A stretch of DNA of 64,000 bases from Escherichia coli. GTDB lineage: Bacteria > Pseudomonadota > Gammaproteobacteria > Enterobacterales > Enterobacteriaceae. Positions 1 to 64,000 of the stretch are shown here, piece after piece. The stretch is from assembly GCF_024700885.2 (NCBI RefSeq), contig NZ_CP117016.1; one strand, given 5' to 3'. Both the position numbers and the translations under genes were made by a program. Below the pieces are notes generated by a model. It saw only the letters and a list, made by a program, of their open reading frames with translations, searched no databases and was not told where the DNA came from. Numbering within the stretch: position 1 is the stretch's first letter; each line of letters begins with the position of its first letter.

Positions 1-276
1 GCCATCGTGGAAGAACATGTCATCCAGCAGGGCACCATAATCCGGCTCGCTGATTTGCGAGCTGGCCTGCATCGCTTTCGAGGTCAGGCCGATTTTGTGG
101 CCTTTCAGCGTACGGCCTTCGGCAATTTTCAGGCGGACCCATTCGCGCTGTACGGCGTAGGCATCTTCGATGGTGATCTCCGGGTAATCCAGCGAGATCG
201 CGCGGATCTGTTCACGCTGTTTTTCTGCCTGATCCAGACGCTGGGCGATCAGGGTGTGGGTGTGTTTATCGAACAT
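1..276 (-). CDS. hpaH: 2-oxo-hept-ene-1,7-dioate hydratase HpaH, N-terminal part (gene runs off the window start)
   Basis: Minus-strand ATG at 274-276 translates [20 protein letters not shown]...; sits directly downstream of hpaF in the conserved hpa operon order. The listed plus-strand ORF 7..351 is its antisense shadow. Confidence 0.75.
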
Positions 277-343
277 GGCGATATCCTGTGGCATTGCCGG
301 ATGCGGCTGCGCCTTATCATCCGGCCTGGAAGCTGGTGCAAAT

Positions 344-724
344 TTATTTAAACAACGCGTGTACGTTGTTCTGTTTGAAATTCAACGTCGGGTGCAGCTC
401 TGCAATCTCAAATGAAAGCGCCAGGTAACGGCTCTCCATCAGTGAGGCGAAGTGCGTTTTAATCAGATCAAACAGCATTTCGCCCACTTTCTGACGGCTT
501 TCCAGACTGCGCCCGCTGCCGATTTTTAGCGTCATATGCACAAAGGCGTAATCGTGCTTGCCATCAGCCATTTGCCAGGTATCGATCCAGTGTGCCCGGC
601 TACGTATTCCCCCAAGCGGAAAAATCCCCGTCGCCGCCAGTGCGGTGTTAACACTGGCAAACAGCTCAGGTAAGCGGGCTTCTTGACGAATATTTTCAGT
701 ACATTCCACGATAAAGTGCGGCAT
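344..724 (-). CDS. hpaF: 5-carboxymethyl-2-hydroxymuconate delta-isomerase
   Basis: 126-aa ORF ([14 protein letters not shown]...) of CHM-isomerase size, ATG start, in hpa operon context. Confidence 0.85.
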
Positions 725-733
725 GGTGGTTCC

Positions 734-1585
734 TTACGCGGGAAGCGGGAAAACAGCGTTAACCTGACCAGTACCGGAGCTTGGGAACAGCTCGGTAATA
801 AACTCCACCTTGCCGTCGTATTTATCCCAGCCGAGCATCCCCAGCAGCATCACCGTGTCGTGCATATTGCCTTCGCCGTAGCAGTAGTCGGCGTACTCCG
901 GCAGCATATTGCAGAACTCTTTGAACTGGCCTTCGCGCCACAGCTTCACCACGCGCTCGTCCATCTGGCGGTCGAACTCGCGGGTGTAGCTGTTCATCCC
1001 TTCTTCTGCACGCTGATCGTCAATAAAGCGGTGCGATAACGAACCGCTGGCAAGGACCGCCACGGTACCGTCGTACTGTTCGATCGCTTTCAGAATCGCT
1101 TCGCCCAGCTTGCGGCTGTCGGCAAAATCGTGAACCGTGCAGAAAGCCGAAATGGAGACCACTTTGAAGTGCTTGTCTTCATTCATGTAGCGCATTGGCA
1201 CCAGCGTGCCGTATTCCAGTTTCAGGCTGGGAATATTGTGCGCTTTTGCCCGCACGCCGAGTTTTAAGGCTTCATCGGCAATAAGCTGCCCCAACTCCGG
1301 GTTGCCCTCGTAGTTGTAGGTCATGTCACGAATAAAATGCGGCAGCTCGTTACTGGTGTAGACGCCTTCAAAATGGTCTGCACAGTTGATGTGATAAGCA
1401 CTGTTGACCAGCCAGTGGGTATCGAAAACGATAATGGTATCGACGCCCATTTCCCGGCAACGCTTGCTGATCTCTTTATGCCCGTCGATCGCGCCCTGGC
1501 GGCAACCGTGGTTTTTCCCTGGCAGTTCAGAGAGATACATCGACGGTACGTGCGTGATCTTGGCGGCTAACGCTAACTTACCCAT
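734..1585 (-). CDS. hpaD: 3,4-dihydroxyphenylacetate (homoprotocatechuate) 2,3-dioxygenase
   Basis: 283-aa ORF (MGKLALAAKITHVPSMYL...), extradiol dioxygenase size and operon position. Confidence 0.88.
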   Translation of the reverse strand: MGKLALAAKITHVPSMYLSELPGKNHGCRQGAIDGHKEISKRCREMGVDTIIVFDTHWLVNSAYHINCADHFEGVYTSNELPHFIRDMTYNYEGNPELGQLIADEALKLGVRAKAHNIPSLKLEYGTLVPMRYMNEDKHFKVVSISAFCTVHDFADSRKLGEAILKAIEQYDGTVAVLASGSLSHRFIDDQRAEEGMNSYTREFDRQMDERVVKLWREGQFKEFCNMLPEYADYCYGEGNMHDTVMLLGMLGWDKYDGKVEFITELFPSSGTGQVNAVFPLPA

Positions 1586-1586
1586 A

Positions 1587-3053
1587 TCAGACTCCCCATT
1601 TCGGAATTGGATGGTCGCCCATGGAAATGCAGACGTTCTTCATTTCCGCGAACACTTCGAAGCTGTACTCACCGCCTTCACGCCCGGTGCCGGAGGCTTT
1701 TACGCCGCCAAACGGCTGGCGCAGGTCGCGCACGTTCTGGGTGTTGACGAACACCATGCCTGCTTCAATGCCACGCGCCAGGCGTAACACTTTGCTGACA
1801 TCCTGCGTCCAGATGTACGATGCCAGGCCGTACTCCACGTCGTTTGCCAGGCGTAAGCCTTCGGCTTCGTCTTTAAACGGCAGCAGGCAGGCGACCGGCC
1901 CGAAAATCTCTTCCTGGGCGACGCGCATACGGTTATCTACGTCTGCCAGCACGGTTGGGCGCAGGAAGTTGCCGCCTTTCAGATGTGCAGGCAGGTCAGA
2001 CGGTTTATCCGGGCCGCCCGCCAGCAGGGTTGCGCCTTCTTCAATGCCGAGACGGATATAGCCAGAGACTTTTTCCCAGTGCTGCTGGCTGATAAGCGCC
2101 CCAACCTGGGTATTCGGATCGTTCGGATCGCCCACGCGCAGACGGTTGGCGCGTTCGGCAAAGCGTTTAACGAATTCCGGGTAGATGCTTTGCTGAATAA
2201 AGATGCGCGAACCGGCGGTGCAGCGCTCGCCGTTGATCGAGAAGATGGTGAACAGGGCAGCGTCCAGCGCGCGTTCAATATCGGCATCTTCAAAAATCAG
2301 CACCGGCGATTTACCGCCCAGTTCCATGGAGTATTTTTTCAGCCCGGCGTTTTTCATGATGTTGCGCCCGGTGGCCGTACCGCCGGTGAACGACACGGCA
2401 CGTACGTCATGATGACGAACCAGCGCATCGCCTGCGGTTGCGCCGTAGCCCTGTACCACGTTCAGCACGCCCGCCGGAATACCGGCTTCCAGCGCCAGCT
2501 CACCCAGGCGGTCAGCGGTCAGCGGGGAGAGTTCCGACATTTTCAACACCGCGGTATTGCCCAGCGCCAGACACGGCGCGACCTTCCATGTGGCGGTCAT
2601 AAACGGCACGTTCCACGGCGATACCAGCGCACAAACGCCTACCGGTTGCACCAGCGTGTAGTTGAGCATCTTGTCGTCAACCGGATAGGTCTTGCCGTTC
2701 ATCTGCTGGCAGACTTCCGCGAAAAATTCAAAGTTGTGAGAAGCGCGTGGGATCAACACATTTTTGGTCTGATGGATTGGCAGGCCCGTGTCAGCGGTTT
2801 CCATCGCGGCGATCTCAGGCACGTTCTGGTCGATCAGATCGCCCAGACGGCGCATCAGGCGCGCACGCTCTTTCATCGGCAGATTGGCCCATTTCGGGAA
2901 CGCCTCTTTCGCTGCCGCTACCGCCTGATTGATCTCCGCTTCACCGCCAGAGGCCACATCCGCCAGCACTTCACCCGTTGCCGGATTGGTGGTCTGGAAG
3001 TAGTCGTTACCTGCAACATTTTTGCCGTTGATCCAATGATTTACTTTTTTCAT
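1587..3053 (-). CDS. hpaE: 5-carboxymethyl-2-hydroxymuconate semialdehyde dehydrogenase (NAD-dependent aldehyde dehydrogenase)
   Basis: 488-aa ORF with aldehyde dehydrogenase hallmarks (ELGGKSP; catalytic Cys in GERCTAGSR); 4-nt overlap with hpaG. Confidence 0.9.
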   Translation of the reverse strand: MKKVNHWINGKNVAGNDYFQTTNPATGEVLADVASGGEAEINQAVAAAKEAFPKWANLPMKERARLMRRLGDLIDQNVPEIAAMETADTGLPIHQTKNVLIPRASHNFEFFAEVCQQMNGKTYPVDDKMLNYTLVQPVGVCALVSPWNVPFMTATWKVAPCLALGNTAVLKMSELSPLTADRLGELALEAGIPAGVLNVVQGYGATAGDALVRHHDVRAVSFTGGTATGRNIMKNAGLKKYSMELGGKSPVLIFEDADIERALDAALFTIFSINGERCTAGSRIFIQQSIYPEFVKRFAERANRLRVGDPNDPNTQVGALISQQHWEKVSGYIRLGIEEGATLLAGGPDKPSDLPAHLKGGNFLRPTVLADVDNRMRVAQEEIFGPVACLLPFKDEAEGLRLANDVEYGLASYIWTQDVSKVLRLARGIEAGMVFVNTQNVRDLRQPFGGVKASGTGREGGEYSFEVFAEMKNVCISMGDHPIPKWGV

Positions 3054-4339
3054 TTCGCTGTTTCCTCACTCACAATTCGGTTCACCAGGCGGCCCACGCC
3101 TTCTACTTCCACTACTACTTCATCGCCAGGCACCACGTCAGATAAGCCTTTTGGTGTGCCGGTGGCGATCATGTCGCCCGGATTCAGGGTCATAAATTCG
3201 CTTAAGTAGGCGATCAGGAAGGGCACGCTGAAGATCAGATCGGCGGTGGTGCCTTTCTGGCGTAACTCGCCGTTGACGAAGGTGCGAAGGGTCAGATTAT
3301 GCGGGTCCGGGATCGCCTCTTTCGGCACGATGGTTGAAAGCATCGGCGTCAGTCCGTCGCGGCTTTTTACCCGCAGGTTAGGGCGGTAGTAGTTTTCCAG
3401 ATAGTCGCGAATGGCGTAGTCGTTACACACGGTGTAGCCCGCGACATAATCCATAGCATCGGCTTCGCTGACGTTACGCGCCTGCTTGCCAATCACCACC
3501 ACCAGCTCCGCTTCGTAGTGCATATACTCAATATTGTTCGGGCGCACGGAGGTCTGGTTATCGCCAGTGAGGGTATTCGGCGCTTTCAGGAACACCAGCG
3601 GTTCTTCCGGTGGCTTAAATTCCAGTTCGCTGGCGTGGTCGGCGTAGTTCAGGCCGAGGGCAAACAGCGTGCCGTGCGGGTGTGGCTGCGTTGGGAAGCT
3701 CTTGCGCGTGGTCACTTCACGTTCGTCCACTACCGGATTTTCCAGTGGCGGGAAACCTTCAGCGAGAACACGAACGCGATCGCCTGGCTGTATTTCCACG
3801 CGCGCCTGTGGCGTGCCGAGCAGAATGGCATCGCCTGGATTCAGCGTGGCAAATTCGCTCAGAGCGCTCAGCAACTGCGCGGCATTACGTTGTAAATCGG
3901 CGGTGTTCCAGTGATCGGCAGGACGTCCGTTGATCTCGGTATAGATGGTCAGATTATCGACATTGCTGAGAGCCACGGTTTCGCCAATGGGGCAGAATCC
4001 ATCACGACATTTTGCTTTGATTGCCGGGCGGTAAAAGCTCTCTTCCGGCAGGCTGACGTCGTTAGCCAGCGCATATCCGGCGATGTACTCTGCTGCATCT
4101 TCTTCACGTACTTTCGTCGCCGTTTTTCCCACAATCAGCGCAACAGTCGCACCGCTCAGTACCTTTTCACCCTGTGGAAAGGGAATCGGTTCACCGCAAC
4201 CAATCACCGTATTGCGCGGTTTAATAAACCAGACCGCAGTTTTAGGCGGGGCTTTGTAGGGGGATTGCTGGAACGCTTCCTGCCATGCATCAAGTTGGCT
4301 GCGATGGTTCAACGCTACGGCGAAGATAGTGCCTTTCAT
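3050..4339 (-). CDS. hpaG: bifunctional OPET decarboxylase / HHDD isomerase (FAH-family tandem domains)
   Basis: ORF 3050..4345; ATG at 4339 is preceded by GAGGAG and gives 429 aa (MKGTIFAV...); two FAH-like repeats are visible in the translation. Confidence 0.88.
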   Translation of the reverse strand: MKGTIFAVALNHRSQLDAWQEAFQQSPYKAPPKTAVWFIKPRNTVIGCGEPIPFPQGEKVLSGATVALIVGKTATKVREEDAAEYIAGYALANDVSLPEESFYRPAIKAKCRDGFCPIGETVALSNVDNLTIYTEINGRPADHWNTADLQRNAAQLLSALSEFATLNPGDAILLGTPQARVEIQPGDRVRVLAEGFPPLENPVVDEREVTTRKSFPTQPHPHGTLFALGLNYADHASELEFKPPEEPLVFLKAPNTLTGDNQTSVRPNNIEYMHYEAELVVVIGKQARNVSEADAMDYVAGYTVCNDYAIRDYLENYYRPNLRVKSRDGLTPMLSTIVPKEAIPDPHNLTLRTFVNGELRQKGTTADLIFSVPFLIAYLSEFMTLNPGDMIATGTPKGLSDVVPGDEVVVEVEGVGRLVNRIVSEETAK

Positions 4340-4345
4340 TACCAC

Positions 4346-4610
4346 TCCTCGGATTCGATCATCTTAATCATTAATATGTTAATGATTACTTTTATTCCCG
4401 ATTGCGTAGTTTGGCAAAAGTAAGTGATGTAAATGTGATCTAATTAACAAACTATTTACATTTAAAGATAATAAAATATTAAATATCAGTAAGTTAACAA
4501 AACATGCTCAATTTTGATAAAATGAAGAATTGCAGGGGCAGCGCAGTCCCGGTAACGTGATGATTAACTGTTTCTATATTAATGATTTTGAATTTTTCAG
4601 GGGGAAGATA
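4346..4610. promoter_or_regulatory. divergent hpaG / hpaR intergenic control region (AT-rich)
   Basis: 265-bp AT-rich spacer between divergently oriented hpaG operon and hpaR; promoters and operator are expected here but not mapped. Confidence 0.45.
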
Positions 4611-5057
4611 ATGCACGACTCACTAACCATTGCGTTGCTCCAGGCGCGAGAAGCGGCGATGAGTTATTTTCGCCCAATCGTTAAACGGCATAATTTGACA
4701 GAGCAACAGTGGCGCATCGTGCGTATTCTGGCGGAAAGCCCATCAATGGATTTTCACGATCTGGCGTATCGCGCCTGCATTTTGCGCCCAAGCCTGACCG
4801 GGATCCTCACGCGGATGGAACGCGACGGTTTAGTGTTGCGATTAAAGCCGATCAATGATCAGCGGAAGCTCTATATCTCGCTGACCAAAGAGGGGCAGGC
4901 CCTGTATAACCGCGCTCAGACACAGATTGAAGAAGCCTATCGGCAGATTGAAGCTCAGTTTACTGCCGAGAAAATGCAACAGTTAACCCATCTGTTAGAG
5001 GAATTTATTGCTCTGGGTAATTCCCGACAAGAAGACATTCCGGGCGATAATGAATAA
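4611..5057 (+). CDS. hpaR: MarR-family repressor of the hpa meta-cleavage operon
   Basis: ATG at 4611 after GGGGAAG; 148 aa (MHDSLTIALLQAREAAMSYF...), MarR-like winged-helix size, divergent from hpaG. Confidence 0.85.
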   Translation: MHDSLTIALLQAREAAMSYFRPIVKRHNLTEQQWRIVRILAESPSMDFHDLAYRACILRPSLTGILTRMERDGLVLRLKPINDQRKLYISLTKEGQALYNRAQTQIEEAYRQIEAQFTAEKMQQLTHLLEEFIALGNSRQEDIPGDNE

Positions 5058-5175
5058 CTTTTTAGTATCTGATAACCAGCATCTGGTTTTTCCATGGATG
5101 GCGGGTTACACCTTTTCATAAAGTTTTTGCTTTCCAGGCCGAAAATCTTGCATCGGTCCACAGGAAAGAGAAACC

Positions 5176-6840
5176 ATGTTAAAACGTATCAAAATTGTGA
5201 CCAGCTTACTGCTGGTTTTGGCCGTTTTTGGCCTTTTACAACTGACATCAGGCGGTCTGTTCTTTAATGCCTTAAAGAATGACAAAGAAAATTTCACTGT
5301 TTTACAAACCATTCGCCAGCAGCAATCCACGCTGAATGGCAGCTGGGTCGCGTTGTTGCAGACGCGTAACACCCTCAACCGCGCGGGTATCCGCTACATG
5401 ATGGATCAGAATAATATTGGTAGCGGTTCAACCGTTGCTGAGCTGATGCAGAGTGCCAGTATTTCGCTGAAACAGGCGGAAAAAAACTGGGCGGATTACG
5501 AAGCGTTGCCGCGTGACCCGCGTCAGAGCACCGCCGCAGCGGCAGAGATCAAACGTAATTACGATATTTATCACAATGCGCTGGCGGAGCTGATCCAACT
5601 GTTAGGTGCAGGCAAAATCAACGAGTTCTTTGATCAGCCGACCCAGGGATATCAGGACGGTTTCGAGAAGCAGTATGTGGCTTACATGGAGCAAAACGAT
5701 CGGCTCTATGATATCGCCGTCAGCGATAATAATGCCTCCTACAGCCAGGCGATGTGGATTCTGGTGGGCGTGATGATCGTCGTACTGGCGGTCATCTTCG
5801 CCGTCTGGTTCGGTATTAAAGCCTCGTTGGTAGCGCCAATGAATCGCCTGATTGACAGCATTCGTCATATTGCAGGCGGCGATCTGGTGAAACCGATTGA
5901 GGTGGATGGCTCTAATGAGATGGGGCAACTGGCAGAGAGTTTGCGCCATATGCAGGGAGAGCTGATGCGTACCGTCGGTGATGTGCGCAACGGGGCCAAT
6001 GCCATTTATAGCGGTGCCAGCGAAATCGCTACCGGCAATAACGATCTCTCTTCGCGCACCGAGCAACAGGCCGCTTCGCTGGAAGAGACGGCAGCCAGCA
6101 TGGAGCAACTGACCGCAACGGTGAAACAGAACGCCGAGAATGCGCGCCAGGCCAGCCACCTGGCGTTAAGTGCTTCTGAAACGGCGCAACGCGGCGGCAA
6201 AGTGGTAGATAACGTGGTGCAGACTATGCGCGATATCTCCACCAGTTCGCAGAAAATCGCCGATATTATCAGCGTAATTGACGGTATTGCCTTCCAGACC
6301 AATATTCTGGCTTTGAACGCGGCGGTTGAAGCAGCGCGCGCGGGTGAGCAAGGGCGCGGTTTTGCGGTGGTCGCGGGCGAAGTGCGTAATCTGGCCCAGC
6401 GCAGCGCCCAGGCGGCTCGCGAAATTAAAAGCCTGATTGAAGACTCGGTGGGGAAAGTGGATGTTGACTCTACGCTGGTCGAAAGCGCCGGGGAAACAAT
6501 GGCGGAGATTGTCAGTGCTGTGACCCGCGTGACGGACATTATGGGCGAAATAGCTTCTGCTTCTGATGAGCAGAGCCGTGGTATCGATCAGGTTGGCTTA
6601 GCGGTCGCTGAGATGGACCGGGTAACTCAACAGAACGCTGCGCTGGTGGAAGAATCTGCCGCTGCCGCCGCCGCGCTGGAAGAGCAGGCCAGTCGCCTGA
6701 CCGAAGCTGTGGCAGTGTTCCGGATTCAGCAACAGCAGCAACATCAGCGTGAAACATCGGCTGTGGTAAAAACCGTGACGCCAGCTGCGCCGCGTAAAAT
6801 GGCCGTAGCAGATAGCGGGGAGAACTGGGAAACGTTTTAA
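5176..6840 (+). CDS. tsr: methyl-accepting chemotaxis protein I (serine chemoreceptor)
   Basis: 554-aa ORF with N-terminal transmembrane segment, HAMP region, highly conserved MCP signalling domain and C-terminal NWETF pentapeptide. Confidence 0.92.
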
Positions 6841-6851
6841 TCGCCATAAAA

Positions 6852-6881
6852 ATGCCCGATAAGCAAAATGTTATCGGGCAT
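6852..6881. terminator. hairpin between convergent tsr and lgoT
   Basis: atgcccgataa...ttatcgggcat inverted repeat; the T-run lies on the minus-strand side, so mainly the lgoT terminator. Confidence 0.55.
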
Positions 6882-6888
6882 AGGGAGT

Positions 6889-8250
6889 TTAATCTTTACG
6901 CGGGTCGTTGATCGGCTGACGAACCAGGAAGATGTACGCCAGTGCCCCCGCTGCGGTGACGCAACCGCAGATGATTAGTGCCAGACGGAATGAGTGGGTG
7001 GTATCAACAATAAAACCAGTAATGATCGGCGCGAAAGAGGCGCAGATGAAGCTGGCAAAGTTCTGGATACTGCCCACCGACGCCGTCATGCGAGAAGCAA
7101 CTGCGACGTGGATCAAGCCCCAGCAGGATGTTCCGGCAAAGTGAATACAAAACAGTGCCATGCCAATCAGCAGAACCGCTGTCATGGATGTTGTCGCTTG
7201 CGGTACGACCAGCGTAAAGGCGGCAGAACAGAACATCCCGGCAATAATGCAGATCTTACGGCTTTTAATCGGAGCCATTCCCCCTTTGACCAGCCAGTCG
7301 GTAACGTAACCGTTGACCAGCATCCCGGCAGCCCCAAACAGGAAAGGGATAGCAGCCATCAATCCTGTGCTTTTTAAATCCAGGTTATAGGCTGTTTGCA
7401 GGTAACCAGGAAGCCAGGCCAGATACAGCCACGCAGTGTAGTTGATGCCACTGAATCCGAGCATCATTCCCCACATTGTGCGGTTACGGAACAGGCTGCG
7501 CCATTCGGCAAAACTGAGCGGATCTCGGCGGGCATTGACGCTACCTGCATTGAGATAAGCTTGTTCAACGGCAGTCAGTTCTACGTGCTCGCGGTTGCGA
7601 TAGAGCATATACCAGCCGATGGCGAGAAAAATCCCCAGTACACCAATGGTAATAAACATCCCGCGCCAGCCCATCACCAGCATCATCGCCGCCAGAATCG
7701 GTGGGCTTACGGCAACGCCAATGGTAGAAGCTGCGTTGAAGAAGCCCATCGGGCGTCCGCGCTCTTTGATGTTGAACCAGTCGTTAATGACTTTTACACC
7801 GCATGGGTTCATCGGCGCTTCACCAATCCCCATACCGATACGCACCAACACGAACTGCGTAAAGCTGTGAACCATGCCAGACATTGCCTGGAACAGTGAC
7901 CAGAAGAACATCCCCAGTCCCAGCATCAGGCGTGGGCCTTTACGATCCAATAGTGGGCCGCAAGGAAGTTGCGCAATGCCGTAAGCGAGTGAAAACACGG
8001 AGAGCAAAGCGCCGATTTCGGTGGCACTTAATCCCAATTCTTCACGAATTGTTAAATTTGCTACCGACAGCGAACTGCGGTCGAGATAATTGATTACCGC
8101 CGCAAAAAATAATAACAACATGGCGGTGGTTTGAATGCGTTTAATTCGGGTGCTGCGTTGAACTAATCCATCTGGTGGCACGGGAATATCTGCCGACGAA
8201 GATGGAGTAAATGAAGAACGCGGATCGAGGGTGATATTTTCTTTTTCCAC
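6889..8250 (-). CDS. lgoT: MFS transporter (L-galactonate transporter)
   Basis: 453-aa multi-TM ORF (MEKENITLDPRSS...), apparent GTG start; K-12 gene order tsr-lgoT-lgoR-lgoD. Confidence 0.85.
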   Translation of the reverse strand: MEKENITLDPRSSFTPSSSADIPVPPDGLVQRSTRIKRIQTTAMLLLFFAAVINYLDRSSLSVANLTIREELGLSATEIGALLSVFSLAYGIAQLPCGPLLDRKGPRLMLGLGMFFWSLFQAMSGMVHSFTQFVLVRIGMGIGEAPMNPCGVKVINDWFNIKERGRPMGFFNAASTIGVAVSPPILAAMMLVMGWRGMFITIGVLGIFLAIGWYMLYRNREHVELTAVEQAYLNAGSVNARRDPLSFAEWRSLFRNRTMWGMMLGFSGINYTAWLYLAWLPGYLQTAYNLDLKSTGLMAAIPFLFGAAGMLVNGYVTDWLVKGGMAPIKSRKICIIAGMFCSAAFTLVVPQATTSMTAVLLIGMALFCIHFAGTSCWGLIHVAVASRMTASVGSIQNFASFICASFAPIITGFIVDTTHSFRLALIICGCVTAAGALAYIFLVRQPINDPRKD

Positions 8251-8464
8251 GCCGGACTCCTGTATTTATAATTTTAATTGTTTACGTAATTGTGCATTAC
8301 GCAAGGTTGACATTAACGGCAGGTTAAAGTTTTAGGACTTTACTACCGCTCACAAAAACATTTTTAGTCGACTGATTGTGAGCATAGGTAAGCGGGAATT
8401 TCCCGGTATTTATCTTTTGATAAAACCGTGCACCCGCTAATAGTTTGCTGTTTTTAATCCGTAC

Positions 8465-9379
8465 TTAATGAGCATAACGCGTGTTCTCATTAATGGATCG
8501 AATCATTGATTGTTTAGCTGAATTCAAATGGTTACGGAGCGCAAGGGTGGCATCCAGGTCACTGCGGCAAATCAGAGCACTGAGAATGGTCATATGTTCA
8601 TCGACGGCAATGATATTGCGCTGTTTAAGATCGCTTTCGTCCCATTGATAGTGAAAATGAAAGATGACTGAGATGATCTCAAGCGATTGATCAAAAAAGA
8701 TATTGTCGGCAGCTGAAAGCAGTAAGGAGTGAAAATCTCTGTCAAGTTGCGAGAACATGCGAAAGCTATTGCCGATGTTGTCACGCAGTAGCCGATGACG
8801 TTCGAGCATGGTTTTCGCCTGCAGCCAGCGAGGATCATGATCAGGCAGGTTGAGAAAGTGCTGAAGTGAATGAGTTTCGAGCATTTCGCGTAGCTCAAAC
8901 AGCTGCTCAGCGTAGGATTGATCGAATTGCTTCATGCTCCACTGGCCGCGCTTTTCGCTTTGAATAAGATTATAACGGCCGAATTTTAAAAGATATTCTC
9001 TTACTACAACCGGGCTGACACCCGCGGCCCGAGCCAGTTGCAGTTCAGAAAAAGTTTCCCCAGGGCGTAACTGGCGCTGGTTTATCATCGTGAAAAAAGC
9101 CTGCTCAAACACTTTGTTTTGTTCACTCATTGAAGCGGTAGTACAGGCGAAACCGTCATCATGGTCAGGTTTACGCGCAATAACATAGTCGTTTCCAACC
9201 TGCGTTAAGACGCCGCATTCGCGTAAGTGGCTGAGAATATGACGCACTGTAGTGCGGCTGATGTTGTACATTTCCGCCAGCGCACTTTGCGATGGAAGTG
9301 GGGAAGGGATATGACCCCGCGCCATATCATCAATGACCTGGTTAATCACATTGTGGCGTAAATTTTGTGAACGACTCAT
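8465..9379 (-). CDS. lgoR: GntR-family transcriptional regulator of L-galactonate catabolism
   Basis: 304-aa ORF with N-terminal HTH (MYNISRTTVRHILSHL), AGGAGG RBS before the ATG. Confidence 0.85.
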   Translation of the reverse strand: MSRSQNLRHNVINQVIDDMARGHIPSPLPSQSALAEMYNISRTTVRHILSHLRECGVLTQVGNDYVIARKPDHDDGFACTTASMSEQNKVFEQAFFTMINQRQLRPGETFSELQLARAAGVSPVVVREYLLKFGRYNLIQSEKRGQWSMKQFDQSYAEQLFELREMLETHSLQHFLNLPDHDPRWLQAKTMLERHRLLRDNIGNSFRMFSQLDRDFHSLLLSAADNIFFDQSLEIISVIFHFHYQWDESDLKQRNIIAVDEHMTILSALICRSDLDATLALRNHLNSAKQSMIRSINENTRYAH

Positions 9380-9517
9380 ATTTTCCTCCTTGTGAGCCCA
9401 TTAAAACCCGATTTAAAACATTTTTATGCGTGTGTTTTCACAAAACAGATTTTCCGTTCCGCTGCCATTTTTCATTTTCATTGATATCTAAGGCAACAAA
9501 AAATGGAGAGCCGAATC

Positions 9518-10540
9518 ATGTCTACGATGAATGTTTTAATTTGCCAGCAGCCGAAAGAATTAGTCTGGAAACAACGCGAGATACCTATTCCGGGTGACAA
9601 TGAAGCATTAATAAAAATTAAGTCAGTCGGCATTTGTGGTACCGATATTCATGCCTGGGGTGGGAATCAACCATTTTTTAGTTATCCACGCGTTTTAGGC
9701 CATGAAATATGTGGGGAGATTGTTGGGCTGGGTAAAAATATTGCAAATCTTAAAAATGGACAGCAAGTAGCGGTGATCCCTTATGTTGCCTGTCAGCAAT
9801 GCCCGGCGTGTAAAAGCGGGCGTACCAATTGCTGTGAAAAAATTTCAGTCATTGGCGTGCATCAGGATGGCGGTTTTAGTGAGTATTTGAGCGTGCCGGT
9901 GGCGAACATTTTGCCCGCAGATGGTATTGACCCGCAGGCGGCAGCATTAATTGAACCTTTCGCTATTAGCGCTCATGCGGTGCGTCGCGCAGCCATTGCT
10001 CCCGGCGAGCAGGTGCTGGTGGTCGGGGCGGGGCCAATCGGTCTGGGCGCGGCGGCAATCGCTAAAGCCGATGGCGCACAGGTGGTGGTGGCGGATACCA
10101 GTCCGGCGCGCCGTGAACATGTGGCAACGCGTCTGGAATTACCTGTACTGGACCCGTCAGCCGAAGATTTTGACGCGCAGCTGCGGGCGCAGTTTGGTGG
10201 TTCGCTGGCGCAGAAAGTGATCGACGCGACAGGTAATCAACATGCGATGAATAACACCGTGAATCTGATTCGTCACGGCGGCACGGTGGTATTTGTCGGT
10301 CTGTTTAAAGGTGAGTTGCAGTTCTCCGATCCGGAATTCCATAAAAAAGAAACGACGATGATGGGTAGCCGCAACGCCACGCCGGAAGATTTCGCTAAAG
10401 TCGGTCGACTGATGGCGGAAGGGAAAATCACTGCCGACATGATGTTAACCCATCGCTATCCGTTCGCCACGCTGGCAGAAACCTACGAGCGCGATGTGAT
10501 TAACAATCGTGAGTTGATTAAGGGTGTAATTACTTTCTGA
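9518..10540 (+). CDS. lgoD: L-galactonate 5-dehydrogenase (Zn-dependent alcohol dehydrogenase family)
   Basis: ATG at 9518 (MSTMNVLICQQ...) gives 340 aa; GHE...GxVxxVG Zn-ADH motifs and Rossmann GAGPIG. Confidence 0.85.
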   Translation: MSTMNVLICQQPKELVWKQREIPIPGDNEALIKIKSVGICGTDIHAWGGNQPFFSYPRVLGHEICGEIVGLGKNIANLKNGQQVAVIPYVACQQCPACKSGRTNCCEKISVIGVHQDGGFSEYLSVPVANILPADGIDPQAAALIEPFAISAHAVRRAAIAPGEQVLVVGAGPIGLGAAAIAKADGAQVVVADTSPARREHVATRLELPVLDPSAEDFDAQLRAQFGGSLAQKVIDATGNQHAMNNTVNLIRHGGTVVFVGLFKGELQFSDPEFHKKETTMMGSRNATPEDFAKVGRLMAEGKITADMMLTHRYPFATLAETYERDVINNRELIKGVITF

Positions 10541-10566
10541 TAAGGCGAGATTATTAAAGTTGCCAT

Positions 10567-10602
10567 GCAGCGTCCGGGGAAGTGTTGGGCGCTGTTTTTT
10601 TT
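10567..10602 (+). terminator. rho-independent terminator downstream of lgoD
   Basis: GC-rich hairpin (cagcgtccgggg...gggcgctg) followed by T8. Confidence 0.6.
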
Positions 10603-10635
10603 GTTTCTTAATAGTGTGTTGTAAGCCGGAGAAGG

Positions 10636-10665
10636 CGTGTAGGTCGCACCTTATGCGACCTACAC
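10636..10665. repeat. REP-like palindrome
   Basis: gtaggtcgca-ccttat-gcgacctac palindrome in the lgoD/opgB intergenic region. Confidence 0.5.
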
Positions 10666-10677
10666 ATCAGTCAGGAA

Positions 10678-12969
10678 TTACCCTTCACGTTCTACCACTT
10701 TAATTTCCACCATGCCGATCCCGAGCTTACGCGGCGAGTGTCCGAGGATATTCCCTTCGTTGGTTGAGACAGGTTCCGGCGGCACAATTACCAGCGTGTC
10801 GGCATCGGTTGGGTTATCGAAATGCAGCGTGGTGGTGGTCACTTCATTGCCCAGCACAAGAGTTTGTTCTTCATTGCCTACGCGTACCGGAATAGGACGG
10901 CTGGCGTTATTGCCGTATGCTTTGGCGGTAATCACCAGGTCAAATTTCTTCGGCAGCGGATGCTTGTACTCGATTTTTACTTCGTCGCCCAGTTGCGCGT
11001 TGGACCAGCGGCCCCACGACTCCGGACGGGAAATCCCGCTAAACTGTTTCACCTCTTCTGGCGCACCGGCGACGTTAAAGATGAAACTGTCGGCTTTGTA
11101 GCGAATATCGTTATCAACAATCTTCAGCGTATCGACATTGCCTTTGTAACGCGCCATGTCGATGACCGTATCTTTAAATGCCGTTTTGCCCTTCCACATT
11201 GTTTTATCAACATGCTGGACAATTTGCTGACCGCCAAGCTGCCCTTGCGAGACACACCAGTCGGTGGAGAGTGCCAGTTCCGGAGCCCAAAGTTGTGCCA
11301 TCTTGTAGCAACGGTCAACCCAGACGAAATTGTCGCGTGGAGCGAAATCGGCCAGCTGGAAACGCAGCGGTGCTGAGTATTCGCTTTCCGGCAGCGGTTC
11401 CACGCGTTTGTCTGAAACCCGCAACAGCAGCGGCAAACGGAAATGGCTACCCGAGAAGGCAATCATGTTTTTCTGCTGGTCGATGGTGAACTCTTTCATC
11501 TCTTTAGGGAATTTCCACAGGCGGATGATATCCGGCTTCCACGCCAATGTTTTCTCTTTGATATTGAGGAAGATTTCCGACATTGACTGCCCGGATAAAC
11601 TGCTACGACCAAGTCCGAGATAGTTATCGCCACCGAGAATGTCCAGCACCGTCGCGCCGTTATCCATCGTGTTACGCTTCACCGCCAGCGTCTCTTGCTG
11701 CGGCTTGTCGCCACGGATGACAAAAAACAGGTTATTGCGATCCTGTTTATTAAGGTATTTCCACGCCGTGTTGTTCATCGCTAAATGGTCAGAAGAGACG
11801 ACGATGACGGTATCTTTAAACCACGGTGACGCTTTGATTTTGTTGATAAACGTCGCGATATTCTCCTGGCTGCAACTTACCGCGCTGAATGACTGATTCG
11901 GCTTACCGTCAAAATCATATTTTTTGCGGTTACAGGTACGCGAGATAAAACCATCCGGGTGATGGGTATCGACTGTCAGGGTAAACAGTGAGAATCGCTG
12001 ACCTGAGCGGGAAAGCTCTTCAAACTTTTTCCACGCTTCATCGAGAACGGTATCGTCGTAGAATCCCCAGTCGTTGCGATAGTGCGGGTCGGCTACCACG
12101 CTTTTCAGCTCTTCTGAGCCGTATAAGTGGTCGAAGCCATGCGACTTCAGGAACACATCTTTACCGGCAAAACGCAGATTTGCGCCCTGCACGAAATAGT
12201 TCTGATAACCCGAGTTTTTCAGGATATCTCCCAGACAGATGTTCTGCGGGAAGAAGCTGGAGACAGAGGCGGAGGCGTTGCCTTCAAAGGGGGCAAACAG
12301 CGGTATGCCGCACTGAGAAGCCACCATGCCCGCAATCGTGTAATCCGTTCCTGGCAGCTGCTGCGTGTGGCTGAAATCCAGGCCTTCATTTTTCAACGCG
12401 CCCAGTTCAGGCGTGAGATCCGGGAAAGCCTCGTTATCAAAATAGGTCCGCTCGAGACTTTCGCCGTAGATATAAACCAGGTTGAGTTTCGGGTCAGGGA
12501 TAGTTTTCGACGGCTCTTTATAATAAGCCGCAAAGTCCGGGTCGCCGTCGCGTGACTGGGATTTCACTAGTTCCGTTATCTGACGAAATGCCGGGCTGGC
12601 ATCCACTGAACCCAGCGCCAGTAAGAGTGCCAGCAGGCTGTAACCAAAATGGTGCGGATGATGGCGACGACGGCGCAGGATCCAGCCCAGCGCACCGAAC
12701 ACCGCCGTCAGCCCCAGCACAATGCCGATACCAGGCAGGATGTATTTACTGACACCAGCACCGGTCAGGCTGTTGGTTAAGGTATAGAGAACCGCGTCGT
12801 TAATACCATCGCCAGTAAAATAGTCGCTGGCAAACAGGGTGATATTTAAAACGACAAATAGCCCCAGTACCGTTAATGTGGCTGCAAACCACCAGGTGTT
12901 ACGTCCCGCTTTCCATGCGTAAATCAGCACAGAGGCGAGAAAAAGGGCGAAAGAGAGTAGTTCTGACAA
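10678..12969 (-). CDS. opgB: phosphoglycerol transferase I (osmoregulated periplasmic glucan biosynthesis)
   Basis: 763-aa ORF ([10 protein letters not shown]..., first codon TTG) with N-terminal TM segments and sulfatase-like domain. Confidence 0.9.
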
Positions 12970-13221
12970 CGGGCGATCCTCACTAAACCGGGCCGTTTAG
13001 CCAACGTTTAAGCTTTTTGAGAAGCACAATGTAATGGCGTCGCCATATTGCTGCAATTCTAGTGTCAAAAAAATGCGATGTTGTTAGGAATTAGTTTATA
13101 AACAGACTTTTTTGATTACGGTCGCTTCCCGTGTAACAGGGGAAAACCGTCCAGGAGCAGGGAAAAGGGCAGGAGAGAGCCGCGTCAGCCGGGTAACAGC
13201 TAAAACGCGGCGTTTCGCGGT

Positions 13222-13719
13222 TCAGGAAATGAAGTTCAGCCCCTGCTTTAACACCAGATCGCAGGCTTTGGTTTTCACCTTTTCTGCCAGCGGAGTCGTT
13301 CCGATATTATCCAGATTGAGTTGCTGACCATCTTTAGTTTTCAGCAACCCCTGAATGCCATCCAGATAATTGGTGTCTTCTTTTTGCTCTTCACTGTTCA
13401 GGCCCAGTTTTTCCAGTACCTGATTCTTGATGTTTTCGGCATCGGTTACCGAAGCCAGCTTTTGCTTCGCGCAGTATTGCAGAATGCCTGCGGCATTGTT
13501 CATGTTATCTGCGCTTAAGGCCTGGTTTCCGCTGCTAAGCAAGTTAGTTAATGACGCGAGCGACCAACCGCCTTCCTGTGTCGTGCTGTTTTGGTTGCCA
13601 AGTTCGCTGGCGGCGCTGGAGAGCGCATCTTTCCAGGACGCAGCATGCACCCCGGTGGAAATTAATGCGCTGGCGGCAATGGCACAGCACAGAAGATGTT
13701 TAACAGTTTTCATCATCAT
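13222..13719 (-). CDS. yjjA: uncharacterised secreted protein YjjA
   Basis: ~165-aa ORF with signal peptide (MKTVKHLLCCAIAASALISTGVHA); exact start among the MMM codons uncertain. Confidence 0.7.
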   Translation of the reverse strand: MMMKTVKHLLCCAIAASALISTGVHAASWKDALSSAASELGNQNSTTQEGGWSLASLTNLLSSGNQALSADNMNNAAGILQYCAKQKLASVTDAENIKNQVLEKLGLNSEEQKEDTNYLDGIQGLLKTKDGQQLNLDNIGTTPLAEKVKTKACDLVLKQGLNFIS

Positions 13720-13764
13720 TACTCAAGGTGGAATTGTGTCGCAGTATACCGCCAGAAACGGGGA

Positions 13765-14502
13765 TTAATACTCTTTACCCGTTACCCGGCTACGGTAGCT
13801 ATCCCAGTTGAAGATCACCCACAAACTGTTACCCAGGCGCATACGGTCCATCACGCGTTCGCCCAGCAACTTGGTCATCTCTTCCATATTACTGTTGGTC
13901 AGCATCCCGGTTGGGCGTTTGGAAGAAGAGCGGCGATCGACGATCTGGTTGATGATCACTTTTTCGTATTTCGATTCGGTCTGCACGCCGATCTCATCGA
14001 TCACCAGCAGATCAACGTTGCTCAGATCGTTAAGCAGTTGTTCTTCGCTGGTACCGCTATTCCTGAAGGTATCTTTCATCGCCGACATAATATCGGCCAC
14101 GGTGATGATCAATACGGATTTACCGCGTAGCAGCAGCTCGTTGCAGATTGCCGCCGCCAGATGGTTTTTGCCGGTTCCTGGCTTACCAGAAAAGATGAAG
14201 CTGGCGATGTTGCCGTCAAACTCTTCGACATACTGGCGCGCTTTGCTTAACGCATTCATCTGCCCTTCACACTCAACGCGATAGTTCTCAAAGGAGCAGT
14301 TCTGATGCAGTGGACGAATACCGGAGCGGTTAAAGGTGCGCTGCATTTTCATCGCCCGATTTTCACGTTCGAGAGCGGCGGAGCGGATCGCCCCTTGTTC
14401 TTTCTGCCAGGCCAGTAGTTCTTCACCCGTTTTGAAAGCAGGTTTGATATGGGCAGGCATCATTTTTTGCAGGCGTTGCATCAGGTCGCCAACGTTTTTC
14501 AT
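13765..14502 (-). CDS. dnaC: DNA replication protein DnaC (helicase loader)
   Basis: 245-aa ORF with Walker A GKPGTGKNHLAAA and the DnaC N-terminus. Confidence 0.92.
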   Translation of the reverse strand: MKNVGDLMQRLQKMMPAHIKPAFKTGEELLAWQKEQGAIRSAALERENRAMKMQRTFNRSGIRPLHQNCSFENYRVECEGQMNALSKARQYVEEFDGNIASFIFSGKPGTGKNHLAAAICNELLLRGKSVLIITVADIMSAMKDTFRNSGTSEEQLLNDLSNVDLLVIDEIGVQTESKYEKVIINQIVDRRSSSKRPTGMLTNSNMEEMTKLLGERVMDRMRLGNSLWVIFNWDSYRSRVTGKEY

Positions 14503-14504
14503 CG

Positions 14505-15044
14505 TTACCCTCTGAATCCTGGTGGAATTTGGCTGTCAGGTTCACTGACCGTATTCACATCTCGTTTCGGCAGTCCGCCGTTGCTGGCACGACCGATTTG
14601 CAGGCTGCGCGCCAGTTTTTGTTGCCACTGCACATGGTGAAAGACTTTACCTTCCGCCTGCCAGTAGGCAATGAATGAGGCCAGTTCTTCGGTGGTCACC
14701 GGCTCTCTTAGCGCCACGCCCCATAGCGCCGCCAGGCGGATAAAGTCGGCATCGGGTTGCCAGTCCGGATACATGGCGAATTTCCCCATGGGTACAGCTA
14801 CGGGAGCAGCTTGCGGTTCCTGATAGAGTTGATCGTCCAGAGCGACATCGCTTCCCGGACGCGCCAGCTTTTCTTCCAGCGCCAGCAGTTCAGCCAGGCG
14901 TGCAGGCGTGACGGCATAAAACGCCGGGGCATTGTTAGCAAATACGGCAACCACACCGCCTTCAGCTTTTGCCAGAACGGTTTGGTGATCGTGTACCAGG
15001 GCGTCAATACCAACGACGTCCGGGGTCAAAACTCTGGAAGACAT
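14505..15044 (-). CDS. dnaT: primosomal protein DnaT
   Basis: ATG at 15044 gives 179 aa ([19 protein letters not shown]...); directly upstream of dnaC. Confidence 0.9.
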
Positions 15045-15150
15045 ACTGTTTCTCAAATATGGAACGATGAACGAGAAGGGAGATAACTTTTATAGTAACA
15101 CACGGAGGAGAGGAGGCTGTCTCTCATCCGTGTGCTTAAGCGAGGCAATT

Positions 15151-15624
15151 TTATACGCGAGGGCGCTTGCGGTACAACCATAATCCAGGAATGGAAAGAC
15201 CGATGGATAACGCACCAACAATTGATGAAGCTGTAAGAAAGTTGGTTAACAGGGTAATCATCAACGGTTCGCTGTAACCTAGTTGGCTGATTTTTACCGC
15301 CGAAATCATTGCGGTATAAGCCGATATGCCAGGGAACATAGGAATAACAGCCGCCACGGTAAACACTTTCGGATGCGCCAGATACCAGCGCGACCATTGA
15401 ATACCAATGGTGCCGACCAGCATAGAAGCCATAAAAGTTGACCACTCAATATTCAGCCCGCTGGTCATTAAGATCATTCGGGAACCATGACCTATCGAGC
15501 CAAGCAGCGCACACCAGCGTAACGCCCGCACGGGAACGTTGAACACCATCGCAAAGCCGACCGCAGGAATGGCGGCGAGGATCATATCCTGCGCCAACGC
15601 TAACAGAAATTCGATCACACCCAT
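15151..15624 (-). CDS. yjjB: inner-membrane protein YjjB (ThrE-family companion)
   Basis: 157-aa hydrophobic ORF from the ATG at 15624; overlaps the yjjP 3' end. Confidence 0.8.
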
Positions 15625-16385
15625 CCGCGTAGCCCCCAAATCGTCAGTGCCATCACTACGCCGACGCAGGTAGCCAGTGTCAGCAGACTGGCGATCGCCC
15701 AGCGTGCCAGTCCGGTATTGATGTGGCCTTTAAACATATCGGCGACGGCATTAATCAACGGAAAACCCGGCACCAGCAGCAGAACGCTGGCGGCCATCGC
15801 GATAGTGGGTGTATTGCTGAAAGTGGGAAGTTGCAAAAGCAAACCGGAAATGGTGGTGGCGGCGAAAGCGGTGAGGCAAAAGTTGATCTGTGGATGAAGA
15901 TGACGTTGTGCCAGCAGCTGGCGGATATACATCGCGACCGTACTGGCAAAGAAGGTGATGACGGCACCATCCCAGCCACCTTTATTGAGTTTACAGAAAC
16001 AGGCGCAAGAAAGGCCGACCATTAAGGCTACCAGCCATCTCGGGTAACGTAATGGCTGAATTTGGCTAAATCGTTTCTCTACACCTTTGTAATCCAGCAG
16101 ATGATGCTCCGCCAGAATCACAATGTGCTGGACTTCAGTCACCACATGCATATTAATGCCGCGATCGTGATTTTTTCGTGTCGATGTCAGGCATTGCCCA
16201 TCTTTAATGGTTGTCAGCACTATGGCGTTCGAAGAGATAGAACTTTCGACGCTGTCCATTCCCAGCGCCCGACCCAGTCGTGAGGAAAGCTCATCAACCA
16301 ACGCGCTTTCCGCACCATGTTGCAAAAGAAATAATCCACACTGGATACAAAGCCGTGTTACGGCTCGCTGTTGCTCAGTTTGCAT
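15615..16385 (-). CDS. yjjP: inner-membrane protein YjjP (ThrE family)
   Basis: 256-aa ORF from the ATG at 16385 ([12 protein letters not shown]...). Confidence 0.8.
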
Positions 16386-16448
16386 AACTCGCCCTTTGTC
16401 ATAGACGTGATGCGTATTGTTCAGATAATGAGAATCCATTTGTATCAT

Positions 16449-17003
16449 GAAGCACGGTTGTTTTGCGGTAGGTTAAGATCAAAATTGCGCTGATTAATCT
16501 TGGTTATCAGGAGAAGCTCGGTGATAAAAAGCGAATTATCTCTCGTCGCAAACAAATTATCACATGAATATTATCACTATAATGAATTTATTGTTTAGCC
16601 TTTACGAATCAGGATAAAAGATAACTGGGCGCGTTTTTTAATTTTTACAAGTTAAAACTATCAGATTTTATTGAATAAATATTGATTGTGTGATCCCGCA
16701 TTCTGCGGGAAGGGATATCAGTTAATTATAAATTAAATGAATGAGAATTCTGTTTTTCATTAAGTATTTCTAACAACTTAATGTAGATATTTTAAATGTC
16801 TCCAGGCTATTTCACCAGGTTATCATTTGATGCTAACCTTCTGACACATGCAGTGGAGTTGTTGTGCAGCAGGAGTATGCTGATATGAAAGTGAATGCTA
16901 AGGATAATTTATTCGCTTAATCTATTAATTTGCTGGAAACATTTAAGGAATGAATATCCTGAATAAACCATCATGATTTATAGACAGTGGATGTGGAGGA
17001 AAT
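16449..17003. promoter_or_regulatory. AT-rich yjjP / yjjQ divergent intergenic region
   Basis: ~550-bp, very AT-rich spacer between divergent genes; an H-NS-type silenced promoter region is expected from K-12 knowledge. Confidence 0.4.
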
Positions 17004-17729
17004 ATGTTGCCAGGATGCTGCAAAAATGGAATTGTTATCAGTAAAATACCTGTTATGCAAGCAGGGTTAAAAGAGGTCATGAGGACTCACTTCCCTGAAT
17101 ATGAAATAATATCCAGCGCCTCTGCGGAGGACCTTACCTTATTACAATTACGTCGTTCCGGATTAGTCATTGCTGATTTAGCCGGTGAAAGTGAAGATCC
17201 ACGTTCTGTTTGTGAACATTATTATTCTTTAATCTCACAATATCGGGAAATTCACTGGGTTTTCATGGTGTCACGTTCCTGGTATTCCCAGGCAGTAGAA
17301 TTGCTCATGTGCCCTACGGCGACGTTATTGTCTGATGTTGAACCCATTGAGAATCTGGTCAAGACCGTTCGTTCCGGCAATACGCACGCAGAGCGTATCA
17401 GCGCCATGCTGACCTCTCCGGCAATGACTGAAACTCATGATTTTAGCTATCGCTCCGTCATTCTCACTCTTTCAGAGCGTAAAGTGCTGCGGCTATTAGG
17501 TAAAGGATGGGGCATCAACCAGATAGCTTCATTGCTTAAGAAAAGTAATAAAACTATCAGCGCCCAAAAAAACAGTGCGATGCGTCGACTGGCAATTCAC
17601 AGCAACGCTGAAATGTATGCATGGATAAATAGCGCGCAGGGTGCAAGAGAACTTAACTTGCCTTCTGTTTATGGAGATGCCGCAGAATGGAACACAGCCG
17701 AATTAAGAAGAGAAATGTCGCACTCATAG
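17004..17729 (+). CDS. yjjQ: LuxR-family transcriptional regulator YjjQ
   Basis: 241-aa ORF with C-terminal LuxR-type HTH. Confidence 0.85.
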
Positions 17730-18364
17730 AAAAATGCGTCATGAGTAGTATCGGTATTGAGAGTTTATTCAGAAAGTTTGCGGGTAACCCTTATAAGCTC
17801 CATACCTATACCAGTCAGGAGTCATTTCAGGATGCCATGTCGCGGATCTCGTTTGCGGCGGTCATTTTTTCTTTTTCTGCCATGAGAAGTGAGCGCAGAG
17901 AGGGATTATCATGCCTGACTGAACTGGCGATTAAGTTCCCGCGTACCCGGCGTTTAGTTATTGCGGATGATGATATTGAAGCTCGGCTGATTGGTTCATT
18001 GTCGCCATCACCGCTGGACGGTGTATTAAGTAAAGCGTCAACGCTGGAGATTTTTCATCAGGAACTCTTTTTGTCATTAAATGGTGTACGTCAGGCGACC
18101 GACCGACTGAACAATCAGTGGTACATTAATCAAAGCCGAACGCTAAGCCCGACGGAGAGAGAAATATTGCGCTTTATGTCGCGTGGCTACTCAATGACAC
18201 AAATTGCCGAGCAGCTTAAACGCAATATCAAAACGATCCGTGCACATAAATTTAATGTGATGTCGAAACTGGGCGTCAGTTCTGATGCAGGGTTGTTGGA
18301 GGCCGCAGATATTCTGTTATGTATGCGGCATTGCGAAGCAAGTAATGTGTTGCATCCCTATTAA
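17687..18364 (+). CDS. bglJ: LuxR-family transcriptional activator BglJ
   Basis: 225-aa ORF overlapping the yjjQ 3' end; C-terminal LuxR HTH ([18 protein letters not shown]). Confidence 0.85.
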
Positions 18365-18401
18365 TCCGCATGATGCCGGGTTTACTTCCCCGGCAGTGCT
18401 T

Positions 18402-19190
18402 TCATTTCAGCGTACAATCGCCACATTGCTGCACATCCGGTAACCGATAACGCTGGCAGCAAGTGCGGCGCACCAGCAGGCCGTCGCGCAGTACCACGGT
18501 ACGCCAGAGTGGATTATCTTCACCGTTCGTGAGCATTTTCTCAAAAAAGAGGGCATGGCGCAGCGATTCAACCGTCGCCTCGCCAAGCAGCTGCTTCATC
18601 TCAGTGAGATACCAGTTGATCAAATAACCGGTATTACTCCAGATAAGTTTGCCGTTGATCTCTCCCGTCGCTTCTAATGCCTGCACAACCGGAACCAGCG
18701 CCTGGCTGATTAACGTTTCCATTCGCTGCTGCGGCGAATGTAGTGTTGCGTTTTTATCTTCACACACATCGACCCAGAAACAGGCGGCGCGTCCGGTTTC
18801 GTGAAACTCAACGTGGAAATGTTCCGGCGACACATCTAATGCTTTTTCCTGCGTCAGCAGCGCCAACATTAATGGTTGCACCATCAGGCCGATATACCAT
18901 TGCGCCCATAGTGAGATCAGCGGTTTGTTCTCGCGGATCATCGTTGGTTGGTTGCGATAGATATGATCGGAATAGACCGCCAGTAGAGAACTTAGCGCAT
19001 TCGTTGATGACCATTGCGCCAGCGTCATGGCGTTAAGCGGAGCGGGTTCATCCAGGCGGATAAACTCGAGCAAATGTTCACGATGTTCGGCGATCGTCGT
19101 CCGTATGGCTTGTGCAAGCCCAGCATCCTGCGGCTGGAGATGCGTTCGCCAGATAACATCTTCATAGAGCGGTGCGGAACGATAGGCCAT
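18402..19190 (-). CDS. fhuF: ferric-siderophore reductase FhuF (2Fe-2S)
   Basis: 262-aa ORF ending in a C-C-x10-C-x2-C cluster (CCQRYRLPDVQQCGDCTLK). Confidence 0.9.
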   Translation of the reverse strand: MAYRSAPLYEDVIWRTHLQPQDAGLAQAIRTTIAEHREHLLEFIRLDEPAPLNAMTLAQWSSTNALSSLLAVYSDHIYRNQPTMIRENKPLISLWAQWYIGLMVQPLMLALLTQEKALDVSPEHFHVEFHETGRAACFWVDVCEDKNATLHSPQQRMETLISQALVPVVQALEATGEINGKLIWSNTGYLINWYLTEMKQLLGEATVESLRHALFFEKMLTNGEDNPLWRTVVLRDGLLVRRTCCQRYRLPDVQQCGDCTLK

Positions 19191-19330
19191 AATCGGGATA
19201 GTAATCTAAATGATAATGATTGCTAATCCTAGCGATAGGTTTACCCGATAGCAAGGGATTTCTCTGGCTTGCAAATGATAAAAATTATCATATGATATTA
19301 GTTATCATTATCAATGAAAGAGATGAAACC

Positions 19331-19567
19331 ATGTTGCAACGTACGCTGGGCAGTGGCTGGGGAGTGTTGCTGCCGGGATTGCTGATTGCAGGGCTGATGT
19401 ATGCGGATTTATCGCCGGATCAGTGGCGGATTGTCATTCTGATGGGATTAATATTGACGCCGGTGATGCTGTATCACAAACAGTTGCGGCATTACGTTTT
19501 GCTGCCATCGTGCCTGGCGCTTATTGCTGGCATCATGCTGATGATAATGAATTTGAATCAGGGATGA
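19331..19567 (+). CDS. yjjZ: small membrane protein YjjZ
   Basis: 78-aa ORF from the ATG at 19331 (MLQRTLGSGWGVLLPG...); position between fhuF and the leu tRNAs. Confidence 0.65.
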   Translation: MLQRTLGSGWGVLLPGLLIAGLMYADLSPDQWRIVILMGLILTPVMLYHKQLRHYVLLPSCLALIAGIMLMIMNLNQG

Positions 19568-19605
19568 AAAATCAGGGAAGAAACAAGAAAGGAAGTAAAG
19601 ATAAT

Positions 19606-19692
19606 TGGTGCGAGGGGGGGGACTTGAACCCCCACGTCCGTAAGGACACTAACACCTGAAGCTAGCGCGTCTACCAATTCCGCCACCTTCGC
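19606..19692 (-). tRNA. leuV: tRNA-Leu (anticodon CAG)
   Basis: 87-nt minus-strand tRNA: GCGAAGGTGGCGGAATTGGTAGACGCGCTAGCTTCAGGTGTTAGTGTCCTTACGGACGTGGGGGTTCAAGTCCCCCCCCTCGCACCA, with long variable arm and encoded CCA. Confidence 0.95.
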
Positions 19693-19726
19693 ACAGTCAT
19701 CTTACTTTTTTTGATATCGCCTCGTT

Positions 19727-19813
19727 TGGTGCGAGGGGGGGGACTTGAACCCCCACGTCCGTAAGAACACTAACACCTGAAGCTAGCGCGTCTACCAATT
19801 CCGCCACCTTCGC
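19727..19813 (-). tRNA. leuP: tRNA-Leu (anticodon CAG), variant copy
   Basis: Same 87-nt tRNA with one substitution in the variable arm (plus strand gtaagaac instead of gtaaggac). Confidence 0.93.
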
Positions 19814-19841
19814 CCAGTGCGAGCAATATCAACGTGGTTTT

Positions 19842-19928
19842 TGGTGCGAGGGGGGGGACTTGAACCCCCACGTCCGTAAGGACACTAACACCTGAAGCTA
19901 GCGCGTCTACCAATTCCGCCACCTTCGC
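19842..19928 (-). tRNA. leuQ: tRNA-Leu (anticodon CAG)
   Basis: Third tandem copy, identical to copy 1; first transcribed of the minus-strand leuQPV operon. Confidence 0.95.
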
Positions 19929-20049
19929 ATACCATCAATTCTTAAAAAGAATTGCTACCACGGAGGCGCATTCTAGTGGTTTTCAGCTTTTCGTCAATAG
20001 TTAATTATCGCCGGAGGTGTAATTGCTGGAAAAATGTCCATCAGGAAAC

Positions 20050-20215
<166 letters not shown>

Positions 20216-20228
20216 TGCGGCGGGATAC

Positions 20229-21260
20229 TTAACCTTTCTTCGCCTGGCGGGTCATAATGGCGCGATACACCTTGAAGCGCCCGGTTTGCGCGATCACTTC
20301 ATGGAAGCCAAATGTCTCATCCAGCACGTCCGGATAAGGCAGGAAGGCGTTCGCTACAATTCGCAGCTCGCCGCCGCTATTAAGATGACGCACCGCGCCG
20401 CGAATCAGCGTTTGCGCCGCATCGAGGCTGGTTTGCATCCCATCGTGGAACGGCGGGTTGGAGATGATCATATCAAAACGACCTTTCACCTCGGAAAAGA
20501 CGTTACTGGCAAAGACTTCACCTTCAACACCGTTGGCCGCAAGTGTTGCGCGGCTGGCTTCTACCGCTGGCGCAGAGACATCGCACAGAGTGAGACGAAT
20601 TTTCGGCGAATGGCGCGCAAAGGCAACAGAAAGCACGCCCGCGCCACAGCCGACATCCAGCACTTTACCTTTCGTGTGCGGAGTTAACGTCGAGAGCAGT
20701 AACTGGCTACCGACATCCAGACCGTCGCGGCTAAACACGCCCGGCAGCGTTTTGACCGTCAGGCCATCCACGTTATATTCGCCCCAGAATTTATCCGCAT
20801 CAAATTCCGGCTGTTTTTCCAGACGACCAAAATAGAGGCCGCAGCGACGGGCGCTGTCGACTTTATTCAACGGCGCATAATCTGCCAGCATCTGTTCGGC
20901 GCTGCGCACGCCGCTGCGGTTCTCGCCAACGACAAAAATATCCGTGCCCACCGGCAGCAGAGAAAGTAAATTCATCAACTGGAACTGGGCTTCCGGTTTA
21001 TTCTTCGGCCAGTAGTAGATCAGCGTATCGCAATCTGCGACGTCATCTGCCGTTGCGACCAGACTAAAACGGGCGTTATCCCCCATCTGGCGGCTTAACA
21101 CCTGCCAATGGTGGAATTGCTGGGTATGAGCACGGCTGGCCGCGGTATCTAAACGCGCGGGCAGGTCATCCTGTAAGTCTCCGGCAAACAGAATACGGCT
21201 TTGTTCGAAATCATCACTGTGACGCAGCAAGACTTCACTTGCCGGGGTAAATGCAGACAT
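20229..21260 (-). CDS. rsmC: 16S rRNA m2G1207 methyltransferase
   Basis: 343-aa ORF with SAM-binding [11 protein letters not shown] and NPPFH motif. Confidence 0.9.
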
Positions 21261-21362
21261 GGAATGCTCCTCAATTGATACTGGCGGCGATTATAGCCAT
21301 ATGTTGGCGCGGTATCGACGAATTTGCTATATTTGCGCCCCTGACAACAGGAGCGATTCGCT

Positions 21363-21776
21363 ATGACATCCCGACGAGACTGGCAGTTACAGCAACTGGG
21401 CATTACCCAGTGGTCGCTGCGTCGCCCTGGCGCGTTGCAGGGGGAGATTGCCATTGCGATCCCGGCACACGTCCGTCTGGTGATGGTGGCAAACGATCTT
21501 CCCGCCCTGACTGATCCTCTGGTGAGCGATGTTCTGCGCGCATTAACCGTCAGCCCCGATCAAGTGCTGCAACTGACGCCAGAAAAAATCTCGATGCTGC
21601 CACAAGGCAGTCGCTGCAACAGCTGGCGGTTGGGTACTGACGAACCGCTATCACTGGAAGGCGCTCAGGTGGCATCACCGGCGCTCACCGAATTACGGGC
21701 AAACCCAACGGCACGCGCCGCGTTATGGCAACAAATTTGCACATATGAACACGATTTCTTCCCTCGAAACGACTGA
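21363..21776 (+). CDS. holD: DNA polymerase III psi subunit
   Basis: 137-aa ORF (MTSRRDWQLQQLGITQWSLRRP...). Confidence 0.9.
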   Translation: MTSRRDWQLQQLGITQWSLRRPGALQGEIAIAIPAHVRLVMVANDLPALTDPLVSDVLRALTVSPDQVLQLTPEKISMLPQGSRCNSWRLGTDEPLSLEGAQVASPALTELRANPTARAALWQQICTYEHDFFPRND

Positions 21777-22191
21777 TTTACCAGCGGCTTACCACATTGA
21801 ACAACGCGCCCACGCCTTTCCGTGGAGTGAGAAAACCTTTGCCAGCAACCAGGGCGAGCGTTATCTCAACTTTCAGTTAACGCAAAACGGCAAAATGGCG
21901 GCGTTTGCGATTACGCAAGTGGTGCTGGATGAAGCTACATTGTTCAATATTGCGGTCGATCCTGACTATCAGCGTCAGGGATTGGGAAGGGCGCTGCTGG
22001 AACATCTGATCGACGAACTGGAAAAACGCGGCGTGGCGACGCTATGGCTGGAAGTCCGTGCCTCAAACGCTGCCGCCATTGCACTGTACGAAAGTTTAGG
22101 CTTTAACGAGGCGACGATTCGCCGCAATTACTACCCCACCACGGACGGTCGCGAAGACGCCATCATCATGGCGTTGCCAATCAGTATGTAA
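21745..22191 (+). CDS. rimI: ribosomal-protein S18 alanine N-acetyltransferase
   Basis: 148-aa GNAT ORF ([14 protein letters not shown]), overlaps the holD 3' end. Confidence 0.9.
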
Positions 22192-22205
22192 GACAAGGTG
22201 GAATA

Positions 22206-22883
22206 ATGAAGTGGGACTGGATTTTCTTTGATGCCGATGAAACGCTGTTTACCTTTGACTCATTCACCGGCCTGCAGCGGATGTTTCTTGATTACAGCGT
22301 CACCTTTACCGCTGAAGATTTTCAGGACTATCAGGCCGTTAACAAGCCACTGTGGGTGGATTATCAAAACGGCGCGATCACTTCATTACAGCTTCAGCAC
22401 GGGCGGTTTGAGAGCTGGGCCGAACGGCTGAACGTCGAGCCGGGTAAACTCAACGAAGCCTTTATTAATGCGATGGCGGAAATCTGTACGCCGCTGCCGG
22501 GCGCGGTTTCTCTGCTTAACGCCATTCGTGGCAACGCTAAAATTGGCATCATCACCAACGGCTTTAGCGCCTTGCAGCAAGTGCGTCTGGAACGCACGGG
22601 CCTGCGTGATTATTTCGATTTGCTGGTGATTTCCGAAGAAGTTGGCGTTGCCAAACCGAATAAGAAAATTTTCGATTATGCGCTGGAACAGGCGGGCAAT
22701 CCTGACCGTTCACGCGTGCTGATGGTTGGCGACACTGCCGAGTCCGATATTCTCGGTGGCATCAACGCCGGGCTTGCGACCTGCTGGCTGAATGCGCACA
22801 ATCGCGAGCAACCAGAAGGCATCGCGCCTACCTGGACCGTTTCTTCGTTGCACGAACTGGAGCAGCTCCTGTGTAAACACTGA
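22206..22883 (+). CDS. yjjG: HAD-family pyrimidine 5'-nucleotidase
   Basis: 225-aa ORF with HAD motif [10 protein letters not shown] and motif [14 protein letters not shown]. Confidence 0.9.
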
Positions 22884-22973
22884 TTGCCTCCCCCCCGTTG
22901 ATGGGTAAAATAGCCGCAATTTTTCGTTTTCAACAAGCGCGGCGCGATGCCGCTTACTCAAGAAGAAAGAATT

Positions 22974-23048
22974 ATGACGTTGTCTCCTTATTTGCAAGAG
23001 GTGGCGAAGCGCCGCACTTTTGCCATTATTTCTCACCCCAATAATTAA
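22974..23048 (+). pseudogene. prfC: 5' remnant of prfC (peptide chain release factor 3) interrupted by the prophage; attL region
   Basis: ATG at 22974 encodes [22 protein letters not shown], the RF3 N-terminus, then diverges inside the GTPase P-loop to NN-stop at 23046-23048. Confidence 0.75.
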
Positions 23049-23201
23049 GCCAAAATTAAAGCTCTTTTACTCTTTCAAAATCCTTTCAGTTAATTGAGGT
23101 TGAGCCATATAACTCATTTAAATACATTTAGTTATGTGGCTTCTTTAATTGAAAATTCTTTCATGTAACTTTAAATCGATCTGCTTGCTTTCATCAAAAA
23201 T

Positions 23202-23260
23202 CTGTACATGTGCTTGTACATAATGTACAAAACAGCAGAGGTGTTTTTTTATTTGTACAA
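23202..23260. promoter_or_regulatory. cluster of TGTACA-type palindromic sites upstream of int
   Basis: Perfect 17-bp palindrome ttgtacat-a-atgtacaa (23214-23230) plus flanking tgtacat and ttgtacaa half-sites within 60 bp, ending 9 bp before the int RBS. Confidence 0.5.
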
Positions 23261-23268
23261 GGTGAGTA

Positions 23269-24486
23269 ATGGCGCTGTCTGATGCGTGGTTGCGTTCAGT
23301 CGTTGGAAAGGAACGTGATAAGGTTTTGGTTAAATCCGATCGTGATGGTCTGTCTGTCAGAGTATCACCGAAAGGTCGCGTAGTGTTCCAATATCGTTAT
23401 CAATGGGCAGGGAAAGGTGAGCGCCTTGATATCGGAACTTACCCGGCAACTGGATTAAAAGAGGCCAGAGAAGAAGTTATCCGTCTCCGTGGTGAACTCG
23501 AGTCAAACCGCAATCCACGATTAGTCAGGCAGGCTGAAAAACGAAAAGCTACTGAAGCCATGACGGTAGAGTCTGTGATCCGTGCCTGGTATGAAGCATA
23601 TTGTGTAAAAAATAAAAAAGGTTCTGAACAGATACTCCGCTCGTTTGAGCTGCACCTGTTCTCTAAAATCGGGAATATCCCTCACGATGCAGCTACATTG
23701 CATGATTGGTTAGAAGTCCTGGAGCCTCTTAGCACTAAGACTCCAGCAATAGCAGACCGATTGCTAATTAACGCAAAGCAGGCCCATGTCTGGGCGTATA
23801 AGAGAAAGCTCATTGAAACTCGCCCACTGTCGGATATCACGGGTAAAGATATGGATATCCGTAAAGGTCAGAAGAAACGGTTTCTGACACATGATGAAAT
23901 TAAAATCCTTTATGCTGCGATCGATGGTTCTCGAATGGTTCCTAAATACCGGGCCTTCATTAAACTATTGCTGCATTTTGGCTGCCGTAGTTCAGAGCTA
24001 ATTACCGCCAGGGTGGACGATTTTGATTTCATTAATAAAGTATGGACTGTACCACCAGAACGACATAAGACTGGGGAGATAACAGGCGAACCGCTAAAGC
24101 GGCCCATTATTGAACCGGTTGAAGAGCTTATAAAGTACGCTATTTCTATGAACAATGGTTCCGATATGCTTTTTACTAAGGAAGGAAGCAGGGAACCCGT
24201 TGGTCGGACATCATTGCAGTCGCTGCCTTACAATTTAATGCAGTACGCATGGCGGCGTTTGGGGTATCAATTCCCTCATTGGTCTCTTCATGATTTGAGG
24301 CGAACAGCACGAACAAACTTTTCTGATCTTACTGCGCCTCATATTGCAGAAATAATGCTAGGTCATAAACTGCCAGGGGTATGGCAGGTTTATGACAAGA
24401 GCGATTATTTAGATGAACAGCGTAAAGCTTACCAGGCATGGTGGGAGAGAGTTGAATCGATAGTTACTTGTACTTGTTCAGACTAG
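23269..24486 (+). CDS. int: tyrosine site-specific integrase
   Basis: 405-aa ORF; C-terminal catalytic region with HDLRRTARTN and LGHKLPGVWQVYD (conserved R, H-x-x-R and Tyr); GGTGAG RBS. Confidence 0.9.
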   Translation: MALSDAWLRSVVGKERDKVLVKSDRDGLSVRVSPKGRVVFQYRYQWAGKGERLDIGTYPATGLKEAREEVIRLRGELESNRNPRLVRQAEKRKATEAMTVESVIRAWYEAYCVKNKKGSEQILRSFELHLFSKIGNIPHDAATLHDWLEVLEPLSTKTPAIADRLLINAKQAHVWAYKRKLIETRPLSDITGKDMDIRKGQKKRFLTHDEIKILYAAIDGSRMVPKYRAFIKLLLHFGCRSSELITARVDDFDFINKVWTVPPERHKTGEITGEPLKRPIIEPVEELIKYAISMNNGSDMLFTKEGSREPVGRTSLQSLPYNLMQYAWRRLGYQFPHWSLHDLRRTARTNFSDLTAPHIAEIMLGHKLPGVWQVYDKSDYLDEQRKAYQAWWERVESIVTCTCSD

Positions 24487-24619
24487 AACTGACATTTTGC
24501 ATAGGCAGAACGCAATTATGCATATTGCGGTATAATCCCCTTCTTAAAACTGTAAGAACTGCTTGCTAATCCTTGCAGTTTTTGATTATAACATTTTTAT
24601 TTGTTTATTAGGATTTTTG

Positions 24620-26752
24620 ATGGAACTGTTACAGGAACACGGGGCGATACTTAAAGTTGTAATCATGCCTACTACTGGGGAACAAACCATAATCCAAGGT
24701 TTCGATACTGGCCTCCTCAACCCAGAGATATCCAACATTCTTTTTTTATTGGCCAAAACACCAAAAGAAATTAGTGAGATTTTTGTCAATGAAAATGATA
24801 ACTTTCAGCCTACTCTAAGCGGGCTAAATCCTATTTTTTTAATATCTAAAGAAAATCTTGAAAAAATACCAGATATTTATCAAACGCCATTTTGCTTAAT
24901 TTTTTGTGCTAAAGAAGATTTTTCGTATGTTTGTGCTTTAAAAAAACATTTTGCTATACCACCTATAATTTGTTGCAATTCTAAACGCGCTGATCTACCA
25001 CTTAATAAGATTAATAGTATATACTCATTTGATAAGGTGCTCTTCTCTCGGTTGAAATTCATTGAGGATAAAATAAGAAAAAATCACAGTGAAAAGAAAA
25101 TATCAACGAAGTTGAAGCGAAGAGGGGCTTTATTTAATAAATCACCTTGGAGATCGACGCTTAACAATTCAACACTACCCAATGAGTTGTTAATTGAATC
25201 ACTTGGCTATATGCTATCTCCACCAAAAAGAATTAAAGATGGTAGTAGCAAAAGAGAGTTTATAGAAATAATACTTCATAGCGTTGATGCATACACCGAA
25301 TGTTTAAAGGAATTAGATATACCACTTCCAACGGAAGTCTTACTTTTTGCTCCGGGTATGCACTCTTTTTTATATGATAAAAATAATGACTTTTATGAGT
25401 TAATAACGGAAAATTTATCCACAATTGAGAAAAAATTCCTTATTGATGGAGTGTTGAGGAATCCAGGCTATTCTGGAATTAGACTTGATATAAATTCAGA
25501 TAGAAAAGAACTTTTTAAAAGTCCTGCTTTCCGTTACCTCACCTCACTAAGACGAGCTGAAATGCGATTAACAACAGCTGCGATTACTTTATTTAGCATA
25601 AATAAAAAAATCCCAGCAATAAGATTGCCAAATGCAATAAATCATTACTCCAATTATTTGAAAAATCTTGAAGATCTTGCAACTTCTTCTGGGATAAATA
25701 GTGAAGCATTCATCACTAAATCTAAAGCATTCAATACTGTTATTCGAAGAGCCCTTGGTTGCAAGTTGAGAACATATATAAGTAAAAACTATAGCGATTT
25801 GTCCTTTGTTTGTGATGTACCATTGGATTGGATTAGGTTTAATAACATACCTATAATGTTCAGTCATGAGATATCAAGAATAAATGCTACGCCTGGTAAC
25901 GTTCTTCTACAGAGCGCCTCTGCTTTTCCGCGCGTTTTAGTAAAAGCATCTGAGTTGAGAAAGGTTTTAGTTATACGTTCTTTTGAGCCTGATGATCACT
26001 TAAAGTTCATATTAGAGAACGCAATTGAGATATTTAAAAAACAGATGCCAGATCTTGATTGCGAGATTATTGATGTTAGATCGAAAGCTGAGTTTATTGA
26101 TGCTCTAAATCAATATCAAGGTCATATTCTTGTTATGGATTGTCATGGAAACCATGATGGCAATGGGAGTCATGGATGGTTAATAATAGGTGAGGATAAA
26201 GTGGACACTTGGAGTTTGAGAAAAATAGCAAGAATTCCTCCTATCGTAATTCTGAGTGCATGTTTAACATCTGCCCTAAGTGGTTCTCATGCCTCTGTTG
26301 CTAATGGCTTCGTTATAAGTGGTGCATTAAGTGTCATCGGAACATTACTGCCTGTAAATGCGATAGACTCTGCTGTTTTTGTAAGTCGGTTGATCTACCG
26401 GTTTTACGAGTTTCCTTCGACGCTATCTACAAATTTTACACATGTTAATGTAAGGCTTTTTCTTTCTGTTTTTCTTAGGATGTCCTATGCAAGCGATTTA
26501 ATAAGAGGATTTTTATCTGAAGATTTGATACCGAATAATTCATGGAAGAAAGATGCAGTTGATATTAACATGTATATAAACATGCTTCACCATGATTGGT
26601 ATGATTATGTAATTAACAAATTGACGATGTTAACGGGGCTCACGAAAAAAGATGTACTTGATTTTATCGATAGAAAATTATTCATAACCGAAACTATGTG
26701 CTATAGCCAAATTGGATTTCCAGATGCAATCACAATTAGTCTTAAAGATTGA
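24620..26752 (+). CDS. large AT-rich cargo protein with C-terminal caspase-like (CHAT-type) His/Cys protease signature; candidate defence protein
   Basis: ATG at 24620 (AGGA 6 nt upstream) gives ~710 aa. C-terminal region HILVMDCHGNHDGNGSHGWLIIGE...IPPIVILSACLTSALSGSH...GALSVIGTLLPVNAIDSAVFVSRLIYRFY has the His (HG) then Cys (SAC) spacing of clan-CD peptidases. N-terminal ~500 aa unassigned. Confidence 0.7.
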   Translation: MELLQEHGAILKVVIMPTTGEQTIIQGFDTGLLNPEISNILFLLAKTPKEISEIFVNENDNFQPTLSGLNPIFLISKENLEKIPDIYQTPFCLIFCAKEDFSYVCALKKHFAIPPIICCNSKRADLPLNKINSIYSFDKVLFSRLKFIEDKIRKNHSEKKISTKLKRRGALFNKSPWRSTLNNSTLPNELLIESLGYMLSPPKRIKDGSSKREFIEIILHSVDAYTECLKELDIPLPTEVLLFAPGMHSFLYDKNNDFYELITENLSTIEKKFLIDGVLRNPGYSGIRLDINSDRKELFKSPAFRYLTSLRRAEMRLTTAAITLFSINKKIPAIRLPNAINHYSNYLKNLEDLATSSGINSEAFITKSKAFNTVIRRALGCKLRTYISKNYSDLSFVCDVPLDWIRFNNIPIMFSHEISRINATPGNVLLQSASAFPRVLVKASELRKVLVIRSFEPDDHLKFILENAIEIFKKQMPDLDCEIIDVRSKAEFIDALNQYQGHILVMDCHGNHDGNGSHGWLIIGEDKVDTWSLRKIARIPPIVILSACLTSALSGSHASVANGFVISGALSVIGTLLPVNAIDSAVFVSRLIYRFYEFPSTLSTNFTHVNVRLFLSVFLRMSYASDLIRGFLSEDLIPNNSWKKDAVDINMYINMLHHDWYDYVINKLTMLTGLTKKDVLDFIDRKLFITETMCYSQIGFPDAITISLKD

Positions 26753-26859
26753 CAACTGTATGTAATAAATATGGCATACTTCCGGCACAGAGCGAATATA
26801 ACAGATCAGGTTTAGCTCTGTGCCATAGGTGTACCAACTCTCATCTGAGCTAATGCTCG

Positions 26860-27054
26860 TTACTCAATAACTCCCGCAAATTTGTAAATCTTGCGTGATG
26901 CCCATTTATTTGGGCATGATTTAATATCAGGATCTGGAAAGTCTGGCCTGTATTTCTGGCCAGTTCTCCTGTTTACGCTGTTCCAGCGAAGAACTGTCGA
27001 TACTGATACTCCACAGAAGTTGGCGACTTGTTTAGTTGTCATTAAGTTGTTCAT
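26860..27054 (-). CDS. small HTH DNA-binding protein, putative excisionase / early regulator
   Basis: 64-aa ORF (MNNLMTTKQVANFCGVSVSTVLRWN...) with strong GGAGGT RBS; start overlaps the upstream stop (TAATG). Confidence 0.5.
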   Translation of the reverse strand: MNNLMTTKQVANFCGVSVSTVLRWNSVNRRTGQKYRPDFPDPDIKSCPNKWASRKIYKFAGVIE

Positions 27055-27674
27055 TACTTTACCTCCTGCGGCGGCTCCGGTAGCGGCATCCAGTGGGTTA
27101 CTTTCGATGCCGGTTCTTCCACATCGTCAGTAACTGCCCACCATTTGTTTCTCGACCAATCGTAATACCCTTCGAAGGTATCGCACTCAGTCCAGCCGTA
27201 AGACTTCCCCCAACACCAAACATACTGTTTATCGTTCGGCATTCGCTCACTACAGCTTATCCAACCATCCGGAGTTACCGGAGAGTTGCCCGACAGCTCG
27301 TTCAACTTGTAAGTCTGGCTTACAGGTTTGGCACCATGAAGCATGGCGGCGCGGCAGGCGTTCCAGCCTTCATCAAAGCCGACTATGCCATTATTTAAAG
27401 ACGGAAGAGCATCCGGCACCACCGACACTGGCTGAGCCATATATAGCGGCTGAACATACCAGCCCTTTGATAACCAACTGTCAGCAATGTTTTTGCTCCT
27501 GGTTATTGCCGGAATACCTAAGCCATTGTCTGAATGAAGCCACGCCACCGGCTCTGCTTCCAGTGATGCCAGAGCAATTTCATAAGCAAGGCGCTCAACA
27601 TTGTCTCGCACGTCTAGGCTGCCGATTCGTTCTTTGATTTCTTTAATCTGTTCCTTATCGGTGTAAGTGGTCAT
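27054..27674 (-). CDS. phage protein with DUF551-like C-terminus
   Basis: 206-aa ORF ending ...KVTHWMPLPEPPQEVK, a motif I recognise from prophage DUF551 proteins. Confidence 0.65.
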   Translation of the reverse strand: MTTYTDKEQIKEIKERIGSLDVRDNVERLAYEIALASLEAEPVAWLHSDNGLGIPAITRSKNIADSWLSKGWYVQPLYMAQPVSVVPDALPSLNNGIVGFDEGWNACRAAMLHGAKPVSQTYKLNELSGNSPVTPDGWISCSERMPNDKQYVWCWGKSYGWTECDTFEGYYDWSRNKWWAVTDDVEEPASKVTHWMPLPEPPQEVK

Positions 27675-28030
27675 TATGCTCCAGCCTCCGGTGCTTTTGG
27701 CATTACTGCCCAGTGAGTGATATTAATATTTTCAAGGTCCCCGATCTGAAATGTCCACTGCCATTCTCCGGTTTCTTTTTGTCCCCAGGTGTACCAGAGA
27801 GAACGCCAGCCAATCAGCCAGCCTTCTCCGTTAGCATCAAATAACAGAACACTTTCATTTGCTGGTGGCAGTTCAACTGATACTGGTATTACTTTGTTTT
27901 CCTGTGCTGCACATTTAGCTTCAAGCGCATCGAATTTACGCTCCAGGTATTTAGCATCCGTTTCATTCACTTTCAGGTCTCGTGGTACACATCTCCCGTG
28001 AAGAAACCCTTCCATTTCGAAAACATTCAT
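27674..28030 (-). CDS. phage hypothetical protein (YfdS-like size and position)
   Basis: ~118-aa ORF; ATG at 28030 overlaps the upstream stop (ATGA coupling); the similar C-terminal ITHWAVMPKAP motif suggests relation to the neighbouring DUF551 gene. Confidence 0.55.
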   Translation of the reverse strand: MNVFEMEGFLHGRCVPRDLKVNETDAKYLERKFDALEAKCAAQENKVIPVSVELPPANESVLLFDANGEGWLIGWRSLWYTWGQKETGEWQWTFQIGDLENINITHWAVMPKAPEAGA

Positions 28031-28563
28031 GCGCATTTGCGTAACTCCGATAACTCGTTAAAACGTTCCATAAACATCCCGTAGGCATGGCCCGGAGCCA
28101 GTGGAATAACTTTGAACATCTCTGTTGCCGGGATACCTTCCAGTACTGGCCAGAAAGAGCCATCATCAAGCCCGAGGTCGCGGCGTTCAGTTGCCAGCAT
28201 GATGAGATCGGCATATTTCACAGGCGTGCTCATAACCGGGGGTAACCCGAATTTCTCACGGATTACGGCGTCTATTTTTTCTTCCATCCGTTTATAGTCA
28301 GGAAGAAGGCGTTTCAGTGGCGCGGGGATGTCCTGACAATACGCTTCTGTTGCATCATGCATTAACGCTTCAAAAGCAAACTCCTCCGGAACCAGTTTGC
28401 TGCAAAGCACCGCATGTTGGGCGACGCTGTAGAAGTGTGAAAGATGACCGGCAAAGCGACAGATATTTGAAAGGGAAACTGCGATATCGTTAATCACGAT
28501 GTCGTCTTTATTTATCCTGTCATAATAAAAATGCTTCCCGGAAAAAGTTTTAATAAATGACAT
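28027..28563 (-). CDS. HD-domain phosphohydrolase (YfdR-like 5'-deoxynucleotidase)
   Basis: ATG at 28563 preceded by GGAGAA; 178 aa; HD motif residues in RFAGHLSHFYSVAQHAV...LMHDATEAY. Confidence 0.75.
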   Translation of the reverse strand: MSFIKTFSGKHFYYDRINKDDIVINDIAVSLSNICRFAGHLSHFYSVAQHAVLCSKLVPEEFAFEALMHDATEAYCQDIPAPLKRLLPDYKRMEEKIDAVIREKFGLPPVMSTPVKYADLIMLATERRDLGLDDGSFWPVLEGIPATEMFKVIPLAPGHAYGMFMERFNELSELRKCA

Positions 28564-28657
28564 TTTGTTCTCCACTTTATATGCGCTGCACCGCGCTGAA
28601 TTTTGGTTAAAGAAAACCCTCGCCATCAGGCGATTATTGAGTTAATTACGTTTCCAT

Positions 28658-28679
28658 AAATGCCCCCGCAGGGGCATTT
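28658..28679. other. perfect 10-bp-stem hairpin between early-left genes
   Basis: aaatgccccc-gc-aggggcattt; it shares the 13-nt string tccataaatgccc with a site at 30300-30312. Confidence 0.35.
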
Positions 28680-28691
28680 GCAGTAATGAAA

Positions 28692-29516
28692 TCAGGCGGT
28701 GAAAGTACCAATAAAGGTTTCTACTTTGCTGTCTTTGAATTTTTCAACAAGCAGATCACGAAATTCGTTAGCCATTTCTTCCTGCACTGCTTCCAGCTGA
28801 ATAATGCGCAGAACCAGTACAGGGCGATCACCAGTGATAATGCTGAGGCGTAATTTAAACGGACGTTCTTTCAGGCCTTCAAACGGAACGCATTTAAACT
28901 CAAATGCTACTGGCATAATGTCTTTGGTTTTCGCTTCGACAGACTCCATCAGAGAGCGTTTGCCGCTGAAGTCATTGTCTTCAAAATCAGCGGTCTGGTT
29001 TGCTTCAATCGTGATTTTACGGACCGCCGCAGCCGCTTTTGTTGCCTGAATGGCGTCACCATTAGCATCAAAGCCCACAAGGTAGTCGGCCCAGTCTTCA
29101 ATCCATTCTGCCAGTGACTTCTGGGAGTTACGCTCGCCGTTAACAGACAACAGGGCAGAGAACGGTGCTGTCTTTTTCAGTTTGAGAGTGGCGGTGTTAT
29201 CTGCGTGACCTGGTTCATCAATAGTACCCAGGTTAAGCACACTGACGGCTCGCATATTATCAGCATCGATAAAGCAGCGGGTGCCTTCATCTGCAAGATC
29301 TTTAGAATAACGGGTAAAGTCATCGATGCTGGCAGTGGAAAGCGCACCACGGAAACGGAAGCGATTTAAATTAAATTTTTCCAGATCATGAATGCGGAAA
29401 TTCTCAGGCAATGCCACAGCATCGGCACCAATCTTACTGATAATTTCATTAACACCCTGAGCAGAAATAAGGGCATGGATTTGATTAATTGCGGTTGCGT
29501 CTAAGTTCTGAGACAT
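28692..29516 (-). CDS. phage protein, YfdQ-like (DUF2303-type)
   Basis: 274-aa ORF ([21 protein letters not shown]...), same length and order as CPS-53 yfdQ next to the HD-domain gene. Confidence 0.65.
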
Positions 29517-29581
29517 AATAAGTCCTCACTATATAAAGATATTCAGTGATGAGATAAATAATCAGTTTATTAAAAACGATA

Positions 29582-29944
29582 TTAACGACCTGCTGCGCGG
29601 AGTTTTCCGTCAGGTTCACCGGCAAGAGTCAGTAATTGTCCCTGGTCTTCCTGCAGAATAGTCAGGCGACCACCGCGATTGACATACATCGGCGTTTCGG
29701 TGGTGTCTTCTTCGGAAATTTTCCCGCGGTTAGTCGGGCGAACATATGAGAGTTTGTGTTTGATTTTTACACGGTTCTCATCAAACGGTTCGATTTCCAG
29801 GTTGAGCGAGACCTTACCTTTGGTTTTCGTGTTCATCACACCGGAAGCGACTTCACTGAGAACAGCGCCGATTTTGGTTTCAAATACGCCGCCGTCCAGC
29901 TCCCCGATAAATGCCTGCACATCAGTACTGCGTTCGCTAGCCAT
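29582..29944 (-). CDS. phage hypothetical protein (YfdP-like), first gene of the early-left operon
   Basis: ATG at 29944 preceded by GAGGAG gives 120 aa (MASERSTDVQAFIGELDGGVFETK...); the longer listed ORF 29582..30175 is an upstream extension. Confidence 0.6.
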   Translation of the reverse strand: MASERSTDVQAFIGELDGGVFETKIGAVLSEVASGVMNTKTKGKVSLNLEIEPFDENRVKIKHKLSYVRPTNRGKISEEDTTETPMYVNRGGRLTILQEDQGQLLTLAGEPDGKLRAAGR

Positions 29945-29992
29945 TTTGCTGCTCCTCATCATATCGACCCTGCAAGGTCGGTTGGTTTCTCC

Positions 29993-30127
29993 ACAAAACA
30001 GAGAAGAACACCTGCGGTGGCAGCCGCCCGGATGGATTGGGTTATGAGCCCGTCGTCCGGTGATGCCCTTCTCTGTTTTGTAAAAAGAGCGGTACCAGCC
30101 GGAAGCAAGTGTACAAACTGGTACCGC
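29993..30127 (-). other. two tandem stem-loops in the pL-proximal leader (candidate structured RNA element)
   Basis: SL-I has a 14-bp perfect stem, acaaaacagagaag (29993-30006) pairing with cttctctgttttgt (30068-30081). SL-II has a 10-bp perfect stem, gcggtaccag (30089-30098) pairing with ctggtaccgc (30118-30127). Neither is followed by a U-run on either strand. Confidence 0.35.
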
Positions 30128-30574
30128 CAAAGCAGTGGCTGTTGTGGTGGGGTTGTCACTCAGGCGTATGGTCAACCTGACAATCCGGTGTCCTCAACGG
30201 GGAAAGAGTAACCCCGCCATACTTACCGCCGCGCCATTTCGCGGATTACCACAACGCTGAGAGCACTTAGCCAGTTACGGCACCACACTTTGTCGCGGTT
30301 CCATAAATGCCCTCATCGTTGCACCCTGGTCTCTTCCCAGGCGTCAAACCGGATCGCCACGCTGGTTAGGCGTCTTATCAGCATCATCATTGACTTGCAC
30401 ATTCCGGCTACCTGGTTTGTTTGCCCGAGCAAGGAGTGGATTGTCCCCTTTAACGTCCCCAGACCGCTAACGACGCATGTGCCATACGCCGTGTTACAAC
30501 CAAATTTAGTTTAATCTTGCCTGTGTTATGTTTCTTTTAGATACATTATGTATCTCAAGGGTACATTGTCAAGT

Positions 30575-30599
30575 ATAAAAAAACCTGCCGAAGCAGGTT
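30575..30599 (-). terminator. rho-independent terminator of the cI transcript
   Basis: aacctgc-cgaa-gcaggtt hairpin followed on the minus strand by a U-run, just downstream of the cI stop. Confidence 0.65.
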
Positions 30600-30610
30600 A
30601 TAAATATTGA

Positions 30611-31285
30611 TTAGGCCTTTATTTTGTATCTTCTTGGTTTTCCCGAGAAAATCACTGTACCAATTATAGAGCAATTACCGTTAATCTTAATGTAAGGCTC
30701 AGGCCAGTTTGGGTTTAATGCTTTGAGATAACGCTGTGTTCCATCTTCTATCAATCGCTTGAAGGTGGTTTCGCCTGTATCGTGCATCAATGCAATAACG
30801 TCGTCACCGTGGCAGGCAGGGACTTCGGGATCAACAAAAATCATGTCTCCAGGGCGGTACTCATCAATCATTGAATCACCAATCACCCGCAAGATATAAG
30901 TCATTTCGCCACAGGGTACAGGGCAGGGGTAAGTTTCTGCTGTGCTCAAATCAACCTCAGAATAGCCAACTTCTTTCCATGCTCCGGCCTGTACCCATGA
31001 TATGACAGGGACTAACGTTATTTGTTTGTTAGTGATTGAAACATCAGGTTTTTTTGTGATGTTCGTGGTCTGGTGTTCTTGATCAAGCCATCCGACAGGC
31101 AGGTCGAAACATTTTTCGATGTGCCGCGCCATGCTGTCACCGATATTTTTAGTAGCACCATCTCCCATAAACCTGCTGGTCTGGGTTGGCTCGCGATCAA
31201 TCATGGTGGCAAAGGAAGAATTCCCGCCAACACCATCTCTCAGTTTTCTGGCGTTAGACCGCCGGATGTCATGGATTGTTTTCAT
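30611..31285 (-). CDS. cI: CI-type prophage repressor (HTH plus S24 LexA-like autopeptidase domain)
   Basis: 224-aa ORF; N-terminal HTH region and C-terminal S24 features (GDSM...; Lys in FKRL); divergent from cro. Confidence 0.85.
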   Translation of the reverse strand: MKTIHDIRRSNARKLRDGVGGNSSFATMIDREPTQTSRFMGDGATKNIGDSMARHIEKCFDLPVGWLDQEHQTTNITKKPDVSITNKQITLVPVISWVQAGAWKEVGYSEVDLSTAETYPCPVPCGEMTYILRVIGDSMIDEYRPGDMIFVDPEVPACHGDDVIALMHDTGETTFKRLIEDGTQRYLKALNPNWPEPYIKINGNCSIIGTVIFSGKPRRYKIKA

Positions 31286-31375
31286 AACGAAATTAAAACC
31301 TTTGTACCGATAAGGTACAAGTATCTTGAAGGTTCATTTCAATCATGTAATATGTATATCGGAGGTACATATTGT
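31286..31375. promoter_or_regulatory. cI / cro divergent promoter-operator region (pRM / pR)
   Basis: Palindrome ttgtacc-gataa-ggtacaa (31302-31320) plus ATGTA/TACAT half-sites around 31345-31375 that overlap the cro RBS. Confidence 0.6.
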
Positions 31376-31576
31376 ATGAAAGCGTATTGGGACTCTTTAA
31401 CCAAAGAACAGCAGGGCGAGTTGGCCGGAAAAGTTGGCTCAACACCTGGCTACTTACGGCTGGTTTTCAATGGTTATAAAAAAGCCAGTTTTGTGCTGGC
31501 GAAAAAACTTGAGCAATGCACGTCAGGTGCAATTACGAAATCTGACTTAAGACCGGATATCTATCCGAAAGATTAA
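31376..31576 (+). CDS. cro: Cro-like small repressor
   Basis: 66-aa ORF from ATG 31376 (GGAGG 10 nt upstream), divergent from cI; the longer listed ORF 31073..31576 is an upstream extension into the operator region. Confidence 0.7.
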   Translation: MKAYWDSLTKEQQGELAGKVGSTPGYLRLVFNGYKKASFVLAKKLEQCTSGAITKSDLRPDIYPKD

Positions 31577-31607
31577 CAGAACACCTTCAATTTTTAACCA
31601 CAGAACG

Positions 31608-32171
31608 ATGAGGCTAACCGTGGGTAAGTATCACTGGAAAGTAGAAAAACAGCCTGAGTGGTACGTGAAAGCTGTCAGAAAAACTATCGCAGCGTTGCCG
31701 GGTGGTTACGCTGAAGCAGCTGACTGGCTGGATGTAACAGAGAACGCATTATTTAACCGCCTTCGTGCCGATGGCGATCAGATTTTCCCGCTGGGATGGG
31801 CAATGGTTTTACAGCGCGCGGCTGGCACTCACTACATTGCGGATGCTGTCGCACAGTCTGCTGGTGGGGTGTTCGTATCGCTTCCTGAAATTGAGGAAGT
31901 AGAGAACGCCGATATAAACCAGCGCCTGCTGGAAGTCATCGAACAGATCGGGAATTACTCAAAGCAGATTCGTTCGGCAATCGAAGATGGGGTCGTGGAG
32001 CCACACGAGCAGACAGCAATTAATGATGAGTTGTATCTGTCAATTTCGAAGCTCCAGGAGCATGCAGCACTGGTCTACAAAATCTTTTGCGCTCCAGAAA
32101 AGAGTGACGCCCGCGAGTGTGCAGCTCCGGGCGTCGTGGCGTTTTGTGTCTGTGGAGAAACTAACGCATGA
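31608..32171 (+). CDS. CII-like / YdaT-like early regulatory protein
   Basis: 187-aa ORF in the cII position immediately after cro; family assignment is by position and weak resemblance only. Confidence 0.45.
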   Translation: MRLTVGKYHWKVEKQPEWYVKAVRKTIAALPGGYAEAADWLDVTENALFNRLRADGDQIFPLGWAMVLQRAAGTHYIADAVAQSAGGVFVSLPEIEEVENADINQRLLEVIEQIGNYSKQIRSAIEDGVVEPHEQTAINDELYLSISKLQEHAALVYKIFCAPEKSDARECAAPGVVAFCVCGETNA

Positions 32172-33004
32172 ACAGTTTAACGGCAAATAACCGTTTGTCG
32201 CAACAGCTGGTGGTCAGCGTCGCTGAACACCTGTTGTTACGGCATGAATGCAGATTACCAAATCACCTGGCTGTAAGTAACCACAGAGAACTTTACCTGA
32301 CTGTGGGGGGCGAGTTGTGCAAGAACTTAACCGCTGGTTTCGTGACGGAAGAGGGCTTTATGTCCATGTTATTCGTTGGGAGCCAGAAACACAGCGCGTT
32401 ATCTATCTTCGCAAAGACTACCCGCATGAGTGCTTTAGTCCTTTGTGGAAATTCAGGCGTGATTTTGTTGAGTGTGAAGGACCACCAGCACATTGATTCT
32501 GCCATTCCGGGACGTTACACTGTTCAGGCACCTTATAAAGCGGGTGTCGGGATTGGCGTCCTGGAATTGCATACGGCGACAATTGGCGCGTTAGCGTCTT
32601 TTTTGTTGCTACAACTCAGCTATACCCAAATTATGGTGGGCTGGGTGGGGGCACCGAAAGGTGCGCCGGTTTCCGTATGCGCCGGTTACGCCAACCCTGC
32701 TCAGTTCACCACCAGCGAAATTGGCGTTTCCGGTGGTGGAAGTTATCCATTGCATACGGAGGCTGCCATCATGGCTACTGTCCCAGCCCTCTCTCGTCTG
32801 AATGATGAAGACTTACATAAACTCAGTTATGTAACAACTGCACTACGTGCTCTGCGCAAGGTAACTCTTTCGGATCCGCAGGCGCATCAGGTTTTGGTAG
32901 AAACCCTTCTTAACTTGCAGGCTGAACGTATTCGTCTGGCGGATAAGGCTAATTTTCATATTCACCGTCTCCTGAATATCAGCGGAGGGCATCGTCATGC
33001 TTAA
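32168..33004 (+). CDS. phage hypothetical protein
   Basis: 278-aa ORF coupled to neighbours by ATGA overlap; no recognisable domain by eye. Confidence 0.45.
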   Translation: MNSLTANNRLSQQLVVSVAEHLLLRHECRLPNHLAVSNHRELYLTVGGELCKNLTAGFVTEEGFMSMLFVGSQKHSALSIFAKTTRMSALVLCGNSGVILLSVKDHQHIDSAIPGRYTVQAPYKAGVGIGVLELHTATIGALASFLLLQLSYTQIMVGWVGAPKGAPVSVCAGYANPAQFTTSEIGVSGGGSYPLHTEAAIMATVPALSRLNDEDLHKLSYVTTALRALRKVTLSDPQAHQVLVETLLNLQAERIRLADKANFHIHRLLNISGGHRHA

Positions 33005-33233
33005 TCCGTTGATCCTCAATATTTGCCGTTTGCTTCAGCGTAAAAAAACATCAATTCCTACAGTTGGGCAGTGGTACACCACACCTGCAGGGCATGTTCT
33101 ACGTGTTAGCTTGGTTGACCGTGAATGCCAGAAGGTGATTTGTGAACCGCTGGGCCGTAATTACCGCGTCAGTATGCCGCTTATAGCCTTTCGCTCCGGA
33201 AAAAACATGAAGCATCTCGGAGGTGCAGCATGA
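32997..33233 (+). CDS. phage hypothetical small protein
   Basis: 78-aa ORF with GGAGGG RBS; overlaps both neighbours. Confidence 0.4.
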   Translation: MLNPLILNICRLLQRKKTSIPTVGQWYTTPAGHVLRVSLVDRECQKVICEPLGRNYRVSMPLIAFRSGKNMKHLGGAA

Positions 33234-34048
33234 GTATGGAGCTGATGGTTAAAGCGATGAAAATTCGAGTGGGTAATCCATTGCGAAAACTGGTTCTGAT
33301 CAAGCTGGCTGATAATGCCAGCGATCAGGGTGAGTGCTGGCCCAGCTACCAGCATATTGCTGACCAGTGTGAGATTAGCAAACGTTCTGTGATGAATCAT
33401 ATTGCGGCCCTTTGTGAGTCCGGGCTGGTAAAAAAAGTCACCCGGAAAGGTGAAAAAGGTAACTCAAGTAATATCTATCTCCTTCATCTGGATGGTGCAG
33501 GAGATTCACTAGGGGGTAGTGCAAATAATTCACTATCTGGTGCAGCAAATTCACTAGGTAGTGCAGGAGTTGCACCAGGGGGTAGTGCAGGAGATTCACC
33601 CAGAACCAGTCACTCTTTTGAACCAGTCAAAGAACCAGTCAATGAACCAATAGCTGTTGGTGCATCAGTTGATGAGTCCGTGCGAGTTCGTTCAAACCGA
33701 CCGGAATACTCTCCGGAGTTTGAGCAGGCATGGCTGGCATATCCCAAACGTGCTGGTGGCAATTCAAAATCTGCAGCCTTCAAAGCCTGGAAAGCCCGTT
33801 TGAATGAGGGGGTAAACCCCGAAACCATGCTGGAAGGTGTGAAACGCTACGCGGGCTGGGTATCTGCGATGGGTAACAGCGGCACACAATTTGTGAAACA
33901 GGCTGTCACGTTCTTTGGTCCGGATCGTCATTTCGAAGAATCCTGGGAAGTTCCTGCGGTATCTGCAGCTAGACGTGAGGACCCGTACTTCAAAGCCAGT
34001 TACGACAACGTGGACTACAGCCAGATCCCGGCAGGATTCAGGGGGTGA
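33230..34048 (+). CDS. putative replication initiation protein (N-terminal winged-helix, Gly/Ser linker)
   Basis: 272-aa ORF; N-terminal segment LVLIKLADNASDQGECWPSYQHIADQCEISKRSVMNHIAAL resembles phage replication-initiator HTH domains; low-complexity GGSANNSLSGAANSLGS linker. Confidence 0.55.
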   Translation: MSMELMVKAMKIRVGNPLRKLVLIKLADNASDQGECWPSYQHIADQCEISKRSVMNHIAALCESGLVKKVTRKGEKGNSSNIYLLHLDGAGDSLGGSANNSLSGAANSLGSAGVAPGGSAGDSPRTSHSFEPVKEPVNEPIAVGASVDESVRVRSNRPEYSPEFEQAWLAYPKRAGGNSKSAAFKAWKARLNEGVNPETMLEGVKRYAGWVSAMGNSGTQFVKQAVTFFGPDRHFEESWEVPAVSAARREDPYFKASYDNVDYSQIPAGFRG

Positions 34049-34050
34049 TC

Positions 34051-34539
34051 ATGAGTCTTTTGAATGAAGTTCAGAAATTCATTGAAGCCCATCCGGGGTG
34101 TACTTCCGGAGACATTGCGGATGCTTTTGCAGGTTACTCACGGCAGCGCGTTCTGCAGTCAGCAAGCAAGTTACGTCAGAGTGGGCGTGTGGCTCACCGT
34201 TGTGAAGGAGATACACGCAGACATTTCCCACGCCTGACTGAGAGAGCGCAGGAGCCGGAACCACAACCAGTTCGTGAAACCAGACCTGTGCGCAATTTCT
34301 ATGTCGGCACTAACGATCCCCGGGTGATTTTGTGCCTGACCCGCCAGGCGGAAGAACTGGAGTCCAGGGGCTTATACCGTCGTGCTGCAACGGTGTGGAT
34401 GGCGGCATTCCGTGAAAGCTACTCCCAGCCAGAACGAAACAATTTTCTGGCGCGTCGTGAACGGTGTTTACGGAAAAGCAGTAAGCGGGCTGCATCAGGT
34501 GAAGAGTGGTATCTGTCAGGGAATTACGTGGGGGCTTAA
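34051..34539 (+). CDS. PerC-family transcriptional activator-like protein
   Basis: 162-aa ORF; segment AEELESRGLYRRAATVWMAAF matches the PerC-family core as I recall it. Confidence 0.5.
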   Translation: MSLLNEVQKFIEAHPGCTSGDIADAFAGYSRQRVLQSASKLRQSGRVAHRCEGDTRRHFPRLTERAQEPEPQPVRETRPVRNFYVGTNDPRVILCLTRQAEELESRGLYRRAATVWMAAFRESYSQPERNNFLARRERCLRKSSKRAASGEEWYLSGNYVGA

Positions 34540-34865
34540 TGACGACGTTAACTCAATGCCAGCAGCAGGTGCTGGATATGCTGATTTCTTACCAGAAAGA
34601 ACGTGGCTTCCCGCCAACCAATCAGGAGGTGGCAACCATGCTGGGATACCGTTCGGTGAATGCAGCGGTGGAGCATCTTCGCGCACTGGAGAAAAAAGGC
34701 GTCATCACGATAAAGCGTGGCGTGGCCCGGGGGATAACGCTTCATACCGCGGTGAAGGACGACGACAGCGAGGCTGTCGGGATTATCCGCTCACTGCTTG
34801 CCGGTGAGGAAAACGCAAGGCTGCGTGCAACCCACTGGCTACATGAGAGAGGCCTGAAAGTATGA
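34539..34865 (+). CDS. small protein with LexA-type N-terminal DNA-binding domain
   Basis: 108-aa ORF (MTTLTQCQQQVLDMLISYQKERGFPPTNQEVATMLGYRSVNAAVEHLRALEKKGVI...) closely resembling the LexA winged-helix domain; no peptidase domain. Confidence 0.55.
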   Translation: MTTLTQCQQQVLDMLISYQKERGFPPTNQEVATMLGYRSVNAAVEHLRALEKKGVITIKRGVARGITLHTAVKDDDSEAVGIIRSLLAGEENARLRATHWLHERGLKV

Positions 34866-35251
34866 AACTGATCCTGCCTTTCCCGCCCAGCGTGAATACG
34901 TACTGGCGACACCCTAACAAAGGGGCGTTTGCTGGTAAAAGCCTGATAAGCACGGCGGGGCGCAAATTCCAGAGCGCGGCGTGCGCAGCAATAGTTGAGC
35001 AGTTACGTCGTCTGCCGAAACCAACGTCGGCACCTGCTTCAGTGGAGATCGTGTTGTTTCCTCCGGATAACCGGATCCGCGATCTGGACAACTATAACAA
35101 GGCACTGTTTGACGCCCTGACCCACGCGGGTGTGTGGGAAGACGACAGTCAGGTGAAAAGAATGCTGGTGGAGTGGGGACCGGTTATCCCGGAAGGGAAG
35201 GTCGAGATCACTATCAGTAAGTACGAGAAAACGGCGGGTGCAGCCGCCTGA
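34862..35251 (+). CDS. rusA: Holliday-junction resolvase RusA
   Basis: 129-aa ORF with the RusA signature (PPSVNTYWR..., DLDNYNKALFDAL). Confidence 0.85.
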   Translation: MKLILPFPPSVNTYWRHPNKGAFAGKSLISTAGRKFQSAACAAIVEQLRRLPKPTSAPASVEIVLFPPDNRIRDLDNYNKALFDALTHAGVWEDDSQVKRMLVEWGPVIPEGKVEITISKYEKTAGAAA

Positions 35252-35270
35252 TTAAGAGGAGAAACGAAGT

Positions 35271-36080
35271 ATGAATAATCTGATGGTCATTGATGGTATT
35301 GAAGTTCGTCGTGATGCTTATGGACGTTATAGCCTGAACGATCTGCATCGCGCAGCAGTAGCATCTGGTGCAAATGCCAGAACCAAGGAGCCAGGAAAGT
35401 TTCTTTCCAGCCAACAAACTGTTGAGCTTGTTCATGAATTGACCAACACCCAGAATTTGGGTGTTGACCCGGTGAGTGTGATTCATGGGGGAAATGAACG
35501 GGGAACGTATGTCTGTAAGGAACTGGTGTATGCCTATGCAATGTGGATCAGCCCGTCATTCCATCTGAAGGTGATCCGTACTTTCGATATGGTAACCAGC
35601 GCACCGGAAAAATTATCCGGGCAGGCTGCTGACAAGATGCAGGCTGGAGTGATTCTGCTGGACTTTATGCGCAGGGAGTTAAACCTGTCTAACTCATCTG
35701 TGCTTGGGGCCTGTCAGAAACTCCAGGAGGCTGTTGGCTTACCGAATCTGGCACCGCGTTATGCCATTGATGCTCCTGCTGACGCGCCTGATGGCTCAAG
35801 CCGCCCCACGCTGTCACTGAGTGCACTGCTGAAGCAGTATGGTATCCGCCTGACGGCTAATCAGGCATATCACCAGATGGCGAAGCTGGGGATCGTCGAA
35901 CAGCGCGAACGATACAGCCGTACAGCGATTAACAACATCAAAAAATTCTGGTCGCTGACAGCGAAAGGCTGCATGTTCGGCAAGAACATCACCAGTCCCG
36001 CAAATCCGCGCGAGACGCAGCCGCATTTCTTCGAATCCCGATTCCCTGAGCTGTTAAAGCTGCTCGATACCGTTCATTGA
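35271..36080 (+). CDS. KilA-N domain protein
   Basis: 269-aa ORF; N-terminal KilA-N-like region (MVIDGIEVRRDAYGRYSLNDLHRAA...); AAGAGGAG RBS. Confidence 0.7.
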   Translation: MNNLMVIDGIEVRRDAYGRYSLNDLHRAAVASGANARTKEPGKFLSSQQTVELVHELTNTQNLGVDPVSVIHGGNERGTYVCKELVYAYAMWISPSFHLKVIRTFDMVTSAPEKLSGQAADKMQAGVILLDFMRRELNLSNSSVLGACQKLQEAVGLPNLAPRYAIDAPADAPDGSSRPTLSLSALLKQYGIRLTANQAYHQMAKLGIVEQRERYSRTAINNIKKFWSLTAKGCMFGKNITSPANPRETQPHFFESRFPELLKLLDTVH

Positions 36081-36081
36081 G

Positions 36082-37077
36082 GTGACCGTGAGAGCACTAC
36101 TGACCCCTGAAATTGCCCCGCGTATGGGGATCGTATTGTTCAGGCCAGGTTCAGAGCTGATGCCCCTGTTTATGCAGGGGCGTGTCCTGCTGGAGCCTGA
36201 GCCGGAACGTTATTCATCTTTCGCCAGTGGTGCCGTTCCGGCGGCATCACAACCGCTGGCGGATGATCCTGCCGTTCGGGCCGTGTTCCGCAATGAGGCA
36301 GTGATCCGTCGTGCTGGTGGCGTGGAATGTCTTGAAAGCTGGTTACTTCGTGAAAAAGGCTGCCAGTGGCCTCATTCCGACTGGCACAGCGAGAACATGA
36401 CCACAATGCGACACGCGCCGGGCGCAATCCGTCTGTGCTGGCACTGCGATAACCAGCTGCGCGATCAGTTCACGGAACGGCTGGAATCAATGGCAACGGA
36501 TAACTGTGCCCGCTGGGTGTTGTCTGTTGTGCGTCGGGATCTCGGTTTTGATGACAGTCACGTTGTGACAATGCCGGAACTGTGCTGGTGGCTGATTCGT
36601 AATGACCTGGCGGATGCCTTACCGGAAAGTGCAGCCCGTAAGGCACTGAGATTACCAAAGCCTGTTGTGCCGTCTGTCACCCGGGAAAGTGACCTTGTGC
36701 CTTCGGTTCCTGCCACCAGCATCATCCAGGATAAAGCGAAAAAGGTGCTGGCGCTGAAAGTGGATCCGGAGTCGCCGGAGTCTTTTATGTTACGCCCAAA
36801 ACGTCGCCGCTGGGTTAATGAAAAGTACACGCGCTGGGTTAAGACACAGCCGTGTGCATGTTGTGGAAAGCCCGCTGATGATCCCCACCACCTGATAGGT
36901 CACGGTCAGGGTGGAATGGGAACAAAAGCGCATGACCTCTTTGTGTTGCCTTTGTGCAGAAAGCATCACGACGAGCTGCATGCGGATACCGTGGCATTTG
37001 AAGAGAAGTATGGCTCTCAGCTGGAGCTGATATTTCGTTTTATCGATCGTGCGCTGGCAATTGGCGTATTGGCGTAA
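36082..37077 (+). CDS. DUF968-family phage protein
   Basis: 331-aa ORF (GTG start as listed, or ATG at 36124) with C-terminal C-x-C-C ... H-H motif (CACCGKPADDPHHLIGHG...LCRKHHDELH). Confidence 0.65.
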   Translation: MTVRALLTPEIAPRMGIVLFRPGSELMPLFMQGRVLLEPEPERYSSFASGAVPAASQPLADDPAVRAVFRNEAVIRRAGGVECLESWLLREKGCQWPHSDWHSENMTTMRHAPGAIRLCWHCDNQLRDQFTERLESMATDNCARWVLSVVRRDLGFDDSHVVTMPELCWWLIRNDLADALPESAARKALRLPKPVVPSVTRESDLVPSVPATSIIQDKAKKVLALKVDPESPESFMLRPKRRRWVNEKYTRWVKTQPCACCGKPADDPHHLIGHGQGGMGTKAHDLFVLPLCRKHHDELHADTVAFEEKYGSQLELIFRFIDRALAIGVLA

Positions 37078-37090
37078 GTGGAGAACGAGC

Positions 37091-37843
37091 ATGAACCTTG
37101 AAGCCTTACCAAAATATTACTCCCCAAAATCTCCAAAATTGAGCGATGACGCACCGGCGACAGGCTCAGGTGGTTTAACGATTACGGATGTGATGGCTGC
37201 GCAGGGGATGGTGCAGTCGAAAGCACCGCTTGGGTTTGCCTTATTCCTGGCAAAAGTTGGTGTTCAGGATCCTCAATTTGCGATTGAAGGTCTGCTCAAT
37301 TACGCGATGGCACTGGATAACCCGACATTGAACAAATTGAGTGAAGAAACCCGGTTACAGATCATCCCTTACCTTGTGAATTTTGCCTTTGCTGATTATT
37401 CCAGGTCTGCGGCAAGTAAGGCTCGCTGTGAGCATTGTGCTGGTACTGGATTTCATAATGTATTGCGCGAAGTGGTGAAACACTCCAGAAGCGGGGAATC
37501 TGTTATCAAGGAAGAGTGGGTGAAGGAACTATGTCAGCATTGTCATGGTAAGGGAGAAGTCAGCACAGCGTGCAGAGGGTGTAAGGGTAAAGGTATTGTC
37601 CTGGATGAAAAAAGGACCCGGCTTCATGGCACGCCTGTTTATAAGATTTGTGGGCGTTGCAATGGAAACCGGTTTAGCCGTTTACCAACCACACTGGCGC
37701 GGCATCATGTCCAGAAGCTGGTACCAGACCTGACGGATTATCAGTGGTACAAAGGATATGCAGATGTCATTGATAAACTGGTTACAAAGTGCTGGCAGGA
37801 AGAAGCATATGCAGAGATACAATTGAGAAATGTGACAAGATAA
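37091..37843 (+). CDS. putative late-gene antiterminator (Q-like, zinc-finger rich)
   Basis: 250-aa ORF from ATG 37091 (GGAG RBS); several CxxC pairs (CEHCAGTG, CQHCHGKG, CRGCKGKG, CGRCNG); sits immediately upstream of the tR'-like terminator and lysis cassette. Confidence 0.45.
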   Translation: MNLEALPKYYSPKSPKLSDDAPATGSGGLTITDVMAAQGMVQSKAPLGFALFLAKVGVQDPQFAIEGLLNYAMALDNPTLNKLSEETRLQIIPYLVNFAFADYSRSAASKARCEHCAGTGFHNVLREVVKHSRSGESVIKEEWVKELCQHCHGKGEVSTACRGCKGKGIVLDEKRTRLHGTPVYKICGRCNGNRFSRLPTTLARHHVQKLVPDLTDYQWYKGYADVIDKLVTKCWQEEAYAEIQLRNVTR

Positions 37844-37950
37844 ATGGTTTTCGCCGAAGATGACGACATGATGCTTGCATTTTTCAAAAAATATGGATAA
37901 GATTTTCCCAACGATGGGCTTTGTATGTCTACCGTTGATAAGATTTAAGA

Positions 37951-37975
37951 ACCCGCCACTGAGCGGGTTTTTTTG
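37951..37975 (+). terminator. rho-independent terminator (tR'-like), copy 1
   Basis: acccgc-cactga-gcgggt hairpin followed by T7. Confidence 0.7.
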
Positions 37976-38132
37976 TGCCAGATGTCTCATGAAACTATGA
38001 AATGGATTGGTGCGTTAAACATTTTTTCTTATTATCTTTTAGATTTTGGAGAGATGGTTAACGTCTGTATTCCAGAAACTCGATGATTATTTAATAAATT
38101 AGTTTCAATGATGCTTCTAGGTTATGACTGTA

Positions 38133-38549
38133 ATGAAAAAGGTATTAATAGCAGCGATAGGTTTTTGTTTAGTTGGTTGTGCAGGTATGAAATTACCTGA
38201 GTATTCGCAAGTTAAAGCAAGTCCGTATTATACAGATTGCCGTGCGTTTGCCATGGATGTTTATAAAAATGATGGATACAGCAAAATTGCGAAAACTACT
38301 ATCCTTAGCATGGATGATGTGAAGGCTAGATATATTGTGACAGGGTGTGTAGTTGCTATGGGGAAAAACACTGTAGAGGAAATCAAAGCTGATCTCTCTG
38401 CTAAAGGGAGTTCTTTTGGGCTTATCAGTGGAGCTTGTTCTAGTGCGGCATGTCGGGTTGATGTAGAGCAGCAAATGAACGCTTATGTACTTGGTAGTTA
38501 TTATGCTGCAAATAAAAAATTCCCGGATAAAATGAAAGCAGAGTTTTAA
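38133..38549 (+). CDS. AT-rich lipoprotein (moron)
   Basis: Signal peptide with lipobox MKKVLIAAIGFCLVGC; ~138 aa from ATG 38133 (ORF from 38124); markedly AT-rich; bracketed by two copies of the same terminator. Confidence 0.7.
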   Translation: MKKVLIAAIGFCLVGCAGMKLPEYSQVKASPYYTDCRAFAMDVYKNDGYSKIAKTTILSMDDVKARYIVTGCVVAMGKNTVEEIKADLSAKGSSFGLISGACSSAACRVDVEQQMNAYVLGSYYAANKKFPDKMKAEF

Positions 38550-38627
38550 GTAAACCTTGTTTTCGATTATATGTCGAAGATAAATGTTAGTAACGGCATA
38601 ATAAGTAAATATATAGCTGTGATAGCA

Positions 38628-38650
38628 ACCCGCCACTGAGCGGGTTTTTT
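38628..38650 (+). terminator. rho-independent terminator, copy 2 (duplicate of 37951-37975)
   Basis: Identical acccgccactgagcgggt hairpin followed by T6. Confidence 0.7.
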
Positions 38651-38748
38651 GTACCTGTAAACTTGGTGCAGTACAGTAAACACGCTGGTGGTCGTGAATA
38701 CTGACTTTTTATCTTGCTGGCTTTTTAGACAAGAGTTATTGGTATGTC

Positions 38749-38976
38749 ATGTTAACCAGAAGGGAAAAAGACATGCTAAAACAGCAAGATATGACAGAAA
38801 CCGCCGCCGCAGTCCTTCATTTCTTACCTGCTGACAAGTGGGTAACGCCACGCATGATGACGAGAACTACCGGAGTAAGCGAAGCCCGGTGCCAGTTAAT
38901 ACTGACTCAGTTAGTTCTGGCGGGTCTGGCGAAGGATAACGGCGGGTACGGGAATAAATTCAGACGCTGCCAGTAA
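38749..38976 (+). CDS. small putative DNA-binding protein
   Basis: 75-aa ORF (MLTRREKDMLKQQDMTETAAAVLHFLPADKWVTPRMMTRTTGVSEARCQLILTQLVLAGLAKDNGG...) with a winged-helix-like segment. Confidence 0.4.
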   Translation: MLTRREKDMLKQQDMTETAAAVLHFLPADKWVTPRMMTRTTGVSEARCQLILTQLVLAGLAKDNGGYGNKFRRCQ

Positions 38977-39126
38977 TGGCGGTTTCCTGCTGTGAAAATG
39001 GGCGGCTGGTGGGTGTTGGTAGCACCTGCCAGCCATTCGCTCATGCTTACTGGTCACAAGCGAACCATGGCCCACTGCTTTAGCGCAAAAGCAGAGTGAG
39101 CCTACCAGAGTTACGCTTACTGATTC

Positions 39127-40179
39127 ATGAAAAATACTGTAAAAATAAACAGTGTTGATTTAATCAACGCTGATTGCCTGCATTTTATTCAGTCCCTGCC
39201 TGATGATTCCATTGACCTGATTGTTACCGATCCGCCGTACTTCAAGGTGAAACCCAACGGCTGGGACAATCAGTGGAAAGGGGACGAAGATTACCTTAAG
39301 TGGCTGGACCACTGTCTGGCCCAGTTCTGGCGGGTGTTAAAACCTGCCGGAAGCCTTTACCTGTTCTGTGGGCATCGCCTGGCATCTGATATTGAGATCA
39401 TGATGCGTGAACGTTTCAACGTGCTTAACCATATCATCTGGGCGAAGCCGTCCGGACGTTGGAATGGGTGTAATAAAGAAAGTCTGCGCGCATATTTTCC
39501 TGCCACAGAGCGCGTTCTGTTTGCTGAACATTACCAGGGGCCATATCGCGGCAAAAGTGACGGCTATGCAGCAAAAGAAAGGGAACTCAAACAGCACATA
39601 ATGGCACCGCTGATATCGTATTTCAGGGATGCTCGTGCCGAACTGGGTATAACGGCAAAACAAATTGCCGAAGCCACAGGTAAGAAAAATATGGTTTCCC
39701 ACTGGTTTGGTGCCAGTCAGTGGCAGTTGCCGAATGAGGCTGACTATCGGAAGTTACAGGCACTGTTTTCCCGTATAGCGGCAGAGAAGTTTCAGGAACA
39801 ACAACTGGAACAACCACACCACCAGCTGGTGGCATCTTATGATTCACTGAATCGTAAATATTCTGAATTGCTGGATGAGTTTAAATCTCTCCGGCGCTAT
39901 TTCTCCGTATCAGTCTCCGTGCCTTATACCGATGTCTGGATGCATAAACCCGTTCAGTTCTACCCGGGGAAACATCCGTGTGAGAAACCGGCGGATATGC
40001 TCAGGCAAATAATCAATGCCAGTAGTCGACCTGGTGATCTGGTTGCTGATTTTTTTATGGGATCCGGTTCCACAATAAAAGCAGCAATGGCGCTGGGGCG
40101 TCGGGCCTTAGGTGTTGAGCTTGAGTCAGAGCGGTTTAACCAGACAGTGAAAGAGATAAACGAGCTGGTGGGGAAATAA
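39127..40179 (+). CDS. orphan DNA methyltransferase (N6-adenine or N4-cytosine class, DPPY motif)
   Basis: 350-aa ORF; catalytic motif IVTDPPYF near the N-terminus and a C-terminal SAM-binding region (FFMGSGST); no adjacent restriction endonuclease gene. Confidence 0.85.
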
Positions 40180-40246
40180 TCTGGTGGCCACGTCAGGTGG
40201 CCTTTTTATTTCCATTACACAGCACCCGCATCTGCGAGGTGGGGTT

Positions 40247-40462
40247 ATGAAATCCATGGATAAGTTAACAACGGGTGTCGCCTATGGCACCTCAGCAGGT
40301 AGTGCCGGGTACTGGTTTTTACAGTTGCTCGATAAAGTCACGCCCTCACAGTGGGCGGCAATAGGTGTGCTGGGTAGTCTGGTATTTGGCCTGCTGACGT
40401 ACCTGACAAACCTTTATTTCAAGATTAAAGAAGATAAGCGCAAGGCTGCGAGAGGTGAATAA
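40247..40462 (+). CDS. class II holin (phage 21 S-type pinholin)
   Basis: 71-aa [32 protein letters not shown]... with dual-start motif M-K-S-M and two TM segments; near-identical to S21 as I recall it. Confidence 0.8.
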
Positions 40463-40959
40463 TGCCTCCATCATTACGAAAAGCAGTTGCTGCTGCTATT
40501 GGTGGCGGAGCAATTGCTATAGCATCAGTGTTAATCACTGGCCCAAGTGGTGACGATGGCCTGGAAGGTGTCAGCTACATACCATACAAAGATATCGTTG
40601 GCGTATGGACTGTATGTCACGGACACACCGGAAAAGACATCATGCTCGGTAAAACGTATACCGAAGCAGAATGCAAAGCCCTCCTGAATAAAGACCTTGC
40701 CACGGTTGCCAGACAAATTAACCCGTACATCAAAGTCGATATACCGGAAACAACGCGCGGCGCTCTTTACTCGTTCGTCTATAACGTGGGCGCAGGCAAT
40801 TTCAGAACATCTACTCTTCTTCGCAAAATAAACCAGGGCGATATCAAGGGCGCATGTGACCAGCTACGTCGCTGGGCATACGCTGGCGGTAAGCAATGGA
40901 AAGGCCTGATGACTCGTCGTGAGATTGAGCGTGAGGTCTGTTTGTGGGGGCAACAATGA
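40462..40959 (+). CDS. SAR endolysin (lysozyme, phage 21 R-type)
   Basis: 165-aa ORF with N-terminal Gly/Ala-rich signal-anchor-release segment ([20 protein letters not shown]) and a T4-lysozyme-like domain. Confidence 0.85.
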
Positions 40960-41423
40960 GCAGGGTAACCGCGATTATCTCCGCTCTGGTTATCTGCATC
41001 ATCGTCTGCCTGTCATGGGCTGTTAATCATTACCGTGATAATGCAATCGCCTACAAAGAACAGCGCGATAACAAGGCCAGTGAACTGGAGAAGGCGAACG
41101 CCACCATTACTGACATGCAGCAGCGCCAGCGTGATGCTGATGCACTCGATGATAAATACACGAAGGAGTTAGCTGATGCGAAAGCTGAAAATGATGCTCT
41201 TCGGCGCAAGCTTGATAATGGTGGTCGGGTGCTCGTCAAAGGAAAATGCCCTGTGCCATCCTCAGCCGAAACCTCCAGCGCCTCCGGCATGGGCAATGAT
41301 GCCACCGTCGAACTCTCTCCAGTTGCTGGACGAAACGTTCTCGGTATCCGGGACGGAATTATCCGCGACCAAACAGCACTGAGAACGCTTCAGGAATACA
41401 TCAGGACGCAATGCCTTCGATGA
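40956..41423 (+). CDS. i-spanin (Rz)
   Basis: ATG at 40956 overlapping the endolysin stop; N-terminal TM segment then coiled-coil-like periplasmic region. Confidence 0.75.
41176..41382 (+). CDS. o-spanin (Rz1), embedded in the +1 frame of Rz
   Basis: 68-aa ORF entirely within Rz; lipobox (LIMVVGCSS) and Pro-rich mature part ([16 protein letters not shown]). Confidence 0.65.
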
Positions 41424-42238
41424 TAGCGATAATTTTACTCATCATCCTTCACATCTGGCTCTGTAGACAGGATGGTGATCACTTCTTGAGTGAATCCAGA
41501 TTAAACATCTCATTGCTGATGCTTGATATTGAGCATCTTGCGCGCGGTAAGGGGCTGCGTTGAGATAAGGGCCAGTCATTACAAATACCAGGATTTAGCC
41601 TCGCATTCGCGGGGCTTTTTATTGCCATTACAAAAGCCACTCCCTACAGAGTGGCTTTGATAATGGCTTATACCCTACACGGGATAGCTTAACTGATATC
41701 CCTTTTAACGGATAAAGGTATTCAAGCCTGACACATCATGCGCTGTATCGTCGCCGTATTCCCGTATTAACAGAGACCGTAGCCCGACGGGGAACTCCTT
41801 CTGCGCGAGTGTGCGGGAATAATCAAAAACGATGCACACCGGGTTTTTACCGCGTTTATGGTTCGCGGGTTTGTCCCTCATGCTCGCCAGTCCTGTGCGG
41901 GGGTGGAAGAAACAGGACACTTACACAGATTCTTGTGGGCACGATGCTATGCCTTTCTGGATTATCCCGATGCCATTCATGCAAGGCGTTGTATCAGACG
42001 TTCGTCAGAGCTGTCAGGCTGACGGGTCCTCCCGGTGGGGTGGCCTGCCACGGGGCGGGAGCGTCGTGGAAAAAGGCTAGTTTTTGAAATTTCATTCGTC
42101 ATCACCACTACTATAATGTATTGATATTACAGTGATTTTATTTTTATGGTGTCGATTTTGATTGTTTTTTGTTCACCACTAACACCGTTTGCCTAAAGTT
42201 GTTCGCAAAATGCATGTTTAAAACATTCTGGAGCGGGT

Positions 42239-42733
42239 ATGGATCGAGAGTTAAAAAATCTGACGCTGAATATCAGTCAACTGGCGGCACTGTCAGGTGT
42301 ACATCGCCAGACTGCTGCGGCAAGGCTGCAAAATCTACCCGTTGCAGGGGGGCATGAAAGCAACCTCAAGCTTTATCGGGTGGTTGATATTGTGTCGGCA
42401 TTTCTGGCATTACCACCGCCGGTTGCAGAAGGCGAAATGGACGCGCATGAGCGCAAAGCCTGGTATCAGTCTGAACGTGAGCGTCTTAAGTTCGAACAGG
42501 AAACGGCGCAACTCATTCCGGCCAGTGATGTCAGACGGGAGTTTGCCATCTGGGCAAAAGCGGTCGTGCAGGTGCTGGAGACATTACCGGATATTCTGGA
42601 ACGTGACTGCGGTCTGCAGCCTGCCGCTGTGAGCCGTGTTCAGTCCATTATTGATGATCTGCGCGATCAGATAGCCCTGCGGGTGACCGAAGCAGGTGCG
42701 GATGATGAGGAGGAATTACAGCAGGAGGAGTAA
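42239..42733 (+). CDS. terminase small subunit
   Basis: 164-aa ORF with N-terminal HTH-like segment (NISQLAALSGVHRQTAAARLQ) and acidic C-terminus; immediately upstream of the large subunit with overlap. Confidence 0.7.
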   Translation: MDRELKNLTLNISQLAALSGVHRQTAAARLQNLPVAGGHESNLKLYRVVDIVSAFLALPPPVAEGEMDAHERKAWYQSERERLKFEQETAQLIPASDVRREFAIWAKAVVQVLETLPDILERDCGLQPAAVSRVQSIIDDLRDQIALRVTEAGADDEEELQQEE

Positions 42734-44835
42734 TGCTGGATCAGGAAACCGCAAAGGCAGCACGAACCGATTCAGGTTATATCCTTCGCGCACCGAGACG
42801 AATGCGGGTTGCTGATGCCGTTGCTCAGTATATGCGGGTGCCCATGGGGGCAGGGAACTCAGTCCCGTGGGATCCGCTGGTGGCACCGTATGTTATTGAG
42901 CCGATGAACTGCCTGGCCTCGCGTGAATACGACGCAGTGATATTTGTTGGCCCGGCACGAACCGGCAAGACTATCGGCCTGATTGACGGCTGGGTGATTT
43001 ACAACGTGATTTGCGATCCTGCTGATATGCTGATCATTCAGATGACGGAGGAAAAAGCCCGCGAACACTCCAAAAAACGACTCGCCAGAACGTTTCGCGT
43101 CAGCCCGGAAGTGGTCAGTCGCCTGAGTCCGAACAAAAATGACAACAACGTTTATGACAGAACATTCCTTGCTGGTAACTACCTGAAAATCGGCTGGCCG
43201 TCAGTCAATATCATGTCCTCATCAGATTATAAATGCGTCGCGCTGACGGATTATGACCGTTTTCCGGAAGATATTGATGGCGAGGGGGATGCTTTCTCTC
43301 TTGCCTCAAAACGTACCACAACATTTATGTCCAGTGGTATGACGCTGGTGGAGAGTTCCCCCGGCAGGGATGTGAAGGATGTGAAATGGCGACGGACTTC
43401 ACCGCATGAGGCTCCACCAACCACGGGTATACTGTCGCTCTATAACCGTGGCGATCGCCGTCGCTGGTACTGGCCCTGTCCACACTGCGGTGAGTATTTT
43501 CAGCCCTGCGGCGATGTGGTTGCTGGTTTCCGTGATATTGCCGATCCCGTTCTGGCAAGTGAGGCGGCTTATATTCAGTGTCCTTCCTGTTCAGGACGGA
43601 TTATGCCTGAACAAAAACGTGAGCTGAACGGACGTGGGGTCTGGTTGCGGGATGGTGAATCCATCAATGCGGATGGCAGTCGTTATGGTGATCCCCGACG
43701 CTCACGTATTGCGTCATTCTGGATGGAGGGTCCGGCAGCTGCTTACCAGACACTCTCGCAACTCGTTTACAAACTGCTTACTGCAGAACAGGAATACGAG
43801 ACAACCGGAAGTGAAGAAACACTCAAGACGGTTATCAATACCGACTGGGGATTACCTTATCTTCCCCGCGCCAGCATGGAGCAACGAAAAAGTGAACTGC
43901 TTGAGCAGCGGGCAGAGCCAGTTCCTTCCCGCAGTGTGCCGGATGGCGTTAATTTCCTTGTGGCGACAGTGGATGTGCAGGCGGGACGTCATCGCCGTTT
44001 TGTGGTTCAGGTAACAGGCTATGGCAGCCGTGGCGAACGCTGGATTATTGATCGTTACAATATCACGCAGTCATTGCGCGGTGACAGCGACGGGGAGAGC
44101 CAGCGAATTGATCCGGCCAGCTATCCGGAAGACTGGGATGTCCTGCTGACGGATGTTTTTCATAAAAGCTGGCCGCTGGCCTCCGATCCTTCTCAACAAA
44201 TGCGACTGATGGCAATGGCGGTGGACTCCGGCGGTGAAGACGGGGTCACTGATAATGCCTATAAATTCTGGCGTCGTTGCCGTCGTGATGGCCTTGGTAA
44301 ACGTATTTACCTGTTTAAGGGCGACAGCATCCGGCGCGCAAAACTGATCACCCGTACATTCCCTGATAACACCGGACGAACGGGCCGACGGGCGCAGGCC
44401 GCAGGTGATGTGCCGCTCTGGCTTCTTCAGACGGATGCCCTGAAAGACCGGGTGAATAACGCGTTATGGCGTGACTCGCCAGGTCCAGGCTATGTGCATT
44501 TCCCTGACTGGCTGGGGAGCTGGTTTTACGACGAACTGACGTATGAAGAGCGGAGCAGTGACGGGAAATGGAGTAAGCCGGGTCGCGGTGCCAACGAAGC
44601 CTTTGACCTGATGGTGTATGCCGAGGCTCTGGTCATTCTGCATGGATACGAAAAGATCCGCTGGCCGGATGCACCGGAGTGGGCGAGCCGGGAAACCTGG
44701 CTGGAGTGTGTCCCGGACAGTACCGAACCGTCACCCTCACCGGAACCGGTATCCACGCCTGTTAAAAAACAAAAACGGAAGAAAACAGTAACTGACGATG
44801 TTAACCCCTGGCTGACTTCCGGAGGATGGTTATGA
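42733..44835 (+). CDS. terminase large subunit (lambda gpA-like)
   Basis: 700-aa ORF; ATPase Walker A region VGPARTGKT and C-terminal nuclease domain; GGAGGAG RBS. Confidence 0.9.
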   Translation: MLDQETAKAARTDSGYILRAPRRMRVADAVAQYMRVPMGAGNSVPWDPLVAPYVIEPMNCLASREYDAVIFVGPARTGKTIGLIDGWVIYNVICDPADMLIIQMTEEKAREHSKKRLARTFRVSPEVVSRLSPNKNDNNVYDRTFLAGNYLKIGWPSVNIMSSSDYKCVALTDYDRFPEDIDGEGDAFSLASKRTTTFMSSGMTLVESSPGRDVKDVKWRRTSPHEAPPTTGILSLYNRGDRRRWYWPCPHCGEYFQPCGDVVAGFRDIADPVLASEAAYIQCPSCSGRIMPEQKRELNGRGVWLRDGESINADGSRYGDPRRSRIASFWMEGPAAAYQTLSQLVYKLLTAEQEYETTGSEETLKTVINTDWGLPYLPRASMEQRKSELLEQRAEPVPSRSVPDGVNFLVATVDVQAGRHRRFVVQVTGYGSRGERWIIDRYNITQSLRGDSDGESQRIDPASYPEDWDVLLTDVFHKSWPLASDPSQQMRLMAMAVDSGGEDGVTDNAYKFWRRCRRDGLGKRIYLFKGDSIRRAKLITRTFPDNTGRTGRRAQAAGDVPLWLLQTDALKDRVNNALWRDSPGPGYVHFPDWLGSWFYDELTYEERSSDGKWSKPGRGANEAFDLMVYAEALVILHGYEKIRWPDAPEWASRETWLECVPDSTEPSPSPEPVSTPVKKQKRKKTVTDDVNPWLTSGGWL

Positions 44836-45044
44836 ATCAGAATGATATTGAAGCCATGATTCAGCGTTATACGGAAGCTGAAATGGCGGTGCTGGACGGA
44901 AAATCCGTCACCTTTAATGGTCAGCAGATGACCATGGAAAACTTATCTGAGATCCGGCAGGGACGGCAGGAGTGGGAGCGCCGCCTTGCGGCTCTGATTA
45001 CACGACGACGGGGGCATCCCGGGTACCGGCTGGCGAGGTTCTGA
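44826..45044 (+). CDS. head-tail joining protein (gpW-like)
   Basis: 72-aa ORF between terminase and portal; size and position as lambda W. Confidence 0.5.
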   Translation: MVMNQNDIEAMIQRYTEAEMAVLDGKSVTFNGQQMTMENLSEIRQGRQEWERRLAALITRRRGHPGYRLARF

Positions 45045-46552
45045 TGGCAATTCTTGATGATGTGATTGGCGTTTTTTCACCAGGATGGAAAGCGGCAAGG
45101 CTGCGTTCCCGTGCGGTGATCCAGGCTTATGAGGCCGTAAAAACGACGCGGACACACAAAGCCCGGCGGGAAAACCGAACTGCCGACCAGTTAAGCCAGT
45201 ACGGGGCCGTGTCGTTACGTGAGCAGGCCCGTTACCTTGATAACAACCACGATCTGGTTATTGGTGTATTTGACAAGCTGGAAGAACGGGTGGTGGGGAA
45301 AAACGGGATTATTGTCGAGCCACATCCGGTATTACGCAATGGGGCCATTGCCCGTGATCTGGCAGCGGAGATTCGCACCCGATGGAGTGAATGGTCTGTC
45401 AGCCCGGAAGTCACCGGGCAGTTTACCCGTCCGATGCTGGAACGTCTGATGCTGCGTACCTGGCTGCGCGATGGTGAGGTGTTTGCCCAGATGGTTTCCG
45501 GGCGCATAAACAGCCTGACGCCTTCTGCCGATGTTCATTTCTGGCTGGAGGCGCTCGAGCCAGACTTTATTCCCATGACCAGTGATGAGAGCAACAGGCT
45601 GAATCAGGGCGTGTTTGTTGATGACTGGGGGCGTCCCGAAAAATATCTGGTGTATAAAAGCCGTCCCGTATCCGGACGGCAGATGGAAACCAAAGAAGTG
45701 GATGCAGAGCGAATGCTGCATCTTAAATTTGTTCGCCGTCTGCACCAGATGCGCGGGACGTCTTTGTTGTCCGGTGTGCTGATCCGCCTCAGTGCCCTGA
45801 AAGAGTATGAAGATTCTGAGCTGACTGCAGCAAGGATCGCCGCTGCTCTGGGGATGTACATCCGGAAAGGCGACGGGCAGAGCTATGAACCGGATGGTAA
45901 TGGCAGCAAGGATAAGGAACGCGAGCTTACCATTCAGCCAGGCATTATTTACGACGATCTGAAACCCGGCGAAGAAATTGGAATGGTGAAGTCGGATCGC
46001 CCCAATCCTAATCTTGAAACTTTTCGTAATGGTCAGTTGCGTGCCGTGGCGGCGGGCAGTCGTCTGAGTTTTTCCAGTACGGCACGCAACTATAACGGCA
46101 CTTACAGCGCCCAGCGTCAGGAACTGGTTGAGTCTACTGATGGCTACCTGATCCTGCAGGACTGGTTTATTGGTGCCGTCACCCGCCCGATGTATCGTGC
46201 ATGGCTGAAACAGGCTGTGGCATCCGGTGTTATCAGGCTACCCCGTGATCTTGACCGTTCTTCACTGTATACCGCGGTGTATTCCGGACCAGTGATGCCG
46301 TGGATTGACCCTGTTAAGGAGGCTGAGGCCTGGAAAATCCAGATTCGTGGTGGAGCGGCGACAGAATCAGACTGGGTACGTGCTGGTGGTCGTAATCCGG
46401 ATGATGTCAAACGTCGGCGCAAGGCCGAAATTGATGAAAACCGCAAGCTGGATCTGGTATTTGATACCGATCCGGCCAGTGATAAAGGAGGCAGCAGTGC
46501 CGCAACGAAACGACAGGAGCCGCAGCACACCGACGACCAGTCCGAAGAATAA
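45044..46552 (+). CDS. portal protein
   Basis: ATG at 45044 overlapping the W stop (TGATG) gives 502 aa; position between terminase/W and the prohead protease. Confidence 0.8.
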   Translation: MAILDDVIGVFSPGWKAARLRSRAVIQAYEAVKTTRTHKARRENRTADQLSQYGAVSLREQARYLDNNHDLVIGVFDKLEERVVGKNGIIVEPHPVLRNGAIARDLAAEIRTRWSEWSVSPEVTGQFTRPMLERLMLRTWLRDGEVFAQMVSGRINSLTPSADVHFWLEALEPDFIPMTSDESNRLNQGVFVDDWGRPEKYLVYKSRPVSGRQMETKEVDAERMLHLKFVRRLHQMRGTSLLSGVLIRLSALKEYEDSELTAARIAAALGMYIRKGDGQSYEPDGNGSKDKERELTIQPGIIYDDLKPGEEIGMVKSDRPNPNLETFRNGQLRAVAAGSRLSFSSTARNYNGTYSAQRQELVESTDGYLILQDWFIGAVTRPMYRAWLKQAVASGVIRLPRDLDRSSLYTAVYSGPVMPWIDPVKEAEAWKIQIRGGAATESDWVRAGGRNPDDVKRRRKAEIDENRKLDLVFDTDPASDKGGSSAATKRQEPQHTDDQSEE

Positions 46553-46565
46553 TTCCTGGTTCAGG

Positions 46566-48524
46566 ATGCAGGCTGGTCACCAGAGTGACGCGGATATTTA
46601 TATTTATGACGAGATTGGTTTCTGGGGGGTTACAGCGAAGCAGTTTATCAGTGATCTGAATGCACTGGGCGATATCACCCACATTAATCTCCATATCAAT
46701 TCACCGGGTGGCGATGTCTTTGAAGGCATCGCCATTTTTAATGCGCTGAAAACACATGGTGCGTCCATTACCGTTTATGTCGACGGTGTGGCGGCGTCAA
46801 TGGCGTCGGTCATTGCGATGGTGGGAAACCCGGTCATTATGCCGGAAAACACCTTCATGATGATTCATAAACCATTTGGCTTTACGGGCGGTGATGCGGA
46901 GGACATGCGCACCTATGCCGACCTGCTCGATAAGGTTGAGGCGGTTCTGTTACCCGCTTATGCACAGAAAACCGGGAAAACCACCGATGAAATTGCTGCC
47001 ATGCTGGCGGATGAGACCTGGATGTCCGGAGCCGAATGTCTGGCTCATGGATTTGCTGATCAGGTAACGCCAGCCGTTAAGGCAATGGCATGTATTCAGT
47101 CAAAACGTACAGAGGAATTTAAAAAGATGCCGGAATCCATTCGAAACATGATTACTCCGCCACGCAACAGTGCTCCACGCGTACCGGATGATGAACCAGC
47201 AGCACCCCGGACGCCAGTGCAGGCAGCAGCACCAGTGGTGGATGAAAACAGTATCCGTGCGCAGGTACTGGCAGAGCAAAAAGCGCGTGTAAACGGTATT
47301 AATGATCTGTTTGCCATGTTTGGCGGACGTTATCAGGCGCTGCAGGCTCAGTGCCTTGCCGATCCTGAGTGTTCGCTGGAGCAGGCCCGCGAGAAGCTGT
47401 TGAACGAGATGGGGCGCGAGTCCACGCCATCCAATAAAAATACCCCGGCTCATATTTATGCCGGTAACGGTAATTTTGTGGGGGACGGGATCCGCCAGGC
47501 GCTGATGGCGCGTGCCGGATTTGAAAAAACCGAACGTGATAATGTCTACAACGGGATGACTCTGCGTGAATATGCCCGTATGTCACTGACTGAACGGGGT
47601 ATTGGGGTTTCCAGTTATAACCCGATGCAGATGGTCGGTGCGGCGTTCACACACAGTACGTCTGACTTCGGTAATATTCTGCTGGATGTTGCGAACAAAG
47701 CCATTCTGCAGGGCTGGGAAGATGCCCCTGAAACCTATGAACAGTGGACGCGGAAAGGTCAGTTGTCTGATTTTAAAATTGCCCATCGAGTGGGTATGGG
47801 GGGCTTCAGTGCTCTGCGTCAGGTGCGTGAAGGGGCGGAATATAAATACGTCACCACCGGAGATAAACAGGCCACTATTGCACTGGCGACCTATGGCGAG
47901 CTGTTCAGTATCACCCGTCAGGCCATTATCAATGATGATTTGAATATGCTGACCGATGTCCCGATGAAACTGGGCCGTGCGGCGAAATCCACTATTGCCG
48001 ATCTGGTTTATGCCATTCTGACGTCTAACCCGAAAATCTCCACAGATAATGTAAGTCTGTTCGATAAAGCGAAACATGCAAACGTACTGGAGAGCGCTGC
48101 AATGGACGTGGCATCGCTGGATAAAGCCCGCCAGTTGATGCGCGTTCAGAAAGAGGGGGAGCGTCATCTGAATATTCGTCCTGCGTTCGTACTGGTACCG
48201 ACGGCGATGGAGTCTGTTGCTAACCAGGTCATTCGCTCCTCAAGTGTCAAGGGGGCTGACATTAACGCCGGTATTATTAACCCGGTGAAAGATTTTGCGA
48301 CCGTTATTGCAGAGCCTCGTCTTGATGATAACAGCCAGACCACCTTCTACCTGGCTGCGTCAAAAGGCTCCGATACGATTGAAGTGGCTTATCTCAACGG
48401 TGTGGATACGCCATATATTGATCAGATGGAGGGCTTCAGTGTGGATGGCGTGACAACGAAAGTGCGTATTGACGCCGGTGTCGCGCCAGTTGATCACCGC
48501 GGTCTGGTGAAATGTACGGCGTAA
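46566..48524 (+). CDS. prohead protease (ClpP/S49-like) fused to major capsid protein
   Basis: N-terminal ~200 aa has the ClpP-family fold signature (INSPGGDVFEGIAIF...VAASMASVIAM...MIHKP); C-terminal ~350 aa is capsid-like. Start assigned to the first ATG after the portal stop; weak RBS. Confidence 0.75.
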   Translation: MQAGHQSDADIYIYDEIGFWGVTAKQFISDLNALGDITHINLHINSPGGDVFEGIAIFNALKTHGASITVYVDGVAASMASVIAMVGNPVIMPENTFMMIHKPFGFTGGDAEDMRTYADLLDKVEAVLLPAYAQKTGKTTDEIAAMLADETWMSGAECLAHGFADQVTPAVKAMACIQSKRTEEFKKMPESIRNMITPPRNSAPRVPDDEPAAPRTPVQAAAPVVDENSIRAQVLAEQKARVNGINDLFAMFGGRYQALQAQCLADPECSLEQAREKLLNEMGRESTPSNKNTPAHIYAGNGNFVGDGIRQALMARAGFEKTERDNVYNGMTLREYARMSLTERGIGVSSYNPMQMVGAAFTHSTSDFGNILLDVANKAILQGWEDAPETYEQWTRKGQLSDFKIAHRVGMGGFSALRQVREGAEYKYVTTGDKQATIALATYGELFSITRQAIINDDLNMLTDVPMKLGRAAKSTIADLVYAILTSNPKISTDNVSLFDKAKHANVLESAAMDVASLDKARQLMRVQKEGERHLNIRPAFVLVPTAMESVANQVIRSSSVKGADINAGIINPVKDFATVIAEPRLDDNSQTTFYLAASKGSDTIEVAYLNGVDTPYIDQMEGFSVDGVTTKVRIDAGVAPVDHRGLVKCTA

Positions 48525-48547
48525 ACGTCGCAGACAACAACTCTGAT

Positions 48548-48567
48548 GGCCCGTAAGGGCTTTTTTT
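48548..48567 (+). terminator. hairpin plus T-run downstream of the capsid gene
   Basis: gccc-gtaa-gggc (GNRA-type loop) followed by T7; a second hairpin cagcccc-tgaa-cggggctg follows at 48579-48597. Confidence 0.45.
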
Positions 48568-48610
48568 GTACCTGAAATCAGCCCCTGAACGGGGCTGTGC
48601 GGAGACAGTT

Positions 48611-48934
48611 ATGGCAAAGAATTTTGTAGAAGAAGGAAAAACGGTGGCGATTGTTGCCAGTGCAGCCATCAGCAGCGGAGATCTGGTGCAGGTGGGTGAT
48701 GTTTTTGCGGTGGCACTGACCGATATTCCACAGGGTGAAACAGGCGACGGCCTGACCGAAGGTGTGTTTATGCTGCCTAAGCTGAAAACGGATGACATGA
48801 AAACGGGTAAGAAGGTTTATCTGAAGTCCGGAAAAGTTCAGCTGACTAACAGCGGCTCTGATCCGCTGGTCGGGGTTGTCTGGGCAGATGCCGGAACCAG
48901 TGCAGAAGAAGTGCCGGTAAAACTCAATGTCTGA
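48611..48934 (+). CDS. small head protein (DUF2190-like, possible head decoration)
   Basis: 107-aa ORF from ATG 48611 (GGAG RBS), directly after the capsid gene. Confidence 0.45.
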   Translation: MAKNFVEEGKTVAIVASAAISSGDLVQVGDVFAVALTDIPQGETGDGLTEGVFMLPKLKTDDMKTGKKVYLKSGKVQLTNSGSDPLVGVVWADAGTSAEEVPVKLNV

Positions 48935-49202
48935 TCCCTTTTCCCGGCTGGCAGCGCGTATGGATGCGATCACGGTCAGAAAGATGGGAAAGACAGCCTC
49001 GATTAATGATGTCGATATGACTGTGATCCCGGGAGAAACACTGGCAGAGCTGAATGCTCTGTCCGGACCTGCGGTCTCTCTGGTGGTGTTTTCTTCGGGA
49101 TACCGCCCACGGCGCGGGGATCGCGTTGTTTATGACGGACAACATTGGACGGTCACACGGCATGAACGCTTTAACGGTAAGCCAATGATCTTTATTGAGT
49201 AA
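48927..49202 (+). CDS. head-tail connector / head completion protein
   Basis: 91-aa ORF between head and tail modules; assignment by position only. Confidence 0.4.
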   Translation: MSDPFSRLAARMDAITVRKMGKTASINDVDMTVIPGETLAELNALSGPAVSLVVFSSGYRPRRGDRVVYDGQHWTVTRHERFNGKPMIFIE

Positions 49203-49213
49203 AGAGGTGTGGG

Positions 49214-49792
49214 ATGAAGGGGCTTGAGAATGCCATCCGCAATCTGAACAGCCTTGATACCCGTATGGTGCCACAGGCCAGCGCATGGGCGATAAACCGT
49301 GTGGCACAGAAAGCGGTCTCGGTTGCCACCCGGCAGGTTGCCGGGAATACCGTTGCGGGAGATAACCAGGTGAAAGGGATACCCCTGAAACTGGTACGTC
49401 AGCGTGTCCGGGTGTTTAAAGCCAGTCCGTCAGGAAAAATGACGGCCAGGATCCGCGTTAACCGGGGCAATCTGCCTGCCATTAAGCTGGGGACCGCCCG
49501 GGTCAGACTGACCCGGCGTGGTGGAAAACTGCAGTACCGTGGCAGCGTGCTGAAGGTGGGTAAATATCTTTTCCGGGATGCGTTTATTCAGCAACTGGCG
49601 AATGGTCGCTGGCATGTGATGCGGCGTATTGATGGCAAAAATCGTTACCCCATTGATGTGGTGAAAATCCCGCTGTCCGGACCGCTGACACAGGCATTTG
49701 AAGATGCCCGCGACCGCATCATTGCTGCGGAAATGCCGAAACAGCTGGGGTATGCACTGAAACAACAACTGAGGTTATGGCTGACCCGATGA
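49214..49792 (+). CDS. tail completion protein (lambda Z-like)
   Basis: 192-aa ORF, same length and position as lambda gpZ. Confidence 0.55.
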   Translation: MKGLENAIRNLNSLDTRMVPQASAWAINRVAQKAVSVATRQVAGNTVAGDNQVKGIPLKLVRQRVRVFKASPSGKMTARIRVNRGNLPAIKLGTARVRLTRRGGKLQYRGSVLKVGKYLFRDAFIQQLANGRWHVMRRIDGKNRYPIDVVKIPLSGPLTQAFEDARDRIIAAEMPKQLGYALKQQLRLWLTR

Positions 49793-50190
49793 ACCGACAT
49801 ACACAAATCCGCCAGGCCGTACTGGCACGCCTTCGGGAACAGTGTGGAGACAGCGCCACGTTTTTTGACGGGCTTCCGGCATTTATTGATGCGCAGGAAC
49901 TGCCTGCCGTGGCGGTGTGGCTGAGTGATGCTCAGTACACCGGAAAAATGACGGATGAAGATGACTGGCAGGCTGTTCTGCATATTGCTGTCTTCATCCG
50001 GGCACAGGCACCGGATTCAGAGCTGGATATGTGGATGGAGAGCACCATTTTCCCGGCTCTGAATGATATACCGGCACTTTCCGGACTCATCGACACCCTG
50101 ATCCCTCTCGGTTTTAACTATCAACGTGATAATGAGATGGCCACCTGGGCGATGGCGGAAATCACGTACCAGATCACGTACACGAATTAA
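49777..50190 (+). CDS. tail terminator (lambda U-like)
   Basis: 137-aa ORF immediately upstream of the major tail protein gene. Confidence 0.55.
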   Translation: MADPMNRHTQIRQAVLARLREQCGDSATFFDGLPAFIDAQELPAVAVWLSDAQYTGKMTDEDDWQAVLHIAVFIRAQAPDSELDMWMESTIFPALNDIPALSGLIDTLIPLGFNYQRDNEMATWAMAEITYQITYTN

Positions 50191-50195
50191 AGGAG

Positions 50196-50945
50196 GTGGC
50201 AATGACCACACCAAATCCACTGGCAAAAACGAAAGGTGCGGGAACGACGTTCTGGATGTACACCGGCAAGGGCGATGCGTTTGCGAACCCTTTATCGGAC
50301 ACTGACTGGCTGCGTCTTGCGATGGTGAAGGATCTGCAACCTGGCGAAATGACCGCTGATGCAGAAGATGACACTTATCTCGATGATGAAGATGCAGACT
50401 GGAAAACGACAACCCAGGGGCAGAAATCCGTCGGTGATACTTCGGCGACGCTGGCCTGGCGTCCGGGTGACAGCGGACAGAAAAAACTGGTTCAGTTGTT
50501 CGACTCCGGTGAAGTCTGCGCGTTTCGTATCAAATATCCCAACGGCACTGTTGATGTTTTCCGTGGCTGGCTGAGCTCACTGGGTAAAACCATTGCCTCA
50601 AAAGACGTGATGACCCGCACCGTGAAAATCAGCGGTGTGGGGCGTCCGTATCTGGCAGAGGAAGGCACTGAAACAGTGAGCGTTACCGGGCTGACGGTGG
50701 CACCGGCATCTGCCAGTGTAAAAGTGGGAGCAACCACCACGCTGACCTTTACAGTAAAACCTGACGGAGCCAGTGACAAAGCGATCAGTGTGCATTCGAC
50801 AGATCCACAGACTGCCACGGTGACCCTGAACGGGCTTGTGGCCACGGTGAAAGGCGTGAAGCAGGGCAGTGTCAGCATTGTGGGCATGACTTCTGACGGC
50901 GATTTTGTGGCAGTGGCTGCGGTGGCTGTCAGCGCCGCAGGTTAA
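50196..50945 (+). CDS. major tail protein (lambda V-like) with C-terminal Ig-like domain
   Basis: 249-aa ORF; C-terminal ~90 aa is a Big_2-type Ig-like repeat (VSVTGLTVAPASASVKVGATTTLTFTVKPDGASDKAISVHSTDPQTATV...). Confidence 0.8.
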   Translation: MAMTTPNPLAKTKGAGTTFWMYTGKGDAFANPLSDTDWLRLAMVKDLQPGEMTADAEDDTYLDDEDADWKTTTQGQKSVGDTSATLAWRPGDSGQKKLVQLFDSGEVCAFRIKYPNGTVDVFRGWLSSLGKTIASKDVMTRTVKISGVGRPYLAEEGTETVSVTGLTVAPASASVKVGATTTLTFTVKPDGASDKAISVHSTDPQTATVTLNGLVATVKGVKQGSVSIVGMTSDGDFVAVAAVAVSAAG

Positions 50946-50965
50946 CAGGACGCTACTCATCATTT

Positions 50966-50989
50966 GCCCCGGTTATCCGGGGCTTTTTT
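50966..50989 (+). terminator. rho-independent terminator after the major tail gene
   Basis: gccccgg-ttat-ccggggc hairpin followed by T6. Confidence 0.6.
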
Positions 50990-51002
50990 GCAGGTGGAGA
51001 AC

Positions 51003-51392
51003 ATGATGTTTCTGAAACAGGGCACGTTTAATTATGAAAAGCAGTCCGTGGTGCTCAGTGAGCTGTCCGGGCTGCAGAGAATTGAATATCTGGCGTTTGT
51101 TCAGCAGCGAACGGCAAAGTTTGATGCCGAAGAGGGAGAACTGCCGGAGGCTGAACGACAGATTGCTTTTCTGCGGATGGGGATGGATATCAATGCCTGG
51201 CTGGTTTCCCGCTCACTGTGGAATGCGGAACAGTCTCAGGATGTTGAGACGCTTTGCGCATCCGTTATTACAACATGGTCGTATGATGCCCTGGGAGCGG
51301 GGGCGGAGATGGTTCTGTCGCTGAGCGGTATGGGAGCCATTGAGAATGCCGGGGATTTGGAGCATGAGGTGCTGACGCCGGAAAAGTCCTGA
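51003..51392 (+). CDS. tail assembly chaperone (lambda G-like)
   Basis: 129-aa ORF from ATGATG at 51003 (GGTGGAGA RBS), immediately upstream of the tape-measure gene. Confidence 0.7.
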   Translation: MMFLKQGTFNYEKQSVVLSELSGLQRIEYLAFVQQRTAKFDAEEGELPEAERQIAFLRMGMDINAWLVSRSLWNAEQSQDVETLCASVITTWSYDALGAGAEMVLSLSGMGAIENAGDLEHEVLTPEKS

Positions 51393-51730
51393 CGCGGGAA
51401 ATGCAGTTTGTCATGCGGCTTGCCCGGGAGTTCCGGCGGGCAGACTGGCGGCGGATGCTGTCGGAAATGTCGGCCACTGAGCTTGGTGAGTGGGGCGATT
51501 ATTTCCGGATGCAGAGCTTCAGTGATGTGTGGATGGATGCGCAGTTTGCCTCGCTGAAGGCATTGATCGTGAGAATGGTGTCCGGTAGCAGTGATGCTGC
51601 GGTGGCTGATTTCAGCCTTTTACCGGAAGAGAACGGGATACCGGAGCGAACGGACGAAGAACTGATGCATCTTGGGGAAGGTATTTCCGGAGGTGTGCGT
51701 TATGGACCAGATAGCCAACCTGGTCATTGA
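51003..51730 (+). CDS. predicted G-T fusion product made by programmed -1 ribosomal frameshift
   Basis: The -1 frame is open from before the G stop through 51730; heptamer G-GAA-AAG at 51380-51386 lies 4 nt before the G stop, the lambda GGGAAAG position. Confidence 0.5.
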
Positions 51731-54700
51731 TTTGGGGATTGATGCGGCAGAGTTTAAAAATGAAATTCCCCGTATCAAAAACCTTCTGAATGGTGCAGCC
51801 AGCGATGCAGAACGGTCTTCTGCCCGTATGCAGCGTTTTATGGAGCGTCAGACTCAGGCCGCCCGGCAGACAATGCAGGCGGCTTCTTCGGCTGCAACAG
51901 CCGCATCCGTCCATGCGCAGACGGTGGAGAAGAGCGCACAGGCTCATGAACGCATGGCCCGCGAGGTGGAGCAAACCCGCCAGCGTATGGAGGCACTGAG
52001 CCAGAAAATGCGCGAGGAACAGGCGCAGGCCATGGCTCTGGCGGAGGCTCAGGATAAAGCGGCTGCCGCGTTTTATCGTCAGATTGACAGTGTGAAACAG
52101 GCCAGTGCGGGGCTGCAGGAATTACAGCGTATTCAGCAGCAGATCCGACAGGCCAGAAACAGTGGCGGGATTGGTCAGCAGGATTATCTGGCGCTGATTT
52201 CTGAGGTTACGGCGAAAACCCGTGTTCTTACGCAGGCTGAGGCAGAGGCTACCCGACAGAAAGTGGCGTTTATCCGTCAGCTTAAAGAGCAGGCAACCCG
52301 CCAGAATCTTTCTTCTTCTGAGTTGCTTCGTGCTAAGGCTGCCCAGCTGGGGGTAAGCAGTGCTGCAGAAGTGTATATCCGCAAAATGGAGCAGGCAGGA
52401 AAAGCCACACATTCGCTGGGTCTGAAAAGTGCAGCGGCCCGCCAGGAGATAGGCGTTCTGATAGGTGAACTGGCTCGCGGCAATTTAGGTGCGCTGAGGG
52501 GATCCGGGATAACGCTGGCTAACCGTGCCGGATGGATAGACACACTGATGTCACCGAAAGGCATGATGCTGGGCGGGGTTATTGGCGGTATTGCCGCGGC
52601 CGTCTATGGTCTGGGTAAAGCCTGGTATGATGGTCAGAAGGAGGGGGAAGAATTTAACCGCCAGTTGTCGCTGACGGGGCATTATGCCGGAGTCACTGCC
52701 GGGCAGCTGTGGACGCTCAGTCGTGCTATTTCCGGGAATGGTATTACGCAACATGCTGCAGCCGGTGCGCTGGCTCAGGTGGTGGGGAGTGGTGCATTTC
52801 GTGGAAACGATATCGGTATGGTGGCGAGAGCTGCCGCACAGATGGAGCGATCGGTTGGCCAGTCGGTCAGCGATACCATAAATCAGTTTAAGCGGCTGAA
52901 GGATGATCCTGTAAATGCCGCGAAGGCTCTGGACAATGAGCTGCATTTTCTTACTGCCACTCAGCTTGAGCAGATACGCGTCCTTGGGGAACAGGGGCGG
53001 TCCAGTGATGCGGCACGGATAGCCATGTCTGCACTGGCAGAGGAAACCGGTCGGCGTACTGCGGATATTGATAATAACCTCAATGCGCTGGGCAGTACGC
53101 TGAAGTATCTGTCTGATTTATGGAGTCGTTTCTGGGATGCGGCCATGAATATTGGTCGTGAAGACTCGCTGGATGAACAGATTGCCGCTTTACAGGAGAA
53201 AGTGTCGCGGGCGAAAAGACTCCCCTGGACGGCATCATCTTCTCAGGTTGAATACGATCAGCAGCGTCTTAACGATCTTCAGGAGAAAAAACGCCAGAAG
53301 GATTTGCAGGATGCAAAAGAGCAGGCAGAGCGGAATTATCAGGAGCAACAGAAACGCCGTAATGCTGAAAATGCTGCACTGAACCGGATGAATGAAACGG
53401 AAGCAGCACGACATCAGCGTGAAATTGCGCGTATTAATGCCATGCAGTACGCCGATCAGGCTGTCAGGGATGCGGCGATACAACGTGAAAATGAACGTTA
53501 CGAGAAAGCCCTGGCATCCGGTAAGAAAAAAACACGCGAACCCCGTAATGATGAGGCCACCCGGTTATTGCTGCAGTACAGTCAGCAACAGGCACAGGTG
53601 GAAGGACAGATTGCTGCTGCCAGACAGTCAGCAGGCATTGCCACGGAAAGGATGACAGAAGCGCATAAACAGCTTCTGGCTCTGCAGCAGCGCATCAGCG
53701 ACCTGGACGGGAAAAAACTGACGGCAGATGAAAAGAGTGTGCTGGCCCGTAAAGATGAACTGATTCAGGCACTGACGCTGCTGGATGTAAAACAGCAGGA
53801 GCTTCAGAAACAGACGGCACTCAACGAGCTGAAGAAAAAAACAATTCAGCTGACCAGTCAACTGGCTGAAGAAGAGCGCGCTCAGCGTCAGCAACATGAC
53901 CTGGATATCGCCACGGTGGGTATGGGTGATCAGCAGCGGCAGCGATATCAGGTACAACTGAGTCTTCGCCAGAAATACCAGCAACAGCTGGAGCAGTTGA
54001 GGCGGGATAGTGAGCAGAAAGGAACATATAACACGGATGACTACAGAAAGGCCGAGCAGGCGCTGACGGAGAGCCTGAACCGACAACTGAATGAGAATCG
54101 CCGTTACTGGCAACAGCTTGAAGTTGTGCAGGGTAACTGGAAAAACGGAGTCCTGCGTGCATTTCAGGATTTTACCGTGGATGCAGATAATACGGCAGGA
54201 ACAGCAGAACAGGTGTTCTCGTCAGCCTTCAGCAACATGGGAAATGGCCTGGCAACTTTTGTCACTACCGGCAAACTCAATTTCAAATCCTTCACCTCTT
54301 CTGTGCTGTCAGATATGGCGAAAATCCTGGCGCAGGCAACCATGATGAAATCGATAAAAGGGATTGGCAGTGTACTGGGATTTGATCTCAGCAGCCTTTC
54401 CCTGAATGCCAATGGGGGGATTTATCAGTCTGCTGATTTGAGTCGTTACAGTGGCACGGTGGTTAACCGTCCGACGTTTTTTGCTTTTGCAAAAGGCGCG
54501 GGTGTGATGGGGGAAGCTGGACCTGAAGCCATTCTGCCACTGCGTCGTGATGCTGACGGTAAGCTGGGGGTTGTGGCGGATATTGGTGGTTCAGGTATGG
54601 CGATGTTTGCCCCGCAGTACAACATAGAGATCAATAACGATGGCACGAACGGGCAGATAGGTCCGGCTGCCCTGAAGGTGGTTTATGACCTCGGGAAAAA

Positions 54701-54767
54701 AGCAGCAGCGGACTTTATGCAACAGCAGGCCCGTGATGGTGGTCGGTTAAGTGGAGCATATCGGTAA
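51702..54767 (+). CDS. tail tape-measure protein (lambda H-like)
   Basis: ~1021-aa ORF from ATG 51702 (GGAGGT RBS); long coiled-coil-rich central region and Gly-rich hydrophobic segment. Confidence 0.9.
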   Translation: MDQIANLVIDLGIDAAEFKNEIPRIKNLLNGAASDAERSSARMQRFMERQTQAARQTMQAASSAATAASVHAQTVEKSAQAHERMAREVEQTRQRMEALSQKMREEQAQAMALAEAQDKAAAAFYRQIDSVKQASAGLQELQRIQQQIRQARNSGGIGQQDYLALISEVTAKTRVLTQAEAEATRQKVAFIRQLKEQATRQNLSSSELLRAKAAQLGVSSAAEVYIRKMEQAGKATHSLGLKSAAARQEIGVLIGELARGNLGALRGSGITLANRAGWIDTLMSPKGMMLGGVIGGIAAAVYGLGKAWYDGQKEGEEFNRQLSLTGHYAGVTAGQLWTLSRAISGNGITQHAAAGALAQVVGSGAFRGNDIGMVARAAAQMERSVGQSVSDTINQFKRLKDDPVNAAKALDNELHFLTATQLEQIRVLGEQGRSSDAARIAMSALAEETGRRTADIDNNLNALGSTLKYLSDLWSRFWDAAMNIGREDSLDEQIAALQEKVSRAKRLPWTASSSQVEYDQQRLNDLQEKKRQKDLQDAKEQAERNYQEQQKRRNAENAALNRMNETEAARHQREIARINAMQYADQAVRDAAIQRENERYEKALASGKKKTREPRNDEATRLLLQYSQQQAQVEGQIAAARQSAGIATERMTEAHKQLLALQQRISDLDGKKLTADEKSVLARKDELIQALTLLDVKQQELQKQTALNELKKKTIQLTSQLAEEERAQRQQHDLDIATVGMGDQQRQRYQVQLSLRQKYQQQLEQLRRDSEQKGTYNTDDYRKAEQALTESLNRQLNENRRYWQQLEVVQGNWKNGVLRAFQDFTVDADNTAGTAEQVFSSAFSNMGNGLATFVTTGKLNFKSFTSSVLSDMAKILAQATMMKSIKGIGSVLGFDLSSLSLNANGGIYQSADLSRYSGTVVNRPTFFAFAKGAGVMGEAGPEAILPLRRDADGKLGVVADIGGSGMAMFAPQYNIEINNDGTNGQIGPAALKVVYDLGKKAAADFMQQQARDGGRLSGAYR

Positions 54768-55096
54768 TGGAGACGTTTCACTGGAAAGTGCGCCCGGATA
54801 TGAATGTGGTATCAGAGCCGAAAGTGGTGACAGTGAAGCTGGGCGATGGTTATGAACAGCGTCGTGCGGCGGGACTGAATAACCAGTTGTCGACTTACAG
54901 CGTGACGATACGTGTTCGTAAATGTGAACACCCATCTTTAAAAGCCTTTCTGGAACGGCACAGTGGCGTCCGCGCATTTCAGTGGACGCCACCTTATGAC
55001 TGGAAGCCGATCAGGGTGGTTTGTCGTAAATGGTCGGCAAGCGTGGGGGCGCTGTGGGTAACCATAACGGCAGATTTTGAACAGGTCGTGGCATAG
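54767..55096 (+). CDS. minor tail protein (lambda M-like)
   Basis: 109-aa ORF, the length of lambda gpM, in the M-L-K-I order. Confidence 0.8.
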   Translation: METFHWKVRPDMNVVSEPKVVTVKLGDGYEQRRAAGLNNQLSTYSVTIRVRKCEHPSLKAFLERHSGVRAFQWTPPYDWKPIRVVCRKWSASVGALWVTITADFEQVVA

Positions 55097-55105
55097 GAGG
55101 CCCTG

Positions 55106-55804
55106 ATGCAGGATATTCCACAGGAAACACATCATGAGACGACACGCCTCACTCAGTCAGCCCAGGTGGTGCTCTGGGAAATCGATCTGACAGAGGTCGG
55201 TGGTGAACGTTATTTTTTCTGTAATGAGCAGAACGAAAAAGGTGAGCCGGTCACCTGGCAGGGGCGGCAGTATCAGGCATACCCCATTCAGGGGACAGGA
55301 TTTGAACTGAACGGCAAGGGCAGTGCTGCCCGTCCGACACTGACGGTTTCTAACCTGCACGGTATGGTCACCGGTATGGCGGAAGATCTGCAGAGTCTGG
55401 TCGGCGGAACGGTGGTCCGGCGTAAGGTTTACGCCCGTTTTCTGGATGCGGTGAACTTCGTCAACGGAAACAGTGATGCCGACCCGGAGCAGGAGGTGAT
55501 CAGCAGCTGGCGCATCGAGCAGTGCAGTGAACTGAGTGCGGTCAGTGCTTCTTTTGTACTGTCCACGCCGACGGAAACGGATGGCGCTGTTTTTCCGGGG
55601 CGTATCATGCTGGCCAACACCTGCACCTGGACCTATCGCGGTGATGAGTGCGGTTATAACGGTCCGGCTGTCGCGGATGAATATGACCAGCCGACGTCCG
55701 ATATCACGAAGGATAAATGCAGCAAATGCCTGAGCGGCTGTAAGTTTCGCAATAACGTCGGCAACTTTGGCGGTTACCTTTCCATTAACAAACTTTCGCA
55801 GTAA
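55106..55804 (+). CDS. minor tail protein (lambda L-like)
   Basis: 232-aa ORF, the length of lambda gpL; C-terminal Cys cluster (CGYNG...CSKCLSGC). Confidence 0.8.
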   Translation: MQDIPQETHHETTRLTQSAQVVLWEIDLTEVGGERYFFCNEQNEKGEPVTWQGRQYQAYPIQGTGFELNGKGSAARPTLTVSNLHGMVTGMAEDLQSLVGGTVVRRKVYARFLDAVNFVNGNSDADPEQEVISSWRIEQCSELSAVSASFVLSTPTETDGAVFPGRIMLANTCTWTYRGDECGYNGPAVADEYDQPTSDITKDKCSKCLSGCKFRNNVGNFGGYLSINKLSQ

Positions 55805-55809
55805 ATCCC

Positions 55810-56553
55810 ATGACAGAGACAGAATCAGCGATTCTGGCGCACGCCCGGCGATGTGCGCCAGCGGAGTCGTGCGGCTTCGTGGTGAGAACGCCGGAGGGAG
55901 AAAGATATTTTCCCTGCGTGAATATCTCCGGTGAGCCGGAGGCGTATTTCCGGATGGCTCCGGAGGACTGGCTGCGGGCAGAAATGCAGGGTGAGATTGT
56001 GGCGCTGGTCCACAGTCACCCCGGTGGTCTGCCCTGGCTGAGTGAGGCCGATCGGCGGCTGCAGGTGCAGAGTGATTTGCCGTGGTGGCTGGTCTGCCGC
56101 GGGGCGATTCACAAGTTCCGCTGTGTGCCACATCTTACCGGGCGGCGCTTTGAGCACGGGGTGACGGACTGTTACACGCTGTTCCGGGATGCATACCATC
56201 TGGCGGGAATTGAGATGCCGGATTTTCATCGCGGAGATGACTGGTGGCGTAACGGCCAGAATCTCTATCTTGACAATATGGAGGCGACTGGTTTTTACCG
56301 TGTCGCACTGACAGAGGCGCAGCCGGGCGATGTGCTGCTGTGCTGTTTTGGTTCATCGGTGCCGAATCATGCCGCCATTTACTGTGGTGATGGCGAGCTG
56401 CTGCACCATATTCCTGAACAACTGAGCAAACGAGAGAGGTATACCGACAAATGGCAGCGACGCACACACTCCCTCTGGCGTCACCGGGCATGGCACGCAT
56501 CTGCCTTTACGGGGATTTACAACGATTTGGCCGCCGCATCGACCTTCGTGTGA
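55810..56553 (+). CDS. tail tip assembly protein (lambda K-like; JAB/MPN plus NlpC/P60 domains)
   Basis: 247-aa ORF; JAMM motif HSHPGG and an NlpC/P60-like Cys/His region (GVTDCYTLF...HAAIY). Confidence 0.85.
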   Translation: MTETESAILAHARRCAPAESCGFVVRTPEGERYFPCVNISGEPEAYFRMAPEDWLRAEMQGEIVALVHSHPGGLPWLSEADRRLQVQSDLPWWLVCRGAIHKFRCVPHLTGRRFEHGVTDCYTLFRDAYHLAGIEMPDFHRGDDWWRNGQNLYLDNMEATGFYRVALTEAQPGDVLLCCFGSSVPNHAAIYCGDGELLHHIPEQLSKRERYTDKWQRRTHSLWRHRAWHASAFTGIYNDLAAASTFV

Positions 56554-57098
56554 AAACGGGGGCTGAAGCCATCCGGGCGCTGGCCACGCAGCTTCCGTCG
56601 TTTCGCCAGAAACTGAATGAGGGCTGGTATCAGGTGCGCATTGCCGGGCGTGATGCAGGCGAAAATGAATTATCTGCCCGTCTTAATGAGCCGCTGGAAA
56701 ATGGTGCCGTGATTCACATCGTGCCGCGTATGGCGGGAGCTAAAAGTGGCGGTGTGTTTCAGGTGGTGCTGGGGGCGGCGCTGATTGCGGTGGCATGGTG
56801 GAACCCTGTGGGCTGGCTGGGTGCTGCGGCTGTATCGGGCATGTATGCGGCAGGGGCCAGTATGATTCTGGGTGGTGTGGCCCAGATGCTGGCACCGAAA
56901 GCCAGGACGCCCACGGCAGCCAGTACAGATAACGGCAAACAGAACACCTATTTCTCCTCACTGGATAACATGGTTGCTCAGGGCAATGTTCTGCCTGTTC
57001 TGTACGGTGAAATGCGTGTGGGGTCGCGGGTGGTTTCTCAGGAGATCAGCACGGCAGACGAAGGTGACGGTGGTCAGGTTGTGGTGATTGGTCGCTGA
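56451..57098 (+). CDS. tail assembly protein (lambda I-like)
   Basis: 215-aa ORF from ATG 56451 (GAGAGAGG RBS) overlapping the K 3' end; ubiquitin-like N-terminus and Gly/Ala-rich hydrophobic C-terminus. Confidence 0.75.
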   Translation: MAATHTLPLASPGMARICLYGDLQRFGRRIDLRVKTGAEAIRALATQLPSFRQKLNEGWYQVRIAGRDAGENELSARLNEPLENGAVIHIVPRMAGAKSGGVFQVVLGAALIAVAWWNPVGWLGAAAVSGMYAAGASMILGGVAQMLAPKARTPTAASTDNGKQNTYFSSLDNMVAQGNVLPVLYGEMRVGSRVVSQEISTADEGDGGQVVVIGR

Positions 57099-57158
57099 TG
57101 CAAAATGTTTTATGTGAAACCGCCTGCGGGCGGTTTTGTCGTTTATGGAGCATGACGA

Positions 57159-60100
57159 ATGGGTAAAGGCAGCAGTAAGGGGCATACCCCGCGCGAAGCG
57201 AAGGACAACCTGAAGTCCACGCAGTTGCTGAGTGTGATCGATGCCATCAGCGAAGGGCCGGTTGAAGGTCCGGTGGATGGGTTAAAAAGCGTGCTGCTGA
57301 ACAGTACGCCGGTGCTGGACAGTGAGGGGAATACCAATATCTCCGGTGTCACGGTGGTGTTCCGGGCAGGTGAGCAGGAGCAGACACCGCCGGAGGGGTT
57401 TGAATCCTCCGGTTCCGAGACGGTGCTGGGTACGGAAGTGAAATATGACACGCCGATCACCCGCACCATCACGTCGGCAAACATCGACCGTCTGCGCTTT
57501 ACTTTCGGCGTGCAGGCACTGGTGGAAACCACCTCAAAGGGTGACAGGAATCCGTCGGAAGTCCGTCTGCTGGTTCAGATACAACGTAACGGTGGCTGGG
57601 TGACGGAAAAAGACATCACCATTAAGGGCAAAACCACCTCGCAGTATCTGGCCTCGGTGGTGGTGGATAATCTGCCGCCGCGCCCGTTTAATATCCGGAT
57701 GCGCAGGATGACGCCGGACAGCACCACAGACCAGCTGCAGAACAAAACGCTCTGGTCGTCATACACCGAAATCATCGATGTGAAACAGTGCTACCCGAAC
57801 ACGGCACTGGTCGGCGTGCAGGTGGATTCGGAGCAGTTCGGCAGCCAGCAGGTGAGCCGTAATTATCATCTTCGCGGGCGCATTCTGCAGGTGCCGTCGA
57901 ATTATAACCCGCAGACGCGGCAATACAGCGGTATCTGGGACGGAACGTTAAAACCGGCATACAGCAACAACATGGCCTGGTGTCTGTGGGATATGCTGAC
58001 CCACCCGCGCTACGGCATGGGGAAACGTCTTGGTGCGGCAGATGTGGATAAATGGGCGCTGTATGTCATCGGCCAGAATTGCGACCAGTCAGTGCCGGAC
58101 GGCTTTGGCGGCACGGAGCCGCGCATCACCTGTAATGCGTACCTGACCACACAGCGCAAGGCGTGGGATGTGCTCAGTGATTTCTGCTCGGCGATGCGCT
58201 GTATGCCGGTATGGAACGGGCAGACGCTGACGTTCGTGCAGGACCGACCGTCGGATAAGGTGTGGACCTATAACCGCAGTAATGTGGTGATGCCGGATGA
58301 TGGCGCGCCGTTCCGCTACAGCTTCAGCGCCCTGAAGGACCGCCATAATGCCGTTGAGGTGAACTGGATTGACCCGAACAACGGCTGGGAGACGGCGACA
58401 GAGCTTGTTGAAGATACGCAGGCCATTGCCCGTTACGGTCGTAACGTCACGAAGATGGATGCCTTTGGCTGTACCAGCCGGGGGCAGGCGCACCGCGCCG
58501 GGCTGTGGCTGATTAAAACGGAACTGCTGGAAACGCAGACCGTGGACTTCAGCGTGGGTGCGGAAGGGCTTCGCCATGTACCGGGGGATGTCATTGAAAT
58601 CTGCGATGATGACTATGCGGGTATCAGCATCGGCGGGCGCGTGCTGGCGGTGAACAGCCAGACCCGGACGCTGACGCTCGACCGTGAAATCACGCTGCCA
58701 TCCTCCGGTACCACGCTGATAAGCCTGGTTGACGGAAGTGGCAATCCGGTCAGCGTGGAGGTCCAGTCCGTCACCGACGGCGTGAAGGTAAAAGTGAGCC
58801 GTGTTCCTGACGGCGTTGCCGGATACAGCGTGTGGGGGCTGAAGCTGCCGACGCTGCGCCAGCGCCTGTTCCGCTGCGTGAGTATCCGTGAGAACGATGA
58901 CGGCACGTATGCCATCACCGCCGTGCAGCATGTACCGGAAAAAGAGGCCATCGTGGATAACGGGGCGCACTTTGACGGCGACCAGAGCGGCACGGTGAAT
59001 GGTGTCACGCCGCCAGCAGTGCAGCATCTGACCGCCGAAGTCACTGCAGACAGCGGGGAATATCAGGTGCTGGCGCGATGGGACACGCCGAAGGTGGTGA
59101 AGGGCGTGAGCTTCCTGCTTCGCCTGACCGTGGCAGCGGATGACGGCAGTGAGCGGCTGGTCAGCACGGCCCGGACGGCGGAAACCACATACCGCTTCAC
59201 GCAACTGGCGCTGGGACGGTACACGCTGACAGTCCGGGCGGTAAATGCGTGGGGACAGCAGGGCGATCCGGCGTCGGTATCGTTCAGGATTGCCGCACCG
59301 GTAGCACCGTCGCGGATTGAGCTGACGCCGGGCTATTTTCAGATAACTGCCACGCCGCATCTTGCGGTTTATGATCCGACGGTACAGTTTGAGTTCTGGT
59401 TCTCGGAAAAGCGGATTGCGGATATCAGGCAGGTTGAAACCACAGCCCGCTATCTTGGCACGGCGCTGTACTGGATAGCTGCCAGTATCAATATCAAACC
59501 GGGCCATGATTATTATTTTTACATCCGCAGTGTGAACACCGTTGGCAAATCGGCATTTGTGGAGGCTGTTGGCCAGCCGAGTGATGATGCATCCGGCTAT
59601 CTGGATTTTTTCAAAGGCGAGATAGGGAAAAGCCATCTGGCTCAGGAGCTGTGGACGCAGATTGATAACGGTCAGCTTGCGCCTGACCTGGCTGAAATCA
59701 GGACGTCCATTACGGATGTCAGCAATGAAATCACGCAGACCGTCAATAAGAAACTGGAAGACCAGAGTGCGGCAATTCAGCAGATACAGAAGGTTCAGGT
59801 TGATACAAATAATAACCTGAACAGCATGTGGGCTGTGAAGCTGCAGCAGATGCAGGACGGACGCCTTTATATCGCGGGTATTGGTGCCGGTATTGAGAAC
59901 ACCCCTGACGGCATGCAGAGTCAGGTGCTGCTGGCGGCGGACAGGATTGCGATGGTTAATCCTGCGAATGGCAACACAAAGCCGATGTTTGTTGGTCAGG
60001 GCGATCAGATATTCATGAACGAAGTGTTCCTGAAATATCTGACGGCTCCCACCATTACCAGCGGCGGTAATCCTCCGGCATTTTCCCTGACACCGGACGG

Positions 60101-60638
60101 GCGGCTGACGGCGAAAAATGCCGATATCAGCGGTAGCGTGAATGCGAACTCCGGGACGCTCAACAACGTCACGATTAACGAGAACTGTCGGGTTCTGGGA
60201 AAACTGTCCGCGAACCAGATTGAAGGCGATCTCGTTAAAACAGTGGGCAAAGCTTTCCCCCGGGACTCCCGTGCACCGGAGCGGTGGCCATCAGGGACCA
60301 TTACCGTCAGGGTTTATGACGATCAGCCGTTTGACCGGCAAATTGTTATTCCAGCGGTGGCTTTCAGCGGTGCCAGACATGAACGGGAGAATAGCGATAC
60401 TTATTCGTCATGCCGCCTGATAGTGAAGAAAAACGGGGCTGAAATTTATAACCGAACGGCTCTGGATAATACTCTGATTTACACGGGTGTTATTGATATG
60501 CCTGCAGGCAGTGGCGTAATGACACTGGAGTTTTCTGTATCAGCATGGTGGGTAAATGGCTGGTATCCCACAGCAAGTATCAGCGATTTGCTGGTTGTTG
60601 TGATGAAGAAAGCCACTGCAGGCATCACGATTAGCTGA
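57159..60638 (+). CDS. tail tip / host-specificity protein (lambda J-like)
   Basis: 1159-aa ORF, size and position of lambda J, with fibronectin-III-like central repeats. Confidence 0.9.
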
Positions 60639-60656
60639 ATTTTATAACCCAGATAC

Positions 60657-60682
60657 GGGCGCCAGAAATGGCGCCTTTTTTA
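60657..60682 (+). terminator. rho-independent terminator after J
   Basis: gggcgcc-agaaat-ggcgcc hairpin followed by T6. Confidence 0.6.
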
Positions 60683-60705
60683 TTGCAGAAAAGCGAGAGG
60701 TAATT

Positions 60706-61305
60706 ATGCGTAAATTATGTGCTGTTATTCTGTCCACAGTAGTCTGGCTGGTCGCCGCTGGTACGCCAGCGAGCGCAGCAGAGCATCAGTCCACACTAAG
60801 CGCCGGGTATCTTCAGACCCATACTGATATGCCCGGCAACGATGACCTGAAGGGCATTAACGTGAAATACCGTTATGAATTTACGGACACGCTGGGGCTG
60901 GTGACGTCATTCAGTTATGCCAATGCCAAAGATGAGCAAAAAACGCATTACAGCGATACCCGCTGGCATGAAGATTCAGTGCGTAACCGCTGGTTCAGCA
61001 TGATGGCGGGGCCGTCTGTACGCGTGAATGAATGGTTCAGTGCTTATGCGATGGCAGGTGTGGCTTACAGCCGTGTTTCGACTTTTTCCGGGGATTATCT
61101 CCGCGTAACTGACAGCAAGGGGAAAACGCACGATGTGCTGACCGGAAGTGATGACGGTCGCCACAGCAACACGTCTCTGGCGTGGGGGGCTGGCGTGCAG
61201 TTTAACCCGACCGAATCCGTGGCCATTGATATTGCTTATGAAGGCTCCGGCAGTGGTGACTGGCGCACTGACGGTTTCATCGTGGGTGTCGGTTATAAAT
61301 TCTGA
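60706..61305 (+). CDS. lom: Ail/Lom-family outer-membrane beta-barrel protein
   Basis: 199-aa ORF with signal peptide and the Lom-type C-terminus ...AYEGSGSGDWRTDGFIVGVGYKF. Confidence 0.85.
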   Translation: MRKLCAVILSTVVWLVAAGTPASAAEHQSTLSAGYLQTHTDMPGNDDLKGINVKYRYEFTDTLGLVTSFSYANAKDEQKTHYSDTRWHEDSVRNRWFSMMAGPSVRVNEWFSAYAMAGVAYSRVSTFSGDYLRVTDSKGKTHDVLTGSDDGRHSNTSLAWGAGVQFNPTESVAIDIAYEGSGSGDWRTDGFIVGVGYKF

Positions 61306-61331
61306 TTAGCCAGGTAACACAGTGTTATGAC

Positions 61332-61359
61332 AGCCCGCCGGTTCAGGCGGGCTTTTTTG
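61332..61359 (+). terminator. rho-independent terminator after lom
   Basis: agcccgcc-ggttca-ggcgggct hairpin followed by T6. Confidence 0.6.
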
Positions 61360-61369
61360 TGGAGTGGAT

Positions 61370-63769
61370 ATGGCAGCAGTAAAAATCTCAGGTGTGCTGA
61401 AAGATGGTGCGGGAAAACCAATACAGAACTGCACTATTCAACTGAAGGCAAAGCGTAACAGCACCACGGTACTGGTGAACACGGTGGCCTCTGAAAATCC
61501 TGATGAAGCCGGGCGTTACAGCATGGATGTTGAGTATGGCCAGTACAGCGTCACCCTGCTGGTTGAAGGTTTTCCGCCTTCACATGCCGGGACCATTACC
61601 GTCTATGAAGGCTCCAGACCAGGTACGCTGAATGATTTTCTCGGTGCCATGACGGAAGATGATGTCATGCCGGAGGCATTGCGTCGTTTTGAGGCAATGG
61701 TGGAAGAAGTGGCACGCAACGCCGAAGCCGCCTCTCAGAGCGCAGCGGCGGCAAAGAAATCCGAAACTGCAGCGGCATCATCAAAGAACGCGGCGAAAAC
61801 CTCAGAAACGAATGCAGCTAATAGTGCACAGGCGGCAGCGACCTCAAAGACTGCATCGGCAAACTCCGCGACAGCAGCCAAAAAATCAGAAACCAACGCG
61901 AAAAATAGCGAGACAGCCGCAAAGACGAGCGAAACCAACGCAAAGTCCAGCCAGACGGCAGCGAAAACCAGCGAAACGAATGCCAAAGCCAGTGAAACTG
62001 CGGCAAAAAACAGCCAGGTTGCAGCAGCCCAAAGCGAGAGCGCGGCAGCCGGTTCTGCGACTTCAGCAGCTGGATCAGCAACTGCTGCGGCTAACAGCCA
62101 GAAAGCTGCGAAGACGAGTGAAACTAACGCAAAGTCCAGCCAGACGGCAGCGAAGACCAGCGAAACGAATGCCAAAACCAGCGAAACTGCGGCGAAAAAC
62201 AGTCAGGATGCAGCAGCCCAAAGCGAGAGTGCCGCAGCTGGTTCTGCAAGTGCGGCGGCTTCTTCTGCCACTGCATCAGCCAACAGTCAAAAAGCTGCAA
62301 AAACCAGTGAAACCAACGCAAAGGCGAGCGAGACTGCGGCGGCTAACTCGGCGAAAGCATCCGCTGCAAGCCAGACGGCAGCTAAAGCAAGTGAAGATGC
62401 AGCCAGAGAGTACGCAAGCCAGGCTGCGGAGCCGTATAAACAAGTTTTGCAGCCGCTTCCCGATGTGTGGATACCGTTTAACGATTCACTGGATATGATT
62501 ACGGGCTTTTCGCCGTCATATAAAAAGATTGTTATTGGTGATGATGAAATAACGATGCCTGGCGATAAGGTTGTAAAGTTTAAACGCGCATCAACTGCCA
62601 CATATATCAATAAATCAGGCGTATTTAGTGTTGCTAAAATTGATGAGCCACGATTTGAAAAAGAAGGTTTATTGATTGAAGGACAGCGCACTAACTATTT
62701 TGTTAAATCCAATATCCCCGCTGAATGGACGAGTACCAGCAATATCGATAAAACTAATAATGGTGTTGATGAATTTGGTTTTTCATATGCCAAAATGCGA
62801 ACAAAAGATAATATGACAGGACAATCATCTGCACTTAGTCTGCATACATGCAGTGCATCCCGGGGGATTGATGTTAGTGGCGATAATAAGTATTGCACTG
62901 TTTCATGCAGGGTTAAAGCTCCTGATGGTCTTCGTTGTCGTTTGCGTTTTGAAAAATACGATGGGTCGGTTTATACATTTTTAGGAGATGCTTATTTAAC
63001 TTTCGGAACTCTGATAATAGAAAAAACTGGCGGAGCAGCCAATAGAATAGCAGCTACTGCAACTAAAGATCCGGTTACAGGGTGGATTTTCTATGAGGCA
63101 ACTATAGAAGCTGTTGAAGGTGAAACCTTAATTGGCGCAATGATTCAGTATGCGCCGAAAAAAGGTGGTGTAACTGAAGCGGGAGATTATATTTACCTTG
63201 CAACACCACAATTTGAAAACGGCGGATGTGCTTCATCTTTTGTTATTACGACAACTGTACCCGCAACCCGCTCCAGTGATATGGTGACGATCCCAACTGA
63301 AAATAATATCTATAATAGACCGCTTACGTGCCTGGTCGAGGTTAATAGAAATTGGGGCGATATTCCTCCTAATGTAGCACCGCGTATTTTTGATTTTTCT
63401 GGTGTGCCACCTATTGAGTCAATTACATACGCTTTTAACACAACTGAGAAATATTACGGTCAGCTTTATATGCAAACTTATAAAGCGTCGACAAGTACTT
63501 ACGTTTCTAGTGTGTTTGCTGGTCGAACTGATGTTCGAAAATTCATTGGTGGTTTTAATATTTATTCTGATGGTACTAAACGAGTAGTTTCTAACGGTGA
63601 GGCTACTAAAACTATGAAAACGGAGTGGACGGGCGTAAAAACACGGACCTTTATTCGAATTGGAGGTCAAGCCACATCGGGAACTCGTCATCTATTCGGC
63701 CATTTGAGAAATCTTCGTCTCTGGCATAAAGAATTAACTGATGCGCAAATGGGGGAGAGTATTAAATGA
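61370..63769 (+). CDS. stf: side tail fibre protein
   Basis: ~799-aa ORF from ATG 61370 (GGAG RBS); Ala/Ser/Thr-rich repetitive shaft (AAKTSETNAK...) and an AT-rich C-terminal domain of different composition. Confidence 0.8.
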   Translation: MAAVKISGVLKDGAGKPIQNCTIQLKAKRNSTTVLVNTVASENPDEAGRYSMDVEYGQYSVTLLVEGFPPSHAGTITVYEGSRPGTLNDFLGAMTEDDVMPEALRRFEAMVEEVARNAEAASQSAAAAKKSETAAASSKNAAKTSETNAANSAQAAATSKTASANSATAAKKSETNAKNSETAAKTSETNAKSSQTAAKTSETNAKASETAAKNSQVAAAQSESAAAGSATSAAGSATAAANSQKAAKTSETNAKSSQTAAKTSETNAKTSETAAKNSQDAAAQSESAAAGSASAAASSATASANSQKAAKTSETNAKASETAAANSAKASAASQTAAKASEDAAREYASQAAEPYKQVLQPLPDVWIPFNDSLDMITGFSPSYKKIVIGDDEITMPGDKVVKFKRASTATYINKSGVFSVAKIDEPRFEKEGLLIEGQRTNYFVKSNIPAEWTSTSNIDKTNNGVDEFGFSYAKMRTKDNMTGQSSALSLHTCSASRGIDVSGDNKYCTVSCRVKAPDGLRCRLRFEKYDGSVYTFLGDAYLTFGTLIIEKTGGAANRIAATATKDPVTGWIFYEATIEAVEGETLIGAMIQYAPKKGGVTEAGDYIYLATPQFENGGCASSFVITTTVPATRSSDMVTIPTENNIYNRPLTCLVEVNRNWGDIPPNVAPRIFDFSGVPPIESITYAFNTTEKYYGQLYMQTYKASTSTYVSSVFAGRTDVRKFIGGFNIYSDGTKRVVSNGEATKTMKTEWTGVKTRTFIRIGGQATSGTRHLFGHLRNLRLWHKELTDAQMGESIK
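61740..62350 (+). repeat. in-frame tandem repeats inside stf
   Basis: ~189-bp unit at 61921-62109 repeated at 62110-62298 with a partial third copy, superimposed on degenerate 11-codon SETNAK-type repeats from ~61740. Confidence 0.6.
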
Positions 63770-64000
63770 AAGATTTAACACTCAAATTTGCAGACAGGGC
63801 CGACTTTTCGGCCTTTATGGAGAGTATTGGCTATTATGATGACGAGTCGATGCAGGATGATATTCTTATTGACGTGATAGGTAACGTGTACAAAGAAACC
63901 GGAGAACTGACTGAAGATGGCGAACCGGTATGTGTTAAGGAAGACGGATATTTTGTAAACGTGCGCATCATTAATGATGTGAAAACACCGTCAATATTCG
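63766..64000 (+). CDS. hypothetical protein after stf (possible tail fibre chaperone), truncated by the window end
   Basis: ATG at 63766 overlaps the stf stop (ATGA) with GGGGGAGAG RBS; translation MKDLTLKFADRADFSAFMESIGYYDD... does not resemble the lambda Tfa N-terminus I recall. Confidence 0.4.
   Translation, partial: MKDLTLKFADRADFSAFMESIGYYDDESMQDDILIDVIGNVYKETGELTEDGEPVCVKEDGYFVNVRIINDVKTPSIF

Follow-up and report, generated by a model that had tools for sequence, protein, structure and literature searches.

RESULTS AND DISCUSSION

What does an hpa catabolic cluster directly upstream of tsr reveal about the Escherichia coli chromosome that carries it, and how is its presence at that site to be explained? 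We analyzed a 64-kb stretch of E. coli DNA (referred to here as the window), of which positions 1 to 5057 carry part of this cluster. Both the cluster beside tsr and the fact that K-12 lacks it have been known since the 1990s; RefSeq annotates every gene of positions 1 to 5057, which are therefore of little importance alone, and the initial annotation was right not to regard the known E. coli hpa operon as novel. The same annotation took the cluster as the mark of a B/C/W-like strain. Our analyses lead elsewhere: we are nearly certain that the segment represents the classical hpa (hpc) cluster of the chromosome, namely its right-hand half, present as an alternative cargo in the slot between btsT and tsr and most likely swapped by recombination in the flanks.

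Gene content of the segment upstream of tsr

The window was 100% identical to E. coli MLI114 (NZ_CP117013.1), a human stool isolate from Mali, over positions 1 to 8000, and a direct string comparison gave the same identity over positions 1 to 20000. The open reading frames (ORF list) sit where the initial annotation had placed them, and the corresponding RefSeq labels in the MLI114 record are hpaH, an isomerase gene (hpaF), hpaD, hpaE, hpaG, hpaR, tsr, and lgoT.

All complete genes of positions 1 to 5057 scored above their NCBIfam equivalog cut-offs. On the minus strand, these are hpaF (344 to 724; 5-carboxymethyl-2-hydroxymuconate delta-isomerase, 126 aa; NF011605 equivalog, 262.9 bits against a cut-off of 215, full length), hpaD (734 to 1585; 3,4-dihydroxyphenylacetate [homoprotocatechuate] 2,3-dioxygenase, 283 aa; TIGR02298 HpaD_Fe, 549.9 against 315.95 bits), hpaE (1587 to 3053; 5-carboxymethyl-2-hydroxymuconate semialdehyde dehydrogenase, 488 aa; TIGR02299 HpaE, 739.3 against 638.35 bits), and hpaG (3050 to 4339; bifunctional isomerase/decarboxylase, 429 aa; NF011750, 978.2 against 811 bits). 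HpaG consists of two FAH-family halves, and both the N-terminal and the C-terminal HpaG domain models were matched. The plus strand carries hpaR (4611 to 5057; MarR-family repressor of hpaGEDFHI, 148 aa; TIGR02337 HpaR equivalog, 201.1 against 121.2 bits), which was also matched, with lower scores, by 12 other MarR-family models (MarR/SlyA/OhrR). The 5' part of hpaH (1 to 276, minus strand; 2-oxo-hept-4-ene-1,7-dioate hydratase, N-terminal 92 aa) aligned to positions 1 to 92 of the HpaH model (TIGR02312; E = 1.5e-39) and is annotated as hpaH in MLI114; it fell under the model cut-off solely because the gene is cut by the window start. To the right lies tsr (5176 to 6840, plus strand; serine chemoreceptor, 554 aa; NF011615, 1220.8 against 947 bits), the core gene that borders the slot and that was found in 5,425 of 5,426 complete E. 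coli genomes.

These equivalog matches, with hpaR ending 118 bp before tsr, bear out the claim that hpaGEDFH and a MarR-type regulator lie directly upstream of tsr. The order G-E-D-F-H was likewise correct, but the operon extends further, as hpaGEDFHI, with hpaI past the left edge of the window. The minus-strand order G-E-D-F-H-I, with hpaR divergent upstream of hpaG, recurs in REL606 and LY180, and in these two strains and MLI114 the full 11-gene cluster (hpaC, hpaB, hpaA, hpaX, hpaI, hpaH, hpaF, hpaD, hpaE, hpaG, and hpaR) lies between btsT (yjiY) and tsr. The comparison with W or B across the yjiY-tsr interval, proposed in the initial annotation, thus finds the cluster there in B REL606 and in the W-derived LY180. 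Four more genes, hpaX, hpaA, hpaB, and hpaC, are located like hpaI to the left of the window; in the MLI114 locus (5937 to 12276 of the extract), these five genes and the complete hpaH have no internal stops. All ten minus-strand genes are thus intact in MLI114, hpaR is intact in the window, and the meta-cleavage proteins HpaG, HpaE, HpaD, and HpaF are present at full length with intact ORFs. Judged by the protein models, positions 1 to 5057 belong to the known hpa cluster, and the gene identities are uncontradicted.

In this pathway, HpaBC hydroxylates hydroxyphenylacetate to 3,4-dihydroxyphenylacetate (homoprotocatechuate), the ring of which is opened by HpaD (extradiol cleavage). The semialdehyde is oxidised by HpaE, isomerisation and decarboxylation are due to HpaF and HpaG, and hydration by HpaH is followed by cleavage by HpaI to pyruvate and succinic semialdehyde. 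The published E. coli cluster comprises hpaBC, hpaGEDFHI, hpaR, hpaA, and hpaX (PMC7201708; PMC3446290). HpaB of the window's lineage (MLI114) has Arg379, a residue reported to permit use of 3HPA besides 4HPA (PMC7201708). The intact cluster and HpaB Arg379 together predict that the window's strain would grow on both 3- and 4-hydroxyphenylacetate.

Control region between hpaG and hpaR

An AT-rich, divergent control region of 271 bp (4340 to 4610) separates the start of hpaG (4339, minus strand) from that of hpaR (4611, plus strand). A perfect palindrome, TAATCATTAA-N4-TTAATGATTA (4365 to 4388), precedes the start codon of hpaG by about 26 bp; it is an inverted repeat with 10-nt arms (100% complementary) and a 4-nt gap. 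A second copy (4564 to 4587), detected as a direct repeat with 75% identity to positions 4364 to 4387, lies directly upstream of the hpaR start; the start-to-start distance between the two is 200 bp, and the 12-nt core of the second copy, ATATTAATGATT, is the exact complement of positions 4366 to 4377. Given that the HpaR sites of Yersinia pseudotuberculosis and E. coli W are of the TTAA-N4-TTAA type (PMC7180172), we regard both operator-like copies as candidate HpaR operators of this type.

Between them, a CRP-like site, TGTGATCTAATTAACA (4434 to 4449), is the sole match with at most one mismatch to TGTGA-N6-TCACA within the 64-kb window; the pattern overall was not enriched, and the putative site is a lead only. 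A promoter/terminator scan of positions 4200 to 5300 returned four sigma-70-like hexamer pairs on both strands against 2.3 expected, weak evidence that does not appear to discriminate promoters here. Together with published studies of HpaR in E. coli W and Yersinia, the sequence suggests that hpaR and hpaG are transcribed divergently, that the hpaGEDFHI promoter is probably repressed by HpaR on the TTAA-rich palindromes of the 271-bp region, and that pathway intermediates would release HpaR.

Alternative occupants of the btsT-tsr slot

The slot was surveyed in 5,426 complete E. coli genomes. The hpa segment was present in 2,073 (38%) and contiguous with tsr-lgoT in 2,069, while 2,752 genomes had a K-12-type short filler, 363 had the O157-type single hypothetical gene, and 194 had a D-amino-acid cluster. 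Together, these four states account for 5,378 genomes. K-12 MG1655 lacks the cluster at tsr, as had been claimed: btsT and tsr are adjacent, with a 377-bp spacer and no hpa gene between them. In O157:H7 ATCC 43890, the slot holds a single 180-aa hypothetical gene and not hpa. The window is therefore non-K-12 at this slot, but with at least four slot states, K-12-type and hpa are not the only alternatives.

All four types share the same breakpoints: on the left, the cargo begins directly behind the CRP-like palindrome that lies upstream of btsT, and on the right, it stops just short of a sigma-28-like promoter of tsr. In the window, the hpa-specific variable segment ends on the right with the first part of the hpaR-tsr spacer (5058 to 5116), and the four types could not be aligned up to CATAAAGT at position 5117. 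The first sequence common to all of them is the sigma-28 (FliA)-like promoter, TAAAGTTT-N11-GCCGAAAA (5119 to 5145, plus strand), which we read against the sigma-28 consensus TAAAGTTT-N11-GCCGATAA and which is kept in the K-12, hpa, O157, and D-amino-acid types. With the palindrome on the left and the promoter on the right, btsT and tsr keep their own control signals whatever the cargo.

The hpa cargo (approximately 11.2 kb, in a slot ranging from 0.1 to 11 kb) is thus a non-mobile unit, and at least four occupants, hpa among them, alternate between btsT and tsr. That the same two breakpoints delimit three unrelated other cargos points to flank-mediated replacement, and we infer that slot states were most likely exchanged between strains via homologous recombination in the conserved flanks rather than by an element-encoded function. 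The btsT-tsr spacer could be a cassette-like slot precisely bounded by promoters and a model for flank-mediated gene exchange. A four-state slot with identical, promoter-respecting breakpoints is a tidy, if unsurprising, example of a recombination hotspot.

Mobility and age of the cluster

A different account would make hpa a mobile, horizontally acquired genomic island (a catabolic island in the strict sense) that, in part of the lineages, inserted beside tsr through functions of its own. Presence/absence polymorphism at one fixed site is what such an island would show, and the GC content of the cluster (54.5%) is a little above that of the flanks (52.8% and 49.7%). The neighborhood on the yjiA side is variable too (MLI114 has penicillin G acylase there and K-12 has hsdR/mrr, while O157 and EC17GD31 have different restriction genes). 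However, the annotation of the MLI114 record shows no integrase/recombinase, no transposase or IS, and no tRNA gene or other att target within the cargo or next to it, and repeats of at least 9 bp, whether direct or inverted, are absent from both cargo junctions. Nor does base composition clearly deviate, GC and GC3 being within the values of neighboring core genes, tsr among them (GC, 54.3%). No carriage on a mobilizable plasmid was found: a plasmid search for hpa matched, in E. coli, only non-mobilizable records of 0.37 to 4.8 Mb, evidently chromosome pieces or mislabelled records. The two breakpoints common to three unrelated cargos also speak against an island, as does allele divergence, since hpa alleles of different lineages differ no less than the core flank does (2 to 3.7% for hpa and 1.4 to 1.6% for adjacent core genes). 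We consider such an island very improbable and retain exchange through the flanks as the explanation.

The divergence of hpa, equal to or above that of adjacent core genes, fits a long residence in E. coli, and the slightly higher GC content of the cluster would agree with a foreign origin long ago. To look for a K-12 deletion scar, we aligned the 133-bp K-12-specific filler locally (200 shuffles each) with the complete hpa cargo and with the end sequences of this and the other cargos; nothing significant was found other than the shared TGTGA-N6-TCACA palindrome. For the region upstream of tsr in other species, a degenerate Tsr N-terminus pattern applied to GTDB genome contigs returned two loci, one from an hpa-positive E. 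coli and the other from a Citrobacter metagenome-assembled genome, where the gene upstream of tsr is Ldh_2-like and unrelated. The cluster could be ancestral and then lost in K-12-type strains, or else it could be a later gain.

Strain background of the window

The proposal of a B/C/W-like chromosomal background, with the cluster as its mark, has some basis, since REL606 (B) and LY180 (W-derived) carry it at the same site and B, C, and W are the named HPA-positive laboratory strains, with K-12 negative (PMC7201708; PMC3446290). Nevertheless, the cluster is found beside tsr in 2,069 of 5,426 genomes. Over 5 kb, the hpa allele of the window is 97.6% identical to that of REL606 and 96.3% identical to that of LY180, whereas MLI114, one O7:H15 strain of ST70, and strains typed as O166:H15 match it with 100% identity.

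The core flank tells against the proposal in the same manner. Across 3 kb of tsr-lgoT, the window is 98.43% identical to K-12, 98.40% to B, 98.63% to LY180, and 98.43% to O157, and is thus no nearer to B or LY180 than to K-12 (the comparison covered B and the W-derived LY180). K-12 and B, from which the window is equidistant, are themselves 99.77% identical across this flank, although only B has hpa. Because presence or absence of hpa differs between such close relatives, it is not a lineage marker. HB101, a laboratory strain that is a K-12 × B hybrid, carries hpa. A B/C/W-like background is therefore scarcely credible, the least probable of the alternatives considered here, and the claim is not supported: hpa presence means "not K-12-type at this slot," not a B/C/W background. 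For strain typing, the correction is that hpa beside tsr, a state of approximately 38% of complete E. coli genomes, cannot assign background. The ST70/ST349 literature is compatible with phylogroup D.

Junction of hpaR and tsr

Adjacency to tsr might instead have a functional meaning, if transcription from the hpaR promoter entered tsr, so that hydroxyphenylacetate or catechol acids raised Tsr levels and coupled chemotaxis to catabolism. Attraction to a catechol acid, 3,4-dihydroxymandelate, reportedly depends on Tsr. Both genes are on the plus strand, with 118 bp between the hpaR stop (5057) and the tsr start (5176), and the adjacency is present in all 2,069 genomes with hpa contiguous with tsr. 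No stable hairpin is predicted in the spacer (RNA fold z = -0.48), and no terminator was called 3' of hpaR in the scan of positions 4200 to 5300. Against this stands the sigma-28-like promoter that tsr possesses in every slot type, including those in which the upstream gene is convergent or absent; moreover, a fixed slot suffices as a simple explanation of the adjacency. Read-through, which if true would tie chemotaxis to the breakdown of host- and diet-derived aromatic acids, accordingly seems to us a long shot, and we keep to a slot with exchangeable cargo.

Comparison with known systems

Prieto, Diaz and Garcia reportedly described the hpa cluster of E. coli W (GenBank Z37980) in 1996, and the hpc genes of E. 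coli C had reportedly been described by Roper et al. in 1993. Gene set, order, and orientation are the same here, and the position between btsT (yjiY) and tsr was confirmed in the W-derived LY180. The HpaR (WP_000543916.1) and HpaD (WP_000516990.1) proteins have the same sequence in MLI114, REL606, and LY180; HpaH is also identical between the window's lineage and both of these strains, and HpaE is identical in LY180. At the nucleotide level, by contrast, the LY180 allele differs (96.3% identity over 5 kb), its hpaH-hpaF spacer is 43 bp longer, and its chromosomal lineage, by the tsr-lgoT comparison, is other than that of the window. E. coli B (REL606/BL21[DE3]) has the same 11 genes at the same site, with 98.0% identity over 11.2 kb in REL606; its flank, however, is K-12-like (99.77% identity to K-12 versus 98.40% to the window), and HpaB of REL606 has Cys379, which abolishes 3HPA use (PMC7201708), in place of the Arg379 of the window's lineage.

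Yersinia pseudotuberculosis has the same pathway genes and a MarR-family repressor, HpaR, which binds TTAA-N4-TTAA type palindromes at two sites of the hpaG promoter region, but unlike in E. coli these genes form a single operon, hpaG1G2EDFHIXBC, without hpaA (PMC7180172). The hpa orthologues of Klebsiella pneumoniae share approximately 85% DNA identity, the tsr-side location being shown here for E. coli only. Integration and replacement hotspots of the E. coli chromosome, where conserved core genes enclose one or another of several unrelated gene sets, were reportedly described by Touchon et al. in 2009. Like these hotspots, the btsT-tsr slot has fixed core flanks, several unrelated cargos, and no mobility genes; it differs in being small (0.1 to 11 kb) and in having ends that coincide with promoter elements of the neighboring genes.

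Genes of the hpa cluster

Six ORFs, five on the minus strand and one on the plus strand, were found in window 1 to 5057; their positions are exactly those expected from the initial annotation, which had placed an hpaGEDFH operon and a MarR-type regulator upstream of tsr. Full-length matches to NCBIfam equivalog models were obtained for hpaF (344 to 724, minus strand; 262.9 bits versus a cutoff of 215), hpaD (734 to 1585, minus; 549.9 versus 315.95), hpaE (1587 to 3053, minus; 739.3 versus 638.35), hpaG (3050 to 4339, minus; 978.2 versus 811), hpaR (4611 to 5057, plus, an intact ORF; 201.1 versus 121.2), and tsr (5176 to 6840, plus; 1,220.8 versus 947). The fragment of hpaH (1 to 276, minus; 92 aa) runs past the window start and matched positions 1 to 92 of the HpaH model; lgoT (6889 to 8250, minus) is the ORF beyond tsr. 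HpaR also matched a dozen further MarR-family models, with scores lower than that of the HpaR equivalog, and the label "MarR-type regulator" is thus right.

Over its first 8 kb, the window showed 100% identity with E. coli MLI114 (NZ_CP117013.1; a human stool strain from Mali), for which the RefSeq gene names are those assigned to the window ORFs. A direct comparison of window 1 to 20000 with MLI114 revealed no difference, and window 18569 to 64000 differed from the MLI114 RefSeq record by one mismatch (window 39125, within a prophage). Together, the ORF positions, the NCBIfam matches, and the MLI114 identity and annotation confirmed the cluster and its regulator upstream of tsr far beyond chance.

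The genes of MLI114 run in the order yjiA, yjiX, btsT (yjiY), hpaC, hpaB, hpaA, hpaX, hpaI, hpaH, hpaF, hpaD, hpaE, hpaG, hpaR, tsr, and lgoT; the window therefore covers the half of the cluster that lies next to tsr. The 10 genes from hpaC to hpaG are all on the minus strand without internal stops, and hpaR is on the plus strand. The gene order of the operon "hpaGEDFH" was correct, but its true extent is hpaGEDFHI, with hpaI lying just beyond the window. As predicted for K-12, btsT and tsr are neighbors in MG1655 (377 bp apart), with no hpa genes between them. The cluster occupies the same site in REL606 (E. coli B) and in LY180, a W derivative. Compared with the window, LY180 has an hpaH-hpaF spacer that is 43 bp longer (9277 to 9386 of its locus versus window 277 to 343). 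The longer spacer, probably a small repeat insertion, was also present in many other genomes, where the match came in two pieces (5,100 versus 5,057 bp).

Judged by sequence, the locus is an E. coli hpa cluster in every defining feature that can be tested in this way. Textbooks cover the cluster with its function and regulator, as well as its absence from K-12, and RefSeq already has the correct annotation for the window genes. The published cluster consists of hpaBC, hpaGEDFHI, hpaR, hpaA, and hpaX, and strains B, C, and W grow on 3- and 4-hydroxyphenylacetate (3HPA and 4HPA), whereas K-12 does not (PMC7201708). B has been described as having hpa where K-12 has paa (PMC3446290). Residue 379 of HpaB is Arg in the window's lineage (MLI114 sequence); Arg379 has been reported to permit the use of 3HPA besides 4HPA, and REL606 has Cys379 (PMC7201708).

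Four states of the btsT-tsr interval

Further occupants of the interval were traced via genomes matching only part of the K-12 spacer. Four states together accounted for 5,378 of 5,426 genomes: the K-12-type short spacer (2,752 genomes), the hpa cluster (2,069), a single gene for a 180-aa hypothetical protein (363, mostly O157:H7; 14184 to 15063 of the ATCC 43890 locus), and a five-gene cluster (194; 9184 to 15156 of the EC17GD31 locus). The last encodes an amino acid deaminase, an N-acyl-D-amino-acid deacylase, RidA, a sodium:solute symporter, and a MurR/RpiR regulator, a putative D-amino-acid/N-acyl-D-amino-acid utilization cluster.

In junction alignments, the btsT-proximal 183 bp were common to all four types, followed by approximately 60 bp of more diverged sequence that closes with TGTGAT-N4-ATCACA, a palindrome resembling a CRP site for btsT. 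On the right side, the alignment resumed at CATAAAGTTT...GCCGAAAA (window 5117 onwards), which agrees with the sigma-28 consensus TAAAGTTT-N11-GCCGATAA at 15 of 16 positions and lies 30 bp 5' of the tsr start. The cargo (i.e., the DNA specific to each type) thus occupies precisely the stretch between the btsT and tsr control elements; in MLI114 it measures 11,221 bp (5896 to 17116 of the locus, or window -6104 to 5116). Next to the left anchor, the D-amino-acid and hpa types have 63 bp in common; this stretch includes a GCCCCTTCG...CGAAGGGGC hairpin, the loop of which differs between the two. The sharing hints that one type may have arisen from the other through replacement.

Relative to K-12, O157, and EC17GD31, MLI114 also has an insertion of approximately 125 bp between the btsT start codon and the region upstream (5560 to 5690 of the locus, approximately 6.3 to 6.4 kb left of window base 1). 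It contains GTGAATCCCCGGGAGCTTACAACAGTAAG on the reverse strand, which resembles the ERIC/IRU intergenic repeat consensus. The insertion appears to be common in hpa-positive genomes, given that their K-12 spacer match generally begins only at base 19.

Mobility of the hpa cluster

A mobile island would also place hpa in some strains and not in others, and its defining features were looked for and not found. No integrase, transposase, insertion sequence, or tRNA gene was annotated within or beside the cargo in MLI114, and no direct or inverted repeat of at least 9 bp was common to both cargo junctions. The G+C content of the cargo (54.5%) was close to that of the core gene tsr (54.3%; flanks, 52.8% and 49.7%). 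Alleles of hpa differed by 2 to 3.7% across lineages, at least as much as the neighboring core genes, and a plasmid search for hpa matched chromosome-sized or very large nonmobilizable records. Klebsiella orthologues were approximately 85% identical, a level that seems typical of vertically inherited enterobacterial genes. Together, these observations favor a long-resident, nonmobile gene block, the presence or absence of which would be shuffled among strains through homologous recombination in btsT and tsr; "island" is acceptable for hpa in a loose sense only. K-12 has been proposed to have lost hpa, making the cluster ancestral at this site (PMC7201708). No recognizable hpa remnant was found in the K-12 filler, and an outgroup scan upstream of tsr covered two loci only.

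hpa as a marker of strain background

The initial annotation had read the cluster as the sign of a B/C/W-like background, a reading that fails. First, the hpa segment was present in 2,073 of 5,426 complete E. coli genomes (contiguous with tsr-lgoT in 2,069). Second, the window allele was 97.6% identical to that of REL606 and 96.3% to that of LY180; 100% identity was confined to MLI114, one ST70 O7:H15 strain, O166:H15 strains, and a few others, and only 15 to 16 genomes reached at least 99%. Third, across 3 kb of the tsr-lgoT core, the window was 98.43% identical to K-12 and 98.40% to B, and its lineage is thus equally far from both (LY180, 98.63%; O157, 98.43%). B and K-12 shared 99.77% identity in this core, making B an hpa-bearing close relative of K-12. 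HB101, a K-12 x B hybrid, also bears hpa. The presence of hpa indicates that the interval is not in the K-12 state and does not imply a B/C/W-like background. The literature on ST70 and ST349 is only suggestive of phylogroup D for the source strain.

The hpaR-tsr junction and Tsr

The hpaR gene points in the same direction as tsr and ends 118 bp before it, and no stable hairpin was found in the spacer (RNA fold z = -0.48), so that transcription could read through from hpaR into tsr. We consider this highly improbable; tsr retains its own sigma-28-like promoter in every state of the interval, which counts against it.

At window 6467 (tsr codon 431), a G-to-A change (GGC to GAC) results in Gly431Asp in the cytoplasmic signaling domain. 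A 61-bp query around this site was matched exactly in MLI114 only among 4,338 matching complete genomes, all others having G. The change is a strain-private missense change that could alter serine chemotaxis. The window Tsr is the 554-aa form with QQQQQHQ; the glutamine run of K-12 and B is 9 bp shorter.

Neighboring regions

A lambdoid prophage (approximately 23000 to 64000) is inserted just past yjjG and extends over the window's right edge. Gene assignments for it follow the MLI114 annotation (window = 4527568 - record + 1). The integrase gene (23269 to 24486, plus) is adjoined by a gene for a 710-aa CHAT-domain protein (24620 to 26752, plus), which might be a defense or accessory gene. The prophage also carries yfdP/Q/R-like genes, a LexA-family repressor, an antiterminator, lysis, terminase, portal, and tail genes, a Lom-family outer membrane protein, and, at the window end, tail fiber genes.

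In MLI114, a penicillin G acylase gene adjoins yjiA (1 to 2096 of the locus, outside the window). The corresponding site is taken by mrr and hsdR in K-12 and by other restriction or toxin-antitoxin genes in O157 and EC17GD31. This makes the yjiA-distal side a further variable region, the known "immigration control region." In E. coli W, pac reportedly lies near hpa. The gene lgoR, annotated as frameshifted in REL606 (17456 to 18369 of its locus), is intact in K-12 and in the strain of the window.

Control region and comparison with known HpaR sites

In the established pathway, HpaBC converts 3HPA or 4HPA to homoprotocatechuate, and HpaD performs the extradiol ring cleavage; pyruvate and succinic semialdehyde are then formed by way of HpaE, HpaF, HpaG, HpaH, and HpaI. 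The hpaG promoter is kept silent by the repressor HpaR as long as aromatics of the pathway are absent. The hpaG-hpaR control region (4340 to 4610; 271 bp) contains a perfect palindrome, TAATCATTAA-N4-TTAATGATTA (4365 to 4388), and a related copy at 4564 to 4587, with a start-to-start spacing of exactly 200 bp. A CRP-like site, TGTGATCTAATTAACA (4434 to 4449), is the only match to the CRP core with at most one mismatch within the whole window. We regard these as candidate regulatory sites, i.e., as leads. Galan et al. (2003) reportedly described two operators in E. coli W. The palindrome and its copy are of the same TTAA-N4-TTAA type as the two HpaR sites of Yersinia pseudotuberculosis, for which a similarity to the E. 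coli W sites has been noted (PMC7180172).

Follow-up and report, generated by a model that had tools for sequence, protein, structure and literature searches.

The leuQ, leuP, and leuV genes of Escherichia coli form one operon, and their primary transcript is cut into the individual tRNAs by RNase P (PMC2190699). The LeuP tRNA differs from LeuT, LeuV, and LeuQ by one nucleotide in the variable loop (PMC12472396). Likewise, leuP is described as a unique sequence, with leuQ, leuT, and leuV identical to one another, and tRNA-seq treats it as a reference of its own (bioRxiv 10.1101/2020.02.21.958157). All four leu genes are shaded as “identical” in PMC2190699, which we regard as a simplification. 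In the reference genome of E. coli K-12 MG1655 (NC_000913.3), the gene order at this locus is yjjZ (plus strand), leuV, leuP, and leuQ (all minus strand), and rsmC (minus strand).

We analyzed a stretch of 64,000 nucleotides from an E. coli genome (contig NZ_CP117016.1, hereafter the window). ARAGORN found three tRNA genes in it and no others, all of them 87-nt genes for tRNA-Leu(CAG) on the minus strand, and each scored 48.5 bits against the Rfam tRNA model RF00005, for which the gathering score is 29. The three tandem genes are flanked by yjjZ and rsmC and run in the opposite direction to yjjZ. Because this order, yjjZ, leuV leuP leuQ, rsmC, matches both NC_000913.3 and E. coli MLI114, the genes were identified as leuQ, leuP, and leuV, as the earlier note had named them. 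MLI114 is annotated with the same gene order and is 100% identical to the window over the 8 kb from 16000 to 24000. The features of the array are as follows.

19970–19997, minus strand: sigma-70 promoter-like site upstream of leuQ, TTGACG-16 nt-TAGAAT (consensus scan, 10/12 matches)
19842–19928, minus strand: leuQ, the tRNA-Leu(CAG) gene nearest the promoter; RNA position 48 is C (ARAGORN; Rfam, 48.5 bits; position of leuQ b4370 in NC_000913.3; sequence of K-12 leuT)
19814–19841, minus strand: leuQ–leuP spacer, 28 nt, a unique sequence used as the anchor for allele counts (six-genome alignment)
19727–19813, minus strand: leuP, the middle tRNA-Leu(CAG) gene, an isodecoder with U at RNA position 48 (ARAGORN; Rfam; 87/87 nt identical to K-12 MG1655 leuP b4369)
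19766, minus strand: the variable site, where plus-strand A corresponds to RNA U48 (Sprinzl e12) in leuP (alignment)
19693–19726, minus strand: leuP–leuV spacer, 34 nt
19606–19692, minus strand: leuV, the tRNA-Leu(CAG) gene farthest from the promoter; RNA position 48 is C (ARAGORN; Rfam; position of leuV b4368)

The promoter-like site is the predicted promoter of the operon. Between it and rsmC lie REP/BIME-type repeats (20040–20215), including a match to naRNA4 (RF02564; 20068–20150, 70.3 bits in Rfam) that is followed by a similar second copy; both copies start with “ctaacgtgcaggttttgtagg”.

Farther from the array on the same side, the window contains what looks like an integrative island inserted at the 5′ end of prfC (22974–26752). 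Of prfC, the sequence has no more than the first 23 codons (22974–23042), and these are followed by a tyrosine integrase (23269–24486; Pfam Phage_integrase and an arm-DNA-binding domain) and then by a 729-aa open reading frame with a CHAT domain (24563–26752). K-12 has no such island after yjjG. When the window from 16000 to 24000 was compared with 5,426 complete E. coli genomes, at least 80% of it was covered in only 4,086.

Each of the three genes has the features of tRNA-Leu1 (CAG): the anticodon cag at position 35, and an end in GCACCA, which comprises the discriminator A73 and the encoded 3′ CCA. They also belong to class II: aligned to the Rfam model, each has 12 inserted nucleotides in the variable region, and the long variable arm folds into a stem-loop of its own. 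When the three copies were aligned, 86 columns were invariant and one, RNA position 48, varied, with C in leuQ and leuV and T in leuP. On the plus strand, the middle copy reads “gtaagaac” at 19761–19768 and the other two “gtaaggac”; the equivalent bases are plus-strand G (RNA C) at 19645 in leuV and 19881 in leuQ. The earlier note had described a single variable-arm substitution in the middle copy between identical first and third copies, and ARAGORN and the alignment bore this description out in every detail.

When we mapped the sequence onto the cloverleaf ourselves, linear position 48 fell at Sprinzl e12, where its partner is G55 (e22). The variable-arm stem has 3 bp (47–49 with 54–56) and a 4-nt loop, UUAC, and position 48 forms the middle pair. 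The C48–G55 pair thus becomes a U48·G55 wobble in leuP; the stem is kept, and all of its pairs are standard in both forms. Unconstrained minimum-free-energy folding produced a cloverleaf for neither the C form nor the U form, so the cloverleaf was evaluated explicitly; tRNAs often fail to give a cloverleaf in unconstrained folding. The C form came out at −26.4 kcal/mol and the U form at −23.5 kcal/mol, i.e., a ΔΔG of +2.9 kcal/mol for U. The anticodon, discriminator A73, CCA end, and D and T arms are the same in all three copies. In all three, moreover, the acceptor-stem pair A5·C68 is a mismatch (RNA positions 5 and 79; Infernal and a pair check). Furthermore, the long variable arm is reportedly not an identity element for the E. 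coli LeuRS. Because the substitution preserves the pairing and leaves the anticodon, discriminator, and tertiary-interaction nucleotides unchanged, the leuP tRNA would be expected to be charged and used like its C-form neighbors, and the two forms would then be functionally equivalent. The difference between G–C and G·U preserves the structure and is probably near-neutral, and the suggestion in the earlier note that it is “probably neutral” is therefore plausible in that the stem is kept.

The comparison with K-12 then showed what the substitution is. The leuP gene of the window is identical to MG1655 leuP (b4369) at 87 of 87 nt, including U48, and both are the middle gene of three, with the same spacers and with yjjZ and rsmC as neighbors; no difference was found in the tRNA genes or the spacers. 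The leuQ and leuV genes of the window are identical to K-12 leuT. Compared with K-12 leuQ, leuV, and leuT, the leuP of the window matches at 86 of 87 nt and agrees in the anticodon, the acceptor stem, and the D and T arms, whereas the K-12 genes have C at e12, a G–C pair, and a cloverleaf that is more stable by the 2.9 kcal/mol given above. U in place of C at position 48 (e12) is thus confined to the middle gene, as in the leuP allele. The same arrangement, C-U-C at position 48 in the order of transcription, was found in DH1, 14EC029, MLI109, and PAR. Over a region of 431 nt, the window and K-12 DH1 differed only at a single base, close to the stop codon of yjjZ (19575).

To count the alleles in E. 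coli, we used a 97-nt query (19745–19841) that contains the variable site and the unique leuQ–leuP spacer, which did not vary across the six-genome alignment, and that avoids the error-prone 8-base homopolymer. A synthetic copy with the other allele served as the second query. At 97 nt, one mismatch drops below the 99% identity band, and with an E-value limit of 1e-35 only full-length matches were counted. Without this limit, 564 records matched the C allele at ≥ 99%, a number inflated by perfect partial matches of 69 nt to other copies in genomes without the middle gene. The leuQ–leuP junction, with the spacer at full length, was present in 4,976 of the 5,426 complete E. coli genomes. Among these 4,976 genomes, 4,521 carried the exact allele of the window (U), 130 carried the exact C allele, and the other 325 differed elsewhere in the query. 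One of the last group, SE11, was inspected individually and had U together with a SNP in the spacer; the lower-ranked matches to the C query suggest that most of the 325 likewise have U and one further SNP. With the 325 classed from evenly spaced rows, we estimate that ∼97% of the junction-bearing genomes carry U.

The earlier note had also proposed that the substitution might serve as a strain marker, a reading in which a neutral point mutation specific to this strain would have arisen in the middle copy. It is true that the site is the sole difference among the three copies of the window, and that it is polymorphic in E. coli, with C in 130 genomes. However, U is the majority allele, is identical to that of MG1655, and is kept across genera, as described below, and the base is already in the literature as the ordinary sequence of leuP. 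The minority allele would also be a poor marker, because C recurs in unrelated backgrounds (O55:H7, ETEC H10407, and a record labeled K-12 MG1655). When other E. coli genomes were compared, the substitution thus turned out to be the common allele of the species, and a mutation specific to this strain was rejected as extremely improbable. An error of sequencing or assembly in the window has even less probability. Tandem identical repeats with an 8-base homopolymer nearby are error-prone, and obvious run-length errors occur in some public assemblies, e.g., a run of six Cs in all three copies in ET979 and of nine Cs in leuV in CP025268. Nevertheless, thousands of independent assemblies have the same base, among them the K-12 and DH1 references of the Sanger era, and it also occurs in other genera; we rejected this reading as well. 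The middle gene of the window is almost certainly the canonical leuP isodecoder allele, inherited rather than newly arisen.

We also analyzed how far the allele extends beyond E. coli. One genome per bacterial species was scanned for a 36-mer that contains the U, and at least 120 loci were found; the scan recovers only loci with a U copy, so that the fraction of species with homogenized arrays cannot be derived from this number. The matches listed were from Escherichia albertii, Citrobacter, Klebsiella, Raoultella, Salmonella enterica subsp. arizonae, Kosakonia, Enterobacter, Pseudocitrobacter, Phytobacter, Intestinirhabdus, Franconibacter, Trabulsiella, Proteus, Morganella, Xenorhabdus, Photorhabdus, and others. 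Among the matches listed, at least 31 arrays, spread over about a dozen genera, read C-U-C in the order of transcription, and at least two read C-C-U. The multi-copy arrays with enough flanking sequence adjoin rsmC, and within Enterobacteriaceae they also adjoin yjjZ and often fhuF. The tRNAs of the C-U-C arrays beside rsmC are identical to those of the window in Citrobacter, Klebsiella, Raoultella, S. enterica subsp. arizonae, and Kosakonia, and also in Pseudocitrobacter, Phytobacter, Intestinirhabdus, Franconibacter, and E. albertii. In contrast, Trabulsiella and a metagenome-assembled genome (MAG) of Pluralibacter have C-C-U arrays, and the array of Lelliottia has another variable-arm variant, C49 to U. 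This C49-to-U change (e13) was found, instead of C48 to U, in the first two Leu(CAG) genes of the arrays of an Enterobacter MAG, Lelliottia, and Enterobacteriaceae bacterium RIT714, where it forms a different G·U pair in the same 3-bp stem and is accompanied by C at position 5.

In Morganellaceae, where RsmC is only 55–58% identical, the array beside rsmC differs in having only two genes, in the order U-C (Xenorhabdus and Photorhabdus) or C-U (Proteus and Morganella), with 2–5 further substitutions. These tRNAs have G·U where those of the window have the acceptor-stem A5·C68. The equivalent of leuT, which lies in an Arg-His-Leu-Pro tRNA cluster of the argX-hisR-leuT-proM type, carries U in at least 36 loci outside E. 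coli. Many other genera of Enterobacterales are therefore unlike E. coli in this respect: among the matches listed, the leuT equivalent usually has U48, whereas leuT of E. coli K-12 has C. Because the C-U-C order beside rsmC occurs in many genera, and because the arrays of Morganellaceae also combine U and C, the distribution of these sequences indicates that the C/U dimorphism at position 48 is older than the genus Escherichia.

The loss of U within E. coli was also traced. Arrays with C in all three copies and with all spacers intact were found in O55:H7 RM12579 and ETEC H10407, and C-C-C with intact spacers is the pattern that gene conversion from a neighboring copy would leave. Shorter arrays were also found: O157:H7 TR01 has two copies, the second joined straight to the leuV trailer, and a single copy is present in O157:H7 ATCC 43888, O157:H7 LSU61, and the non-O157 strain AVS0744. 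Such one- and two-copy arrays bear the signature expected of unequal crossing-over. About 450 of the 5,426 complete genomes were without the leuQ–leuP junction, and in all but one of these there was no U copy. Because U is missing from nearly all of these ∼450 genomes and from the 130 C-C-C genomes, with O157:H7 among the successful lineages concerned, the genome comparison indicates that the U form is dispensable. It also shows the rare states in strains of unrelated background. A literature search on gene conversion among the tRNA genes of E. coli returned nothing specific to position 48.

Some of the C-C-C arrays must be read with care. CP025268, a resequencing record labeled K-12 MG1655, has C in leuP together with its 9-C run in leuV, and ET979 has C in leuP together with its 6-C runs. 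Because both records also show run-length errors, some of the C-C-C calls are probably artifacts of long-read polishing and not conversions. The run concerned is an 8-base run of G on the plus strand of each gene (19614–19621, 19735–19742, and 19850–19857), i.e., C8 in the 3′ strand of the T stem and acceptor stem. The 8-bp G·C run has been reported as the main indel hotspot among the tRNA genes of E. coli, and a genuine one (PMC8510543); variants in the length of this run may therefore be assembly errors or real mutations. That study, a mutation accumulation analysis in which leuP is mentioned often, covers indels in the run and does not concern position 48.

We propose the following explanation for the locus. 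The leuQPV operon would be transcribed from the promoter upstream of leuQ as one precursor, from which RNase P would release the single tRNAs, one of them the leuP isodecoder, whose 3-bp variable-arm stem has G·U and not G–C as its middle pair. Rather than being a mutation that arose recently in this strain, the U of leuP almost certainly goes back to an ancestor that predates the genus Escherichia, and it has stayed in the middle gene. From time to time, gene conversion by the flanking copies would turn an array into C-C-C, and unequal crossing-over among the repeats would produce arrays of two copies or one. Both processes would remove U in a minority of the E. coli lineages.

A different account of the persistence of U is that the U(e12) isodecoder has been kept by selection across Enterobacterales, either because this tRNA has a distinct function or because the mismatch protects the array from recombination. 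Possible routes are an effect on stability and turnover, on modification or the production of fragments, or on the response to a nuclease that targets tRNAs. As for protection, one mismatch could shorten the uninterrupted identity available for recombination between neighboring genes, and could thus guard the array against both homogenization and collapse. At least 31 loci in about a dozen genera have the C-U-C order, and a U copy and a C copy stand beside rsmC even in Morganellaceae; both observations favor selection, as does the persistence of this order although conversion and deletion demonstrably happen within E. coli. U in the leuT equivalent of many genera points in the same direction, and the O55:H7/O157:H7 lineage, in which a C-C-C array occurs alongside arrays of two copies or one, would fit a protective mismatch; if this were true, the collapse of C-C-C arrays in that lineage would be an example of what U prevents. 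However, the genomes that have lost U, O157:H7 among them, speak against selection. Moreover, the structure is preserved in both forms, and the second G·U pair in the same stem, formed by C49 to U in Lelliottia and Enterobacter, is what would be seen with tolerated drift. The scan across species, moreover, sees only loci with a U copy. We therefore consider selection on U unlikely, although clearly less so than either a strain-specific mutation or an error, and the canonical, inherited leuP allele remains our reading of the middle gene.

The importance of this result is low, and it closes a lead: the base at position 48 is part of the reference leuP sequence, and it should not be used in strain typing. 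In E. coli, it is the rare states of the locus that are informative, namely the C-C-C, two-copy, and one-copy arrays, and even these need care, because they recur in unrelated lineages and can be mimicked by errors of long-read polishing. The persistence of a one-base dimorphism in a tandem tRNA array, despite conversion and deletion, nonetheless poses a small, testable question about the concerted evolution of tRNA genes.

Follow-up and report, generated by a model that had tools for sequence, protein, structure and literature searches.

The stretch of DNA that we analysed, hereafter the window (64,000 nucleotides of Escherichia coli, contig NZ_CP117016.1), contains a lambdoid prophage which we believe, with a probability of about 0.9, to be a phage of the cdtI, Ayreon and prfC-Stx group that integrated at prfC, the RF3 gene, and that carries a recoded replacement for the start of this gene. 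The integration would have proceeded by site-specific recombination between the phage site attP and a 14-bp core located in codons 18-22 of prfC, catalyzed by a tyrosine integrase of the IntSXT type, with the P arm of attP bringing in the recoded prfC start. At the left junction (attL), the native promoter and 22 codons would thereby be left as a dead-end stub of 24 codons directed towards the integrase gene (int). At the right junction (attR), the phage-borne start would be fused in frame with the remaining part of prfC, yielding an RF3 of 528 aa, and the hybrid gene would probably be transcribed from inside a conserved P arm of ~165 bp.

The prfC stub lies at positions 22974 to 23048 on the plus strand, from its ATG to the end of its stop codon as given by the ORF list and the translation, and consists of 22 native RF3 codons followed by Asn-Asn-stop. 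It aligns with the 5' end of K-12 prfC, with identity up to position 23038, i.e. over 65 nt or 22 codons, and a three-way alignment including K-12 shows identity to the end of ...TCTCACCC and complete divergence beyond. Since the identity with prfC stops at 23038, the Asn-Asn-stop is phage DNA. The first-pass annotation, made from the letters of the window, had recognized the RF3 N-terminus at 22974, as the alignment confirms, and had described a 24-codon RF3 stub created by a split within the first ~70 nt of prfC. The ORF does have 24 codons and the split does fall in the 5' end of the gene, but only 22 of these codons are native, the two Asn codons being phage-encoded, and the break is located at nt 52-65 of prfC. 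The gap of 220 bp reported between the stub and the integrase agrees with our coordinates, the stop codon ending at 23048 and the integrase ORF starting at 23269.

Upstream of the stub we find the E. coli core genes rsmC, holD, rimI, and yjjG (22206-22883), identified by matching to K-12 and to the annotation of strain MLI114. Three tandem tRNA-Leu(CAG) genes occur upstream of rsmC (19606-19928, minus strand); this region looks like ordinary core genome and the tRNA genes have no relation to the prophage. A consensus scan and our own weight matrix both predict a native prfC promoter, TTGCCT-16-TAAAAT, at 22884-22911 on the plus strand, with a weight-matrix score of 9.8, which is attained by 2.4% of shuffles. 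This predicted promoter is now stranded 5' of the stub and directed at int.

A junction query of 901 nt was searched against 5,426 complete E. coli genomes, of which 5,424 gave a match. The whole query, and thus attL, is matched in 699 genomes; in the remaining listed genomes, the match ends at query base 439, which corresponds to window position 23038, and the annotation gives yjjG, then prfC. Over the 3' end of yjjG, the intergenic DNA, and the initial 65 nt of the ORF, the identity to these uninterrupted yjjG-prfC loci, the arrangement of most E. coli strains, is 99-100%, and the empty site that the first-pass annotation proposed to look for in related strains is thus readily found. Chance cannot explain why a match of 439 nt breaks off at one and the same base in ~4,700 genomes. 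We find the attR junction, annotated as prfC, in 698 of the 5,426 genomes, and ~13% of the genomes have both junctions.

As the prophage runs off the window, attR was read in E. coli MLI114 (NZ_CP117013.1), which matches the last 4,000 bases of the window exactly and whose junction region is likewise 100% identical. In MLI114, the prophage measures 44,780 bp from core to core; its far junction, attR, falls at window-equivalent position 67805, 3.8 kb outside the window, where the annotation gives a full-length prfC of 528 codons. The first 21 codons of this hybrid prfC are phage DNA (ATGACAAGCCTTTTGGCCGCAGAGGTAGCGAAAAGAAGAACCTTTGCA), joined to the host gene via the duplicated core, and its start reads ATGACAAGCCTTTTGGCCGCAGAGGTAGCGAAAAGAAGAACCTTTGCAATTATTTCTCACCC followed by GGACGCCGGTAAG. 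The phage-borne start, made of an ATG and 20 codons, is one codon shorter than the host start and differs from it at 20 positions at least. The 528-aa protein departs from the host protein at residues 3-8 only, the rest being K-12 RF3. An intact prfC had been expected beyond the right end of the window, together with a reconstituted start and a duplicated core at the far junction, and all three are present in MLI114, including the second copy of ATTATTTCTCACCC. The native 5' end matches a single place in MLI114.

The core itself (ATTATTTCTCACCC, 23025-23038) is identical in attL, attR, attP, and attB, and these 14 bp are the sole stretch shared exactly by attL and attR. At position 23024, which forms the left edge of the core, attL has the host-type C and attR the phage-type A, which places the exchange to the right of 23024, inside the 14 bp. 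The base at this edge is also A in the attP of cdtI (L004, position 2986) and in the attR of MLI114 (L001, position 14766). The attP of Ayreon (L003, position 2986) carries the host-type C, extending its identity with attB to 20 bp. This C/A polymorphism may be the trace of a past exchange or of heteroduplex repair at the core edge.

The two junctions can be compared with the uncut phage site. In the genomes of Ayreon and cdtI, one uninterrupted stretch leads from the copy of the prfC start through the core, CAATAATTAAGCC..., and the P' arm to int, the P' arm being the phage DNA from the core to int (23039-23268 in the window), which occupies the same place next to int in both phages. Identity over window positions 23039-24500 amounts to 100% for Ayreon, 97.9% for cdtI, and 95.6-96.5% for the Stx1a/Stx2c phages. 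Since the same prfC-start segment adjoins int in free Ayreon and cdtI, attL and attR are the products of attP x attB recombination. Upstream of the phage-borne ATG, Ayreon resembles the cdtI/MLI114 type over ~165 bp, beyond which the cargo differs.

The integrase (23269-24486, plus strand, 405 aa) is an IntSXT/P4-like tyrosine integrase (PHROG 1 integrase, E 2e-75), for which NCBIfam offers no specific family. The N-terminal arm-binding (PF13356), middle (PF22022), and catalytic (PF00589) domains were precomputed on its 97%-identical cluster representative. The HDLRRT motif (HxLRxT) and the Tyr region at the C-terminus can both be aligned with the integrase of R997. Directly 5' of int, four TGTACA motifs are clustered within 57 bp (23203-23259), i.e. 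four of the ten found in the whole 64-kb window, and four others occur in the 115 bp 5' of the phage-borne prfC start at attR. Both clusters are candidate arm-type integrase sites, and repeats of the GTGTACAAA type are found in the sites of R997, Shewanella, Pseudomonas, and Moraxella as well. A candidate excisionase of 64 aa is encoded on the minus strand at 26860-27054 (phrog_1553 excisionase, E 1.9e-35). Between the stub and int, a hairpin followed by UUCUUUAAUU occurs at 23095-23147 on the plus strand, with its main stem at 23102-23114/23130-23142 and a predicted RNA fold of -17.3 kcal/mol (z -4.0). The stem is kept in the cdtI version, in part by changes on both sides. A strict terminator scan of 22800-23400 and of the attR region gave no hit, this hairpin being below the criteria, but it may act as a weak terminator that keeps transcripts from the host prfC promoter from running on into int.

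From 23039 to the end of the window at 64000, where the element runs off, the comparison with MLI114 delimits a lambdoid prophage body. It includes terminase, portal, tape-measure, and J genes, and its late region is 96-97% identical to the isolated lambdoid phages PhiR55_1, Ayreon, and mEp460. Past the window, the MLI114 prophage has genes for tail fibres and for a reverse transcriptase together with a SLATT protein, as well as a dinI-like gene. Regarding cargo, a large ORF directly 3' of int and before the excisionase gene (24563-26752, plus strand) corresponds to BovA of the Borvo anti-phage defence (PADLOC E 1e-241), with a weak Pfam CHAT domain. The reverse transcriptase at the far end is of the UG17 defence type (E 6e-158) and is accompanied by its SLATT partner (E 8e-57; L001 15504-17403, MLI114). 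With Borvo beside int and UG17/SLATT at the far end, the prophage carries defence cargo at both of its ends. No cdt genes are found in the stretch where cdtI carries its own.

Indirect evidence suggests that the hybrid prfC is under constraint. In the nine codons that precede the core (EVAKRRTFA), phage and host differ by eight nucleotides and by no amino acid, an all-silent outcome that was obtained in none of 200,000 random sets of eight substitutions in these codons. In the alignment with K-12, the phage copy retains the start codon together with its AATTATGAC context, and 3' of the core, MLI114 and K-12 prfC differ by 25 synonymous and no non-synonymous codons. These silent-only differences on both sides of the core, together with the conserved start context, point to a translated and constrained gene, and we think that the hybrid prfC is very probably used by the lysogens. 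The exact 528-aa hybrid RF3, named RF3_ECOK1 in UniRef, is found on at least 1,000 contigs. Nevertheless, part of the silent divergence could already have been present in a prfC taken up from a different host, and not reflect upkeep in the phage.

How the hybrid gene is transcribed is less apparent. The first-pass annotation had anticipated both a 5' end and a promoter supplied by the phage; the former is seen at attR and in the free phages, but the latter does not stand out. Over the 225 nt that precede the phage-borne start, our weight matrix finds no sigma-70-like promoter above the level of shuffled sequences, the best candidate (TTTTCT-17-CATAAT, 16 nt before the ATG) scoring 7.1 against a shuffle mean of 9.0, and the consensus scan of the attR region gives none on the prfC strand. 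Read-through into prfC from the dinI-like gene, located 5' of the hybrid gene, is unlikely because this gene is divergent. A scan of viral contigs with the integrase returned only E. coli prophage fragments that are 98-99% identical and mostly cut at int, which adds no diversity with which promoter conservation could be tested. A promoter supplied by the phage is nonetheless plausible. For SXT, a promoter supplied to prfC by the element is described, as far as the account in PMC8409611 goes, and by analogy with this precedent RF3 might be under phage control.

Two LexA-box-like palindromes (CTGT-N8-ACAG) are present 160-205 bp 5' of the new prfC start (L001 14974-15017, MLI114), next to the divergent dinI-like gene (L001 15033-15281; PHROG DinI, E 6e-31). 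We considered a control of prfC by LexA through these palindromes, which we reject because they belong to the dinI-like gene. We also discarded the idea that they form a conserved part of the att module: Ayreon has neither dinI nor complete palindromes, while its arm is the same, so that both dinI and the palindromes are cargo lying outside the att module.

The poor promoter score bears on another explanation, according to which the prophage amounts to a knock-out or knock-down of prfC, the hybrid ORF being intact but deprived of a working promoter or ribosome-binding site, with little or no RF3 produced. The lack of a promoter-like site above chance 5' of the new start is compatible with such an effect, as is the presence of prfC among the prophage-disrupted genes of Bobay 2013 (PMC3603311); moreover, since prfC was reported not to be essential (PMC2323221), a silent hybrid gene would be tolerable. 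Yet, in spite of eight silent changes, the phage-borne codons preserve the protein sequence, neither the start codon nor its AATTATGAC context has been lost, and the downstream part of RF3 shows 25 silent and no replacement differences with K-12. The exact hybrid protein recurs on no fewer than 1,000 contigs, and the independent SXT/R391 family has its own in-frame copy, for which it reportedly supplies a promoter (PMC8409611). We therefore regard a knock-down as unlikely.

The phage-borne start might otherwise be a passive relic of faulty excision from another host, kept for the core only. Its first residues (MTSLLAAEVAKRR...) are indeed nearer to the native Pseudomonas start (MTKQAAEVAKRR) than to that of E. 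coli, and two orthologous host genes would show silent divergence too. However, recombination needs nothing but the 14-bp core, and yet the copy still starts with an ATG, remains in frame, and preserves 13 identical residues before the crossover. In addition, SXT/R391 retains a different, likewise in-frame copy, and the copies of the lepA start found in two lepA phages, described below, differ from each other at four positions which are all silent, indicating continuing constraint in phages. A mere relic is therefore decidedly improbable. As for an assembly error or a local duplication that would have placed a fragment beside native prfC, we found nothing in its favour and give it practically no credit, since 699 independent complete genomes share this junction, the attR start, which departs from the native one at no fewer than 20 positions, is present in free phage genomes, and the native 5' end occupies a single place in MLI114.

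That phages integrate in prfC and provide a replacement start is already known, and the integration of a cdtI/Ayreon-like phage proposed here follows the standard mechanism of site-specific recombination. Ogura 2007 (PMC2323221) found the O103 Stx1 phage in prfC, where it alters the N-terminus of RF3 and deprives the gene of its own promoter and ribosome-binding site, and raised the question of the RF3 level in prfC lysogens, for which we found no answer in the searchable literature. According to citing papers (PMC8409611, PMC8138268, PMC2791158), phage cdtI was shown to insert at prfC by Asakura 2007, and the location of SXT/R391 elements at prfC by Hochhut and Waldor 1999. The integrases of the cdt1 phage and of SXT fall in one prfC-targeting cluster (PMC8138268), and prfC is an established site of Stx1a and Stx2c phages, among them those of CC119 (PMC10132054).

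The present case illustrates how a temperate phage can land in a conserved gene without destroying it, which is frequent, as it concerns ~13% of complete E. coli genomes. For annotation, it follows that the stub does not deserve to be listed as a gene, and that an RF3 of 528 aa starting with MTSLLAAE is a phage-host hybrid. The scoring of prfC as 'disrupted' by prophages in Bobay 2013 (PMC3603311) is corrected as well, the ORF being rebuilt at attR. If the phage arm does lower or re-regulate RF3, about one in eight E. coli strains would have altered termination and quality control, and an altered RF3 would then be a lysogenic-conversion trait.

Replacement of a part of the target gene is also known from phage 21 and e14, which integrate in icd and bring a substitute end of that gene, so that the ORF stays intact. 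These two elements replace the 3' end of icd, for which neither a new promoter nor a new start codon is needed, unlike at prfC. The icd gene is cited as a prophage integration site in PMC3603311. The dusA-specific integrative elements (IMEVchUSA3; PMC8409611) differ from our prophage by their target gene.

Among the close homologues of the integrase, those of Shewanella and Pseudomonas (50-52% identity) are located ~200 bp 3' of native prfC stubs ending in ...FAIISHP, and GTACA-type repeats precede int in both elements. The integrases of Pantoea agglomerans (L008-L010, 54-56% identity) lie beside YdgH/BhsA-like and fimbrial genes, with no prfC stub upstream, indicating that the choice of target varies and that not all close homologues are at prfC. 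An integrase with 41% identity in Moraxella phage Mcat19 (L018, ~860-1200) is preceded by two GTGTACATAAT repeats, and a short ORF further upstream, MMPTPSHLTTISIIGHTNDDI followed by a stop, may be another replacement gene start.

A similar arrangement is found at lepA, the gene of the paralogue EF4, where Gifsy-1 also integrates. The integrases of the lepA phages SPN3UB (Salmonella; L016 955-1002) and Kpn_R1 (Klebsiella; L017 955-1002) are 46% identical to ours, and the attP of both contains the first 14 lepA codons, ATG-initiated and silently recoded (MKNIRNFSIIAHID), followed by N-stop. The lepA copy ends at the codons equivalent to prfC ..FAIISHP, before the P-loop, and int lies ~190 bp downstream. 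Beside the target gene, the difference resides in the arm repeats, which are of the GTGTCCA type and not TGTACA. The same attP layout at prfC and lepA suggests that related integrases hit equivalent pre-P-loop codons of paralogous GTPase genes, a link between integrase and target that we did not find in the searchable literature treating lepA, prfC, and integrase together. We put forward, as a doubtful proposal, that the promoter swap leaves RF3 on a promoter-poor phage arm, and that this integrase clade repeatedly targets pre-P-loop codons (prfC, lepA), bringing along a silently recoded start in every case.

The SXT/R391 family, represented by R997, uses the same prfC codons (..FAIISHP) and has its own ATG-initiated replacement start. 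The R997 integrase is homologous to ours over the full length (39% identity, E 3e-91), and its attP has GTGTACAAA repeats in both arms, similar in type to the TGTACA clusters of our phage. Nevertheless, several features separate the two. The replacement N-terminus is MANQDFLNEINKRR.. in R997 and MTSLLAAEVAKRR.. here, and int of R997 points towards the core from a distance of ~800 bp, with xis in between, whereas int of our prophage starts at 230 bp from it and points away. Members of SXT/R391 are conjugative elements with integrases near-identical to IntSXT (~99%, PMC2791158), far above the 39% observed with R997, and our element is a lambdoid prophage with no conjugative-transfer backbone. 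Judging from these comparisons, the prophage appears to work like SXT at prfC while being outside the SXT/R391 family.

Its closest counterparts are the lambdoid phages that integrate at prfC, i.e. cdtI, Ayreon, and the Stx phages, whose integrase and attP arm are 95.6-100% identical in nucleotide sequence over 23039-24500. The attL architecture, the attR architecture as read in MLI114, the lambda-like structural genes, and the excisionase all correspond to this group, and the core and the phage-borne prfC start are the same as in cdtI and Ayreon. Only the cargo differs, with Borvo, the UG17 reverse transcriptase and SLATT, and the dinI-like gene in the present prophage.

Follow-up and report, generated by a model that had tools for sequence, protein, structure and literature searches.

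Two independent families of binding sites that resemble each other probably serve the attachment region and the immunity region of a lambdoid prophage of Escherichia coli, a reading to which we assign a probability of about 0.8. As judged from the sequence, the TGTACA boxes in front of the integrase gene would be arm sites of a prfC-targeting integrase, and the pL sites, together with those in the cI-cro interval, would be operators of an SfV-type CI repressor. The GTAC core common to both families would be a coincidence, and the operators at pL and cI-cro are presumably used by Cro as well. We infer this pairing of proteins with sites from the architecture of the region, the conservation of the sites, their co-inheritance with neighbouring genes and the protein domains found. 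The initial annotation had placed the palindromes at int, pL and cI-cro in one family; this holds for pL and cI-cro, which share an operator family, but the int boxes are separate.

Prophage and attachment site

The window, that is, the whole stretch of 64,000 nucleotides that was analysed, contains a lambdoid prophage whose insertion site is the 5' end of prfC. Phage Ayreon is 100% identical to positions 23016–31700, and the value for phage cdtI is 98.6%; outside this queried segment of 8.7 kb the prophage differs from Ayreon. The attL core is a 20-bp sequence (TTTGCCATTATTTCTCACCC, 23019–23038, without strand) common to the phage attP and host prfC, and a 5' fragment of host prfC lies to its left; intact prfC genes align with the window as far as about 23038, and phage records align from 23016. 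The core was defined by comparing attL, attP and attR sequences. The prophage's own attR lies beyond the 64-kb window, and the data on the P arm come from Ayreon, one Stx1a prophage and E. coli WP2-S18-ESBL-08. The attL junction is found in 699 of 5,426 complete E. coli genomes (about 13%). The prophage family takes in cdtI as well as Stx1a- and Stx2c-converting phages.

The int gene (23269–24486, plus strand) starts 231 nt past the att core, is transcribed away from attL and encodes a heterobivalent tyrosine integrase of 405 aa targeting prfC (PHROGs phrog_1, integrase), in which Pfam recognises Arm-DNA-bind_3 at residues 3–90 (E = 4.9e-16), Phage_int_M and Phage_integrase. Between int and xis lies AT-rich cargo (GC 36%), bovA (24620–26752, plus strand), the "CHAT gene" of the Borvo anti-phage defence system (PADLOC BovA, E = 1.2e-241; Pfam CHAT domain, E = 9e-6), which was found in 7 of 80 related int loci. 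The mechanical open reading frame of bovA begins at a TTG at 24563. The excisionase gene xis (26860–27054, minus strand; 64 aa; phrog_1553, E = 1.9e-35) is the final gene of the leftward pL operon and is convergent with int and bovA. Since int lies on the strand opposite to the pL operon, pL read-through could never express it, and the choice between repressor control and dependence on antitermination that had been raised for int does not arise. A consensus sigma-70 promoter scan detected none upstream of int, and a consensus scan between int and bovA found neither promoter nor terminator.

TGTACA boxes on both arms of attP

The palindrome TTGTACAT-A-ATGTACAA reported upstream of int is present at 23214–23230, TGTACA recurs at 23203 and 23254, and the P' arm in all carries four boxes, 10–66 nt upstream of the int ATG. 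Box 1 (cTGTACAt, 23202–23209, without strand) makes a TGTACA-N6-TGTACATAA dyad with box 2 (TTGTACATAAT, 23214–23224, plus strand); box 2 supplies the left half of that palindrome, includes a -10-like hexamer, CATAAT, and recurs as an exact 11-mer on the P arm. Box 3 (TTGTACATTAT, 23220–23230, minus strand) is the right half of the palindrome and is confined to a subgroup of E. coli, Salmonella and Pantoea. Box 4 (TTGTACAAGGT, 23253–23263, plus strand) abuts the int ribosome-binding site, and its placement directly before this site is the same in all homologous modules. In Ayreon, these four boxes are joined by five on the P arm, with the 20-bp core between the two groups; together they span from about -230 to +228 relative to the core centre, occur in both orientations and follow a consensus of approximately TTGTACATWWT.

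The palindromes are non-random. The total of TGTACA in the window does not exceed expectation (10 observed versus 11.5 expected), but the copies are extremely clustered, four of the ten lying inside 57 bp. In the Ayreon genome, nine of 14 copies fall within 464 bp around the att core, and at least nine copies in a 470-bp span were reached in none of 200,000 random placements, the highest value being five. The 8-mer TTGTACAT occurs six times in the genome, each time in one of the two attP arms. The repeat families of attP all include the box, for example a 35-nt direct repeat (80% identical) present on both arms, and the search for repeats in attP found no repeated motif other than the box. In a genome whose attL is identical to that of the window, attR carries four boxes.

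Directionality factors such as lambda Xis and TorI typically use few direct repeats on one arm, whereas a set of nine, spread over the two arms in either orientation, suits arm sites of an integrase. Moreover, Int, with its arm-binding domain, requires arm sites, and attP offers no other repeated motif for them; the box is not known to match any host-factor consensus. That the boxes are sites of Xis or of a host architectural protein, and not of the integrase arm domain, is thus improbable, even though xis homologues adjoin int in related modules, co-inheritance cannot separate Int from Xis, and in KplE1 TorI binds attL DNA where the int promoter lies (PMC2951348).

The 35-nt box module lies in front of int on the P' arm and, on the P arm, in front of the prfC 5' end supplied by the phage. 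This arrangement bears on two further readings of the boxes. In the first, which is tentative and rather unlikely, the arm box TGTACATAAT would double as a -10 element (CATAAT, as in pL), and occupancy of the arms by Int and Xis would control int and host prfC. If this were true, the release-factor-3 gene of the lysogen would be under the control of arm occupancy, its native promoter having been displaced by the prophage. In the second, the P' dyad TGTACA-N6-TGTACA would be the target of a CII-like activator at a lambda pI-like, establishment-specific int promoter. Lambda CII sites are TTGC-N6-TTGC, and the direct repeats of the P' arm resemble them in flanking a weak -35 region; a gene for a CII-like activator (phrog_101) is present at 31608–32171, and the failure of the scan to find a sigma-70 consensus promoter upstream of int would also fit. 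However, the dyad lies on the P arm as well, upstream of the phage-borne prfC 5' end, the cro-cII region, where the establishment promoter of cI is expected, contains no TGTACA, and the boxes persist in distant int modules; activation by CII is very improbable.

Conservation of the boxes with the integrase

The module-swapping of lambdoid phages provides a clean computational test of site ownership. In the Stx1a phage LC727891, Int is 97.5% and the repressor 32% identical; in Stx2c_EH0430 the values are 97.3% and, for the C-terminal part of the repressor only, 35%. Both phages retain all four P' boxes in flanks that have diverged by about 10%, and their operators are unrelated to those of the window, with a TGATAAAT type and a TGTAGGATATCCTACA type. 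Likewise, four boxes are present in 30 of 30 IMG/VR loci that cover the DNA upstream of int, with or without an SfV-type CI. Homologues of Int, all at prfC, are found in Salmonella, Pantoea and Xenorhabdus (85%, 84% and 65% identity), each with four boxes, and in Serratia (61%, three boxes), Erwinia (55%, one box and a variant) and Vibrio (52%, three boxes), and in these modules the intergenic DNA around the boxes is otherwise diverged. The TGTACA-N6-TGTACATAA dyad occurs upstream of int in all fetched modules that include upstream DNA, Erwinia excepted. The int palindrome is absent from the Xenorhabdus, Serratia and Vibrio modules, so the conserved unit is the box and not a dyad-symmetric operator. 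It was also found that xis is co-inherited with int, as the boxes are, and the assignment of the boxes to Int over Xis therefore rests on architecture, namely both arms and orientations, nine copies and the arm-binding domain.

The initial annotation had favoured the view that the int palindrome is an extra CI operator, with int (and bovA) repressed by CI in the lysogen, and had mentioned arm-type sites as the alternative. The presence of boxes on both arms and their co-inheritance with the integrase favour the latter. An extra CI operator would not be expected on the other attP arm, nor to stay with int beside unrelated repressors and operators and in other genera; in SfV, whose CI is 99.6% identical, the integrase is a different one, expressed from pL, and its int region has no boxes. 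Control of int by CI is very improbable in view of these observations and of the comparison with the CI-type operators themselves, whose half-sites are separated by N5, a spacing never found between the int boxes, which are N6 and N3 apart.

Probable repressor operators at pL and in the cI-cro interval

The other two palindromes described earlier, agatacat-t-atgtatct at 30539–30555 and ttgtacc-gataa-ggtacaa at 31302–31320, were also found as reported, together with the ATGTA/TACAT repeats over the cro ribosome-binding site (31347–31376). The candidate operator is a 17-bp element, TGTAYC-N5-GGTACA, which occurs twice at pL and three times in the cI-cro interval. The pL palindrome had been taken as a site in itself, but it consists of the abutting arms of two adjacent 17-bp operators and the pL -10 hexamer. 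The pL promoter (30545–30572, minus strand) has TTGACA, a 16-nt spacer and CATAAT, which matches 11 of 12 consensus positions, and a promoter is annotated at this position in the Ayreon record. OL-a (TGTTTC-TTTTA-GATACA, 30529–30545, without strand) sits immediately after the pL -10 and provides, with its right arm, the left half of the palindrome; better copies of it exist in Serratia and Edwardsiella relatives. OL-b (TGTATC-TCAAG-GGTACA, 30549–30565, without strand) fills the spacer between the pL -35 and -10, with its left arm forming the right half of the palindrome; it matches the operator pattern exactly and is conserved in eight of nine repressor lineages, the Serratia marcescens locus being without an OL region.

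On the other side of the cI terminator hairpin (30582–30599, minus strand; annotated in the Ayreon and SfV records) lies cI (30611–31285, minus strand), which encodes a repressor of 224 aa of the S24 peptidase/LexA-like type with 99.6% identity to SfV CI. OR-distal (TGTACC-GATAA-GGTACA, 31303–31319, without strand), the third palindrome of the initial annotation, is situated between the start of cI and the pR -35, matches the pattern exactly on both strands and overlies the likely cI maintenance promoter; its arms are conserved and its spacer is variable in nine of nine lineages. A weaker site, OR-middle (AGTATC-TTGAA-GGTTCA, 31320–31336, without strand), covers the pR -35 (TTGAAG, 31326–31331) and is recognisable in eight of nine lineages, the Serratia marcescens locus being the exception; in Rosenbergiella it is symmetric (GTTCC-N5-GGAAC). 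The putative pR promoter (31326–31353, plus strand) was read from the sequence as TTGAAG, a 16-nt spacer and TAATAT; it falls under the consensus threshold of the promoter scan, and in four relatives it reads TTGAAG or TTGCAG, a 16-nt spacer and CATAAT. OR-proximal (TGTATA-TCGGA-GGTACA, 31353–31369, without strand) is an exact pattern match that covers the pR start and the cro ribosome-binding site and is conserved in nine of nine lineages. It is followed by cro (31376–31576, plus strand), whose product of 66 aa is 100% identical to SfV Cro.

An operator matrix trained solely on sites from Hafnia and Edwardsiella phages placed five of its six best matches in the 44.7-kb Ayreon genome within OL and OR, with OL-b, OR-distal, OR-proximal, OL-a and OR-middle at ranks 1, 2, 3, 4 and 6, respectively. 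The exact operator pattern occurs at three sites in the window and at none in 100 shuffles. OL-a and OR-middle have two mismatches each, and two-mismatch matches in the window are near chance (13 versus 9.6 expected); it is position and conservation that argue for these two as probable operators. Across nine CI lineages of 57–100% identity, the operator arms are constrained and the N5 spacers vary. A scan of IMG/VR with a three-sequence CI alignment yielded only loci with a 100% identical CI and was used for natural variants of the operators.

Two other interpretations of these sites were rejected. When the pL palindrome GGTACAT-T-ATGTAYC was taken as the operator unit, the resulting matrix found pL, a weak site at the cro start and then noise, and the palindrome is absent in Providencia and Rosenbergiella, which retain the N5 operators. 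An RNA hairpin or terminator at 31302–31320, which had been flagged by a scan, was discarded since the arms are invariant, without co-variation, and the motif recurs at pL and pR.

The resemblance that suggested a CI operator at int is nevertheless real in several respects. The exact pattern TACATNATGTA occurs at two sites in the 64 kb, one at int and one at pL, and with at most one mismatch there are five matches versus 1.26 expected, a number reached by two of 100 shuffles; the int palindrome and the pL junction motif have GTACAT-N-ATGTAC (13 bp) in common, the int palindrome ranks fifth or sixth in the genome with the pL-palindrome matrix, and the commonest variant of OR-proximal tolerates TGTACA as an operator arm. 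However, chance sites in coding regions score equally high under the palindrome model, which does not describe the operator unit, and the best score of the operator model in attP is 3.1, at rank 34. The int half-sites also have T where the OL half-sites examined have G, the left half in Edwardsiella excepted. On account of the shared 13 bp and the rank with the junction matrix, CI may bind weakly across families at the int palindrome.

Proposed control of integration and excision

According to the preferred reading, the N-terminal arm-binding domain of Int would dock on the boxes, by which the recombination complex would be assembled. The int gene would be transcribed alone, on the strand opposite to pL, and excision would be triggered by xis, which closes the pL operon and is thereby under repressor control. 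Of the candidate CI operators, two flank the pL -10; of the three in the cI-cro region, one is upstream of pR at the likely cI promoter, the next coincides with the pR -35, and the last spans the start of pR together with the ribosome-binding site of cro. As the P' boxes lie within 70 nt of the int start, with box 4 abutting the ribosome-binding site, they would most likely also make int negatively self-regulated, to judge from their position.

Both arm sites and operators are ordinary, known kinds of site, and current concepts are unchanged. The analysis maps two candidate control systems of a prophage family common in E. coli and provides a predicted set of arm sites for prfC-targeting integrases from E. 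coli to Vibrio, which may include SXT-like elements, and a proposed operator consensus for the SfV-type immunity region, formerly annotated just as a "putative operator region". It also illustrates that look-alike short palindromes in AT-rich control regions of phages can serve different proteins.

Comparison with known systems

It has been reported that in the IntS/TorI system of KplE1 (CPS-53) and the Int/Vis system of P4 the int promoter overlaps attL and the integrase is self-regulated (PMC2951348). As in these elements, int adjoins attL here and is transcribed alone and away from it, the stretch from the core to the start codon of int holds the putative arm-type boxes, and the gene for the directionality factor is at another place (last in the pL operon), which uncouples the transcription of int and xis; the integrase is P4-like and has an arm-binding N-terminal domain. 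Unlike in KplE1 and P4, the target is the 5' end of the protein-coding prfC and not a tRNA gene, the box TTGTACATWWT is specific to the prfC-integrase family, the defence gene bovA sits between int and xis, and the int promoter and its self-regulation are predicted from position. In comparison with elements of the SXT family, the element here is a lambdoid phage and not a conjugative one; the homologue at prfC in Vibrio, with an Int of 52% identity, also has the TGTACA-N6-TGTACATAA dyad.

The lambda integrase, which is heterobivalent, contacts the arm sites P1, P2 and P'1–P'3 through its N-terminal domain. The attP described here resembles that of lambda in that several short asymmetric boxes in mixed orientation, some of them in close tandem, flank a short core, but it is larger and has a different consensus; furthermore, lambda int depends on pL and pI for its expression and not on a promoter inside attL. 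The immunity region likewise resembles the OR/OL systems of lambda, with divergent cI and cro, an S24-peptidase repressor and several 17-bp dyad operators over pR, pL and the likely cI promoter, and in the SfV GenBank record the DNA between cI and cro is labelled a putative operator region; to our knowledge, individual SfV-type operators had not been defined before. The differences from lambda are that the TGTAYC-N5-GGTACA consensus is specific to SfV-type immunity, that the operator centres are spaced by 17 and 33 bp in OR and by 20 bp in OL, that OR-proximal covers the cro ribosome-binding site and that two operators are recognised at pL.

Prophage Organization at prfC

Between 23016 and 31700, the window matches Escherichia phage Ayreon (MF807953) at 100% identity and the cdt-converting phage cdtI at 98.6%, and similarity to intact prfC stops at about 23038. 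From these matches, the element is a lambdoid prophage integrated within prfC's 5' end, with attL as its left end; the same prfC junction was found in 699 of 5,426 complete E. coli genomes. Ayreon and this prophage are not identical throughout (window 42214–64000), and TGTACA positions in the tail genes differ: the copy at window 63887 lacks an Ayreon counterpart, and that at Ayreon 15296 lacks one in the window. The attR of the prophage lies beyond the window end.

The plus strand carries int (23269–24486; Arm-DNA-bind_3, Phage_int_M, and Phage_integrase domains), the 729-aa CHAT-domain gene bovA (24563–26752, probable ATG at 24620), cro (31376–31576; 100% identity to SfV Cro), and a CII-like activator gene (31608–32171; phrog_101), while the minus strand carries cI (30611–31285; 99.6% identity to SfV CI) and xis (26860–27054), the final gene of the leftward early (pL) operon. 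PADLOC identifies the bovA product as BovA (E 1.2e-241), a component of the anti-phage defence system Borvo, and Pfam recognises a CHAT domain in it (E 9e-6); since the gene has a GC content of 36% and occurs in 7 of 80 related int modules, it is exchangeable cargo sitting between int and xis. In the int–bovA gap (24500–24540), a perfect TATAAT (24531–24536) is preceded by the inverted repeat GCAAT-N7-ATTGC (24512–24528), and a consensus scan detected no full promoter or terminator there. In E. coli WP2-S18-ESBL-08, the prophage end near attR (sequence L181, 8071–10293) has a DinI-like gene as well as a 'TIR domain-containing anti-phage reverse transcriptase', which would make a second cargo for defence at the element's opposite end.

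TGTACA Boxes on the attP Arms

The initial annotation located palindromes at int (23214–23230), pL (30539–30555), and cI-cro (31302–31320), and all three lie precisely at these coordinates. The pattern TACATNATGTA occurs exactly only at the int and pL sites of the window, and with at most one mismatch it gives 5 matches versus 1.26 expected. TGTACA is not enriched overall (10 window copies versus 11.5 expected); 4 of the 10 are packed into a 57-bp stretch upstream of int, on the P' arm (the attP side next to int).

When the uninterrupted attP was taken from the Ayreon record, five further TGTACA boxes were found upstream of the core, on the P arm. The Ayreon genome (44.7 kb) has 14 copies in all, nine of them inside 464 bp around the core, and random placement reached nine within a 470-bp span in 0 of 200,000 trials. 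The boxes stand at −230, −184, −115, −87, −75, +177, +189, +198, and +228 from the core centre in mixed orientations, with an oriented consensus of about TTGTACATWWT. All six Ayreon copies of TTGTACAT fall in the two arms, every attP repeat reported by a repeat finder involves the TGTACA box, and a 35-nt direct repeat, TGTACA-N6-TGTACATAAT..., is shared by P and P' at 80% identity. E. coli WP2-S18-ESBL-08, with an attL identical to that of the window, has four boxes in its attR, upstream of the prfC start that the phage supplies.

Module exchange between lambdoid phages was used as a natural test of which protein owns the boxes. The Stx1a phage LC727891 has an Int of 97.5% identity and a repressor of only 32%, and Stx2c_EH0430 has an Int of 97.3% and a repressor of 35% in the C-terminal part only; their operators, of the TGATAAAT and TGTAGGATATCCTACA types, are not GTACAT-related. 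Both retain 4/4 P' boxes in flanks about 10% different, and the Stx1a attR retains four P boxes. Four boxes are present in each of the 30 IMG/VR loci that extend upstream of int, whether they carry an SfV-type CI or lack it. SfV shows the converse: its CI and Cro are the same, yet its pL operon contains a lambda-type int-xis pair. More distant Int homologues, all at prfC, come from Salmonella (85%), Pantoea (84%), Xenorhabdus (65%), Serratia (61%), Erwinia (55%), and Vibrio (52%), with 4, 4, 4, 3, 1 (plus a variant), and 3 boxes upstream of int, respectively, in otherwise unalignable DNA. In all six, the last box is immediately upstream of the ribosome-binding site, and all except Erwinia have the dyad TGTACA-N6-TGTACATAA some 65 nt ahead of the int start codon. 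Only the E. coli, Salmonella, and Pantoea subgroup has the int palindrome itself, formed by box 2 overlapping inverted box 3; what is conserved is therefore the single box, fitting monomeric arm binding rather than a dyad operator. The presence of boxes on both attP arms and their retention alongside the integrase support the annotation's fallback proposal that the int-proximal copies are arm-type sites.

Predicted Operators at pL and between cI and cro

The pL promoter, read on the minus strand, is a strong match to consensus (TTGACA, 16-nt spacer, CATAAT; 30572 to 30545). Control regions of CI homologues were compared from SfV (99.6%), 80 IMG/VR loci (100%), Hafnia phage yong2 with its 80% Enterobacterales cluster, Serratia (76%), Edwardsiella EPP-1 (74%), Serratia marcescens (67%), Providencia (60%), and Rosenbergiella (57%). 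A 17-bp unit, TGTAYC-N5-GGTACA, recurs with conserved arms and five freely variable middle bases; for instance, the OR-distal spacers across homologues are GATAA, GTTAA, GCGTT, AAATT, AGTAG, AAAAA, TTCAA, and TAAAT.

An operator weight matrix trained on Hafnia and Edwardsiella sites only was scanned over the whole Ayreon genome (background mean −24.7, SD 8.1), and five of the six best matches fall in OL and OR. At pL, OL-b (scored over 30548–30566; 22.1) fills the promoter spacer and OL-a (30528–30546; 14.3) follows the −10. Between cI and cro, OR-distal (31302–31320; 22.0) overlies the likely maintenance promoter, next to where cI starts, OR-middle (31319–31337; 13.3) covers the pR −35, and OR-proximal (31352–31370; 18.9) extends over the start of pR and the ribosome-binding site of cro. 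The exact operator pattern occurs at three window sites versus none in 100 shuffles. The pL and OR sites are thus predicted to form a genuine operator family, as had been proposed, with the N5 17-bp unit in place of the proposed palindrome.

The pL palindrome AGATACAT-T-ATGTATCT was rejected as the operator unit: from the operator positions, it is a composite of the OL-a right arm, a 3-bp gap (part of the −10 hexamer), and the OL-b left arm. It is a minority variant of the common form GGGTACATTATGTATCT, and in the Providencia and Rosenbergiella relatives it is gone while the N5 operators are still present.

The attribution of all three palindromes to one repressor is not supported for int, where boxes are spaced by N6 and N3, never N5, and are kept with heterologous repressors. 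Weak cross-binding of CI at the int palindrome is very improbable: the best operator-model score within attP is 3.1 (rank 34), and even under a matrix built from the pL palindrome the int site ranks only fifth or sixth, equal to chance sites within genes. The int palindrome has T in both halves, where the OL half-sites examined have G, except the Edwardsiella left half. The GTACA(T) common to both families is best read as coincidence between modules joined by recombination.

Outside the window, the operator-like CTGAACCGTGTTGATACAT (Ayreon 23053–23071; operator-model score 13.9, the fifth-best genome-wide) closely precedes a small ORF located between attP and the tail-fibre gene, and could be a chance match or mark a repressor-controlled moron. 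The pL leader (window 30290–30540), a stretch of about 100–350 nt between the pL start and the first leftward gene, is wholly unlike that of SfV in both the window and Ayreon, with SfV homology beginning at about 30515. Annotated terminators stand between pL and xis. A published SfIV analysis reported N, cII, and cIII homologues to be absent from this phage group.

Expression of prfC and int

The phage supplies a replacement prfC 5' end (Ayreon P arm, L001 1420–1525; WP2-S18-ESBL-08 attR, L181 7850–8050), and RefSeq lists the hybrid prfC as an intact gene. As the DNA upstream of it is phage-derived, with four integrase boxes, host release factor 3 would be expressed from phage-derived signals in lysogens. 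The displaced native 5' fragment (ATGACGTTGTCTCCTTATTTGCAAGAGG..., 22969–23038) keeps its own promoter region at attL, facing the prophage and int, and read-through from it into attL and int is conceivable.

The int gene adjoins attL and points away from it; its strand is the one opposite pL, and xis is the last pL gene. This layout matches that of KplE1 IntS and P4 Int, whose int promoter overlaps attL and is repressed by Int, with the directionality factor (PMC2951348). Because a consensus promoter scan upstream of int detected none, we only infer such self-regulation here. The specific arm-box and operator motifs appear to be without earlier description in the literature consulted, and the TGTACA arm boxes and N5 operators are each ordinary representatives of well-known kinds.

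Follow-up and report, generated by a model that had tools for sequence, protein, structure and literature searches.

The DNA analyzed here, a 64,000-nucleotide stretch of an Escherichia coli genome (contig NZ_CP117016.1; referred to below as the window), spans one end of a prophage and the chromosomal DNA beside it. The chromosomal genes rsmC, holD, rimI, and yjjG are followed by the beginning of prfC. Beyond codon 22 of prfC, the sequence becomes AT-rich and then leads into a tyrosine integrase gene (Table 1), indicating that the prophage sits within the 5' end of prfC. Upstream of rsmC are three tandem tRNA-Leu(CAG) genes (positions 19606 to 19928, minus strand), which belong to the ordinary E. 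coli chromosome and are not the prophage attachment site. When attR was sought with the prfC core, it was absent within the window; the prophage extends past position 64000. The remainder of the window is the genome of a lambda-like siphovirus. Its regulatory and replication genes encode a cI-like repressor, a CII-like activator, an O-like replication initiator, and a Q antiterminator, and further genes encode a DNA methyltransferase, endolysin, terminase, portal, head protease, major tail protein, tape measure, J protein, and tail fiber. No DNA polymerase was found among the scanned prophage open reading frames (ORFs) of the window. The methyltransferase (350 amino acids [aa], positions 39127 to 40179, plus strand), encoded between the Q antiterminator and lysis genes, is an orphan, with no obvious restriction partner nearby.

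At the prfC end of the prophage, a single large ORF, identified below as bovA, sits between the integrase gene (int) and the excisionase gene (xis). The excisionase ORF carries no RefSeq annotation and was recognized by its PHROGs match. Beside xis lies a gene (27054 to 27674, minus strand) for a product that RefSeq names DUF551 domain-containing and that matches PHROGs families of unknown function. GenBank entries for phages Ayreon (7555 to 8175) and cdtI (6555 to 7175) give the same gene the label “valyl-tRNA synthetase,” which is probably a propagated misannotation.

Table 1 Features of the bovA locus and its flanks in the window
Feature	Position	Strand	Basis or remark
Truncated 5' end of prfC, attL side	22975..23040	+	First 22 codons; RefSeq partial CDS
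Tyrosine integrase, left flank	23269..24486	+	phrog_1, E = 2.2e-75; RefSeq tyrosine-type recombinase
Upstream region, putative native promoter in the published Borvo clone	24486..24619	+	Cloned fragment starts at 24486
bovA CDS, 710 aa plus stop, sole Borvo gene	24620..26752	+	ORF; PADLOC BovA; RefSeq WP_032333474.1
N-terminal region, residues 1-392	24620..25795	+	Two small alpha/beta subdomains and a helical bundle
Clan-CD (CHAT/separase/gingipain-like) protease module, residues ~393-710	25796..26749	+	Boundary inferred from secondary structure
Codons of D403, M506, and V611	25826-25828, 26135-26137, 26450-26452	+	Departures from family consensus
Pfam CHAT match PF12770, residues 488-592	26081..26395	+	i-Evalue 8.9e-06
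His509 codon (DCHG), predicted catalytic His	26144..26146	+	Invariant in 85 homologues
Cys548 codon (LSAC), predicted catalytic Cys	26261..26263	+	Invariant in 85 homologues
Excisionase, 64 aa, right flank	26860..27054	-	phrog_1553, E = 1.9e-35

The open frame that contains bovA runs from 24563 to 26752 and would encode 729 aa from a TTG codon at 24563 or 710 aa from the ATG codon at 24620. An AGGA ribosome-binding site (24610 to 24613) sits 6 nucleotides (nt) 5' of the ATG codon, which is the start used by both RefSeq and Millman et al.; RefSeq names the product “CHAT domain-containing protein.” The gene has a GC content of 34.0% (27% at third codon positions), compared with 45.2% for the integrase gene, 47.2% for the block from xis to yfdR, and 50.2% for the prophage part of the window. 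The earlier note, which was made from the sequence alone, had described an AT-rich gene between int and xis and had proposed that it was acquired separately; the composition of the gene, set against that of its PHROGs-assigned neighbors, bears out the description, and its low GC content supports separate acquisition.

Upstream of the start codon, a perfect -10 element (TATAAT) is present at 24531 to 24536, without a good -35 element, and a scan for the sigma-70 consensus 5' of bovA gave no full match and no convincing promoter. Taken with the extent of the published clone, our reading of the sequence suggests that the region upstream of the gene carries the bovA promoter. The same region contains two imperfect inverted repeats (24493 to 24527 and 24546 to 24582) with 11-nt arms that are 82% and 91% complementary, respectively. 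One of the repeats adjoins the TATAAT sequence, and the other lies in the leader between TATAAT and the start codon; they could form an operator or a leader structure.

A PADLOC search with the product matched a single model, BovA (PDLC03831; E = 1.3e-241, 802 bits), and the alignment ran from end to end, pairing residues 4 to 709 of the protein with positions 3 to 715 of the 720 in the profile. The Borvo system consists of BovA alone. Millman et al. (2022; bioRxiv 10.1101/2022.05.11.491447) list Borvo in Table S2 as entry SG178 from E. coli 403116, verified, with a cloned fragment of 2569 bp and with BovA given as a “CHAT protease” of 710 aa. BovA of E. coli 403116 (IMG gene 2646127138) is also marked “Verified” in Table S22 of that preprint, the main text of which has no mention of Borvo or CHAT; both are found in the tables only (bioRxiv 10.1101/2022.05.11.491447).

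Compared with the verified BovA over the first 399 of 710 residues, the window protein was identical at 398, the sole difference being aspartate in the window protein and asparagine in the verified protein at residue 85. The published cloned DNA matched the window, from position 24486 onward, at 397 of the 399 nt compared. The 90%-identity cluster to which the window protein belongs comprises 508 proteins from E. coli, each of which bears the name CHAT domain protein. Two full-length alleles in this cluster have exactly the verified 399-aa prefix, and we used them as a proxy for the verified C terminus (the last 311 residues); they differ from the window protein at 2 and 3 of 710 positions. 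Near-identity over the prefix and the small number of differences in the prefix-matched alleles make the window gene practically the same as the published Borvo gene. On these comparisons, we identify it as bovA, which by itself makes up Borvo, an anti-phage system already published and validated by experiment. Over the full length, at most a few further substitutions beyond D85 would be expected relative to the verified allele. No functional difference from the verified allele was found.

The alternative that this is a previously undescribed stand-alone CHAT defense gene is one to which we give almost no credence. GenBank phage records label the bovA product “hypothetical protein,” and the Pfam CHAT match is weak and partial, both of which give the gene the look of a novelty. 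The PHROGs family in which the product falls is of unknown function and consists of near-identical copies. The full-length match to the BovA model and the near-identity to both the published verified gene and the cloned DNA argue decisively against novelty. For the same reasons, the statement in the earlier note that no stand-alone prophage gene of this architecture had been described is refuted. Its proposal that the int/xis slot holds an accessory anti-phage gene is supported, given the integrase and excisionase flanks and the BovA match, which came from the PADLOC check that it had suggested for the locus.

By computation, the validated 2569-bp fragment corresponds to positions 24486 to 27054 of the window and so includes, on the opposite strand, the whole excisionase ORF. 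The validated construct therefore consisted of bovA plus xis, with xis probably unexpressed, and the sufficiency of one gene for Borvo activity rests on the annotation of Millman et al., since xis is inside the fragment. We also considered a toxin-antitoxin pair or other two-gene unit formed with xis and rejected it, xis being an ordinary member of an excisionase family, encoded on the other strand as the end gene of the leftward early block. Borvo is a one-gene system, and bovA stands alone in the four contexts sampled, namely, between int and xis in the window and among unrelated neighbors for three distant homologues.

The C-terminal part of BovA was next compared with known proteases. A search of 1.84 billion representative proteins returned 831 relatives at an E value of ≤0.001, and most of the best 150 of these 831 were ~700 to 770 aa long, with alignments that covered the greater part of their length. 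Among 85 aligned relatives with 21 to 54% identity, the invariant columns were R335, P411, G426, H509, C548, G568, and G699. G510 was 99% conserved, and G510, S546, and A547 were all conserved in at least 95% of the relatives. The family profile around the cysteine (ViLSACdT) aligned with VILGACET, the catalytic-Cys motif of the Csx29 TPR-CHAT protein (8d9h). Three C-terminal peptides quoted in the earlier note as a protease signature were found at residues 502 to 520, 539 to 557, and 571 to 596.

An AlphaFold2 model built on the alignment of relatives (pLDDT 92.5, pTM 0.93) places H509 at the end of the strand formed by residues 503 to 512 and C548 just after the strand formed by residues 542 to 545. 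In the predicted model, then, the histidine follows one central strand and the cysteine follows the next, which is the arrangement that marks clan CD. Structural matches included gingipain, separase, caspases, metacaspases, and legumain. In a Foldseek search against the PDB, the top ranks were taken by Csx29, separase, SAVED-CHAT, and the CHAT anti-sigma factor DdvA; among entries to April 2026, no match had a TM-score above ~0.33 and there was no solved Borvo structure. Searching the PDB with the family sequence profile likewise gave no Borvo structure, the sole match being to Csx29 in the region of its Cys motif. The top Foldseek matches aligned over ~280 to 320 residues, compared with 150 to 175 residues for single caspase domains, as would fit a protease module of the larger kind seen in separase and gingipain. 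The Pfam match, the invariant H509/C548 pair, the predicted fold, and the Foldseek matches agree with the earlier assignment of the C terminus to a clan-CD, CHAT-type His/Cys protease, and the profile and structure searches proposed along with that assignment did recover a CHAT/caspase-like fold. A CHAT domain with a conserved His/Cys dyad is also what Borvo membership calls for, and BovA has one.

Relative to the family consensus, the window protein has D403 in place of Glu, M506 in place of Phe, and V611 in place of Trp, and the consensus residue at each of these sites is at least 91% conserved elsewhere. M506 lies three residues ahead of the predicted catalytic His509. The E. coli alleles compared, including those with the verified prefix, are the same as the window protein at all three positions.

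Pseudoenzymes normally lose their catalytic residues. Across 85 homologues of BovA with as little as 21% identity, the His and Cys of the dyad, the neighboring Gly, and the Ser-Ala pair show either full invariance or at least 95% conservation, and this retention makes it improbable that the CHAT domain of Borvo is a scaffold or pseudoprotease with toxicity arising from another activity, a reading left room by the lack of any substrate or catalytic-mutant result in the literature searched. The invariance of the dyad supports real catalysis, presumably proteolysis. Our search for reports on a protease substrate of BovA or on the behavior of catalytic mutants found none, so the proteolytic step is one that we infer from the invariant dyad.

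The N-terminal region (residues 1 to 392) had no Pfam match in the window sequence or in any of 28 homologues, in line with the earlier observation that it could not be assigned to a family. Modeled alone, it was predicted with a pLDDT of 87.4 to form two small alpha/beta units and a helical bundle. A SAVED-like domain was sought in the BovA N terminus, and none turned up; nor does the region have a relative among solved structures. The region is presumably a sensor or regulatory module.

The distribution of bovA was examined in genomes and phage records. The gene is rare: at an identity of at least 99% at the nucleotide level, it was present in 31 of 5426 complete E. coli genomes, always on the chromosome and always annotated as “CHAT domain-containing protein,” and DNA and protein searches found it in 2 of 50,697 phage records (some 50,000 sequenced phages), those of Ayreon and of the cytolethal-distending-toxin phage cdtI (orf33). 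The int-bovA-xis arrangement at prfC also occurs in strain M45, in which the stretch corresponding to 24500 to 26800 is 100% identical to that in the window, and in O121 strains. In the O121 genomes, the alignment of bovA, which occupies the same prophage site in prfC, is shorter by one base (2300 versus 2301 bp). The split was confirmed in O121 strain RM8352 (NZ_CP028110.1, 3121 to 5252), for which RefSeq has two ORFs, one for a “hypothetical protein” of 260 aa and the other for a CHAT protein of 396 aa. From these sequences, Borvo appears to have been inactivated by a frameshift in the O121 lineage.

Homologues with 41%, 36%, and 29% identity were found, respectively, alone in a P2-like prophage, beside a resolvase gene, and between two integrase genes near a NERD protein gene; no partner gene was common to the three contexts. 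The 41%-identical homologue (JGI contig Ga0496119_0002506, 5001 to 7142) lies directly downstream of a CI repressor gene in a P2/186-like prophage, and its other neighbors include Phage_GPA, RepB, and CP76 genes. The P2/186-like prophage is a second, unrelated temperate-phage family with Borvo as a moron.

The presence of bovA in toxin-converting and lambdoid phages (cdtI and Ayreon) and its position adjoining int and xis would also fit a prophage gene with a part in the life cycle of the phage itself or in the virulence of the host (a lysogeny regulator or a host-directed protease, for example) rather than in defense. We consider this very unlikely. The near-identical cloned gene protects E. 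coli from unrelated phages; homologues also occur in nonprophage islands that hold resolvases, integrases, and NERD proteins; and in O121 strains, which have kept the prophage in the same place, a frameshift breaks the gene in two.

What is understood of Borvo activity comes from work on the near-identical E. coli 403116 allele, studied in E. coli MG1655 by Stokar-Avihail et al. (bioRxiv 10.1101/2022.08.27.505566), which supplies the anti-phage activity, the abortive infection, and the DNA-polymerase trigger considered below. Cultures carrying Borvo collapsed or arrested at high multiplicity of infection and survived at low multiplicity, indicating abortive infection. In phages T5, SECphi4, and SECphi18, escape from Borvo came from missense mutations that map to the proofreading cleft of the phage polymerase, and some of these mutations changed conserved metal-binding and single-stranded-DNA-binding residues. 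Expression of the SECphi4 DNA polymerase was toxic only with Borvo, and mutation of the polymerase relieved this toxicity fully or partly. Direct versus indirect sensing was left open by those authors, and the trigger could be indirect (bioRxiv 10.1101/2022.08.27.505566). A later review describes Borvo as poorly understood (PMC11348598). The literature, including that of 2025 and 2026, was searched for a substrate, structure, or mechanism of Borvo, and none was found.

We hypothesize that BovA idles in an auto-inhibited state. When a phage with its own family-A DNA polymerase infects the cell, the polymerase, or a product or act of its proofreading cleft, would activate BovA; the His509/Cys548 dyad of the CHAT domain would then cleave one or more cell proteins, and this cleavage would arrest or kill the infected cell before progeny are made, i.e., abortive infection. 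The carrier phage would presumably be spared by its own bovA, as no DNA polymerase is encoded among the ORFs scanned. Taken as a whole, the explanation that we favor, and consider highly probable, is that bovA, the sole Borvo component, is carried as a moron by a lambda-like prfC prophage, at its int/xis end, and acts through this mechanism. The present analysis is the source for the BovA identity, for the predicted clan-CD fold with its invariant dyad, and for the solitary arrangement of the gene and its prophage setting; proteolysis as the killing step, a sensor role for the N-terminal 390 residues, and the escape of the carrier are our suggestions.

Two accounts of how the trigger might be read can be given, both compatible with Borvo identity. 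The first ~390 residues may be a new kind of sensor module that recognizes unrelated phage family-A DNA polymerases directly, at their proofreading cleft, and thereby releases the separase-like CHAT protease, and the carrier lambdoid phage would be immune through replication by the host polymerase; we hold this account only tentatively. If it were true, the mechanism alone would be new, bovA itself being already known. It is likewise possible, although doubtful, that sensing is indirect, with BovA reading a product of the proofreading exonuclease (released nucleotides, a DNA end, or stalled replication), perhaps via a REC/MID-like alpha/beta domain in its N terminus. The substrate, the choice between direct and indirect sensing, and the nature of the N-terminal half are general questions about Borvo and not discoveries from the window.

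The blind reading of the sequence as a defense gene with this class of protease was correct, but what it rediscovered was a published system. What the window adds is the natural setting of Borvo, which is a moron slot between int and xis in an inducible lambdoid phage that integrates in prfC and is related to Ayreon and cdtI.

Among characterized proteases, separase and the gingipains (clan CD, families C50 and C25) differ from BovA in having only 10 to 16% identity and unrelated flanking domains, and their biology (cohesin cleavage by separase and secreted virulence proteolysis by gingipain) is also different. In contrast with the Csx29 TPR-CHAT protein of type III-E systems, BovA has no TPR N terminus and no Cas7-11/gRAMP, crRNA, or Csx30 partner. 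No cas genes were annotated or seen near bovA, the locus being int-bovA-xis in a lambdoid prophage. The TM-score between the whole chains of Csx29 and BovA was ~0.3. Membership in the Csx29 family was also considered and rejected; the only NCBIfam match was a subthreshold one to NF041237, with 14.7 bits against a cutoff of 300. Unlike the SAVED-CHAT proteins of type III CRISPR and CBASS-like systems, BovA showed nothing SAVED-like in its N terminus and has no cyclase or CRISPR genes nearby. BovA would resemble Csx29/Craspase and SAVED-CHAT in being a sensor-gated CHAT protease, and it is a member of neither. The system that it does match is Borvo of E. coli 403116, with which it shares a length of 710 aa, 398 of the 399 residues compared, the same upstream DNA, the single-gene organization, and the annotation as a CHAT protease, with aspartate in place of asparagine at residue 85 setting the window protein apart from the verified allele.
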